Shown here: in pieces, positions 1 to 32,000 of the stretch | Numbering within the stretch: position 1 is the first letter of the stretch | Layout: each line of letters opens with the position of its first letter | Source of the DNA: Fibrobacter succinogenes subsp. succinogenes S85 | GTDB taxonomy: Bacteria > Fibrobacterota > Fibrobacteria > Fibrobacterales > Fibrobacteraceae | DNA: 32,000 nucleotides | NCBI RefSeq assembly: GCF_000146505.1 | Contig: NC_017448.1 | Location: 1,560,001-1,592,000, forward strand | Reading direction: 5' to 3' | Translations under genes and position numbers: made by a program | Notes under the pieces: generated by a model | Database searches by the model: none | Told to the model about the DNA's origin: nothing | Seen by the model: the letters and a program-made list of their open reading frames with translations, nothing else

Positions 1-7
1 GTCTTCA

Positions 8-1117
8 TTACTTCTTAGCCTTCTGTTGCTGCTTTTCCAAGTTGCGCTTGCTCGTTTCGGTGATGGTCACCATTTCGCCAAGCAAGAACTGATTTTCTTC
101 GGGAATCTTGATGGTCACTTCGCGGCCATAAACCGGGATTTCCGGCATCTTCCACATGCGGGTCGGGAACGGCACGATGCGGCTCGAAAGGCCAACCACT
201 TCGCCAATCACGGCCTTGCCCTTACCGGTAAGAGAGGTGACCTTCACGGCTTCGCCGAGGTTCGTGTTTTCGTAAATCTGTTCGTTGATATAGCCACGGA
301 TAAGCGTCGGGGACTTGTGGGCAAGCGTCACGATCGGGGCAAAGCTAGAGACCTTTTCGCCATCGCGCACGTTCACATCACCGACAACCCAGTTTTCCTT
401 GGCAATCTGAGTGAGTTCCTTCTGCTGTTTGCGGAGTTCGGCAAGTTCCTTGCGGATGTTTGCAGCTTCGGTCTTGCCGCTAGACTTCTGGAGTTTGTTG
501 CTACCACGGAGGAGGGCAATCTGTTCGTTGGCGCTCCTGGTTGCAACTGCAAGTTCGTTCTTGAGGCTCTTGATGCGCATAGCCATGGCATCGTTGCCAT
601 CGGCCTTGGACTTGGAGTTCGAGAGGCTCTTGAGCTTGGCAGAAATAGCCTTGTTGCTTTCGTATTCCGCTTCAAGGTTGCGAATTTCAGCCAAAAGTGT
701 GAGGCGACGAGATTCAAGGTTAGCCTTGACTTCGGCCACCTTCTGGTCGATTTCGGCAGAGCTCAAGTTGCTGCGGCCTTCGAGAGCGTCAAGTTCACGG
801 GTGAGTTCGGCAACGCGGAGCGTGAGGTCCGGACGGTTGATAACCACGATAGTGTCGCCCGGCTTGACTTCCTGGCCCGGAACCACGTAAATCTTGACGA
901 TTTCGGTCGGAGACGGAAGGCTGATAATCGTTTCGCTGGATTCGGCAATGCCACGGAACATGGCCGCCTTGCCCTGGTAAATGAAGCCGAGCATCACGGC
1001 AAACACGACGCATGCCACCCAGGCAATAGAAAGCTTGTGGGTATAGACGTAAGCGACACCCGCATTGTTCTTGTGGGTATTCCAGAAATTGTCGAGAAGA
1101 TCTTCGAGCTTATTCAT
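8..1117 (-). CDS. HlyD-family periplasmic adaptor / membrane-fusion protein
   Basis: 369-aa ORF. It has an N-terminal TM helix (IAWVACVVFAVMLGFIY), a lipoyl-like hairpin (VKPGDTIVVINRPDL), a long coiled coil and a C-terminal beta-barrel region. An AAGGAGG RBS lies 8 nt upstream of the ATG at 1117. The stop TAA (8-10) overlaps an ATG (6-8, minus strand) of a further gene that runs off the window. Confidence 0.8.
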   Translation of the reverse strand: MNKLEDLLDNFWNTHKNNAGVAYVYTHKLSIAWVACVVFAVMLGFIYQGKAAMFRGIAESSETIISLPSPTEIVKIYVVPGQEVKPGDTIVVINRPDLTLRVAELTRELDALEGRSNLSSAEIDQKVAEVKANLESRRLTLLAEIRNLEAEYESNKAISAKLKSLSNSKSKADGNDAMAMRIKSLKNELAVATRSANEQIALLRGSNKLQKSSGKTEAANIRKELAELRKQQKELTQIAKENWVVGDVNVRDGEKVSSFAPIVTLAHKSPTLIRGYINEQIYENTNLGEAVKVTSLTGKGKAVIGEVVGLSSRIVPFPTRMWKMPEIPVYGREVTIKIPEENQFLLGEMVTITETSKRNLEKQQQKAKK

Positions 1118-1130
1118 TTTTCAAACCTCC

Positions 1131-1814
1131 TTACATTTCCGTCGTAGCGTCTTGCATCATGAACTGGACATCCGAAATGCCTTCAACCTTCGAGAGGAGC
1201 GTGAGGATTTCGGCAGCGGGCTTCGTTGCGCGGAGGCGAATCTGGTAAGCGACGTCCAAGCGAGCACCGCCATCGACTTCACGCATCGTAATCAAAATAA
1301 ACGTCTTTAAATTGCCCTTCATGATATCTTCAACCTGGCCACGGACCTTGGGTTCGTTCGGGAGAGCAAAGCGAAGCATGCCGTCAAAGAAGTGCTTGGT
1401 ACCAAGACCCGTGCGAGAAAGCAGGAATGCTACACAGCTGAAAGCGATTGTACCGCCGACTGCGGCACCCCAAGCGTAAACACCGCAACCGATACCGGCG
1501 CCGAGAGCGGCGAAGATGAACATGATATCGCGCGGGTCCTTGAAGCTCGTACGGAAGCGGACCACCGAGAGAGCACCCATCATACCAAGACCACGACCAA
1601 CGTTATCGCCGATAGCCTGCATCACCATGGCAGCGACCACGGCACTAAGCACAATGCCCTGCACAAAATTTCGCGAGTACGAAAGTCCGAGGAACGTCTT
1701 TTCGTAAGTCCATGCAATCGTCGAAGACAGGACGAACGCGAGAATCAAGGTGTATGCAAGCGTAATAATCGTTGCGTTTGTTGAGCTGGACTGGACAGCA
1801 AGAAGGTCAAGCAT
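1131..1814 (-). CDS. DUF4956-family integral membrane protein
   Basis: Multi-TM protein with the signature GALSVVRFRTSFKDPRDIMFIFAALGAGIGCG, which I recall as DUF4956. I prefer the ATG at 1814 (GGAG RBS 5 nt upstream) over the TTG at 1859 used by the ORF track. Confidence 0.7.
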   Translation of the reverse strand: MLDLLAVQSSSTNATIITLAYTLILAFVLSSTIAWTYEKTFLGLSYSRNFVQGIVLSAVVAAMVMQAIGDNVGRGLGMMGALSVVRFRTSFKDPRDIMFIFAALGAGIGCGVYAWGAAVGGTIAFSCVAFLLSRTGLGTKHFFDGMLRFALPNEPKVRGQVEDIMKGNLKTFILITMREVDGGARLDVAYQIRLRATKPAAEILTLLSKVEGISDVQFMMQDATTEM

Positions 1815-2108
1815 AATAACTCCGTTAATTAATTCTTTTTTATGGCCCGTTTTTTCCAAAATCTACTTAAAAACAAGCCTATCACACTCGCAATTTTGTA
1901 AATAATGGACTAACAAAAAAATTACAATCCGCTTTTTTATTACGGATTTGGGCGAATATCACCCAATTTTTTTATTCCAGGCTGTAGAACCCACGCTAAA
2001 AATAATAAAACTAGTTTTTTCGTTCTTGAAAAAAATAATTACATGTTGGTTACCACAACAACGCATTGAGGAAACCGCAACGTATGTTTATTTTCGGTAA
2101 CATAAATT

Positions 2109-2155
2109 AGACGAGAGAACGGGACTTCGCCCCTACAGACGAGAGACGAAAGAGG
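2109..2155. repeat. Purine-rich AGACGAGAGA-type direct repeat (intergenic copy)
   Basis: AGACGAGAGA at 2109-2118 and AGACGAGAGACGAAAGAGG at 2137-2155. The same words recur at 23628-23658. Confidence 0.6.
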
Positions 2156-2236
2156 TATTCCATGACAAAAAAGTCCTCGCGGAGCGAAAACTTTCAGTTT
2201 GGAGCTTTTTCTGTTTTATGTTTTTTACAATTCGAT

Positions 2237-4774
2237 TTATCGGATAGAAATAGCCCTAATTTCATTCCCGTAACGGACTAAGAACCTTCCTGCACTGGGA
2301 AAATCGATATTCATCAAAGATTCCGTACGCAACTTGCGAAGAACTCTCCCCTGGACATCCATCACGAGGAGTGTCTTGCCCGGCATTAGCCCTGACATGG
2401 CGACAACGTTTCCACTTACGGCAATACGCCAAGTGCTTTTCGGCAATATTTTCGGAAGAGCAATTTTATTATTAACGACCGAGGCAATAACCAGATGCTC
2501 TACAAGGCCATCACAATACGAGTCGTTTACTTCTACATTAAAGATTTTTGCATCCCTTTGAACAGATTTAAACAGTCCCCCATATTTGTACGCATCATAC
2601 GATTCATACCCATCACCGGACTTTAGGTACAAACCAGAAATGGAATGTCCATTCCCCAGAAATGTTCCTTCAAAATACGCTATCGGTCTCCAAACAAAAT
2701 AACTATTTGTATCAAGATTCAGTTTAGAATCCTTTATCATGTTTTCATTGACAACAATATCGTTCTGAAGAGACGCACACCATTTTCTGTCGGCGGATTG
2801 TTCAATCCAATACAATTCCTCTTTTGAGGTAACTAGATAACACCCTGTTGAATCTTTTAATGGTTTTTGCGGAACAGGAATCCACTGTGCATAATAATCT
2901 CTATTAGTAGGCGGTTCCGGCCAAGTCGGATTCGCCCATTCATAAGGTTTTTCTTCCCGCCAAGACAAAAATACGGCACCCTCACGAGTTGGATCTTTTA
3001 CTTTGGGGCTTTCGAGAACCGTATAAGTTGTCGGGTTATCGTGATGATTTACACCACCAACTAGGTGATACGTAATCGTATATACGACAGGTTTCCACTT
3101 GACATACACGGTGATATCATCTGTATTATCTTCAGGAATTTCTTTAATTTCTTTCGTGAAGAGAGAATCCACATACCAGCCGTCAAAAGTATATCCATCA
3201 GAATACGCCTTTTCTAAAACAAACGTTGATGAATCCGTTGACCATTCAATTTTACACGAACCATAACAGTATTGTTTGTCATAAGAGCCACGATACAGTC
3301 CCATCTCTAAAGTGATAATAAAACGGCTTTTCCATTTCGCATACAAGATTCTATCATCGAGATTCCTTGTATCTATGGAATCCACTTTATTTGTAAAGGC
3401 GCTATCCAAAAACCAACCTTCAAACACATCGTTCGCCTTATGCGGTTCACTTAAAGCGATCGGCTTGTCGCCAACCGTAAAATAACGAGGATTCTTTTCA
3501 TTGTTCTCGCCGCCATTCAAAACATAACGAATTTCGACCTTTACCCCATCGAAAACGGGATGCGGATCCGTACCGATTTTTTGAGTCCATCGCAAATCGT
3601 CATTCTTAGACAAAATATTCAACGCCGTTCCATCAGCAAATTGTTCTTTGCTTAGCGAAGTCGCTTTTGAAACAGAAGTATCCTTGGAATCCATGCACAG
3701 GGCGTTTTCTATCACAAAAACAGAATCACCCGCAGAGCAAACAGGTTCCTTTACAGCAACGATGCAGTCCGATTTCAAGCCCTGCAGTTTTCCGAGAAAA
3801 AAGACATTATTCAAAACAGCTTGATTCATGCTAGCAGCGATTCCACCAACAGTTCCACCTTCGACAATGCCTAAACTATAAGCGTTCTCAATCGAAGACG
3901 CATTGGAGCGTTTTCTATCCAGAACATGAACATAGTCCGCCGATATTGCTGGAGCAGTCAAAAGACAATTTTCACTTATAACTTCTTTTCCAACCAAGCC
4001 CCCTGCATATTGAGTTCCATGAACAGACGCTTCAGAATAAACATTATATATCCAAGTTTCCCAATCAACCGTTCCGACTAAGCCGCCAGCCGTATTCGCA
4101 GAAAAATAGGAGTCTTTGATTCCCAAATTTCTCACGACACTTCTGCGTTCCAAAAAATCAAACAAGCCCCCTTCGCCTCTCAAGCCCGATATTGAAAAAC
4201 CATTGCCATCAAACGTTCCAAAGAAGTTCAAACTCGGCCACCACACATAATCATCTAAAGATAGATTCCCTTCTGCATCCAAAAGGTTCTTGTTCACAAC
4301 AATGTCATTTTGGAGAGAGACACACACGGGATCAACGATAGAATACCGGCCATCAACATAAAAAACATCTCTAAGTCCATAAAGTTCCTCGGCAGAGTGG
4401 ATTAAATAACAGCCGCGTTCATCTATTTGCGGCGTTTTGGGAACAAGTCCCCATCTTGCCGAGACCGTAAAGTCACCGAGAATATGAGAAATATATGATT
4501 CCGGATCCCCTTTAAAAGAACGCTCAAAATTCCAATTCGGGCTAACAGTGCATGCACTAGCAGACTCGATATACCATCCCAAAAAAGCATAGCCTTCACG
4601 TGTAGCAGGCTTTAATTCGATTTTTTTAGTGATTTCATTGCCATAGCTTGTTGGATTATCCGGATGATTCGTTCCACCATTCAATATGTACGTGATGGTT
4701 CTAGCATCAGCAAAAGAGGTCACCAATACCAAACAAATAAACAGCACCCAAATTCTACGGAAGCAGCACAACAT
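2237..4774 (-). CDS. Secreted surface protein with Listeria-Bacteroides (Flg_new) repeats, GLUG-like motifs and a T9SS-type C-terminal domain
   Basis: 845-aa ORF with a signal peptide (LFICLVLVTSFADA). Four Flg_new-type repeats are visible (ITYILNGGTNHPDNPTSY..GYAFLGWY; IRYVLNGGENNEKNPRYF..FEGWF; ..YTFDGWY; YTITYHLVGGVNHHDNPTTY). GLUG-like motifs are present (AGGLVG, YAGGLVG, VGGIAA). The C-terminal ~70 aa (LLVMDVQGRVL...GRFLVRYGNEIRAISIR) resembles a T9SS sorting domain. Confidence 0.85.
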   Translation of the reverse strand: MLCCFRRIWVLFICLVLVTSFADARTITYILNGGTNHPDNPTSYGNEITKKIELKPATREGYAFLGWYIESASACTVSPNWNFERSFKGDPESYISHILGDFTVSARWGLVPKTPQIDERGCYLIHSAEELYGLRDVFYVDGRYSIVDPVCVSLQNDIVVNKNLLDAEGNLSLDDYVWWPSLNFFGTFDGNGFSISGLRGEGGLFDFLERRSVVRNLGIKDSYFSANTAGGLVGTVDWETWIYNVYSEASVHGTQYAGGLVGKEVISENCLLTAPAISADYVHVLDRKRSNASSIENAYSLGIVEGGTVGGIAASMNQAVLNNVFFLGKLQGLKSDCIVAVKEPVCSAGDSVFVIENALCMDSKDTSVSKATSLSKEQFADGTALNILSKNDDLRWTQKIGTDPHPVFDGVKVEIRYVLNGGENNEKNPRYFTVGDKPIALSEPHKANDVFEGWFLDSAFTNKVDSIDTRNLDDRILYAKWKSRFIITLEMGLYRGSYDKQYCYGSCKIEWSTDSSTFVLEKAYSDGYTFDGWYVDSLFTKEIKEIPEDNTDDITVYVKWKPVVYTITYHLVGGVNHHDNPTTYTVLESPKVKDPTREGAVFLSWREEKPYEWANPTWPEPPTNRDYYAQWIPVPQKPLKDSTGCYLVTSKEELYWIEQSADRKWCASLQNDIVVNENMIKDSKLNLDTNSYFVWRPIAYFEGTFLGNGHSISGLYLKSGDGYESYDAYKYGGLFKSVQRDAKIFNVEVNDSYCDGLVEHLVIASVVNNKIALPKILPKSTWRIAVSGNVVAMSGLMPGKTLLVMDVQGRVLRKLRTESLMNIDFPSAGRFLVRYGNEIRAISIR

Positions 4775-4862
4775 AAAGACACTCCTTCATTTTAATAATA
4801 TACACAAATAAACATGCGAAAAAATTTAAGTGCAATTTTTTTACATGCAATGTAACTAGGAA

Positions 4863-4892
4863 TACGAAAAAGTCCCCGCAGACGCGAGGACT
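4863..4892 (-). terminator. Rho-independent terminator downstream of the GH127-like gene
   Basis: Minus strand reads AGTCCTCGC-GTCT-GCGGGGACT followed by TTTTTCG. The stem is 9 bp with one mismatch. Confidence 0.7.
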
Positions 4893-4920
4893 TATTGGAG
4901 AGGAGTGTACTATTTAGTAT

Positions 4921-7614
4921 TTAAAGCCCGTTTTTGTTGAATAGCGTGTAGCCGCGAACAAGGCCATCTTGGAAGAGGCGTACGACGTAGTTACCGTTCT
5001 TGAGGCCCGCAATATCAACATTAAACTCGCTTGCGCCTGCGGGGAGCATTTGCGTGAGTTTCAGGCGCCCGTCCATGGAATAAATTTTTACGTTCATCGT
5101 GCGGGCAAGAACGCTCGGAGATGCGATTTGGAGCGTTTGTCGGTCAGCACGCACGCGGAGGCCTTGTTTTGCGGCAGCGACCGACTTGATGCTTATCGGC
5201 GGATCTTCTACGACGGGCTTTGGCTTGTTGCGGAGGAGACGCACGCTATAGATGCCGCCCACCATTCCGGAACTTGCCGTAAACGAGATGCGCACGATTT
5301 TTTTGCCCTTAATCATCTTGTCCGGAATCGGGTATGTGACGTTCACGAATTCATCTTTTTTCCAGCGGTTCGAAATCGTTTCGGTCGTTAGCTTTTCATC
5401 GTCAATCGTGATGTCGAATGTACGAGTGCATCCTTCGTTTCCCCAGTAGCGCACCATGAGACTCAAGGAATCTTCGCTATTCGTCTCGAATTCGTAGCTG
5501 ATGAGGCCGCCATCGCCGCCGGAGCACTTACCAGCATCGCGGTAGAATTCACCTTGGTGCGTGCCGGAAGTGGAATTTTCGATTTTCATCTTATGGTCTA
5601 CTTCTGGCTGCTGCTCGCCCGGAGCGACCTTATCGACAGTCTTTTCGTCAAGCGCCAAGGCTTCTTTTTGCTCTTTTTCAAGGCGATCGAGAATGCTCGG
5701 GTCCGTAAGCACCATCCAGTACATCATGTAACGGGCGTCATGCACTTCGTAGAAGGGCTGCAAAAGCAGGTTTGCGTCTTTTTGCTTTGCGAAGAGGTAA
5801 GGCGCCTTGAAGTGCAGCGGTTCGCCTTTCACCGGTTCCACCTTCGAGGGGATATCTTCTTTTTTGCTCGCAAGCATCGGTGCCTGATCCAGCGATTCCA
5901 ACGCACCGGAGGCAATGTGGCTCCAGCGACCATCATCGGCGACAAGGCCGTTCAGGTTAGCCGTACCTGTCTTTGCCGAGAGCACAATCGGACCGTGCAA
6001 AAGCGCCACGTAATCGGTCACGCCCGGCAAATCCTCGACGTGCGTGTACATCGGGTAAAGCACTTCGACAACATCGCCAGACTTCCAGGACTTCCCTGCC
6101 GAAACATAGCTCGACGGCGTAGACTTTTTCACAACGGTATCGCCATTGACAATGACCTTGAATGCACCTTCCTTGACCCAGTACGGATGGCGAATCTGCA
6201 TGTCAAATTCACCGCTACCGGTAATCGTGAACTTGGAACTTTCGCCCTTCGGGAAGGCGGTCTCCTGCTTGATTTTGACGCTCTTGTCTTTCCAATTCAA
6301 TATGGATGCGGCAAAGAGGTTCACGTAGAGAGCGTCCTTGTCTTTCGTATAAATAAACTGGTTGTACTTTGCCGGGTTTTCCATGCCCGAACCCACGCAG
6401 CACCACATACCCGCATTAACCTTGGAATACACGCGGTAATGGCGCGGACGAGCCGGAGTGAAGTAGACATAGCCGCCATGCGTCGGGTGGATTGTTGAAA
6501 GGATGTGATTGAAGAGGGCGCGTTCGTAGAAGTCGGTGTAATGCGCATCGTGCTTGATGTTGAACAGACGTTCCGTCAACTTGAGCATGTTGTACGTATT
6601 ACAGGATTCTGGTCCTTCACGTTCTTCGATGAATTTTTTGTGATTGTTGAGCGCCGGGAAATGTTCCGAAATGCTGTTGCCGCCAATGGCGATACTGCGT
6701 TTGTTCACGACCGTCTGCCAGAAGAAATCGGAACCTTTCTTGTACTTTTCATCGCCAGAGAGTTCCGCAATTCGCGCGAAGCCCACAACTTTCGGCACCT
6801 GCGTATTCGCATGCACGTTCGTCAAGTTGTCATTGCCTTGCGACATCGGATTCAAAAGCCACTGGTGCGACCACTTCTTTGCGGCATTCAAATACTTTTC
6901 GTCTTTCGTGAGTTTGTAAGCGTCGGCATAGACTTCGGGCATGCCGCCATGTTCCGTACCGAGCATCTGTTGCATCTTGGAATCGTTCAGGCCGTTCGTA
7001 ATCGTGATGCCCCAGTCGCAAAGAGCTAAAAACATCGTCTTTGCCTGTTCATAGCCCGCATAAACATAAGCGTCGCGCAAGCCCGCATAAAGCTTGTGGA
7101 TATTGTACCACGGCACCCAATAGCCGTTTTGTGCGCCAGCATCGCCATTCTTCATCTTGAGCCACATTTGCTTGCCATTCGGCACGCCGCTAATGTAACC
7201 CTTGAAGTTATTGTCCTTGGAATTCTGGTCCTGAATCGTCTTGAGTTCTTTCAAGATGTATTCGAGGCGTTCCTTGACCTGAACGTCATCATTATCGGCG
7301 TAATGCATCGCCAAGGCGCTCAGGTAATGTCCAAGCACGTGGCCATCAAGACCCGCCCAGTTCGGGAACTTGCTTGCCTTAGGCTTCATACCCGCTTCTT
7401 CGTAAAAAGGCGCGAGCAATCGGTCCACATCGTAGCTGAGGAGCGTTTCGACGTTCAAGTCCTGGCGTTCCTTTAAAACGCCATCCAAAAGCTGCACATC
7501 CGACAACGCGAACATGTCGGGGTAAAGCACATCCTGTGAAAATCCGAGACCGCACGCAAGCCCCGTCAAAGCGAGCGCCGTGCGAAATTGTTTACCAAAC
7601 CATCCTAACTTCAT
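4921..7614 (-). CDS. GH127-like (DUF1680) beta-L-arabinofuranosidase-family hydrolase with CBM-like and T9SS-type C-terminal domains
   Basis: Signal peptide (ALALTGLACGLGFSQD). DUF1680-like blocks are present: GHYLSALAMHY, WVPWYNIHKLYAGLRDAY, HANTQVPK. ESCNTY and MWCCVGSGMENP match the Glu-x-Cys and Cys-Cys zinc/nucleophile motifs known for HypBA1-type GH127. The C-terminal tail (VKIYSMDGRL...GLKNGNYVVRL) is T9SS-CTD-like. I prefer the ATG at 7614 (AGGTGG RBS) over the GTG at 7623. Confidence 0.8.
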   Translation of the reverse strand: MKLGWFGKQFRTALALTGLACGLGFSQDVLYPDMFALSDVQLLDGVLKERQDLNVETLLSYDVDRLLAPFYEEAGMKPKASKFPNWAGLDGHVLGHYLSALAMHYADNDDVQVKERLEYILKELKTIQDQNSKDNNFKGYISGVPNGKQMWLKMKNGDAGAQNGYWVPWYNIHKLYAGLRDAYVYAGYEQAKTMFLALCDWGITITNGLNDSKMQQMLGTEHGGMPEVYADAYKLTKDEKYLNAAKKWSHQWLLNPMSQGNDNLTNVHANTQVPKVVGFARIAELSGDEKYKKGSDFFWQTVVNKRSIAIGGNSISEHFPALNNHKKFIEEREGPESCNTYNMLKLTERLFNIKHDAHYTDFYERALFNHILSTIHPTHGGYVYFTPARPRHYRVYSKVNAGMWCCVGSGMENPAKYNQFIYTKDKDALYVNLFAASILNWKDKSVKIKQETAFPKGESSKFTITGSGEFDMQIRHPYWVKEGAFKVIVNGDTVVKKSTPSSYVSAGKSWKSGDVVEVLYPMYTHVEDLPGVTDYVALLHGPIVLSAKTGTANLNGLVADDGRWSHIASGALESLDQAPMLASKKEDIPSKVEPVKGEPLHFKAPYLFAKQKDANLLLQPFYEVHDARYMMYWMVLTDPSILDRLEKEQKEALALDEKTVDKVAPGEQQPEVDHKMKIENSTSGTHQGEFYRDAGKCSGGDGGLISYEFETNSEDSLSLMVRYWGNEGCTRTFDITIDDEKLTTETISNRWKKDEFVNVTYPIPDKMIKGKKIVRISFTASSGMVGGIYSVRLLRNKPKPVVEDPPISIKSVAAAKQGLRVRADRQTLQIASPSVLARTMNVKIYSMDGRLKLTQMLPAGASEFNVDIAGLKNGNYVVRLFQDGLVRGYTLFNKNGL

Positions 7615-7740
7615 AAGAGCCACCTTTTTCTAAAGTGAGTCACGGGAACGCGCGGTTCCTTCCCTACCCTAGAAAATAGATTGGATAACGAGCGTTAGGA
7701 ATGGGGCTTTGGCAATTAGTTTTGCTGATTTGACAAAGGG

Positions 7741-8436
7741 CTAAATCCCAAAAGAATCGATTTGAACACTATTGTCGCCACAATTCGTTTTGGATTCCGT
7801 GGTAAAATCGTCCAAGAGGGTGTCAAATACGGCAGTTTCGTCGACATAGGCACAATAGGCTTCGAGAGTACCGTTGTCGTCGCAAGCGCCACTGAGTTCA
7901 TCATTTACACTCTGGAGCAAGCAAAGCTTTTTGAACTGTTCAAAGAGTTCATCGCAACCGCTGCCAAATTTTTCCAGCTTTATACTTCTTTCCACACGAT
8001 TGTTTTGCCCAATCTTAAACTGGGAAGAATAATTTTTCTCGTCAATTACACAAGATGCCGAGGCGCCCTTTTCTTCGGAGTACACCGCAATCGATCCTTC
8101 GGCTTTTTCATCAGCACTCACCGACACACGAACAATCGTATACTTAGTCGTTGCTTCTTTTTGAAACGTGACCGTGTAAAGTTCTTCTTTTTCTAAAGAA
8201 ACAGGACGGCCTTGTTTGACAACAAAGACACCATCATTCGCAGGCATTTCGATATAGATTTTATCATCCGAACGGGAAGCACCACTAGAGGGAATTGAAG
8301 AGCTGCTTGAAGAGCCATCGTTTTCGGCAATTTGCGGATTCGCATTCGGGTCCACCGTTCCGGTAGCGTAGTTGTCACCGGAGCATGCTACAAAAGCGAG
8401 CAAAGAAAACGTAATCAAGTATAAATTCTTAAGCAT
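7741..8436 (-). CDS. Hypothetical lipoprotein
   Basis: 231-aa ORF with a lipoprotein signal (LITFSLLAFVAC-S), a Ser-rich linker (SSSSSSIPSSGAS) and several cysteines in the C-terminal half. Its start overlaps the stop of the upstream TIGR02147 gene by 8 nt. Confidence 0.7.
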   Translation of the reverse strand: MLKNLYLITFSLLAFVACSGDNYATGTVDPNANPQIAENDGSSSSSSIPSSGASRSDDKIYIEMPANDGVFVVKQGRPVSLEKEELYTVTFQKEATTKYTIVRVSVSADEKAEGSIAVYSEEKGASASCVIDEKNYSSQFKIGQNNRVERSIKLEKFGSGCDELFEQFKKLCLLQSVNDELSGACDDNGTLEAYCAYVDETAVFDTLLDDFTTESKTNCGDNSVQIDSFGI

Positions 8437-9262
8437 GGCTCTTCCCCGTTACTTTATCGGTGAGTGGGAAAAATTGAAAATTAATTCGGCAGACTTGATC
8501 AAAGTTACAACTTTCATTTGCAATGGCAACGACCTTTTTGCAACACGCCTTGATTTCTTCAACAATTTTATTGTAGGCATCCTGATTGACGCTAAGCGTA
8601 GCACCGTTAAAAAAGCGTTCGCTTGTAGAATAGCGGTCTACAGCACGGGCAGCCATGATGGCCATTTCTTTATGCATAGCGCGGATAGCGATAGGGAGCG
8701 CTTCTTTGGAACCGACAACGGTCTGTTCCGTTTGCACATATTTTTTCTCGCCTTCCTTTTTGAGGAAGCCCGCCTTGACGAGAAAGTCCAAAACATCGCG
8801 GATTTCTTCGGCAGAGACGTATTCCTTGCATTCTTCGGCGAGGTCGCGAGGCGTTGCGCCAGGCATCATCGGAGCAAGCTCACGAATGACCGGGTATTTC
8901 CAGGATTCGTAATACTGGAACGCATCCTTTTCAACAACGCGGACCTGATGCTCCAAGGCTATCCGCTGCATTTCGAGAAATGCGGTACGCTGCGATTCGT
9001 TATTTTCGGCATTACCAAAAGCGACAAGCTGGTAGAAGTATTCTTCTTCGTAATCAACGAGGCCCATTGATTTTGCCACCTGACTTGCCTTGATTTTGCT
9101 GAGCTTGCTTTGCCCCATGGAGACGAGTTTTAAGAAATTTGGGGATGAAAAGCCCGCCTTGCGGCAAAATTCACGCCACGAGAACGCTCCGAGACGTTTG
9201 CGTTCGTCGTAATAATCCTGCAAATAGAGATGGTAATCGCGGTACTCGAAAATAGACTTCAT
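8429..9262 (-). CDS. TIGR02147-family protein (Fibrobacter paralogous family, putative HTH DNA-binding)
   Basis: 277 aa. The N-terminus MKSIFEYRDYHLYLQDYYDERKRLGAFSWREFCRKAGFSSPNFLKLV matches my recollection of the TIGR02147 family. A sigma70-like TTGACT-N17-TATTTT lies immediately upstream (9270-9298, minus strand). Confidence 0.7.
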   Translation of the reverse strand: MKSIFEYRDYHLYLQDYYDERKRLGAFSWREFCRKAGFSSPNFLKLVSMGQSKLSKIKASQVAKSMGLVDYEEEYFYQLVAFGNAENNESQRTAFLEMQRIALEHQVRVVEKDAFQYYESWKYPVIRELAPMMPGATPRDLAEECKEYVSAEEIRDVLDFLVKAGFLKKEGEKKYVQTEQTVVGSKEALPIAIRAMHKEMAIMAARAVDRYSTSERFFNGATLSVNQDAYNKIVEEIKACCKKVVAIANESCNFDQVCRINFQFFPLTDKVTGKSHA

Positions 9263-9398
9263 GGGTTTTAAAATAAATTTTTACAATACAGAAGTCAATA
9301 TTTGTATTATACGGGAAAAGCATTTTCAAGTTATAAAAGAGATATTTTTCCAAGAAAACAAGCTTTCAAAATCTATATAATACACCTTGTATAATAGA

Positions 9399-9428
9399 GA
9401 AAGGACGGCAAAACACCGTCCCTTTTAA
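9399..9428 (-). terminator. Probable terminator hairpin downstream of the small Rpn-C-like ORF
   Basis: GGGACGG-UGUUUUG-CCGUCC stem-loop on the minus strand, followed by a U-rich UUUCUCUAUUAU tract. One base is bulged. Confidence 0.45.
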
Positions 9429-9445
9429 AGAAGAGGAACACAACG

Positions 9446-9715
9446 CTACTTACTGCTGTAAGTAGCCCTAGAATCTCGTAATTCAAGAATTTTGCTTTCG
9501 GGCAAGTGCGAGTACTTGACGATTTTTTCAATCGGTTCATTGTCGGCGAGCATATCAAGAGCAACCGCAGTTCGTTCATCATCACGACCTTCCACTCGGC
9601 CTTCAACACGACCTTCTGCACGACCTTCGGCTCGTCCCTCAGCGCGACCTTCAGCAAGTCCCTCGGCTCTTGCGTTTTTCTTTTCGACATAAAGTTCATA
9701 ATTGTGATCGCTCAT
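9446..9715 (-). CDS. Small stand-alone protein resembling the C-terminal module of Rpn/PD-(D/E)XK 'putative transposase' proteins
   Basis: ~89 aa counted from the ATG at 9715 (GAGG 8 nt upstream). In-frame alternative starts are at 9721 and 9754. It carries seven (A/V)EG(R/L) tetrapeptide repeats followed by ALDMLADNEPIEKIVKYSHLPESKILELR. That tail aligns with MVDAMLANDIPIEKIAIISGISLDEIKKR at the C-terminus of the full-length Rpn-like protein at 15334-16242. Confidence 0.55.
   Translation of the reverse strand: MSDHNYELYVEKKNARAEGLAEGRAEGRAEGRAEGRVEGRVEGRDDERTAVALDMLADNEPIEKIVKYSHLPESKILELRDSRATYSSK
9585..9668. repeat. Seven tandem 12-bp units encoding (A/V)EG(R/L)
   Basis: Plus-strand units are cgaccttccact, cggccttcaaca, cgaccttctgca, cgaccttcggct, cgtccctcagcg, cgaccttcagca and agtccctcggct. 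The units differ mostly at synonymous positions. Confidence 0.85.
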
Positions 9716-9816
9716 TTTCATAGCCTCGCTTACAATACACGAATCAATATACACTATTCAAAAAAAGTGGTAAAGGGGGCCTCTTGCCGGCGAAAAAAGA
9801 CTGTAAAGAGTTCCCG

Positions 9817-9852
9817 GGAAAAAAAATAAAGGGGCGGTTTATGCCGTCCCTT
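9817..9852 (-). terminator. Rho-independent terminator downstream of lipoprotein gene 9879-10364
   Basis: Minus strand reads AAGGGACGG-CATAAA-CCGCCCCTT followed by TATTTTTTTT. Confidence 0.7.
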
Positions 9853-9878
9853 ATTATACCGAAGCAAAATTTAAACAC

Positions 9879-10364
9879 CTATTCTTCGTCAGGATTGAAA
9901 TGATTTTCGAAGCTTTTGAAAAGCGGACCCCAGTAATAATTATAAATATCATCAACCTTCACATAGGTTGCTTCGTTTTCGTTATTCCATGCCTTGTACT
10001 TGGTCACTTTTATGGTGCATGTTTTTTCATCGCCCTTCACATCAATATAATAGCGGTGCGTTATTTTGCCCATGCCTCCACTATAGTTAGTCACATTCCC
10101 TGTACGGTAGCCTGTATATGTGGCATAAACTAAAGCGTCATGACGTTCTGTCACAATTCGCCCGTTTTCGGCATCTTCTTTAGTCAGCGCAACCTTTTTC
10201 TCGGCAAACGCTCCTTTCACCGCATTGAAGCAAGTTCCAACAGGCTGGTTATAGCTTTTAGTGAGGTACTGGTCATAGAGATTGGGATCATCCAATTGCA
10301 TGGTTTTAGCACATCCAGTGAGAAGCGCAAATACAACCGTCAAAACAGGAAAAAGTTTTTTCAT
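9879..10364 (-). CDS. Hypothetical lipoprotein
   Basis: Lipoprotein signal MKKLFPVLTVVFALLTGC-A at an internal ATG with a GAGGGAG RBS. I discount the 19-codon GTG extension in the ORF track. Confidence 0.7.
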   Translation of the reverse strand: MKKLFPVLTVVFALLTGCAKTMQLDDPNLYDQYLTKSYNQPVGTCFNAVKGAFAEKKVALTKEDAENGRIVTERHDALVYATYTGYRTGNVTNYSGGMGKITHRYYIDVKGDEKTCTIKVTKYKAWNNENEATYVKVDDIYNYYWGPLFKSFENHFNPDEE

Positions 10365-10502
10365 AGGGGGCTCCCTCTTTATATTTGAATATCCTACAAA
10401 ATAATATAAATAAATCCCCACCGAGGCGGAGATTTTTATTCAAAACGACGCTAGGAAAAGCCCGCAAAAGACATTGTTTGAAATGCCCGCGGGGTGGTTT
10501 TG

Positions 10503-12062
10503 TTAGCGAATCTTGACTTGCAAGACGCTATTCTTGCACTTGGCGATGTAGTTGCCTTGGCGGAGACCATGCAGCTGCATTTGGGCCTGTCCAGCAGGCA
10601 CATTATTCGTGGAACGGACGAGGTTTCCGTTCATGTCAAATAGAGTAATATCGCCGGATGCATAAAGCGTGTTGCCAGCACGACGGAGATTTACCTGGTT
10701 AGTTGCGAGAATGGTCGGCAAAGCAATCGTTGCCGAGCTGCTGGACTGCGCAATTTCGCTAGAACTGGAGGCGGGCGCGTCGTTACCGCCATTGATAAAG
10801 TCTTCAACGTGCGTGACGCCGTTGTTCACGTAATTGCCGAGGCTGTAAACGCTACGCATGGCGTTGATAACGTCTGTTTCAAGGACCTTGCCCACCGGAG
10901 AAGATTGACGGCGGATATAAGCCATGTTGTCATAGCCAGTACTGCTTTCATTGCCCATGTCCCAGAGAATCGGGGTGAGGCCGTACTGCTTAGCAGCCGA
11001 AACGACATCCTTGTGCCACTGCACGCGGCCTTGCTTATGGAGATTCAGATCGGAACCGCTCAATTCCGGAGAGCGGACATTTGCACCAAATTCACCGACA
11101 ATGACCGGATAGCCCTTGTCCACGTAATTCGTCTTCATCTTGGCAAACTGTTCCTGCGGATGCACGATGCTCCCGAGCTTGGAATCGACGGAACCCGCCC
11201 AGGCGTTGTAACCCGCATTGCGCTTGGGTTCGCTAGCCTTGGTGTAGTCGCCATAGTAATACTGTGGCTGAATCATTTCACCACCTGGAGCACCCCAATC
11301 CTGAGGACTCGTCATGAGCGTGTACTGGTACGGGTCGTAGTAATGCACTTCGAACATCAAGCGGCCTTCGACCTTGTCCTTCGGGAAGGTGCTTACCGGA
11401 GCGCTTTTGACCGACTTGTCAATGTCGGTATTGAGACCCTGGATAATCAAGGTACGCGTGGCGTTGTTGCCGCCCGTAGCGCGGACAGCATCAATAAACG
11501 TCTGGTAGTAGTGCATGAGCGTCTGCACATGCTGCGATGTCCACGTGTTCACATTCGGACCGGGTTCGTTTGCGCCCGCAAAGAGCAAGCGTTCGTTGTA
11601 ATCCTTAAACTTGTTCGCAATTTGCGTCCAGTAAGTTTTCATCTTGTTATCGATGGTATTATCGACACTCGTGCCGATGTTGCTCTGGAACCAACCACCT
11701 TCACCTTCGTGGTGGATGTTCAAAATCGTGTAGAGGCCTGCGCGCATCGCGTAATCAACAACCGTCTTCACGGAATCGAGCCAAGTTTCAGTGACCTTGC
11801 CACCACTCGTGTGGCTATCCCAAGCGCAAGGAATACGCACCGTATTGAATCCCGCCGCCTTCACGGAATCGAGCAAAGGCTGAGTCGGGTAAGGGTTACC
11901 CCACAAGGTCGGGCTGTTCGGCACTTCCATGGAGTTACCGATGTTGAAGCCCATGCCCATCTTGGCTTGAACTTCTTTCGCCGTTGGAAGAGTGGCTGCA
12001 GAAACAGAGCCTGCGAAAAATGCTACGCCACAGGCAATTCCAAAAAATTTTGATTGAACCAT
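10503..12062 (-). CDS. GH5 endoglucanase (cellulase) with T9SS-type C-terminal domain
   Basis: Signal peptide (ACGVAFFAGSVSAA). GH5 blocks are present: GFNTVRIPCAW, ILNIHHE, FAGANEPG (acid/base Glu), FEVHYYDPY and PVIVGEFGA (nucleophile Glu). A Ser-rich linker precedes the tail ITLFDMNGNLV...GLRQGNYIAKCKNSVLQVKIR. An AAGGAG RBS is present. Confidence 0.9.
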   Translation of the reverse strand: MVQSKFFGIACGVAFFAGSVSAATLPTAKEVQAKMGMGFNIGNSMEVPNSPTLWGNPYPTQPLLDSVKAAGFNTVRIPCAWDSHTSGGKVTETWLDSVKTVVDYAMRAGLYTILNIHHEGEGGWFQSNIGTSVDNTIDNKMKTYWTQIANKFKDYNERLLFAGANEPGPNVNTWTSQHVQTLMHYYQTFIDAVRATGGNNATRTLIIQGLNTDIDKSVKSAPVSTFPKDKVEGRLMFEVHYYDPYQYTLMTSPQDWGAPGGEMIQPQYYYGDYTKASEPKRNAGYNAWAGSVDSKLGSIVHPQEQFAKMKTNYVDKGYPVIVGEFGANVRSPELSGSDLNLHKQGRVQWHKDVVSAAKQYGLTPILWDMGNESSTGYDNMAYIRRQSSPVGKVLETDVINAMRSVYSLGNYVNNGVTHVEDFINGGNDAPASSSSEIAQSSSSATIALPTILATNQVNLRRAGNTLYASGDITLFDMNGNLVRSTNNVPAGQAQMQLHGLRQGNYIAKCKNSVLQVKIR

Positions 12063-12157
12063 AACATCTCCTTAAATACCCCCACTATGAATATAATCAA
12101 AAGATTCGCAAAAAGGCGATGTCACAAAAAAGGAAGAATTGACAAAAAGGAACGAAA

Positions 12158-12190
12158 GCAAAAAAGGATGGCCGAAGCCATCCTCTTTTT
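12158..12190 (-). terminator. Rho-independent (bidirectional-looking) terminator after nfnB
   Basis: AGGATGGC-CGAA-GCCATCCT, an 8-bp stem flanked by an A-run on one side and a T-run on the other. Confidence 0.75.
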
Positions 12191-12203
12191 AAAGTGCGTT
12201 AGG

Positions 12204-12233
12204 CGATTCCGGCACGAAGGCCGGAATGACAGT
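12204..12233 (-). repeat. Hairpin-ATGAC repeat, CCGG type
   Basis: attccggc-acgaag-gccggaat followed by gaca. It starts 6 nt after the nfnB stop codon. It belongs to the same family as the copies at 26293, 26341 and 30041. Confidence 0.7.
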
Positions 12234-12239
12234 CAAGAA

Positions 12240-13739
12240 TTACTTCTTAAGGAACTCATTGACGCCTGCAGCAGCACGACGACCTTCGCCCATGGCGAGA
12301 ATCACGGTTGCAGCGCCGAGCACGATGTCGCCACCTGCGTAGACCTTTTCCATGAAAGTCTTGTTGGCGGTTGCATCTTCGAGAAGGATGTGACCCTTCT
12401 TGTCGACGGAGAGTTCCGGAGTGGTGTTGCTGATAAGCGGGTTGGAACCGTTACCGATTGCAACGAGCACGGTGTCGCATTCGATTTCGAAGCTTGCACC
12501 TTCGACCTTGACCGGACGCGGACGGCCCTTTTCATCGGGTTCGCCGAGTTCGTACTTGTCGACGAGCATGCCGCGAACGTGACCTGCTTCGTCACCAAGA
12601 ATCTTGGCCGGGTTCTGCAGAACGCAGAATTCGACACCTTCTTCCTGAGCGTGGAGAACTTCTTCCTTACGGGCCGGAAGTTCGTTCATGCTACGACGGT
12701 AAATGATGCGGACCTTTTCTGCACCGAGGCGGAGTGCCATACGGGCAGCGTCCATAGCGACGTTACCACCACCGAGGACGACAACGTTCTTGCCAGGCCA
12801 CATCGGCGTATCGGCATTTTCCTTGTCGTAAGCGCGCATGAGGTTTGCGCGAGTGAGGTATTCGTTAGCAGCGAACACACCGACGAGGTTTTCACCTTCG
12901 ATGTTCATGAACAACGGAAGACCTGCACCGGTACCGACGAACACAGCGTCAAAGCCATCCTTTTCGATGAGGTCCTTGAGCTTGCGAGTACGGCCAATCA
13001 CAAAGTTCGTTTCGAACTTCACGCCCATAGCGGCGAGAGATTCAATTTCCTTGTCCACAATCTTCTTCGGAAGACGGAATTCAGGAATACCATAGCGGAC
13101 CACGCCACCGAGCTTGTGGAAAGCTTCGAAAATGGTCACGTCGTGGCCTTCGCGGCGAACGTCAGCAGCGACGACCAAGCCGGCAGGACCGGAACCGATC
13201 ACAGCCACCTTCTTGCCCGTTGCAGGCTTAACAGCCGGAACGGAAGCGCCACCGTTGTTGCGTTCATAGTCAGCAGCAAAGCGTTCCAAGCGGCCGATAG
13301 CGACTGCCTGGTTCACGTCCTTGTGCATCTTGCCCATCGTGCAGTTCATCTGGCACTGGCGTTCCTGCGGACACACACGGCCACATATTGCCGGGAGCAA
13401 GCTCGTTTCCTTAATCTTTGCGATAGCAGCCTTGAAGTCACCTTCGGCAATCTTTGCGATGAAGGCCGGAATGTCGATGTGCACCGGGCAGCTTTCGACG
13501 CAGAACGGCTTCTTGCAGTTAAGGCAGCGGTTAGCTTCGACGATAGCCTGTGCTTCGGTATAACCCTGAGCCACTTCTTCCATCACGCGTGCGCGATAGG
13601 ACGGTTCGAGCTGCGGCATCGGCTGGGCCGGAATGGCAGTCTTGTCCTTCGGCTTGAGGGGCTTCGGAAGGGCATTAATCTTTTCAAGTTCCACCTTGGC
13701 GGCGGCGTCCAACTGTTCGCGAGTCATATGTTCAGACAT
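12240..13739 (-). CDS. nfnB: NfnB / GltD-type NADPH-dependent oxidoreductase subunit ('glutamate synthase, homotetrameric' family)
   Basis: 499 aa with two Cys clusters (CLNCKKPFCVESCP; CGRVCPQERQCQMNC) and two Rossmann motifs (VAVIGSGPAGL; VVVLGGGNVAMD). The start ATG overlaps the nfnA stop (TAATG). Confidence 0.8.
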   Translation of the reverse strand: MSEHMTREQLDAAAKVELEKINALPKPLKPKDKTAIPAQPMPQLEPSYRARVMEEVAQGYTEAQAIVEANRCLNCKKPFCVESCPVHIDIPAFIAKIAEGDFKAAIAKIKETSLLPAICGRVCPQERQCQMNCTMGKMHKDVNQAVAIGRLERFAADYERNNGGASVPAVKPATGKKVAVIGSGPAGLVVAADVRREGHDVTIFEAFHKLGGVVRYGIPEFRLPKKIVDKEIESLAAMGVKFETNFVIGRTRKLKDLIEKDGFDAVFVGTGAGLPLFMNIEGENLVGVFAANEYLTRANLMRAYDKENADTPMWPGKNVVVLGGGNVAMDAARMALRLGAEKVRIIYRRSMNELPARKEEVLHAQEEGVEFCVLQNPAKILGDEAGHVRGMLVDKYELGEPDEKGRPRPVKVEGASFEIECDTVLVAIGNGSNPLISNTTPELSVDKKGHILLEDATANKTFMEKVYAGGDIVLGAATVILAMGEGRRAAAGVNEFLKK

Positions 13740-14626
13740 TATTTGCTCTCCTTAGCCTTGGCATCAGCCATCTTGTCGATGTTGCACTTGTGACCGTCAT
13801 TGGCACCGAAGCGGTGCAATGCTTCCTGTTCCTGGGGCTTGAACGCACCCATACGCTGGAGCATGTTGTTCCAGTCGACTTCGTGGCCGTCGAATTCCGG
13901 ACCATCAACGCAGACGAACTTCGTCTTGCCGCCGATAGTGACGCGGCAACCACCGCACATGCCCGTACCGTCGACCATGATGCTGTTGAGGCTAACGACA
14001 GTCTTCACACCATACGGCTTGGTGGTGAGAGCGCAGAACTTCATCATGATCGGAGGACCGATAGCGATGACCATGTCCGGCTTGCCCTTGGTGTCTTCGC
14101 AAAGTTCCTTAAGGGGTTCGGTCACGAGACCCTTGCGGCCATAAGAACCGTCGTCGGTCATGAAAATGATGTTGTCAGCGAGAGCGGTCATTTCTTCCTT
14201 CATGAGGAAGAGGCTTTCGTTACGGGCACCCATGATGATGGTGACCTTGTTACCTGCCGCCTTGAGAGCCTGGACAATCGGGTGCATCGGGGCAATACCG
14301 ACACCACCGCAAACGCAGACCACGTGGCCGAAGTTTTCGATATGGGTCGGAGAACCGAGCGGGCCAACCAAGACCGGGATATCGTCACCGACTTCGAACT
14401 TAGAAAGTTCGGTCGTCGTCTTGCCAACCGTCTGGAAAATGAGGGTGATAGAACCTTCATTCGTATCGGCATCGGCGATGGTGAGCGGAACGCGTTCACC
14501 ATTGTCCTTGTTCGTCTGGAGGATGATAAATTGTCCTGCCTTACGTTCTTGCGCGATCAGCGGGGCGTGGACGCGGAATTGGAATACCGCGGGAGATAAC
14601 TGTTTTTTAAAGAGAATTTTTGCCAT
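13739..14626 (-). CDS. nfnA: NfnA / PyrK-like FAD/NAD-binding ferredoxin-NADP reductase subunit
   Basis: MAKILFKKQLSP... start at 14626. It has a PyrK-like fold and a C-terminal 2Fe-2S motif (DGTGMCGGCRV..FVCVDGPEF). The 28-codon upstream extension in the ORF track is unlikely to be translated. Confidence 0.8.
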   Translation of the reverse strand: MAKILFKKQLSPAVFQFRVHAPLIAQERKAGQFIILQTNKDNGERVPLTIADADTNEGSITLIFQTVGKTTTELSKFEVGDDIPVLVGPLGSPTHIENFGHVVCVCGGVGIAPMHPIVQALKAAGNKVTIIMGARNESLFLMKEEMTALADNIIFMTDDGSYGRKGLVTEPLKELCEDTKGKPDMVIAIGPPIMMKFCALTTKPYGVKTVVSLNSIMVDGTGMCGGCRVTIGGKTKFVCVDGPEFDGHEVDWNNMLQRMGAFKPQEQEALHRFGANDGHKCNIDKMADAKAKESK

Positions 14627-14729
14627 AATGCGAGGCAATATAGAAATTTTTTTTGACCACTGATAGTAAAAAAATATGTAAAGGGAGGCTGTAGAGCTGA
14701 AAAAAGCCAACTAAAGTTGTAGGAAAAAA

Positions 14730-14758
14730 TTTACAATAATTGTAATTATATTTATATT
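14730..14758 (+). promoter_or_regulatory. Sigma70-like promoter candidate for the Rrf2 gene (TTTACA-N17-TATATT)
   Basis: -35 TTTACA at 14730-14735, a 17-nt spacer, and -10 TATATT at 14753-14758. The -10 element ends 23 nt upstream of the ATG at 14782. Confidence 0.45.
14731..14745. promoter_or_regulatory. Perfect 7-1-7 palindrome TTACAAT-A-ATTGTAA, candidate Rrf2 operator
   Basis: The palindrome overlaps the -35 element and spacer of the promoter candidate. Further TTGTA half-sites lie at 14717-14721 and 14757-14761. It sits between the divergent rrf2 and nfnAB genes. Confidence 0.45.
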
Positions 14759-14781
14759 GTAGTTCAAAGGAGTCATGAATC

Positions 14782-15222
14782 ATGAGAGAATCAACGAAAG
14801 GTCGATACGCTATTCGCGTTATTATTGATATGGCAGAAAACGGAGAATCCGAATTCCACCCGCTACACAACCTGGCAGAACGTCAGGGACTTTCCGAAAA
14901 ATATCTCGAAGCGATTCTTGGAGTCCTCGTAAAGAACAATGTGCTCGAAGGCGCACGCGGCAAAGGCGGCGGCTACAAGCTAGCAAAGCCAGCGGCTGAA
15001 CTCACGGTCTGGGAAATCCTGAGTGTCATTGAGACATCCATTAGCCCGGTGGAATGTGTTGCTGACGGGAAAAACGGTTGCGACCGTGCAGACGTCTGCC
15101 CGACACTCCCGATGTGGAAGGACTTGGCTAAAATCATCAAGGATTACTTCACGGGAATTACGATCGAGCAACTGGCCCGCAAAGCCCCAAAAATTGCGCG
15201 CCCGCTCTGCAATGAAAAATAA
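14782..15222 (+). CDS. Rrf2-family transcriptional regulator, probably Fe-S cluster binding
   Basis: MRESTKGRYAIRVIIDMA... winged-helix N-terminus with GGGYKLAKP. A three-Cys motif is present: C-x7-C-x5-C (ECVADGKNGCDRADVCP). A GGAG RBS lies 9 nt upstream. Confidence 0.85.
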   Translation: MRESTKGRYAIRVIIDMAENGESEFHPLHNLAERQGLSEKYLEAILGVLVKNNVLEGARGKGGGYKLAKPAAELTVWEILSVIETSISPVECVADGKNGCDRADVCPTLPMWKDLAKIIKDYFTGITIEQLARKAPKIARPLCNEK

Positions 15223-15268
15223 AAGCGTGAAATCAAGTCACTTTCCGGACTGAATTTCGTGCATGTAC

Positions 15269-15296
15269 ACGGCGGCAAAACCGCCGTTTTTTTTTT
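15269..15296 (+). terminator. Rho-independent terminator after the Rrf2 gene
   Basis: ACGGCGG-CAAAA-CCGCCGT followed by a run of 10 T. Confidence 0.8.
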
Positions 15297-15333
15297 GCAT
15301 TTTTAGATATATAATACAAAAGCATTAGGGACA

Positions 15334-16242
15334 TCAGCGCTGCGCGCTGCGCTTTTTAATTTCGTCCAGAGAAATACCGGAAATAATAGCGATTTTTTCA
15401 ATAGGAATATCGTTAGCAAGCATCGCATCGACCATTTCAAATCGAGTCTCAATCTTGGCACCAGCCAAACGACATTCTATTTCTTCTTTTGCAATCATTT
15501 CTCGCTCCAGTTCGTTCAGAGTGGTTTTGTCCAAGTTTTCAATTTTGATGCGGTTCAAGGCGTCGTTGACGATTCCATTCCCAAAGTCAGGAAGCGGTTC
15601 GCCCTCATGCGCGTGTTTGAGCACATAGAGCCAGGCGTCAACAGGATCTTTTACCTCGTCTGCGGTTTTATTAAACTTCGGCAGACTTACAATAATATAC
15701 TTATTTTTGGGGAATAACGTCTCGATGATTCCTCCATCTAACACTTCCTTGCTATAAATAGCCCATTCATCAATGTATTTTTCCATGCAGTACGGCAATT
15801 CAAAATCACAAATCCAAATGGATATTGTTTCGGGAATTTCATAACGCCGGTATTCCTTTTCTTCTTTTGTGAGCGTTTTAAATTCTTCTGATTTATCCAT
15901 TTCATGCTTGCCTTTTATAATCAAAAACGCTTTGTACAATATGGTTCGGTCGATAAAGAAACTGTGGTCTGCCTTCTGCATTTCAATATTAAGGAAACGC
16001 TTAGAACCCGTAGTTGCGAAAGCATCCAAAATGACTTTCCGCTCTTCGGGAATCATAAATCTTAACGTATGTTCAAACGAGTAATTCAGATTCTTGATTT
16101 GGTCGTCGCCTTTCAGGTGCAAGATTCCATCAACGAAGTCCTTGATGGCATCCTTGCTGGCGAACAGGCTCTTGAATCCGGTATCGGTTCTCGGGTCGAT
16201 GTAGGTTTTGCCTTTTAGCTTTTCAGGAATAGATTGATTCAT
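15334..16242 (-). CDS. Rpn-family / PD-(D/E)XK nuclease ('putative transposase', PDDEXK_2-like)
   Basis: 302 aa. The N-terminal YIDPRTDTGFKSLF and the core FLNIEMQKADHSFFIDRTILY are typical of the PD-(D/E)XK 'transposase' family. The C-terminus has an HTH-like tail. Composition is AT-rich relative to neighbours. Confidence 0.8.
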   Translation of the reverse strand: MNQSIPEKLKGKTYIDPRTDTGFKSLFASKDAIKDFVDGILHLKGDDQIKNLNYSFEHTLRFMIPEERKVILDAFATTGSKRFLNIEMQKADHSFFIDRTILYKAFLIIKGKHEMDKSEEFKTLTKEEKEYRRYEIPETISIWICDFELPYCMEKYIDEWAIYSKEVLDGGIIETLFPKNKYIIVSLPKFNKTADEVKDPVDAWLYVLKHAHEGEPLPDFGNGIVNDALNRIKIENLDKTTLNELEREMIAKEEIECRLAGAKIETRFEMVDAMLANDIPIEKIAIISGISLDEIKKRSAQR

Positions 16243-16248
16243 AATTAC

Positions 16249-16269
16249 ACCTCCATTAAGTTTGGAGGT
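16249..16269 (-). promoter_or_regulatory. Shine-Dalgarno-sequestering hairpin in the 5' UTR of the Rpn-like gene
   Basis: mRNA reads ACCUCCA-AACUUAA-UGGAGGU-GUAAUU-AUG. This is a perfect 7-bp stem whose 3' arm is the GGAGG SD. Confidence 0.5.
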
Positions 16270-16305
16270 TCTAATCTACAATAGAGAATTTTCAAAAAGC
16301 GAAAC

Positions 16306-16336
16306 TTTGCAAATTTTGCAAACAACCGTTTGCAAA
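16306..16336. promoter_or_regulatory. Three copies of the palindromic octamer TTTGCAAA upstream of the Rpn-like gene
   Basis: Copies at 16306-16313, 16315-16322 and 16329-16336, which is 64-94 nt upstream of the start codon. Confidence 0.35.
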
Positions 16337-16580
16337 ATCGTTTATTTTGTCAACTATGGATTTCAACACTTCACTAGCAAAAAATACAAAGCCTCCCCAA
16401 AATTGGCCCAAAATACAAGAATCTATTCAATTTTTCTGATTTTTCCAGAGCCACATCATTTGCAAAGCCGCATAAAATAAGGTATATTCAAAAGCAGGTC
16501 TTATAGGGGCTCTTTTTGAGCGGAGTTAACACAAAGGAAGCGGTCCCTACGCCTTAACTTTGTCGCCCCCAAAATGTATT

Positions 16581-17606
16581 TCAGTTTCCAGACTGCATTT
16601 CGAGCAAGTCTGCAATGAGGGAAGCGTCGTTCGGGAAATATTTTAAAGCGACATTCAGGAGGCGCACGGATTCCTCGTCGCGTTTTTGCGCGTGGGCATC
16701 GTAGGCCATATTCTTGAAGCCAAAGACGGCTTCAGCATTCCCGTTTTTGGCGACAAGCTCGTAGGCATATTCGGCGCGATCATAGAACTTTGCATCGTAC
16801 GCAAGGTTTCCCATGAAGATAGCGGCATCAGAGAAATCAGGCTTGATTTGCAAAATGTTATTTAAGATTTCCATGGCGATGTAGGGCTTTTTATCTTCGG
16901 CGAGGACATCGGCAAGCTTGTACATAATTTGCGTGTCGTCGATTTTCACGCTGAGGGCTTCGCGGTAGGCGTTGGCGCTTTCTTCGAAATTCTTGTTCAG
17001 GCGGTATACGTCACCGAGGTAGACTAGGAAATCGGATTCTTCGGGATGGAGCGTGTAGCCTTCGCGAATTACGGCAACGGCTCGGTCAAAGTCGTTCAGA
17101 GCAATGTTTGCCTCGGAGAGCTGGTAAACGATGCTGATGTCATTTTTGTCGAGGCGGTAAGCATTTTCGATGGCGCGGAGGGCTCCGACTTTGTCGCCGG
17201 TTTTGGTGTAGGCTTCGCCGAGGTAAAGCCAGCCGGAAATGTTATCGGGGTCGAGTTTGAGCGCACGGTGGTAAACGGCAATGCATTCCGGGAACTGCTT
17301 TAAGCGGAAGTAGACGCTCGCCATATTGAAAAGTGCGGGTGCAAAATTGCCTTCGGAATAGTCCACAGCCTTGCGGTAGGCGGCGGCAGCTTCGGGATAT
17401 TTGTCCATTTGATAATAGCTATTGGCAATGTTGAAACTCACGGCAACGGGATCGGCGCCGCGGTCTTCGGCCTTGCGGTACAAGAGGATAGCTTGCTTGA
17501 ATTTCCCACTGCGATAAAGGGCGTTTGCGCGTTCCATCAAGTCAAAAGACGATTGCGCCGCAAACGACGACATTACAAAAAGCAAAACAAGAAAAAGCGG
17601 TTTCAT
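16581..17606 (-). CDS. Tetratricopeptide-repeat protein (TtpD-like last gene of a TonB2-type cluster)
   Basis: Signal peptide MKPLFLVLLFVMSSFAAQS followed by about eight TPR units (e.g. AILLYRKAEDRGADP, AAAAYRKAVDY, AVYHRALKLDPDN). It starts 1 nt after the tonB stop. Confidence 0.8.
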   Translation of the reverse strand: MKPLFLVLLFVMSSFAAQSSFDLMERANALYRSGKFKQAILLYRKAEDRGADPVAVSFNIANSYYQMDKYPEAAAAYRKAVDYSEGNFAPALFNMASVYFRLKQFPECIAVYHRALKLDPDNISGWLYLGEAYTKTGDKVGALRAIENAYRLDKNDISIVYQLSEANIALNDFDRAVAVIREGYTLHPEESDFLVYLGDVYRLNKNFEESANAYREALSVKIDDTQIMYKLADVLAEDKKPYIAMEILNNILQIKPDFSDAAIFMGNLAYDAKFYDRAEYAYELVAKNGNAEAVFGFKNMAYDAHAQKRDEESVRLLNVALKYFPNDASLIADLLEMQSGN

Positions 17607-17607
17607 A

Positions 17608-18252
17608 CTAGTCTCTAAACTTCACTTCGAAAGGTTGTTCCATGCCACAGAAAGCAACGGCTTTGCCATCTTTTTCAGCGGGAGCAAAAGTCATACGAGC
17701 AATAGCATCCTTCCCCGCTTGCGCAAGTCCAGAGCCTGCGGGAGATTCTTCGATGACTTTGATATCATACGCGCGTCCGCCAACATCCACACAGAAACTG
17801 AGACGAAGCATGGCATCTATTTCGCGGTCACGGATTTGCGGCGGCACCTGGAAATTCGGCATGGAGCGGTTTTCCGGCTTTTTATCGACATCGCCTTTTT
17901 CAGTGGAGAGCGCGCCGCCTCGAAAATCGGCAACGAGCTCGCTATTGATGGCAGCACCCGCAGTTCCTGAAACGGCGCCAAGAGCCATGGCAAAACGCGG
18001 TCCCGCTTTGGGCGAGCGCGAATTGGACTTTTGGCGGTTTGGCTTGCGTGCCGTGCGTTTTTTCTCAATTTTCTTTTCAACTTCTTCAACTTTTTTCACG
18101 GAGACTTCGGTCTTGATGAATTTCTTTTCGTGGAAGATTTTACCCGTCAAGAACAAGTTCGCCATCGTCACGGAGAATACGAGAACCATGCTCGCGAGAA
18201 TCGCCGCGAGAAGGATTGAAAAACGCTTTAATAATTTCTTAACAAGTTTCAT
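17608..18252 (-). CDS. tonB: TonB-family energy transducer
   Basis: Start at MKLVKKLLKRFSILLAAILASMVLVF (TM anchor). A Lys/Pro-rich linker follows, then a TonB_C-like C-terminus (LRLSFCVDVGGRAYDIKVIEESP...). The longer ORF-track start would overlap exbD. Confidence 0.8.
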   Translation of the reverse strand: MKLVKKLLKRFSILLAAILASMVLVFSVTMANLFLTGKIFHEKKFIKTEVSVKKVEEVEKKIEKKRTARKPNRQKSNSRSPKAGPRFAMALGAVSGTAGAAINSELVADFRGGALSTEKGDVDKKPENRSMPNFQVPPQIRDREIDAMLRLSFCVDVGGRAYDIKVIEESPAGSGLAQAGKDAIARMTFAPAEKDGKAVAFCGMEQPFEVKFRD

Positions 18253-18265
18253 CTTTCGTCTATGA

Positions 18266-18670
18266 TTATTCTGCTTGGGCGGCGATGGAGACTTTTTTGA
18301 CGCCGGCCAAATTGCACATATCGATGACCTGAACGAGAACGCCAGTTTCGGATTCCTTGTCGGCAATCACGACGGCTTCGCGGTCAGGCGCTTTGGCGAG
18401 AGACTGTTTCAAGATGTCTTGCAGGCTCGCCAAATCCACCTGGCGTTCATTCATGTGAATCGTCCCTTCACGCGTGATGGCTATGAGCAAGTTTTCTTTT
18501 TCAAGTTGGCTCGCCGATTGCGCCTGCGGTTTCGTCACATCCACACCCGTTTCGCGAGTGAACGACGACGTCACCACAAAAAAGATGAGCAAGATGAACA
18601 CGATATCCATCAGCGGACCCATTTCAATGCCCACGTCTTTCTGTTTTCTTCTCGGTAAATTAAATTCCAT
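18266..18670 (-). CDS. exbD: ExbD/TolR-family biopolymer transport protein
   Basis: 134 aa with the motif GPLMDIVFILLIFFVVTS and a periplasmic domain. Confidence 0.9.
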   Translation of the reverse strand: MEFNLPRRKQKDVGIEMGPLMDIVFILLIFFVVTSSFTRETGVDVTKPQAQSASQLEKENLLIAITREGTIHMNERQVDLASLQDILKQSLAKAPDREAVVIADKESETGVLVQVIDMCNLAGVKKVSIAAQAE

Positions 18671-18682
18671 AACAAATCCTTT

Positions 18683-18713
18683 AGATTGCTTCGCCTACGG
18701 CTCGCAATGACGT
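18683..18713 (-). repeat. 31-nt hairpin-ATGAC repeat, GCAAT type (copy 1)
   Basis: AGATTGC-N11-CTCGCAATGACGT. Both arms are identical to the copy at 19414-19444. It supplies the last six codons and the stop of exbB. Confidence 0.75.
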
Positions 18714-19399
18714 TGTCCAGCTCGGGTTGCAAAATAGTTGTCGATTACCGTTGCGCCAAGTTCCATTTCCTGCTTCAAGATTTCAATGCGTTCGTCCAAA
18801 CGCTGTTTCATAAGAGTCAGCGGGAACGCAATCAAGAGCCCGCTCTGCGTCGAAATCAAGGCTTCTGAAATTCCATCCGCCATCAGCACCGGGTTCTGGT
18901 TTCCGTACAACGTGATTACCTCAAAAGTCGAGACCATCCCCGTAACCGTTCCAAGCAGGCCCAAGAGCGGCGCGGCTGCAGCCATCACAGAAACAATGTG
19001 GTTTCCTTGTTCCATGTAGCGCACACTTTTCATCATGCGTACTTGCATGTAGTCGCGAAATTCGTCATAATTTTTTTGCGCAATTTCAATCGCGTAAGAA
19101 AGTTCTCTCGAAAGGAATCCACCGCGTTTGCGAAGGTTTGTCAAAGTCGTCTGCACACGCTGTTCATCAGAGGAAGATTCGGTTCCAACAACAGCTCTTT
19201 CGCCGGTCAAGCCGCGCTGCATACGCCTCACGACTTTAGTGATATCCTTTCTGAAAAAATCGCTACCGATGCGAAACCAACTCGAGAAAAGGAAATAGAA
19301 TCCAACAACGCCCGACAAGAGGATGGGTAGCATCACCACGCCACCCGCCTCATACGTATTCCGCAGAGATTCTATGAATATGTAATGAAAATCAGTCAT
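18695..19399 (-). CDS. exbB: MotA/TolQ/ExbB proton-channel protein
   Basis: 234 aa with three TM segments and the conserved AAAAPLLGLLGTVTGM and ISEALISTQSGLLIAFP blocks. Confidence 0.9.
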   Translation of the reverse strand: MTDFHYIFIESLRNTYEAGGVVMLPILLSGVVGFYFLFSSWFRIGSDFFRKDITKVVRRMQRGLTGERAVVGTESSSDEQRVQTTLTNLRKRGGFLSRELSYAIEIAQKNYDEFRDYMQVRMMKSVRYMEQGNHIVSVMAAAAPLLGLLGTVTGMVSTFEVITLYGNQNPVLMADGISEALISTQSGLLIAFPLTLMKQRLDERIEILKQEMELGATVIDNYFATRAGQRHCEP

Positions 19400-19413
19400 A
19401 ATTCATTCAGATG

Positions 19414-19444
19414 AGATTGCCGCGTTTTCAACTCGCAATGACGT
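19414..19444 (-). repeat. 31-nt hairpin-ATGAC repeat, GCAAT type (copy 2)
   Basis: AGATTGC-cgcgttttcaa-CTCGCAATGACGT, lying 3 nt after the TtpC-like stop and 14 nt before the exbB start. Confidence 0.75.
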
Positions 19445-19447
19445 ATT

Positions 19448-21055
19448 TTACTTACTTTCCTTTCCAAAGACTTTATTCATAAGCGAAGTACTTTGCACGT
19501 AGAGTTCGCTGGTAATTTTTTCAATCTTTTCGCTCAGGAGCCCATGCAAAATCATCACAGGGATTGCAATGACCAAGCCCATTTCAGTCGTGACAAGAGC
19601 TTCAGAAATACCGCCTGCAAGCACGCGAGCATCATTCGTCCCGACTTCGGTAATGACAGTAAAGAGCGTAATGATACCCGTCACCGTTCCAAGCAAACCC
19701 AGAAGCGGAGCAATCGTACCCATCGCCGCCAGAAGGCCCATGCGGCGTTCAAGTTTCGGCTGTTCACGGAGCAAAGCTTCTTGCAAGGAGCGTTCCGCAT
19801 TTTCACGCGTGTCGTTTACCTTGTTAAGCACGGCAAAAAGCACCATTGCAAGACTCGTCTCTTTCTTGAGGCAGAGATTGGCGGCTTCTTCGTACTTTTT
19901 CTCAGCGACAAGCGCATCCATTTTCTTGGTGAAGCGACGGCCGAGATGACCACGGTAAGAAAGCATCACGAAACGTTCTAGGAACAAGAGGAGCGCAATG
20001 ATCGCCACAAGCGAAAGCGGATACATCACGATACCGCCCTTCTTGAAGAACACCTTGAATTCTTCGGTCCAAGTGAGTTCCTTTGCATCGGTGATAGAAT
20101 TTTTGATGGCCTTGTTCTGCAGTACATCAAGCGGAATTGCGATAGTAGCCTGCGCGTCCGTTGCAGCACTTGCCACCGAGCCCGCCTGGTTCACGGCAGA
20201 CTTGATATTTGCAGCCATTTCCGTGGGCAGATTTGCATTCCATTCAAAGACCTTGCCCTGCAAAGCACCAGAGCGCAATAGCGCCTGCACATCACCATTG
20301 TCGTTTGCCACTTCGCCGAGGAACACCGTTCCCAAGCGCAAACGATTCACGTTCACATCCGGGCGCGTACCGACCTGCGAAAGTTCAGCACCATAAGACT
20401 GCGTGTAAGTGACTTCGTGACGGGCAAGCAAATCTGCCATATAGCCCTGCACCGCAGCAATCGTATTCGGCACATTCTTTTCGGCTTCAGCACTGGCGCG
20501 TTTCAAGTTCAAAAGGCGCTTGTTCATCCCGACCGGATAATCGCCCGCTACATCGCCAAGAGTCTTTTCAATGGAAAGCTTCACTTGCGTGTTGAGCGCA
20601 TCAAATGCAATTTCTTCGCTCTTGGACTTTTCTTCCGCTTCTTCAGTGACATTTTTGTTTGCCATCACTTCTTCGGTGACGCGGCCAAGATCTGTTGAGA
20701 GTTTGGAATAGCGACCGTCCAGTTCACGCGTTTTATTCTGATGTTCTTCGGTCAACTGCGATTCGGCATAGCGATTGCTCCAATGCTTGGCATCGAGCTT
20801 TTCAAGGGAATCGGCTTTTTGCATGCGGATGCGGGTAAGCGTTTCGACTTCGCGCTGCAAATTGCGCACTTCGATTTGCAACAAGGAATCCTTGATACGG
20901 GCTTCGTCTTCGGCGCTCTTCTTGTCGCTCGACCATGGCCATGCAAAAGCAGAAGAGGCGAGCATTAAGACAATTGCAAAAAACTTCACTAAATCCTTCG
21001 ACTTCGCACTATGTGCTCCGCTCAGGATGACACCATTTCTTTCGTCTAAAATCAT
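19448..21055 (-). CDS. Large MotA/TolQ/ExbB-family protein with long periplasmic N-terminal extension (TtpC-like)
   Basis: 535 aa: signal/TM, a ~330-aa coiled-coil-rich N-domain, then an ExbB-like module (MGTIAPLLGLLGTVTGI; ISEALVTTEMGLVIAIP). The ATGA start overlaps the upstream stop. Confidence 0.85.
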   Translation of the reverse strand: MILDERNGVILSGAHSAKSKDLVKFFAIVLMLASSAFAWPWSSDKKSAEDEARIKDSLLQIEVRNLQREVETLTRIRMQKADSLEKLDAKHWSNRYAESQLTEEHQNKTRELDGRYSKLSTDLGRVTEEVMANKNVTEEAEEKSKSEEIAFDALNTQVKLSIEKTLGDVAGDYPVGMNKRLLNLKRASAEAEKNVPNTIAAVQGYMADLLARHEVTYTQSYGAELSQVGTRPDVNVNRLRLGTVFLGEVANDNGDVQALLRSGALQGKVFEWNANLPTEMAANIKSAVNQAGSVASAATDAQATIAIPLDVLQNKAIKNSITDAKELTWTEEFKVFFKKGGIVMYPLSLVAIIALLLFLERFVMLSYRGHLGRRFTKKMDALVAEKKYEEAANLCLKKETSLAMVLFAVLNKVNDTRENAERSLQEALLREQPKLERRMGLLAAMGTIAPLLGLLGTVTGIITLFTVITEVGTNDARVLAGGISEALVTTEMGLVIAIPVMILHGLLSEKIEKITSELYVQSTSLMNKVFGKESK

Positions 21056-21888
21056 CTCACGCCTCCCACAACAGACAAACTTACAGGCAATTTTACAATC
21101 TGAGGTGGCTTTTTAGCCTGCTTCACATCGATGGCAAGTTTCACAGCGGCGCGTTCCTCAAGATTCAATTCTTCGTTCCATTCATAAACAATCTTATCGT
21201 TTTCCAGCTTACGTTCCAGGCGACCGTAAGAGGCTCCGTTTTCATCAACATAGACCATCCACTGGTTCCCTATGCGGAGAATTGTCGCATTCACAATTTC
21301 GCCATTTTTGCGAGTGAGCGGGCTGTTGACCACAGAAACTTCATCGCCAAACTTGATTTCTTCATTCACGAGCGACTTCATGCGAGAAAATGCTTCTTCT
21401 TCGGTCACGTTTCCGCTTTCGATTTCACGCGTCAAAGATTTTGCACGATCAAGGCGCTTGTCGCGTTCCCACGGGAGCGTCTGCGCAATTTGGACTTCGA
21501 GCTGTTTACAGATTTTGGCAAGTTCACCGCGCAATGCACGGCGTTTTGCGGCCACGTTATCGCTCTTGTTCTTCGCGCGGGCCTGCTTGTTGCGCTCCTG
21601 CTGGAGGCTTGATGCCACCTTGCGAATTTTGGCATTCAGGCTATCAATTTCCAGATTACGGCGTTCCACATCCGCCTTGTAGCGCTGTTCAAGCAACTGG
21701 CGGTGGGACACATCGGCACGTAGCATCGAATCCGTCGACGCGATTCGAGTATTCAAATTTTGAATTTCAGAATTCAGCTTTTCCTTCTGCAATTTCAGGT
21801 CGCGAATTTCGGACTCGTAGTCTGCAAAAGCTAGGCCCGAAAGCGAGAAAACAAGGACCGCAAAAGGCAATATATTCAATCGTTTCAT
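21052..21888 (-). CDS. DUF3450-family periplasmic coiled-coil protein (TtpB-like)
   Basis: 278 aa with a signal peptide, a long coiled coil and a C-terminal globular part (ATILRIGNQWMVYVDENGASYG...YEWNEE) as I recall for DUF3450. It occupies first position of a TonB2-type gene order. Confidence 0.7.
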   Translation of the reverse strand: MKRLNILPFAVLVFSLSGLAFADYESEIRDLKLQKEKLNSEIQNLNTRIASTDSMLRADVSHRQLLEQRYKADVERRNLEIDSLNAKIRKVASSLQQERNKQARAKNKSDNVAAKRRALRGELAKICKQLEVQIAQTLPWERDKRLDRAKSLTREIESGNVTEEEAFSRMKSLVNEEIKFGDEVSVVNSPLTRKNGEIVNATILRIGNQWMVYVDENGASYGRLERKLENDKIVYEWNEELNLEERAAVKLAIDVKQAKKPPQIVKLPVSLSVVGGVR

Positions 21889-21924
21889 AACTATTCCAAA
21901 TAGGTTGTCTCTAAATTACATTAT

Positions 21925-21955
21925 TTAAACACCTGGACCCACCAAAAGTGTCACC
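21925..21955 (-). promoter_or_regulatory. 31-nt bipartite motif, copy C (upstream of the TonB2-type operon)
   Basis: Minus strand reads GGTGACACTTTTGGTGGGTCCAGGTGTTTAA. The motif ends 36 nt before the ATG at 21888. An A/T-rich tract lies upstream. Confidence 0.45.
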
Positions 21956-21980
21956 GTGTTTGATAAAAAAAATTCAAGAA

Positions 21981-23732
21981 TTACTGACATTCTACACGAC
22001 CATCCTTAACTTCACACCAGTTTTTACACATCGAAATACTGAATGAAGAATCAAAATTTACCGTAACCATTTCATTATAATAATCATCGCACACTTTTTC
22101 CACTTCGCGATGCAAAACATTTGATTTCAAATTCTGGAGATAATAGCGGCTCACAAAAGCCGAACGACACTGTTCGTAATCCTTCAAATTCCAACCGCGG
22201 TCAGCACACCAAAGCCACAGATATTCCTTACAATAATTCCTTTCAGGATCTTCCAAGCAGTCCTGTTTTAGCGCAGAACAATCTGCAATATGGTTGTTTT
22301 TAAAATTGTTCGCCACGCAATAGCGTTTTAATCCGTCTGCATACGCATTCGCCTTATCCGCAGCATCGATAGAATCCGGCAGGAACTGCGACCATTTCGT
22401 TGTATCAAGCATCATCGCCGCCTTAACATGCGAAGCATAGCACGCCTTAACATTTTTGTTATAAACGGAATCTCTATAAACTTCGGTCGCATATTCGTTT
22501 AGCCCTTCCAAATCGCCCGCTTGCCACAAGTAATCCGGCCCTGAAACTCCTGCACAAGCAATATCCTGGTAAAGGCGGCACCCCCTGGAATCCCAACTGT
22601 CGGCATTATCGCCTTTTGTATCCGTGCAATTAGAGGCCGCGATATGACCATAACCAACACCTTCACCATCAACATTGACATAAATCGTTGTTTTCGCCAT
22701 TCCGCTAAACACACCCATTCCATTTTCAATATTCGATTCAGGAATAAATCGCGAATCCGAAACAGATTGTTTTACCTTATCCACATAATCAACATAAGAT
22801 TCATCTGTCGCATAGAGGTCTACAGAAATTTCACCAATAGGGAGCATCATATTCATCAGATAAAGCGTATCAAGAGTTTTGTTCCCTGCGACCGCGCGAT
22901 TTGATGAAAAACCAAGATTTTGTTGTTTTTCCAAAGGATCGTGCATCGCAATTCCGCGATACCCCTCTTCATCGGCATCAGTCATTCCCTTGAACATCCG
23001 GTTCATCGTAGTATTTTGCGACTCACCATTTTCAATACCGTAATTCATGATGGACAGCACTCCACGCACAGAATTATCATAGTCTAGCGCAACTTTAACA
23101 AACTCCATATCCATCGGATATTCTAGGAATTGAACATAAAACAGGTTGTTTGAATTCCGATTTTCTGTCCACACATAATCACCATTTTGTCGGGGTACAT
23201 TCATTCCCTTAACTTGAACTTTATTCGGAATAGTTGCAATAGCCTTATAGGTAGATTTTGCAACATGGCCAGCGCTATCCCATTTAAAATAAGCTTTCAG
23301 TTCATAGGATTCGCCCGTAATTCCGTAAAACATGTAAGGTGTATAAAAACAATTCGGGTTTGATGATTTGGGTTCCAGAATTGCAATTGTATCCTGTTTT
23401 TCGAAATCTCGACCAATTGTAAATCGTCCACGAACAGTCACATCAGCGCTATCATAGAAAGCGAAATTCTGTGATGAAGTTTCATCAAGCTGATAGACTT
23501 TTGAAAAACAGACATAAGGGTTTCCGTTTGCCATCACGTAACCATACGTATAAATACCCGTATAGACATCACGCTCTTCAGGATAGTATTCCCACGGTCC
23601 ATGAAAATCACAAGCCGCAAAATAAACAGACGAGAGAATCCAGACGAGAGACGAGAGGAATCGCCTACAAGATTCTTTGACTAAGTTCTTTCGTCTTTCG
23701 TCTTTCGTCTTTTGTCTAGAAATAGTATTCAT
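21981..23732 (-). CDS. Lipoprotein, N-terminal part DUF4249-like, with a ~220-aa Cys-rich C-terminal extension
   Basis: Lipobox VYFAAC. The ATG at 23732 overlaps the receptor stop by 17 nt. Residues ~45-355 end in SNIENGMGVFSGM, which I recall as DUF4249-like. Residues ~360-583 contain 14 Cys. Confidence 0.7.
   Translation of the reverse strand: MNTISRQKTKDERRKNLVKESCRRFLSSLVWILSSVYFAACDFHGPWEYYPEERDVYTGIYTYGYVMANGNPYVCFSKVYQLDETSSQNFAFYDSADVTVRGRFTIGRDFEKQDTIAILEPKSSNPNCFYTPYMFYGITGESYELKAYFKWDSAGHVAKSTYKAIATIPNKVQVKGMNVPRQNGDYVWTENRNSNNLFYVQFLEYPMDMEFVKVALDYDNSVRGVLSIMNYGIENGESQNTTMNRMFKGMTDADEEGYRGIAMHDPLEKQQNLGFSSNRAVAGNKTLDTLYLMNMMLPIGEISVDLYATDESYVDYVDKVKQSVSDSRFIPESNIENGMGVFSGMAKTTIYVNVDGEGVGYGHIAASNCTDTKGDNADSWDSRGCRLYQDIACAGVSGPDYLWQAGDLEGLNEYATEVYRDSVYNKNVKACYASHVKAAMMLDTTKWSQFLPDSIDAADKANAYADGLKRYCVANNFKNNHIADCSALKQDCLEDPERNYCKEYLWLWCADRGWNLKDYEQCRSAFVSRYYLQNLKSNVLHREVEKVCDDYYNEMVTVNFDSSFSISMCKNWCEVKDGRVECQ
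23628..23717. repeat. Purine-rich AGACGAGAGA repeats plus inverted TCTTTCG heptamer repeats spanning the first ~35 codons of the lipoprotein gene
   Basis: AGACGAGAGA at 23628-23637 and AGACGAGAGACGAGAGG at 23642-23658. A run tctttcgtctttcgtctttcgtcttttgtct at 23688-23717 is their imperfect reverse complement. Confidence 0.7.
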
Positions 23733-26178
23733 AATTCAGCATAATCGGTAAAAAGGGGAACTGAGTAATTTCTGTTTTCTTCGGAGGATTCTTGCGCGTA
23801 TCGTAGAAAGTAAAGAACATGTTATCGTGATTCGTCAAGTTGATAATTGTCCAGCTAAAGTTCCACTTGCCTTCACGACCCATATCAATCGCCTTCAAGT
23901 CAATTCTGAAATAATCCGTTTGGCGGCCTGCATTGCGGCTTCCCGGCAACACCACAATATCATCTGAATATCGTTGCGTACCGATTTCCTGCTGCAGATA
24001 ATACCCTTTGTACTCACTAATCGGCATACCCGATGAATACTTGAGTGCAAGCGACGAGCGGAAATAGCGCCCCTTTTTCTTATGTTGCCACAAGGCGTCT
24101 TCACCACCTTTCCAGTTGATGCCCAAATCCATCTTCAGAGCATACGGTTGATGCCAACTCGGGAAATACGGCTTGGAACCATCATTAGCGCGTGCAACAC
24201 TTATACTCTGGCTCCAGTTGATTCCACCAAACCACCAGCCTTTATCTTTACGCAGAGAAAGTTCATAGCCAAACGAATAGCCATCTGCCGTACCGAAATT
24301 ATCCGCCAGCACTAATTTTTTTGAAGACGATTCATCACTACTGTCCTGTTTCATCGCAAACGTATTCAAGTTATTTTGAGTTTTATAGTAAACGCCTGCC
24401 GTAAAGTCGTAGCCTTCAAAAAGATCACGGTGGCTATATTCCGCGGCAAAGAGCCATGACGAAGCGGGTTTAACGTGACGTCCATCCGTTGTTGTCGTTG
24501 CAGGATAATAGAATTCATTGAGCGTTTCCTGATCGGTATAGACAATTGAATTCAAATACTGCAAATAGTAACCACCATAAAGTTCTAGCGATTTCGTATC
24601 ATCAAGATTAACAGTCAACGAGGCACGAGGTTCTACACCAAAATGTTGTGATGCGGTCTGGTAATTGAAGCGCAAGCCATATTGCAGCAAGTAATCCGGT
24701 GAAATTTTCCACGCATCTTGTGCATAGGCGACATGATGGAAAGTCTCTTCATTATCAGCCACGGAAATTGACGCCATCTTTTCTTGATAACGTTCGTTAT
24801 CGTATTCCAATTCGTAGCCAAAGGTAAACGTATGATTATCAATACCACGATAATTCAGCCACTGTTTGCCAGCAAATGTGTAAAGCAGCATTTCAATTGA
24901 CATGAGATCGCTTACTTTCATCAACTGGTAAAACTTGCTGTAAGCAAATGTCGAATTGTAATCCCAGTTGCCATCGATGCGGTGGTAAATGCCAAGCGGA
25001 ATGGCTATGTTACCCCAGTCCATATAAAGCGGGTCAAATTCCAGGCGGTCCTTGCCGATGTAGAAACTGAACTTGAGGCGCGTATCTTTGGAGAGATCAT
25101 ACATAAATGTTCCCTGCAAGTCCGTGAATTCATAATCTAGATCCAAATCTAGGAGGCCAATGGCATTGCACAAGTCCAGAATGTAGCCGATGTAAGTTGT
25201 ACGACCCGCAAACACCCAGCGGGCAGGCCCCTTATGACCTTCGGTATGGAGCTGTGCCGCAAACGTACTGATTTTGATGCTCGACTTGCTAAACCATTCT
25301 TCGACAGAATCCTGACCGCCCGCACGGCCTTCCATCTTGAGCACAGAACTTAAACGGTTGCCGTACTGCGCCGGGAATCCGCTCTTATAGAACTGCACAT
25401 CGTCAATACCTTCGACGAGGAACGTGCTAAAAAGCCCAAAGAAATGCACCGGAGAATAGACAACGGCGTTATCGAACAAGAAGAGATTCTGGTCGGCAGC
25501 ACCACCGCGCACGTAAATCTTGGAACTGAAATCGGAACTGGCGACAACGCCCGGGAGCGCCTGAATGCTCTTGATGACATCGGCTTCGGCAAGGCCCGGC
25601 ATGCGCTTGATGGACTTTGCGGAAACGACGGATTCACCCGGCTTGCGCTTTGGACGGCGGCGCAACTGCACCACGACTTTTTTGAGTTCGGTCACTTTGG
25701 AATTCGCGCTACCCGAAGCGAGAAGTTTTTCCACATCGACATCGGATGTGCTATCGGAGTTTGCCGCGCCTTCGGCAGAGTCTACAGGATCCTTCGACTC
25801 CGCTTGCGCGGAGTTTATCACGGACTCCGTTCCGGAACCAACCTCGTCAACAGTGACTGCGTCGGGGCCAAGCGTTTTGCTGAACGTGCTATCGTTACCG
25901 AAATACAGGAGTTCATAGCATTTTTCCTTCTCGGCACCAGAAGTATCGGAGTTCGTCACACAAATGTTCCAAAGCGTATCGGCAGGGAGGACAACGCTAA
26001 AAGGCGTCCCCACGGTCGTCTGCAAAGCTTCGCCCGTTTCGAGAATTTCGACATTTAGCTTTTCGTGAGCTTCAAACGAGTCATCCTGAACAATTCCATT
26101 GAAGATAATACGTTCGTGGGCTGCGGCAAACGCAACCATCAACGACACAAAAACAACAATTTTCAACATAAAACTCAT
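23716..26178 (-). CDS. TonB-dependent receptor with CarboxypepD_reg-like N-terminal domain
   Basis: Signal peptide MSFMLKIVVFVSLMVAFAAA from the ATG at 26178 (AGGA RBS). A plug domain is present (SIKRMPGLAEADVIKSIQALPGVV..IYVRGGAADQNLFLFDNAVVY). A long beta-barrel ends in aromatic ...LNYEYYF. No FecA-type N-terminal signalling (STN) domain is recognisable. Confidence 0.9.
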   Translation of the reverse strand: MSFMLKIVVFVSLMVAFAAAHERIIFNGIVQDDSFEAHEKLNVEILETGEALQTTVGTPFSVVLPADTLWNICVTNSDTSGAEKEKCYELLYFGNDSTFSKTLGPDAVTVDEVGSGTESVINSAQAESKDPVDSAEGAANSDSTSDVDVEKLLASGSANSKVTELKKVVVQLRRRPKRKPGESVVSAKSIKRMPGLAEADVIKSIQALPGVVASSDFSSKIYVRGGAADQNLFLFDNAVVYSPVHFFGLFSTFLVEGIDDVQFYKSGFPAQYGNRLSSVLKMEGRAGGQDSVEEWFSKSSIKISTFAAQLHTEGHKGPARWVFAGRTTYIGYILDLCNAIGLLDLDLDYEFTDLQGTFMYDLSKDTRLKFSFYIGKDRLEFDPLYMDWGNIAIPLGIYHRIDGNWDYNSTFAYSKFYQLMKVSDLMSIEMLLYTFAGKQWLNYRGIDNHTFTFGYELEYDNERYQEKMASISVADNEETFHHVAYAQDAWKISPDYLLQYGLRFNYQTASQHFGVEPRASLTVNLDDTKSLELYGGYYLQYLNSIVYTDQETLNEFYYPATTTTDGRHVKPASSWLFAAEYSHRDLFEGYDFTAGVYYKTQNNLNTFAMKQDSSDESSSKKLVLADNFGTADGYSFGYELSLRKDKGWWFGGINWSQSISVARANDGSKPYFPSWHQPYALKMDLGINWKGGEDALWQHKKKGRYFRSSLALKYSSGMPISEYKGYYLQQEIGTQRYSDDIVVLPGSRNAGRQTDYFRIDLKAIDMGREGKWNFSWTIINLTNHDNMFFTFYDTRKNPPKKTEITQFPFLPIMLNYEYYF

Positions 26179-26202
26179 TACAGTTCCTAAACCTTTCCCC
26201 AA

Positions 26203-26233
26203 TGGAACACCTCAAGGTACAAAAAGTGTTACC
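26203..26233 (-). promoter_or_regulatory. 31-nt bipartite motif, copy A (upstream of the TonB-dependent receptor)
   Basis: Minus strand reads GGTAACACTTTTTGTACCTTGAGGTGTTCCA. The motif ends 24 nt before the ATG at 26178. An A/T-rich tract lies upstream. Confidence 0.45.
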
Positions 26234-26292
26234 ACATAATTCAAAAAATTTAAAAATTTATAGTAAACTCAAAATTTTTCATACAAAAGGAG

Positions 26293-26317
26293 ATCCCCGA
26301 ACAAGTCGGGGATGACA
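26293..26317 (-). repeat. Hairpin-ATGAC repeat, CCCG type
   Basis: atccccga-acaag-tcggggat followed by gaca. The stem is a perfect 8 bp. Confidence 0.7.
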
Positions 26318-26340
26318 AGAGCATATAGGAGATGCCCGCT

Positions 26341-26377
26341 CGTCCCCATCAAGCGAGGACAGGCATCGGGGATGACA
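26341..26377 (-). repeat. Hairpin-ATGAC repeat, degenerate copy with ~12-nt loop insertion
   Basis: gtccccatcaag...catcggggatgaca, ending 6 nt from the caspase-gene stop codon. Confidence 0.55.
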
Positions 26378-26383
26378 AAGTAA

Positions 26384-28657
26384 CTAGAATCGTCCGATGG
26401 TAAGGCCTGCGTAGAATCCCGGCCACCAGCGACCTTTATGGCTATTACAGCTTACGTCGTCGTGGTAATCGCCAAGCGGTTTAAGCAATAGCTTGTTCAG
26501 ATAGCCTTCGCTCGTCAAATTCAACGAGCCACCCACCGAGAGGCCAAAACCCGGGAACACCTGGTACACATAACCAACGCGGCCGCGATGGTGGTATCCA
26601 GACTTCCAATCATCTTCGTCCACTCCAAATTTATCGTAGACGTTGAAGAACGTGTATTCCAGTTCCCAATGGCTTCCGTATTTTCCGAACTGGGTACCGA
26701 TACCAACACCGTGTTCATAGAACTTTTCGAATTCCTTAAAGATATGCCCTTTCTTGAAGAATGCGGCCCATTCAATATTCGTGTAGAAATAAGCCGTACC
26801 CAAATGAACTGATCCACCAAGTGCACCCATTTCGTTGATGTATGGCGTCACGCTCCACACGCCGTTACCAACGATATTGACAAGGCCCACCGGAGACTTT
26901 TCGCAATGAGCGCAGATATTGACAATACCCCACTGGCGACCCTTTTCCTTTGTCGCATAGTTGACAACACCAATTTGCACCTTTTCGTTAACGTGAGAAG
27001 CATTTACCCCCGCAGCCACCTGAACTTTCGACTTTGTCGCATAATTGACACCAGCAACCGCTTGGCTTTTTGTAGTTTGTGCAACATTCACACCAGCCGT
27101 CACCTGCCAATCTGTAACCTTCGCATAGTTGACACCCGCAGAGACCTGCAAACCATTAAGCGAATCAACGGCCACGTTCACGATACCAATCTGCGCACCC
27201 GAGGACTTGTCCTTCGCAATGTTCACAACCGAGCTCACCTGCGCACCATCAAAAGACCCTGCATAGTTTGCCACAGACGAAAGCTGAGCGCCTTCAAAGT
27301 GGTCTTTTGCCACGTTCACAATCGTTGTCGCCTGCAAGCCGTGCATTTCCTTTTGAGCAATATTTGCAAACAAGCTCACCTGCGTACCCAACATGTAATC
27401 CTTCGTACGAGCGACGAACAAGCCCAACTGCAAGCCCTTACGCGGATCGCTATCCGTATCCACGAAGTTAAACGTCGTACGGAACTTACCGTTATGATCC
27501 AAAGAATCAAGCGAACATGCAATCGTATCGCCGCCCGGGCAACTTCTATTGCCGCCAATTTCACCACGGAACACCGTCTGTTCAGCCATAACACTCTTGA
27601 AGTTGCCCATCGAAATCTTTTCGCGCTTGCCGTTCACAAGAGCAACAGTTGCGCCCATGTAATCGGTTTTCTGCTGGAGATTCACCGTGTAATTCCCTGC
27701 CGGGAGGCCAAGGCTCATCGCATGACCTTGCTTTTTATTGAGTTCCGCCACGAGTTCGCCATCGGCATCGCGAATGTAAAGTCGACCGCCAACGCTTTCG
27801 TCCAAATCGAGGCCTGCGCTTGTCGCACGCAAATCGGTCATCACCACGTCACCCGTACCCGCAAGGTTCATATCACGGCTCGGATGCTGTGCGCCACCCA
27901 GCGTCGTTTCCGTCTTTTGCAATGTTTCATTGAACGCGAACTGGTACGCTTCCGAGAGCGTCACACGGCCATCGCTACTCAAGTCGCCTGCGCCACGGAG
28001 ACCGCTCACAAGCGAGTGCGTAAAGAACGAGCCCTTGAGTTTATCGCTTTCCTGGCTAGATTCATCTTGCGTACTGCTCGTGATAAACGCATAGCCCTTC
28101 ATGTCGCTGCTCTGATCGACCATAAAAGCAGGCACCGCCTTACCACCTTTCACGCGGGTAATTGCACCAGAACCGCAAGCATCAATCACAGCAATTTTCA
28201 CATCGGCACTGAGCGCGTCAATGCGATTACGCAAGTCCTTCCAGGCGTAAGTTTCTTCGCCCAGGCGGAGGCCCTTTTCGTCGGCGTGACCACTGTAATA
28301 GACAAGCACTTCGTCACGACCGTTAGACGCCTTGTCCTGCAAAATTTTTGCATCGAGATTCGCAAATTCCTTTTGCAAAGCAACAACAGAAGGCTCCTTC
28401 ACGAGAATCACGTTCTGCGGGAGCACGCCACCCATTTCCTTAAGCACCTTGGCAAACGAACGGGCATCACTTTCCGCATAGCGAAGCATCGGACGGCCTG
28501 CACCACCGTTATTGGCACTCACGGCCACTACGTAGCGATTGATACGGCCCGATTCTGTTGCAGCATCGGCATTAGAAGCCAAAAAGAGCAAAACAAAAAG
28601 AAATGCAAAAGACAAACCAGACAACACCCCAAAAGCCTTATTCGAAATCATAAACAT
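26384..28657 (-). CDS. Caspase-family (peptidase C14) protein with short-repeat region and outer-membrane beta-barrel-like C-terminus
   Basis: 757 aa with a signal peptide. The caspase fold shows a His-Cys dyad context (VLVYYSGHADE; KIAVIDACGSGA). About 12 tandem ~15-aa repeats G-x-Q-x(3-4)-V-N-x-A span residues 408-598. The C-terminus ends ...FYAGLTIGRF, with the terminal Phe typical of OMPs. Confidence 0.85.
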   Translation of the reverse strand: MFMISNKAFGVLSGLSFAFLFVLLFLASNADAATESGRINRYVVAVSANNGGAGRPMLRYAESDARSFAKVLKEMGGVLPQNVILVKEPSVVALQKEFANLDAKILQDKASNGRDEVLVYYSGHADEKGLRLGEETYAWKDLRNRIDALSADVKIAVIDACGSGAITRVKGGKAVPAFMVDQSSDMKGYAFITSSTQDESSQESDKLKGSFFTHSLVSGLRGAGDLSSDGRVTLSEAYQFAFNETLQKTETTLGGAQHPSRDMNLAGTGDVVMTDLRATSAGLDLDESVGGRLYIRDADGELVAELNKKQGHAMSLGLPAGNYTVNLQQKTDYMGATVALVNGKREKISMGNFKSVMAEQTVFRGEIGGNRSCPGGDTIACSLDSLDHNGKFRTTFNFVDTDSDPRKGLQLGLFVARTKDYMLGTQVSLFANIAQKEMHGLQATTIVNVAKDHFEGAQLSSVANYAGSFDGAQVSSVVNIAKDKSSGAQIGIVNVAVDSLNGLQVSAGVNYAKVTDWQVTAGVNVAQTTKSQAVAGVNYATKSKVQVAAGVNASHVNEKVQIGVVNYATKEKGRQWGIVNICAHCEKSPVGLVNIVGNGVWSVTPYINEMGALGGSVHLGTAYFYTNIEWAAFFKKGHIFKEFEKFYEHGVGIGTQFGKYGSHWELEYTFFNVYDKFGVDEDDWKSGYHHRGRVGYVYQVFPGFGLSVGGSLNLTSEGYLNKLLLKPLGDYHDDVSCNSHKGRWWPGFYAGLTIGRF

Positions 28658-29457
28658 TATTTACCCGCCTTCTTGAGAGTAAAACCAATCACCTTCACGT
28701 CGCTTCTCTTAAGCAACTTATCGACATCATTTTCTTCAACCGCAAACTCCTTGGGAGAAGTCACGAAGAAGAATTTTTCAAAGTACGGAGCATCGTCAAG
28801 CTTGTACGCAAACGGGAGCGAATTCATCTTGCCCGGAGCAAGTTCAATCGCCTTCACGCCATCGCCCATGTGGAGAGTCAGAGCGCCATTGCCGTCCATG
28901 CTAAAAAGGAGTCCAAAGCATTTTTCAGGAACGGCATAGCGCAACTGGATTTCATCGCCTTCGCCGACAGAATCAAGATCGTTCAGCTGGACAATCCCGG
29001 CAGGAGTCTTTTTCCATACTTCCATGCGGGCGTCAAGTCCCTTGATTCGCGTATCAGACTGGGTTTCGGCAAGAGCAACCTGCGTGTTTTGCGAACCATT
29101 GACTGTTGCAACATCGCCACCCACGCGTTCATTCATCACGGAAGTTTCGCGCTGGGCAAAGAACGCCACCAACGCAATCGCAAAAACGAACATCGCCGCA
29201 GCCGCAAATTTCACGAGCGTAAAGCGCACCGCATTTTTCGCAGCAATTTTCGCGGCATTCCCGGCGGCACCCGTTCCAAGATTCGCGGCAAGCGTTTCAA
29301 ACGGCAACTTGCTCAAAATTGCCTTGTTGTCTTCGCGGAGCATTTTTACACGATTTGCAAATACCGCATCATTCGCTTCAAGCTCGCGAAGCTTATTCAT
29401 TTCTTCTTCCGGCAAATCGCCAGTCAGGAATCGTTCTAATTTCCAATCGGGAATCAT
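28657..29457 (-). CDS. Anti-sigma factor: single-pass membrane protein with DUF4384-like periplasmic domain
   Basis: The N-terminus (DWKLERFLTGDLPEEEMNKLRELE) is anti-sigma-like but lacks a zinc-finger Cys/His motif. The TM segment is FAAAAMFVFAIALVAFFA. The periplasmic part (GEGDEIQLRYAVPEKCFGLLFSMDGNG) resembles DUF4384. ATG 29457 overlaps the sigma stop, with an alternative GTG at 29460. The stop overlaps the caspase ATG (TAATG). Confidence 0.75.
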   Translation of the reverse strand: MIPDWKLERFLTGDLPEEEMNKLRELEANDAVFANRVKMLREDNKAILSKLPFETLAANLGTGAAGNAAKIAAKNAVRFTLVKFAAAAMFVFAIALVAFFAQRETSVMNERVGGDVATVNGSQNTQVALAETQSDTRIKGLDARMEVWKKTPAGIVQLNDLDSVGEGDEIQLRYAVPEKCFGLLFSMDGNGALTLHMGDGVKAIELAPGKMNSLPFAYKLDDAPYFEKFFFVTSPKEFAVEENDVDKLLKRSDVKVIGFTLKKAGK

Positions 29458-29960
29458 CACTGAACCTCCAGAGTTTTAACTTTGGCCTGTAACCCGCGCA
29501 AACGCTTGCGCACACCGCTTACCGAGAGCCCCACTTCACGGGCAGTCTCTTCGAGAGTCATACCATCGACAAAATGGAGGACTGCCATTGTGCGGCTAGA
29601 TTCGGGTTCCTTCAAAAAGAGCTTTGCCAGCACATTTTTCGTTTCGTAATCGTCATGCTCGTCTTCGGCACAGGCGATGCTCAAAAGCAGGCTAGAAGAA
29701 TCTACGTCAAGTCCACGACGGCGCTTATCGCGAATGCGGTTGAGGCAAAGTCTCGTTGCCGTATTCCACAAAAGGCTGCTCGGCGACTCCATATCCAGGC
29801 GTTCCGATGCAGAATAAATCCGCAAAAAAACGTCTTGCATGAGGTCGCTAGCTTCAGCATCATCGCGAAGGAGTTGCAGGCAGCGCCTATAGACCATAGG
29901 CGCGTACTTCTCGTAAATCTTTGCAAATCCTGCTTTTTTTAAGGTTTCTAGGCTTTTCAC
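29457..29960 (-). CDS. ECF (sigma-70 family group 4) RNA polymerase sigma factor
   Basis: 167 aa. Region 2 is visible (DLMQDVFLRIY; WNTATRLCLNRIRDKRR), as is the region 4 HTH (MTLEETAREVGLSVSGVRKRL). GTG is the only plausible start. Confidence 0.85.
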   Translation of the reverse strand: MKSLETLKKAGFAKIYEKYAPMVYRRCLQLLRDDAEASDLMQDVFLRIYSASERLDMESPSSLLWNTATRLCLNRIRDKRRRGLDVDSSSLLLSIACAEDEHDDYETKNVLAKLFLKEPESSRTMAVLHFVDGMTLEETAREVGLSVSGVRKRLRGLQAKVKTLEVQ

Positions 29961-29965
29961 GTTTA

Positions 29966-29996
29966 TGTAACACCGGAGGTATTCAAAAGTGTTACC
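29966..29996 (-). promoter_or_regulatory. 31-nt bipartite motif, copy B (upstream of the ECF sigma operon)
   Basis: Minus strand reads GGTAACACTTTTGAATACCTCCGGTGTTACA. The motif ends 5 nt before the GTG start. It is the best dyad of the three copies (GGTAACAC/GTGTTAC). An A/T-rich tract lies upstream. Confidence 0.45.
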
Positions 29997-30040
29997 TAAA
30001 AAATAAAAATTTTGAATTATTCTCTATAAATAAGAATTCG

Positions 30041-30087
30041 ATCCCGGCACAAGGCCGGGATGACAATGCAATGCGGCCGGGATGACA
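30041..30087 (-). repeat. Hairpin-ATGAC repeat (CCGG type) plus a duplicated right arm
   Basis: atcccggc-acaag-gccgggat-gaca at 30041-30065, then gccgggatgaca again at 30076-30087. It ends 3 nt from the nitroreductase stop. Confidence 0.7.
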
Positions 30088-30090
30088 GCG

Positions 30091-30801
30091 CTAAATCGTG
30101 TCTGAACTGCGCAAAGTTTGCATAGAACGGCGGAAAATTTCCTTGCCAGAGCCTATTTCAAAGAAATACTTGAAAATTCCAAGATCGACCTTGCTAAAAA
30201 AGCCCAAACGCTTCTCCGCAAAAACGCGGCCGCTCTCGTCAACGCTAAATTTAGCCTTGAACTGGTTCAAAGCCGACGGCGCAAGCATCACATAGTCGAT
30301 TCCCTTCTTGAACCAATCCGGAGATTGATCGTAATCCGGCGCGATTCGCGTCACAGGTTTCATCGGGTGCTGCACGCCCTGCGTCTCACCATTGCCAATC
30401 GCAATCACGAGCTCTAGCTTTTCGCCATCGTCAATTTCAATCGTCGGAGTCTTCTTGAACGTAAGCCCAACCACGCAAGTATTGAGCCCAATCATCTGCG
30501 CCAAAAGCACGATATCCGCCGTCGCATACCCCACGCGTTCATCAAGTGAAGCTTCGCACCCCGCCACTGACTTTTGACCCGCAATCGCAATGTAATTTTT
30601 CACATTCCGAAACGAGCCGTAATGCGCCAAGCGACCGCTAAATGCCACATCGTCATTTAAAACAAGCTGCATGTGGAGCGCAAAATTTTCATTCAACCGA
30701 CGAATCCGCGACTGCAATTCTTCGACTTGCTCCTTAGTCAAAGGCGTCGAAGCATACCTACGCACAGAATGTCGTGCTAAAACAGCCTCTTCAATAGTCA
30801 T
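30091..30801 (-). CDS. Nitroreductase-family protein
   Basis: 236 aa. The N-terminal ARHSVRRY motif and overall pattern are typical of the nitroreductase fold. An AAGGAG RBS is present. Confidence 0.8.
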   Translation of the reverse strand: MTIEEAVLARHSVRRYASTPLTKEQVEELQSRIRRLNENFALHMQLVLNDDVAFSGRLAHYGSFRNVKNYIAIAGQKSVAGCEASLDERVGYATADIVLLAQMIGLNTCVVGLTFKKTPTIEIDDGEKLELVIAIGNGETQGVQHPMKPVTRIAPDYDQSPDWFKKGIDYVMLAPSALNQFKAKFSVDESGRVFAEKRLGFFSKVDLGIFKYFFEIGSGKEIFRRSMQTLRSSDTI

Positions 30802-30851
30802 AAATTCTCCTTCTCAAAAGCTCCCAAGAATTACTATTCTAAACTACAATT

Positions 30852-31289
30852 TTACAGCTCAATTGTCTCGTCATCACTCTTGATAAAATCAATTAAGCGC
30901 TCCAACGTGAGGGCTGCCCCCATATTCCCCGCATCGGCAACACCTTCTACACGCAAGGAACACTCCCAGACAATCGCCACGCGATACCCCAAGAGCGAAA
31001 GTTCATGTTGCGTCTTAATGTCGCGCACTATGTTGCGGTCGAACTTGTCGTTCCAAAATGCAGAATTTGACTTCGGGCGACTCGTTAGCTTGCAACCATG
31101 CTGGTGCCAAAAACACCCGTTCACAAAAATCGCAACCCCATACTTTTGTACGAAAATATCCGGCGTCCCCGGCAAATCCCGACGGTGAAGCCGATAGCGG
31201 AACCCAGCCTCAAAGAGCGCCTTGCGCACAATCATCTCGGGCTTTGTATCCTCCGAATGGACCGCCTGCATCATCTGCGAGCGGGTCAT
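30852..31289 (-). CDS. vsr: Very-short-patch repair endonuclease
   Basis: TRSQMMQAVHSEDTKPE, LPGTPDIFVQKYGVAIFVNGCFWHQH and YRVAIVWEC match the Vsr family. The start is uncertain: ATG 31289, GTG 31358 (adds a Lys/Arg-rich tail) or ATG 31445 (would abut pepT). Confidence 0.8.
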   Translation of the reverse strand: MTRSQMMQAVHSEDTKPEMIVRKALFEAGFRYRLHRRDLPGTPDIFVQKYGVAIFVNGCFWHQHGCKLTSRPKSNSAFWNDKFDRNIVRDIKTQHELSLLGYRVAIVWECSLRVEGVADAGNMGAALTLERLIDFIKSDDETIEL

Positions 31290-31446
31290 CGGTTTGCGAG
31301 CCCTGCGCCTTTTTGCCGCCTTTTTCTTGGCACTCGATTTTTTTGAAACTTTATCCACTATCGTGTTCCCAATTACGTTAAAAAAGATAAATTTAATTGC
31401 AGAATAAAATCGCAAGTTATTATGATTTTTTAATTGCAGGCACAAA

Positions 31447-32000
31447 ATGAAAGTTCAAGACCGCTTTTTAAAATACGTGAGCTTCACCACCACCTCCGAC
31501 GAGAACAGCGAAAGTTGCCCGAGCACCAAGCAGCAACTCGAACTCGCCAAGTTCTTGACCGAGGAACTTGAACAGATTGGACTTTCACAAGTGAAGATGG
31601 ACGAGAACGGCTACGTCTACGGGCTTCTACCCGCCACCGAAGGCCGCGAAAGCGACACGCCCATCGGATTCATCAGTCACATGGACACGTCACCGGATTT
31701 TTCGGGCGTAAACCCGAAACCGCAAATCATCGAAGATTACGATGGCGAAGATGTTCTGCTCAAAGGCTCGGGCGCCGTGCTCAAGGTCGAAGACTTCCCC
31801 ACGCTCAAATGGCTCAAGGGCCGCACACTCATCACGACTGACGGCACAACGCTCCTCGGCGCCGACGACAAAGCAGGCATTGCCGAAATCGTGACCGCCA
31901 TGGAAGAGCTCATCGAAATCGACCGCCACGCCGAAAGCCGCGGCTACGAGAATCTCTCAGGCCATGGAGACATCTGGGTCTGCTTCACGCCAGACGAAGA
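31447..32000 (+). CDS. pepT: Peptidase T (M20B tripeptide aminopeptidase), 5' partial
   Basis: MKVQDRFLKYVSFTTTSDENS..., ISHMDTSPD and LLGADDKAGIAEI. The frame stays open to the window end. It is absent from the ORF track because no stop codon is reached. Confidence 0.85.
   Translation, partial: MKVQDRFLKYVSFTTTSDENSESCPSTKQQLELAKFLTEELEQIGLSQVKMDENGYVYGLLPATEGRESDTPIGFISHMDTSPDFSGVNPKPQIIEDYDGEDVLLKGSGAVLKVEDFPTLKWLKGRTLITTDGTTLLGADDKAGIAEIVTAMEELIEIDRHAESRGYENLSGHGDIWVCFTPDE

Follow-up and report, generated by a model that had tools for sequence, protein, structure and literature searches.

A conserved bipartite motif as the predicted promoter of an ECF sigma factor and its caspase-like and TonB genes in Fibrobacter succinogenes S85

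Three operons of Fibrobacter succinogenes S85 carry the same 31-nt motif, GGTRACACTTTT-N10-GGTGTT, in the gap before their first gene, and this motif is very probably the target promoter of the ECF sigma factor that one of them encodes. The other two operons begin with a TonB-dependent receptor and with the first gene of a TonB2-type energiser. Judging from the sequence comparisons, the sigma factor, the caspase-like protein, the receptor and the TonB energiser very probably form one small regulon that has been kept in several phyla. Every comparative test that we ran, namely conservation in orthologues, restriction to a few gene classes, co-occurrence with a gene trio and geometry of the boxes, favoured the ECF promoter, which a preliminary description of this DNA had also preferred.

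The motif occurs exactly three times in the 32-kb stretch of DNA that was analysed (here referred to as “the window”), on the minus strand each time; this stretch was placed at around 1.13-1.15 Mb in CP001792.1. The coordinates, strand and sequences given for these copies in the preliminary description were all confirmed (Table 1), as were the distances from the end of the motif to the start codon, which are 24 nt for the receptor (taking ATG 26178, the start in the public gene call), 5 nt for the sigma gene and 36 nt for the TonB2-type operon. When up to three mismatches were allowed, the same three sites and no others were returned; at this setting 0.05 matches are expected per window, and three or more matches appeared in 0 of 100 dinucleotide-preserving shuffles. 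The earlier statement that there is no fourth copy holds even at up to five mismatches (19 scored positions, spacers of 9-11 nt), since the only extra matches, at 15849 and 7624, are both covered by the shuffle background of 0-8. An A/T-rich tract precedes each copy, as had been noted, and the same is seen in 71 non-redundant related sites.

Table 1. Predicted promoters, terminator and genes of the three operons (positions counted in the window)
Feature	Coordinates	Strand	Remarks
Sigma operon promoter (predicted)	29966..29996	-	-35 box GGTAACACTTTT 29996-29985; -10 box GGTGTTACA 29974-29966
ECF sigma factor, 167 aa	29457..29960	-	Pfam Sigma70_r2, Sigma70_ECF, Sigma70_r4_2; NCBIfam sigma70-ECF
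Putative single-pass anti-sigma factor, 267 aa	28657..29460	-	4-nt overlap with sigma gene
Caspase-family (Peptidase_C14) protein, 757 aa	26384..28657	-	1-nt overlap with anti-sigma gene
Terminator-like hairpin	26293..26313	-	ATCCCCGACTTGTTCGGGGAT then CTCCTTTTGT, 3' of caspase gene; divides sigma from receptor operon
Receptor operon promoter (predicted)	26203..26233	-	-35 box 26233-26222; -10 box GGTGTTCCA 26211-26203
TonB-dependent receptor, 820 aa	23716..26178	-	Plug domain; no STN signalling domain
DUF4249-like protein, 583 aa	21981..23732	-	17-nt overlap with receptor gene
TonB2-type operon promoter (predicted)	21925..21955	-	-35 box GGTGACACTTTT 21955-21944; -10 box GGTGTTTAA 21933-21925
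DUF3450 protein (TtpB-like)	21052..21888	-	First gene of energiser operon
Large MotA/ExbB-family protein (TtpC-like), 535 aa	19448..21055	-	
ExbB	18695..19399	-	
ExbD	18266..18670	-	
TonB (TonB_C domain)	17608..18366	-	Real start codon probably downstream of listed TTG
TPR-repeat protein (TtpD-like)	16581..17606	-	Last gene of energiser operon

The domain content found with Pfam agrees with the gene identities proposed before (ECF sigma, caspase, TonB-dependent receptor and TonB2-type genes). The sigma factor scored above the Pfam cut-offs for Sigma70_r2 (8.8e-15), Sigma70_ECF (1.8e-07) and Sigma70_r4_2 (7.6e-06) and reached 80 bits against TIGR02937 sigma70-ECF (cut-off 42.9). It possesses regions 2 and 4 only, as do ECF (group 4) members of the sigma-70 family, and its nearest solved structure is B. 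subtilis SigW (5wuq, E = 8.5e-13). In the receptor, Plug and a barrel family were the only matches; residues 1-193 have no Pfam match at E<=1, and the absence of a FecA-type signalling domain (STN) thus stands at the domain level. The energiser operon contains DUF3450, large MotA/ExbB, ExbB, ExbD, TonB and TPR domains in that order across 21888-16581 (Pfam, NCBIfam). Its six-gene layout is that of Vibrio TonB2, and the label TonB2-type is therefore kept at the level of domains.

The product of the second gene in the sigma operon is a putative anti-sigma factor, so designated from its position, its topology and a sub-threshold domain match. Its N-terminal domain is helical and contains the conserved motif PDxxLERxxLGELP; a transmembrane helix follows at about residues 80-102, and the periplasmic part holds a DUF4384-like domain. 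Its AlphaFold model (pLDDT 43, with near-identical homologues only as input) has confident helices in residues 1-45 only (pLDDT 74-91), and besides these N-terminal helices a long helix is predicted at 82-112. The protein has no above-threshold Pfam match and no NCBIfam match, a profile search of the PDB was empty, and neither a zinc-finger nor an RsiW/RseA family signature was found. FecR gave no match at E<=1 in the S85 protein and 11 cross-phylum homologues. DUF4384 (PF14326) was matched by 9 of 12 family members below threshold (14-15.5 bits, cut-off 27), in the same periplasmic stretch in all cases, and by the S85 protein itself not at all. Clustering at 50% identity divides the family into at least 1,600 clusters, and among the matches listed its members accompany the sigma gene in every case, across phyla.

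The third protein belongs to the Peptidase_C14 family, has a predicted catalytic dyad and appears to be anchored in the outer membrane. It carries a signal sequence and LA_2272-type repeats, and ends in a small C-terminal beta-barrel whose last residue is Phe. PF00656 is matched at 6.7e-11, and the His-Cys dyad is present as H124 (YSGHA) and C161 (DACGSG), both invariant in 21 Fibrobacter homologues and also found across phyla. The N-terminal domain of its model bears a weak resemblance to caspase-3/7 and legumain (TM about 0.5, E 0.02-0.2).

The motif has the layout of an autoregulated ECF promoter: its -35 box is of the AAC type, its -10 box is GGT, the spacer length is fixed, one copy lies upstream of the sigma gene and the motif is conserved in orthologues. 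The spacing (A/G)AC-N16-GGT is present at all three sites of the window. This is the same geometry as in SigW-type ECF promoters, which read AAC-N16-CGT (TGAAAC-N16-CGTA for B. subtilis SigW). Spacers of 16-18 bp are on record for ECF promoters (PMC7776599).

We then considered how far the motif is conserved. In four orthologous Fibrobacter loci, gathered by protein (sigma factors 71-87% identical), the sigma, receptor and DUF3450 heads retain both boxes, 10 nt apart, while the spacer and flanks vary; the check on orthologous loci that the preliminary description had proposed thus came out in its favour. A scan for the exact motif over 185,579 species genomes gave at least 120 loci, with S85 not among the matches listed; the size of the S85 regulon, at least three operons, is accordingly that of the 32-kb window. 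The matches listed include 67 copies from Fibrobacterota, and without exception these stand before a gene of one of five classes, with 32 copies at sigma genes (plus one truncated), 15 at receptors, 11 at DUF3450 genes, 6 at FMN_red flavoproteins and 2 at DUF4249 genes. In the proposed search of related Fibrobacter genomes, the listed copies are therefore confined to these classes. Operon heads that lay outside the selection of the scan, in loci with one exact head, have the motif at 0-3 mismatches. By contrast, for genes inside the operons (anti-sigma, caspase, large ExbB and most DUF4249) even the best match has 5-9 mismatches, which equals background.

Outside Fibrobacterota, the exact motif stands before at least 14 sigma/anti-sigma/caspase modules, whose hosts include Myxococcota, Spirochaetota and an Acidobacteriota MAG, and the sigma factors of these motif-headed trios share 43-49% identity across phyla. 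It also heads TonB/ExbB/ExbD/receptor operons there (loci L019, L030, L100, L109 and L127), and LA_2272-like outer-membrane proteins are likewise preceded by it. Two stretches of the sigma factor, (L/M)SVSGVRKRLR in region 4.2 and ATxxCLNxxR in region 2, are almost invariant across phyla, which fits the invariant promoter boxes.

Among other explanations, the one that survives best, though improbable, is an operator for a dimeric repressor or activator on the partial dyad GGTAACAC/GTGTTAC, with the true promoters in the A/T-rich DNA upstream. The (A/G)ACAC and GTGTT arms do form inverted repeats, the dyad of the sigma copy reaches 7 bp, and the A/T-rich tracts lie where such promoters would be needed. 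However, the three motif-bearing gaps contain no sigma-70-like site that we could find (the TTGACT-N17-TATTTT site cited earlier at 9270-9298 does exist), and the symmetry fails in the site matrix. This matrix was made from 71 unique sites; its core columns are invariant by construction, since the scan required them, and the parts free of scan bias are the unselected operon heads, position 31 and the flanks only. Positions 29-31 read W-Y-A where the dyad needs A-C-C; 97% of the sites have A at position 31 although the scan did not demand it, and this argues against a symmetric operator. Moreover, neither the invariant CTTTT nor the G at position 23 has a mirror image in the opposite arm, and every module-linked copy among the matches listed has one orientation relative to its downstream gene. 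Again among the matches listed, no regulator other than the ECF sigma/anti-sigma pair accompanies the motif across phyla. The site matrix led us to reject a symmetric operator, and the repressor operator offered in the preliminary description as an alternative is disfavoured.

It is similarly hard to credit, and slightly less probable, that the motif is the promoter of a different sigma factor, either an ECF paralogue or a lineage-specific housekeeping variant, with the adjacent sigma gene as one target. F. succinogenes has many sigma-70-family proteins, and 5,238 relatives came up in our sigma search. Yet in at least four phyla the motif goes together with this very sigma/anti-sigma/caspase trio, in at least 46 sampled sites it immediately precedes the sigma gene, and it never occurs at unrelated genes in Fibrobacterota among the matches listed, which rules out a general promoter; the DNA-reading helices of the sigma factor are also almost invariant among orthologues.

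A hairpin of RNA or single-stranded DNA in the 5' leader, acting as an attenuator or in translational control near the start codon, is the least credible of these readings. The ACAC and GTGT arms can pair, the 31-mers reach folding energies of -7.4 to -9.5 kcal/mol as RNA (z = -0.8 to -2.3), and A or G at position 4 could both pair with U28, but this stability is moderate only and no compensatory changes were seen; in fact, a stem pair is broken and left uncompensated in the DUF3450 site of locus L007 (C8->G) and in the receptor site of locus L043 (A5->C). Pairing also leaves the invariant G1, G2 and T9-T12 and the A31 unexplained, the distance to the start codon differs between gene classes, with values from 3 to 57 nt, and a search of 16000-31000 on both strands against Rfam 15 found nothing at E<=1. 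Finally, a generic Fibrobacter promoter or repeat element was rejected on the five-class distribution of the listed Fibrobacterota copies and on the lack of a fourth copy in 32 kb.

Taking the motif as the promoter of the adjacent ECF sigma factor, we can propose how the module may work. The motif, its conservation, the genes that it accompanies and the domain content are direct observations, the layout of the transcription units is read from the sequence and the gene order, and we infer the sigma dependence, the start sites, the role of the anti-sigma factor and the protease step. Region 4.2 of the sigma factor would contact the -35 box GGT(A/G)ACAC and the T tract after it, and region 2 would contact the -10 box GGTGTTnnA at the fixed (A/G)AC-N16-GGT spacing. 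The copy at 29996-29966 would drive sigma, anti-sigma and caspase genes in one translationally coupled operon, giving positive autoregulation; that at 26233-26203 would drive the STN-less receptor together with the DUF4249 protein, and that at 21955-21925 the six-gene energiser (DUF3450, large ExbB, ExbB, ExbD, TonB and TPR protein). At rest, the single-pass anti-sigma factor would keep the sigma factor at the inner membrane until an envelope signal inactivates it. It is conceivable, and we put it forward tentatively, that the co-encoded caspase-like protease cleaves the periplasmic DUF4384-like domain of the anti-sigma factor. The start codon of the sigma gene, GTG at 29960, begins 8 nt past GGTGTT, so the autoregulated Fibrobacter sigma mRNA would be leaderless or nearly so. 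GTG is the sigma start in S85 and in 58% of the sites, and a leaderless mRNA that begins with GTG is unusual by E. coli standards, which counts against this part of the proposal.

F. succinogenes is a major degrader of cellulose in the rumen, and with these results one of its uncharacterised ECF sigma factors gains a predicted promoter, and through it a testable regulon. Since the pairing of promoter and sigma factor is kept nearly base for base across phyla, members of the regulon should be readable from the genomes of many uncultured bacteria. The sigma factor, the new putative anti-sigma family and the caspase homologue together offer a tractable case for the envelope role of bacterial caspase homologues, and the dedicated TonB2-type system with its STN-less receptor is a pointer to regulated substrate uptake. 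In some species, FMN-reductase/iron-sulfur-flavoprotein-like genes bear the same motif. The copies at flavoprotein genes give hints of a redox- or metal-linked trigger.

More speculatively, the genes may represent a widespread envelope module that has so far gone undescribed, in which an outer-membrane-anchored caspase homologue serves as site-1 protease or sensor, alongside a new DUF4384-like anti-sigma family, a near-invariant promoter in Fibrobacterota, Myxococcota, Spirochaetota and others, a private TonB energiser and a receptor without a signalling domain. We found no account of such a module in the literature on ECF factors with caspase and TonB, on Fibrobacter ECF factors and on Leptospira ECF regulons. 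The main text of the ECF classification 2.0 (PMC7826278) mentions neither caspase nor Fibrobacter, and the group ECF229 is given there as 100% Spirochaetes. The Spirochaetota copies of our motif head ExbB/ExbD/TonB operons (loci L100 and L114), which fits the description of ECF229, whereas the sigma family here spans several phyla and is to that extent broader than the group as described.

The module can be compared with SigW/RsiW- and RpoE/RseA-type systems. They likewise have an AAC-type -35 box with T's behind it, separated by 16 nt from a (C/G)GT -10 box, a sigma factor with regions 2 and 4 only, a copy of the promoter upstream of the sigma gene and a single-pass membrane protein encoded next. 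Here, however, the boxes are GGTRACAC and GGTGTTnnA, the anti-sigma factor bears none of the signatures of those families, the third gene always encodes a caspase-family protein, and the predicted regulon consists of transport and energising genes and not of a general envelope-stress set. Compared with FecI/FecR/FecA, the module may be cell-surface-signalling-like in its working, yet it is not a member of the FecIRA family, which we rejected because the receptor has no STN domain and the anti-sigma factor is not FecR-like; in addition, its predicted regulon includes a complete dedicated TonB system and a caspase-like protein. The TonB2 operon of Vibrio (TtpB-TtpC-ExbB2-ExbD2-TonB2-TtpD) shares the six-gene order and domain content, has a Fur box and is iron-responsive (PMC6957404), while its predicted counterpart here lies in another host phylum and has a predicted ECF promoter instead of the Fur box.

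Two systems join sigma factors with caspase-like proteases. In Myxococcus xanthus, the ECF sigma factor DdvS is paired with DdvA, an anti-sigma factor with a periplasmic TPR-CHAT caspase-like domain; proteolysis has been proposed as the initial activation step, and the targets are CRISPR-Cas and CBASS genes (PMC11506125). An ECF sigma/anti-sigma pair is thus likewise tied to a periplasmic caspase-fold protease domain, but the protease is fused to the anti-sigma factor there, whereas here it is a separate C14 (not CHAT) protein and the predicted targets are transport genes. In the type III-E craspase, the caspase-like protease Csx29 cleaves Csx30, a sigma (RpoE)-binding, anti-sigma-like protein, and some Csx30 have a DUF4384 C-terminal domain, often protease-fused (bioRxiv 10.1101/2022.08.17.504292). 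The sub-threshold DUF4384-like periplasmic domain of our putative anti-sigma factor may be a parallel to this, but craspase is cytoplasmic, RNA-triggered and CRISPR-borne, unlike the envelope module described here. If caspase gating proves true, this module would be a protease-gated counterpart of FecIRA and an envelope parallel of craspase-Csx30-RpoE.

The three 31-nt copies reported in the preliminary description were all recovered on the minus strand, and their distances to the start codon (24 nt for the receptor, 5 nt for the sigma factor and 36 nt for DUF3450) proved right, the receptor value being taken from the ATG at 26178, where the public gene call also begins the gene. In the window, which is sequence of Fibrobacter succinogenes S85 (CP001792.1, about 1.13–1.15 Mb), GGTRACACTTTT-N10-GGTGTT occurs with at most three mismatches at these three sites only, against an expectation of 0.05, and 0 of 100 shuffles reached three. 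A looser search of the window (19 scored positions, spacers of 9–11 nt, up to five mismatches) added two matches, both inside the shuffle background, in line with the earlier claim that there is no fourth copy. Pfam and NCBIfam bore out the proposed gene identities, and neighbouring genes inside each unit overlap or almost abut.

Motif copies, genes and neighbouring elements of the three operons
Feature	Position	Strand	Basis or remark
Motif, sigma operon	29996-29966	minus	
Motif, receptor operon	26233-26203	minus	
Motif, TonB2-type operon	21955-21925	minus	
ECF sigma factor	29457-29960	minus	Pfam, NCBIfam
267-aa putative anti-sigma protein	28657-29460	minus	without family match
Peptidase_C14 (caspase) protein	26384-28657	minus	Pfam, NCBIfam
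TonB-dependent receptor, Plug domain	23716-26178	minus	Pfam, NCBIfam
DUF4249-like protein	21981-23732	minus	Pfam, NCBIfam
DUF3450, 535-aa MotA/ExbB protein, ExbB, ExbD, TonB, TPR protein	21888 down to 16581	minus	Pfam, NCBIfam
Terminator-like hairpin	26313-26293	minus	between caspase gene and receptor promoter
TGTCATCCCSR (four copies)	26307-26317, 26367-26377, 30055-30065, 30077-30087	minus	expected 0.05
Rpn-family recombination-promoting nuclease or transposase-like gene	15334-16242	minus	directly 3' of TonB2-type operon
TM1586-type nitroreductase	30091-30801		upstream of sigma gene in S85, without motif

The TGTCATCCCSR units, which are REP-like or terminator-like, lie shortly before the promoters of the sigma and receptor operons, and every copy runs into a GC-rich hairpin (e.g., 26313-26293 and 30061-30041). 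No such unit precedes the DUF3450 promoter, so that transcription could run on from the receptor operon into the TonB2-type one.

The check for the motif at orthologous loci, proposed earlier, was made on four loci fetched via sigma homologues (71–87% identity). In all four, both boxes with identical spacing precede the sigma, receptor and DUF3450 genes, and gene order is kept, while the 10-nt spacer and the flanks have diverged. We then scanned one genome per bacterial or archaeal species with the exact pattern and obtained at least 120 loci, about half of them, among the matches listed, from Fibrobacterota. All 67 Fibrobacterota copies among these matches stand shortly before, and in the same orientation as, members of five gene classes: the sigma gene (32, and a further one cut off by a contig end), the receptor (15), DUF3450 (11), FMN_red/Flavodoxin_2 proteins (6) and DUF4249 (2). 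Because the scan required exact matches, those operon heads of the same loci that had not given a pattern hit were also inspected. These non-selected heads carry the motif with 0–3 mismatches, whereas the best match upstream of internal genes has 5–9; of all the evidence that the motif marks operon starts, this is the least subject to bias.

The flavoprotein genes under the same promoter occur in other Fibrobacter species (L007 9299-9330, L074 1335, L089, L101 4775, L029 485, L034 and L115 303). Their products carry a CX2CX2CX5-7C motif; some have about 200 aa and are encoded beside the sigma gene, while a second type, with two domains and 400–431 aa, is encoded elsewhere in the genome. Their presence suggests that the regulon may be linked to redox or metals. 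In ruminal_MAG_424 (L005 13807-15152), an insertion sequence (rve integrase and HTH gene) separates the caspase and receptor genes, and the receptor promoter downstream of it is intact.

Outside Fibrobacterota, the matches listed include 14 loci in which an exact copy immediately precedes a sigma homologue that is followed by anti-sigma and caspase homologues; they come from Myxococcota or 'Deltaproteobacteria', Spirochaetota, one Acidobacteriota MAG and unclassified MAGs. The motif also precedes TonB, ExbB/ExbD/TonB/receptor operons or a receptor (L019, L030, L100, L109, L114 and L127), and outer-membrane proteins that share homology with the caspase protein in its C-terminal part (L021, L068, L075, L090 and L125). 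The remaining ~36 matches among those listed fall in unrelated taxa, often within genes, and look like chance, about 35 chance matches being estimated for the whole 596-Gb collection (our own calculation, uniform composition). In Leptospirales MAGs (L021 1471-3770 and L125 190-2705), the gene behind the motif encodes an LA_2272-like outer-membrane protein and is followed by a different ECF sigma gene (26% identity), a CxxC-type anti-sigma gene and efflux-like genes, which could be a sigma cascade. The contigs L061 and L088, labelled Bifidobacterium and Enterobacteriaceae MAGs, both carry a complete Gram-negative module and are probably mis-binned; L088 is near-identical to L026 and L071, which are Myxococcales loci.

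The 71 unique module-linked sites were combined into a matrix; the stretch between −15 and −2 is rich in A/T, as previously described. Position 31, a base not required by the scan, is A in 97% of the sites, positions 29–30 are weakly constrained, and neither CTTTT nor G23 has a mirror partner; the motif is thus directional and asymmetric, and all functional-looking copies point toward their own gene. The alternative of a dimeric operator, suggested by the partial dyad, does not fit this asymmetry, since a dyad needs C at position 31. An RNA hairpin was rejected: the 31-mers can fold as RNA (−7.4 to −9.5 kcal/mol), but compensatory changes are absent, a stem pair is broken in two near-miss sites, pairing leaves the invariant bases outside the stem unexplained, and Rfam gave no match for the motif region. 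Conservation, gene associations, box geometry and asymmetry instead support the original interpretation, and the motif is very probably the cognate promoter of the adjacent ECF sigma factor. Its layout, (A/G)AC-N16-GGT, equals the AAC-N16-CGT of SigW-type ECF promoters, and SigW is the closest solved relative of the S85 sigma factor. ECF promoter spacers of 16–18 bp are documented (PMC7776599). The cross-phylum sigma factors share 43–49% identity with that of S85, and their region 4.2 helix (L/M)SVSGVRKRLR and region 2 segment ATxxCLNxxR are nearly invariant, which is what invariant −35 and −10 boxes would require.

In Fibrobacter the sigma start codon always begins 8 nt after GGTGTT (S85 window 29960-29974; L005 10004, L006 9965, L007 9965), and it is GTG in S85 and ~58% of sites. 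The residues right after it are conserved at the protein level across phyla, and the S85 gene has no other in-frame start ahead of them; the sigma mRNA would therefore be leaderless or have a leader of at most ~3 nt.

The putative anti-sigma gene has a 4-nt overlap with the sigma gene. Its product has a conserved N-terminal PDxxLERxxLGELP helix, one transmembrane helix and a conserved periplasmic domain, in which 9 of 12 homologues show a below-threshold DUF4384 match (14–15.5 bits); the AlphaFold model is trustworthy for the N-terminal helices only. The family is large and comprises 1,637 clusters at 50% identity (E≤1e-10), nearly all of 240–300 aa. The caspase protein possesses a signal sequence, an invariant His124/Cys161 dyad, LA_2272-type repeats and a C-terminal all-beta region ending in Phe (modelled pLDDT ~80), whose model weakly resembles 8-stranded outer-membrane barrels such as NspA, Ail and OmpA; if this barrel sits in the outer membrane, the protease domain would be periplasmic. 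DdvA has a periplasmic CHAT domain (PMC11506125). In craspase, Csx29 cleaves Csx30, which binds RpoE, and some Csx30 carry DUF4384, which is described in that study as a frequent fusion partner of proteases (bioRxiv 10.1101/2022.08.17.504292). Both are precedents of caspase-fold proteases acting on anti-sigma-like proteins, and with the features of the two proteins they lead us to propose, tentatively, that the caspase homologue might cleave, or sense through, the periplasmic domain of the anti-sigma protein. Alternatively, the caspase protein may merely be a product of the regulon.

In itself, an ECF promoter at the head of adjacent operons is to be expected. What makes the system more interesting is that the promoter hardly varies between phyla, that a caspase is a constant partner, that the anti-sigma family is new, that the module has a TonB2-type system of its own and that the sigma mRNA would be leaderless. 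No account of the sigma/anti-sigma/caspase/TonB module or its promoter was found in the full-text literature. The module would operate as autoregulated ECF systems do, and its predicted control over a TonB-dependent receptor recalls cell-surface signalling of the FecIRA kind. Membership in FecIRA was rejected, as there is no FecR-like protein and, consistent with the preliminary description, the receptor has no FecA-type signalling domain (no STN even at E≤1 over residues 1–193). The last six genes follow the Vibrio TonB2 order TtpB-TtpC-ExbB-ExbD-TonB-TtpD (PMC6957404), as expected for the TonB2-type energiser proposed earlier. Outside Fibrobacter, in Myxococcus sp. Y35 (L109 978-8000) and a Spirochaetes MAG (L100 2153-6236), energiser and receptor are united in a single motif-headed ExbB-ExbD-TonB-receptor operon. 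TtpB, TtpC and TtpD are absent from both, so that the elaboration to the TonB2 type is confined to the Fibrobacter lineage. The Vibrio TonB2 system is controlled by Fur, whereas the one here would be under ECF control.

What the first reader, a model, noticed from the sequence alone, without database searches (positions are those of the whole stretch)
26384..29960. Translationally coupled ECF sigma / anti-sigma (DUF4384-like) / outer-membrane caspase operon
The three genes overlap: TGATG at 29457 and TAATG at 28657.

The sigma factor is a standard ECF type. The anti-sigma lacks the HxxxCxxC zinc motif, and its periplasmic part resembles DUF4384, a domain often found beside bacterial caspase homologues.

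The third product is a 757-aa exported protein. It carries an intact-looking C14 His/Cys dyad (YSGHA, IDACGSG), a beta-sandwich-like middle, a repeat array, and an OMP-style C-terminus ending in Phe.

Placing an envelope-located caspase inside a sigma/anti-sigma operon suggests regulated proteolysis. The caspase could act as a site-1-like protease on the anti-sigma or a partner, or it could be an envelope-stress or abortive effector. I know of no characterised system with this architecture.
Basis: partly seen in the sequence, partly recalled or inferred. Interest (0 to 1): 0.75.

Follow-up and report, generated by a model that had tools for sequence, protein, structure and literature searches.

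The report
Sigma, anti-sigma and periplasmic caspase operon
A Fibrobacter operon encodes an alternative sigma factor, its membrane anti-sigma factor and an outer-membrane-anchored caspase-like protease; the trio is conserved in at least eight bacterial phyla with its own promoter, so it is probably an uncharacterised envelope signalling switch that works by proteolysis.

Summary
Three overlapping minus-strand genes encode an ECF sigma factor, a single-pass anti-sigma-like protein without a zinc motif, and a 757-aa exported C14 protease. The protease has an intact His124/Cys161 dyad, LA_2272 repeats and an OmpA-like C-terminal barrel.

- **DUF4384:** the guess holds only weakly. 31 of 46 orthologues hit PF14326, all below Pfam's threshold, and the window protein gives no hit.
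- **Conservation:** the trio keeps the same order and mostly overlapping junctions in 66 of 80 species loci, from Fibrobacterota to Myxococcota, Latescibacterota, Gemmatimonadota, Spirochaetota and others.
- **Promoter:** a GTRACA-N15-GGTGTT motif precedes the operon across phyla (83 matches where about 0.7 are expected). In the window it also precedes a TonB-dependent receptor gene and a TonB/ExbBD cluster.
- **Shared motif:** T-R-x-K-G is near-invariant both after the caspase's catalytic Cys and at the base of the anti-sigma's periplasmic domain.

My best reading, which is inferred, is that the protease makes the site-1 cut in the anti-sigma.

Sigma/metacaspase operons, including Fibrobacter's, were noted in 2012. 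Caspase-fold control of ECF sigmas is known from DdvA and the craspase/Csx30 system. I found no functional study of this module, so I class it as a new variant of a known kind.

The parts
29969..29995 (-). Promoter motif P1, GTAACAC-N-GGTGTT (ECF-type -35/-10). It ends 8 nt before the sigma start codon, so the mRNA is probably leaderless.
   Evidence: The same motif in the same register lies upstream of the sigma gene in 48 of 62 triads across phyla.
29457..29960 (-). ECF sigma factor, 167 aa
   Evidence: Orthologues beside the caspase in distant phyla score E 1e-30 to 1e-50.
28657..29460 (-). Single-pass anti-sigma-like protein, 267 aa. Cytoplasmic helices span residues 1-55 (conserved PDWxLERxLxGxL, no Zn ligands). 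The TM helix is 80-102, a variable linker is 103-136, and a DUF4384-like beta-sandwich is 142-267.
29038..29052 (-). Codons for T137-R138-I139-K140-G141, the conserved motif at the base of the periplasmic domain and the candidate cleavage site.
   Evidence: K140 and G141 are invariant and R138 is at least 90% conserved in 46 orthologues. Counts are. pLDDT rises from 42 to 85 at this point.
26384..28657 (-). Exported C14 (metacaspase-like) protease, 757 aa. The signal peptide is residues 1-32, the caspase domain about 38-275, a beta-sandwich about 281-348, LA_2272 repeats about 405-597, and an 8-stranded-barrel-like C-terminus about 598-757.
28148..28288 (-). Active-site stretch: His124 (28286-28288), Cys161 (28175-28177) and the T167-R-V-K-G171 motif (28145-28159, so it runs 3 nt past the low end of this span).
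26293..26313 (-). Terminator-like hairpin (ATCCCCGA...TCGGGGAT plus a T-rich tail) after the caspase gene. Similar hairpin units lie upstream of P1 at about 30036-30090.
26206..26232 (-). Promoter motif P2, an exact match to GTRACA-N15-GGTGTT, upstream of the TonB-dependent-receptor-like gene.
   Evidence: The same arrangement occurs in seven other Fibrobacter loci.
21981..26202 (-). Candidate regulon genes: a TonB-dependent-receptor-like protein (23716-26202, Plug domain, likely ATG near 26178) and a DUF4249 protein (21981-23732).
21928..21954 (-). Promoter motif P3, an exact match, upstream of the DUF3450 gene.
   Evidence: The same arrangement occurs in L004, L009 and L017.
16581..21888 (-). 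Candidate regulon genes forming a TonB2-type energiser cluster: DUF3450 (21052-21888), long ExbB (19448-21055), ExbB (18695-19399), TonB (17608-18366) and a TPR protein (16581-17606).

Best explanation
This is a self-contained, autoregulated envelope signalling module.

**Shown**
- An ECF sigma factor is co-encoded, with overlapping stop and start codons, with two other proteins.
- The first is a single-pass membrane protein whose cytoplasmic N-terminus looks like a zinc-free class I anti-sigma domain. Its periplasmic part is a DUF4384-like beta-sandwich.
- The second is a Sec-exported metacaspase-like cysteine protease with an intact catalytic dyad.
- The three genes travel together across phyla behind a conserved GTRACA-N15-GGTGTT motif, which I read as the sigma's own promoter.

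**Inferred**
- The protease is held in the periplasm by a C-terminal 8-stranded outer-membrane barrel. The LA_2272 repeat stalk projects it toward the inner membrane.
- On an unknown envelope signal the protease becomes active, possibly by autoprocessing at its own T-R-x-K-G loop just after the catalytic Cys.
- It then cuts the anti-sigma after the basic residues of the matching T-R-x-K-G motif, which lies between the flexible linker and the DUF4384-like domain. This is the site-1 cleavage.
- The stub would then be removed by intramembrane (RseP-type) and cytoplasmic proteolysis, releasing the sigma factor.
- The sigma factor then transcribes its own operon. In Fibrobacter it also transcribes a TonB-dependent receptor/DUF4249 pair and a complete TonB2-type ExbB-ExbD-TonB cluster.
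For: **Conservation**
- 66 of 80 species loci carry sigma, anti-sigma and caspase in that order on one strand. Most have 4-bp or 1-bp overlaps.
- They come from Fibrobacterota, Latescibacterota, Myxococcota, Gemmatimonadota, Spirochaetota/Leptospirales, Bdellovibrionota, Eiseniibacteriota and Gammaproteobacteria.
- The flanking genes are not conserved.

**Link between anti-sigma and caspase**
- L041, L048 and L049 keep the promoter, anti-sigma and caspase but have no sigma gene anywhere in the locus.
- L028 to L031 keep the promoter directly upstream of a lone caspase gene.

**Promoter**
- The motif has 83 exact matches in 1.0 Mb, against about 0.7 expected. Nearly all are on the coding strand.
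- It sits at a fixed distance from the start codon: 8 nt in 21 Fibrobacter-clade loci and 25-31 nt elsewhere.
- The window has three exact copies.

**Protease competence**
- H124, C161, D64 and D159 are invariant in 43 diverse sequences.
- They align with metacaspase catalytic motifs. Orthocaspases and metacaspases cut after Arg or Lys (PMC6426788 abstract).

**Candidate site**
- T-R-x-K-G is found in the caspase in 63 of 63 sequences for K-G and 61 of 63 for R. It lies 8-12 residues after the catalytic Cys, the position of the caspase intersubunit linker.
- In the anti-sigma, K-G is invariant and R is present in about 59 of 63, at the linker/domain boundary.
- None of the other eight proteins checked in this locus has the motif.

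**Topology and precedent**
- The protease has a signal peptide and a barrel-like C-terminus.
- DUF4384 is often fused to protease domains. It forms the C-terminal domain of some Csx30 proteins, which the caspase-like Csx29 cleaves to control the ECF sigma RpoE.
- DdvA is an anti-sigma with a periplasmic caspase-fold domain, proposed to act before RseP.
Against: - No cleavage, binding or sigma-inhibition data exist. The anti-sigma role rests on position, topology and motif only, and no Pfam or NCBIfam anti-sigma model hits.
- Dedicated site-1 proteases (my knowledge: DegS, PrsW, Prc) are usually not co-translated with their substrate. Conserved coupling suits a stoichiometric complex at least as well as an enzyme-substrate pair. 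Expressing the protease from the sigma-dependent promoter would create runaway positive feedback unless it is tightly gated.
- K140-G141 may be structural. The caspase's TRxKGG lies in a highly conserved active-site-proximal segment that need not be an autoprocessing site.
- Periplasmic orientation of the caspase is inferred from a mediocre model (mean pLDDT 62, Foldseek E about 1e-3).
- The motif contains a partial inverted repeat (ACAC/GTGT), so a dimeric transcription-factor site is not formally excluded.
- All DUF4384 hits are below Pfam's threshold.
Confidence: 0.45

Rival explanations
1. The caspase is an output of the regulon and not part of the switch. The sigma/anti-sigma pair senses an envelope cue by some other route. 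The outer-membrane-anchored protease is simply its main effector, for example in envelope protein quality control or remodelling. In Fibrobacter it might process cargo for the co-regulated TonB-dependent receptor.
For: The caspase gene sits behind the sigma-type promoter even where sigma and anti-sigma are not adjacent (L028 to L031), as expected of a target gene. ECF operons often carry their main effector (established knowledge). In Fibrobacter the same promoter drives outer-membrane and TonB genes.
Against: It does not explain why anti-sigma and caspase stay paired, with overlapping genes, in loci without a sigma gene. It does not explain why the anti-sigma's sensor domain is of the DUF4384 type linked to caspase-type proteases. 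It does not explain the shared T-R-x-K-G motif. No other effector is conserved across phyla.
Confidence: 0.25
2. This is a partner switch without cleavage. The DUF4384-like domain of the anti-sigma binds the caspase as a receptor, inhibitor or pseudo-substrate, forming a complex that spans the periplasm. When the protease is engaged by its real substrates, or when the outer membrane is disturbed, the contact is lost. The anti-sigma then changes conformation or is degraded by general proteases.
For: Conserved stop/start overlaps suggest 1:1 production. DUF4384 occurs fused in cis to caspase domains, as a regulatory or recognition domain would. The anti-sigma motif resembling the protease's own loop could act as a pseudo-substrate.
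Against: The catalytic dyad and S1-pocket acids are invariant, so activity is under selection. All well-studied membrane anti-sigma factors of this topology are inactivated by proteolysis (established knowledge). There are no binding data.
Confidence: 0.2
3. This is a programmed-death or anti-phage abortive module. The caspase is a toxic effector released upon infection or stress.
For: Bacterial caspase homologues with ECF sigmas occur in conflict systems (PMC8195603). The best NCBIfam hit to the caspase domain is the EACC1-associated type. Craspase and DdvS/DdvA are defence-linked.
Against: The NF047832 score is 55 bits against a cut-off of 140. PADLOC gives no significant hit to a defence-system protein. 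The protease is exported and membrane-anchored, so it is away from cytoplasmic targets. Neighbours are housekeeping or variable genes. The module appears to be inherited vertically within Fibrobacter at a conserved position beside TonB genes.
Confidence: 0.05

Closest known systems
Sigma-70/metacaspase operons noted by Asplund-Samuelsson et al. 2012 (PMC3501461)
   Same: This is very probably the same gene association. That survey reports metacaspase operons containing sigma factors in Myxococcus xanthus (four operons), Anaeromyxobacter, Haliangium, Sorangium, Ralstonia and Fibrobacter. My loci include Haliangium, Corallococcus and Fibrobacter.
   Different: In the passages I retrieved by keyword, the paper records only the co-occurrence and assigns no function. 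Those passages do not mention the anti-sigma gene, its DUF4384-like domain, the promoter, the outer-membrane anchor, the shared motif or the regulon.
DdvS/DdvA of Myxococcus xanthus (PMC6061681, PMC11506125)
   Same: An ECF sigma is held by a single-pass anti-sigma, and a caspase-fold His-Cys protease module sits in the periplasm. That module is proposed to make the first cut in the flexible juxtamembrane linker before RseP acts.
   Different: In DdvA the protease is a TPR-CHAT domain fused to the anti-sigma itself, with a zinc-binding ASD, and acts in trans within a dimer. Here the protease is a separate C14 protein with an outer-membrane anchor, there is no TPR or CHAT, the anti-sigma has no zinc motif, and its sensor domain is DUF4384-like. 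DdvS controls CBASS/CRISPR defence genes, whereas this sigma appears to control TonB-dependent uptake genes in Fibrobacter.
Type III-E craspase: Cas7-11/Csx29 (TPR-CHAT) cleaving Csx30, which holds the ECF sigma RpoE with Csx31
   Same: A caspase-fold protease cleaves a sigma-sequestering protein in a linker next to its C-terminal domain. In one Csx30 group that domain is DUF4384.
   Different: That system is cytoplasmic, RNA-guided and part of a CRISPR locus, and its protease is of the CHAT type with a different cleavage specificity. The present module is in the envelope, has no CRISPR link, and uses a metacaspase-like C14 enzyme predicted to cut after Arg or Lys.
sigmaE/RseA/DegS/RseP regulated intramembrane proteolysis (established knowledge)
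   Same: The proposed logic is the same: a periplasmic site-1 cut of a single-pass anti-sigma, then a site-2 protease and cytoplasmic degradation, with an autoregulated ECF promoter.
   Different: DegS is an inner-membrane serine protease that is not encoded in the sigma operon, and RseA has no DUF4384 domain. No homology to RseA or DegS was found.
FecI/FecR/FecA-type cell-surface signalling (established knowledge)
   Same: An ECF sigma and anti-sigma lie next to, and apparently control, a TonB-dependent outer-membrane receptor and TonB components.
   Different: There is no FecR domain in the anti-sigma and no signalling (STN) domain detected in the receptor. The receptor is linked only in Fibrobacter and one other locus, whereas the caspase is the universal partner.
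EACC1/EACC2-caspase conflict systems with an ECF sigma (Kaur, Aravind and co-workers; PMC8195603)
   Same: A caspase domain is genomically coupled to an ECF sigma factor, with autoproteolytic activation proposed. The best NCBIfam hit to the caspase domain is of this type.
   Different: The hit is far below the family cut-off (55 against 140 bits). No EACC, TRADD-N or DUF1822 partners are present, and the proteins here are exported or membrane-bound.

Membership tests
ECF (group IV) sigma-70 factors | Only sigma-2 and sigma-4 regions, length about 160-200 aa | tested here: met
   Sigma70_r2 hits at 8.8e-15 and Sigma70_r4_2 at 7.6e-6. TIGR02937 scores 80 bits against a cut-off of 42.9. The protein is 167 aa.
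ECF (group IV) sigma-70 factors | Co-transcribed cognate anti-sigma and an autoregulated promoter with an AAC-type -35 element | tested here: met
   A membrane protein follows with overlapping codons. GTRACA-N15-GGTGTT lies upstream of the sigma gene in 48 of 62 triads across phyla. Promoter function is inferred and was not measured.
Class I anti-sigma factors (ASDI / ZAS) | N-terminal helical anti-sigma domain recognised by a family model | tested here: inconclusive
   No zf-HC2, RskA or other anti-sigma model hits the window protein or 46 orthologues. AF2 predicts three to four helices in residues 5-60 at pLDDT of about 80-88. A conserved PDWxLERYLLGELP motif is present.
Class I anti-sigma factors (ASDI / ZAS) | HxxxCxxC zinc motif (ZAS subgroup) | tested here: not met
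   Residues 1-55 contain no His or Cys.
Peptidase C14 (caspase/metacaspase/orthocaspase) | Family model above the curated threshold | tested here: met
   PF00656 scores 42.8 bits against a cut-off of 21.4. It hits 43 of 43 diverse relatives.
Peptidase C14 (caspase/metacaspase/orthocaspase) | Catalytic His and Cys at the canonical positions | tested here: met
   H124 and C161 are invariant. The profile aligns YSGH and DxCxSG with the YSGHG and DSCHSG motifs of metacaspase-4 (6w8s) and metacaspase-1 (7qp0).
Peptidase C14 (caspase/metacaspase/orthocaspase) | Acidic S1 pocket giving Arg/Lys specificity (metacaspase/orthocaspase type) | tested here: inconclusive
   Invariant D64 aligns with the Asp of the metacaspase 'ND' motif, and invariant D159 is the Asp of DxC. 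The assignment of these residues to the S1 pocket comes from my knowledge of metacaspase structures. No activity was tested.
DUF4384 (PF14326) | Family model above the gathering score | tested here: inconclusive
   The window protein gives no hit. 31 of 46 orthologues hit at E up to 1, with a best of 26.9 bits against a cut-off of 27, covering model positions 2-80 of 81 over the same region. The fold is a beta-sandwich with only generic PDB matches.
LA_2272 surface repeat family (NF047436) | Repeat model above the curated cut-off | tested here: met
   The model scores 42 bits against a cut-off of 25, in three stretches. The G-x-Q...N period is visible in residues 405-597.
OmpA-like 8-stranded outer-membrane barrels | C-terminal all-beta domain that superposes on solved 8-stranded barrels | tested here: inconclusive
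   The top Foldseek hits are OprF-N, OmpA, Ail, NspA, OmpX, OmpW and PagP, with target TM-scores of 0.4-0.66. E-values are only about 1e-3 and the model's overall pTM is 0.34.
CHAT / craspase-type proteases | CHAT domain with TPR array | tested here: not met
   Only Peptidase_C14, and in three relatives C13, is detected. No CHAT or TPR is found in 43 relatives.
EACC1-associated caspases (NF047832) | Subfamily model above the cut-off | tested here: not met
   The score is 55.1 bits against a cut-off of 140.
FecR/FecA-type cell-surface signalling | FecR domain in the anti-sigma and an N-terminal signalling domain in the receptor | tested here: not met
   The anti-sigma and its orthologues give no FecR hit. 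The receptor shows only a Plug domain and a faint barrel hit.
Known anti-phage defence systems (PADLOC-DB) | Any component model matched | tested here: not met
   No significant hit for the anti-sigma or the caspase. The sigma gives only a marginal HTH-region match at E 0.0027.

The most novel reading that the evidence does not exclude
An outer-membrane-tethered metacaspase and an inner-membrane-tethered anti-sigma form a proteolytic switch spanning the periplasm. The repeat stalk and the flexible anti-sigma linker set the reach. Envelope state gates whether the protease can cut the T-R-x-K-G site. More generally, DUF4384 would be a dedicated caspase-recognition or substrate domain. This module, the many caspase-DUF4384 fusion proteins and the DUF4384-type Csx30 of type III-E CRISPR systems would then share one 'caspase cuts next to DUF4384 to release a sigma factor' mechanism.
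Probability: 0.3. Interest if true: 0.8.

Novelty: new variant of a known kind. Interest (0 to 1): 0.62.

Why it matters
- **A function for bacterial caspases.** Bacterial caspase homologues are abundant but almost none has a defined physiological substrate. This family is large: 2,395 clusters at 50% identity with E of 1e-30 or better, and at least 578 species genomes. It comes with a built-in candidate substrate, a candidate cleavage site, a defined promoter and, in Fibrobacter, a readable regulon. That turns the question of what a bacterial periplasmic caspase does into a handful of direct experiments.
- **A third layout for caspase control of ECF sigmas.** If the mechanism holds, a separate outer-membrane-anchored C14 enzyme would join the fused TPR-CHAT of DdvA and the CRISPR-guided craspase. 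It would also give DUF4384 a function.
- **Relevance to fibre degradation.** In the rumen cellulose degrader Fibrobacter succinogenes the module appears to govern a TonB-dependent receptor and its own TonB/ExbBD energiser. This may bear on nutrient uptake or envelope physiology during fibre degradation.

Tried and rejected
- **Fusion protein.** L080 seemed to encode a natural anti-sigma/caspase fusion (one ORF, 1069 aa). Similarity to the anti-sigma stops at residue 181 and is followed by Arg/Pro-rich out-of-frame text, so it is a frameshift and not a fusion.
- **Shared domain.** Homology between the anti-sigma and any part of the caspase protein, such as its middle beta-sandwich, was rejected. 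hhalign gives a probability of 0.7%.
- **Solved relatives.** Single-sequence searches of PDB found nothing for either protein. Only the caspase family profile reached metacaspases, and the anti-sigma profile reached nothing meaningful.
- **Anti-sigma fold.** Foldseek of the anti-sigma model against PDB gave only generic Ig-like or beta-sandwich matches at E of 2e-3 or worse.
- **Tools unavailable.** The AFDB library was not available. I therefore used a shallower alignment (A4).
- **Defence role.** PADLOC gave no significant hit to a defence-system protein.
- **Structured RNA.** Rfam found nothing in 21000-32000.
- **Fourth gene.** No fourth gene is conserved across phyla.
- **'ActD-like protein' label.** NCBI gives this name to Corallococcus orthologues of the anti-sigma. 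I could not link it to the M. xanthus act operon or to alternative complex III ActD, because the relevant papers are not held. I treat it as an unverified label.
- **ECF group number.** I could not assign one. The main text of the classification paper mentions none of caspase, DUF4384 or Fibrobacter, and its supplements are not held.

Full report
**1. What is in the window**

The window comes from a Fibrobacter succinogenes-like genome: the caspase protein is 97-98% identical to F. succinogenes entries.
- sigma, 29457..29960, 167 aa
- a middle gene, 28657..29460, 267 aa
- a caspase gene, 26384..28657, 757 aa

The junctions read TGATG and TAATG. The unit is bounded by hairpin elements of the type ATCCCCGA...TCGGGGAT. 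Some lie upstream at about 30036-30090. One, with a T-rich tail, lies at 26293-26313.

**2. The three proteins**

*Sigma.* It is a standard ECF factor, with Sigma70_r2, Sigma70_ECF and r4_2 hits and TIGR02937 above its cut-off.

*Middle protein.*
- It has a cytoplasmic N-terminus with no His or Cys, one hydrophobic helix at residues 80-102, and a periplasmic C-terminal part.
- On its own it hits nothing in Pfam, NCBIfam or PDB.
- AlphaFold2 with a 28-sequence alignment gives N-terminal helices at pLDDT of about 80-88. It gives a disordered stretch at 57-138 and a confident beta-sandwich at 140-267, with pLDDT 85-92.
- PDB matches to that sandwich are generic.

*Caspase protein.*
- It has a Sec signal peptide (residues 1-32...NADA/A) and a Peptidase_C14 domain above threshold.
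- It has LA_2272 repeats above threshold.
- Its C-terminal 160 residues are modelled as long beta strands. Their best structural matches are 8-stranded outer-membrane barrels such as OprF-N, OmpA, Ail, NspA and OmpX, at weak E-values.
- H124 and C161 are invariant in 43 relatives of 33-67% identity.
- A family profile aligns them with the YSGHG and DSCHSG motifs of plant and yeast metacaspases.
- Invariant D64 and D159 occupy the positions that, from my knowledge of metacaspase structures, line the basic-specific S1 pocket.

**3. The DUF4384 guess**

I collected 46 orthologues of the middle protein from other genomes (alignment A3). PF14326 was the only recurrent Pfam family: 31 of 46, best E 5e-6. 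All scores are below the 27-bit gathering score, with a best of 26.9. They cover model positions 2-80 over the same segment, which corresponds to GDxxQL...SxDGxGxxTxH in the window protein. The resemblance is therefore real but sub-threshold. I call the domain DUF4384-like.

**4. Conservation**

*Family size.* The caspase family has 10,643 representatives at 50% identity with E of 1e-3 or better, and 2,395 with E of 1e-30 or better. Most of the best hits are 700-850 aa long.

*Genome scan.* A scan of one genome per species returned at least 578 confirmed relatives, and I kept the best 80 loci. Searching their ORFs with the three window proteins gave these results:

| Arrangement | Loci |
|---|---|
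| Complete sigma, anti-sigma, caspase triad in the same order and strand | 61 |
| Sigma and anti-sigma present, caspase cut by the contig end | 4 |
| Triad with a frameshifted anti-sigma (L080) | 1 |
| **Total showing the triad** | **66 of 80** |

- The sigma/anti-sigma junction is a 4-bp overlap in most loci. The anti-sigma/caspase junction is usually a 4-bp or 1-bp overlap.
- The loci come from Fibrobacterota (Fibrobacter, Chitinispirillales and others), Latescibacterota and Myxococcota (Corallococcus, Haliangium, Polyangia). They also come from Gemmatimonadota, Spirochaetota/Leptospirales, Bacteriovoracaceae, Eiseniibacteriota and Gammaproteobacteria.
- The cognate sigmas score E 1e-30 to 1e-50 against the window sigma. 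An unrelated ECF sigma in L060 scores 5e-7. The sigma and anti-sigma are therefore orthologous partners of the caspase and not chance neighbours.
- Flanking genes differ even within Fibrobacter. No fourth gene is conserved across phyla.

**5. Informative exceptions**

- L041, L048 and L049 (Myxococcota and related MAGs) carry the promoter motif, anti-sigma and caspase with no sigma gene anywhere in the locus.
- Five Fibrimonadaceae and related loci carry the caspase alone. In four of them (L028-L031) the motif is immediately upstream of it.
- The anti-sigma/caspase pair thus survives without the sigma gene, and the caspase gene stays behind the same motif.

**6. The promoter**

- The motif GT[AG]ACA-N15-GGTGTT precedes the sigma gene in the window at 29969-29995.
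- It occurs 83 times in the 1.0 Mb of loci plus window. Base composition predicts about 0.7 occurrences. Almost all are on the coding strand.
- It lies upstream of the sigma gene in 48 of 62 triads from all phyla.
- In 21 Fibrobacter-clade loci the start codon begins exactly 8 nt after GGTGTT. This implies a leaderless or nearly leaderless mRNA. In Myxococcota and Latescibacterota the distance is 25-31 nt, with a visible Shine-Dalgarno sequence.
- The AAC-to-GT spacing of about 17 nt fits ECF promoters (established knowledge).
- The motif contains a partial inverted repeat. However, the left half varies (A or G) without compensation on the right, and its orientation is strictly fixed. I therefore read it as the sigma's own promoter and not a dimeric repressor site. 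This reading is inferred.

**7. The regulon in Fibrobacter**

The window holds two further exact copies of the motif.
- One is at 26206-26232, upstream of a TonB-dependent-receptor-like gene (Plug domain) followed by a DUF4249 gene.
- The other is at 21928-21954, upstream of DUF3450, long ExbB, ExbB, TonB and a TPR protein, which together form a TonB2-type energiser cluster.

The same second and third promoters recur in other Fibrobacter species, and the gene cluster follows the triad in 12 of them. A distant unclassified bacterium (L077) has the motif upstream of another TonB-dependent receptor. In Leptospirales locus L074 it precedes an extra LA_2272-repeat protein.

**8. A shared motif**

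- The anti-sigma alignment has few invariant positions. Two of them are K140 and G141, and R138 is at least 90% conserved. Together they form T-R-I-K-G exactly where the disordered, length-variable linker meets the folded domain.
- This is about 25 residues before the Pfam DUF4384 core begins.
- The caspase has T-R-x-K-G-G 8-12 residues after the catalytic Cys. K and G are present in 63 of 63 sequences and R in 61 of 63.
- That is the position of the intersubunit linker, where caspases autoprocess (my knowledge).
- None of the other eight proteins checked in the locus contains R-x-K-G.
- For an enzyme expected to cut after Arg or Lys (PMC6426788), this suggests one recognition sequence used for both self-activation and anti-sigma cleavage. 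It is suggestive only. Either motif could be purely structural.

**9. Mechanism**

My best explanation (confidence 0.45) is a proteolytic switch. The outer-membrane-anchored periplasmic protease makes the site-1 cut in the anti-sigma. Intramembrane and cytoplasmic proteolysis then release the sigma, which activates its own operon and, in Fibrobacter, the TonB-dependent uptake genes.
- Shown: gene content, domain identities, catalytic-residue conservation, module conservation and motif statistics.
- Inferred: anti-sigma function, periplasmic orientation, promoter function, the cleavage itself and the signal.

The rivals are:
- the caspase as a mere regulon effector (0.25)
- a non-cleaving partner switch (0.2)
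- a death or defence effector (0.05)

**10. Comparison with what is known**

- The 2012 survey of prokaryotic caspase homologues reported that four of the five M. xanthus metacaspases lie in operons with sigma-70 factors. It reported the same structure in Anaeromyxobacter, Haliangium, Sorangium, Ralstonia and Fibrobacter (PMC3501461). The bare association is therefore published.
- Caspase-fold proteases tied to ECF sigma control are also known:
  - craspase, which cleaves Csx30 to act on RpoE, with DUF4384 as one type of Csx30 C-terminal domain
  - ECF54, which has CHAT proteins in its gene context
  - EACC2-caspase systems with an ECF sigma
- The present module fails the membership tests for CHAT/craspase, EACC1-caspase, FecR-type signalling and PADLOC defence systems.
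- I found no functional study of it.
- I classify it as a new variant of a known kind. It is worth experimental follow-up because it offers a defined candidate substrate and readout for a very large family of bacterial caspases.

Noticed in passing
window 29961-29995 (minus strand); L001, L003-L032 upstream of sigma: The sigma start codon begins exactly 8 nt after the GGTGTT element in 21 Fibrobacter-clade loci. The operon mRNA is therefore probably leaderless. In Myxococcota and Latescibacterota the gap is 25-31 nt with a Shine-Dalgarno sequence.
   Followed up: partly
window 16581-26232 (minus strand): A complete TonB2-type cluster (DUF3450, long ExbB, ExbB, TonB, TPR) and a TonB-dependent receptor/DUF4249 pair each carry their own exact copy of the sigma-type promoter motif. 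The receptor has a long Asp/Ser-rich linker before its Plug domain and no detectable signalling domain.
   Followed up: partly
L041, L048, L049: These are 'orphan' operons of promoter motif, anti-sigma and caspase, with no sigma gene within the locus. Myxobacteria are reported to have several sigma/metacaspase operons, so paralogous modules sharing one promoter type may cross-talk.
   Followed up: partly
L027-L031 (Fibrimonadaceae and a Fibrobacterales MAG): The caspase gene has no adjacent sigma or anti-sigma. In four of the five loci the promoter motif is directly upstream.
   Followed up: partly
L074 152-1406: In a Leptospirales MAG the motif precedes an extra 397-aa LA_2272-repeat protein placed in front of the sigma/anti-sigma/caspase genes.
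   Followed up: no
L005 3834-4477, L017 2636-3285 (also L009, L023): An additional copy of the motif lies about 700 nt upstream of the sigma gene. In L005 and L017 it precedes a gene of about 197 aa for a Cys-rich flavoprotein-like protein (MKILILNASPRR...). The window has a TM1586-type nitroreductase at the equivalent position (30091-30801) with no motif.
   Followed up: no
L080 5152-8361: An apparent anti-sigma/caspase fusion ORF is really a frameshift within the anti-sigma gene, from either a sequencing error or a pseudogene.
   Followed up: yes
window 26293-26380 and 30036-30090: Repeated intergenic units (T)GTCATCCC(C/G)G... form short GC-rich hairpins on both sides of the operon. They may be a Fibrobacter REP-like or terminator element.
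   Followed up: partly
proteins P0396-P0399, P0492 (Corallococcus): NCBI names the Corallococcus orthologues of the anti-sigma 'ActD-like protein'. I could not establish the origin of this label.
   Followed up: partly
window 30852-31445 and 15334-16242: A Vsr very-short-patch-repair endonuclease gene lies upstream of the locus. A PD-(D/E)XK transposase-family gene lies downstream of the TonB cluster.
   Followed up: no
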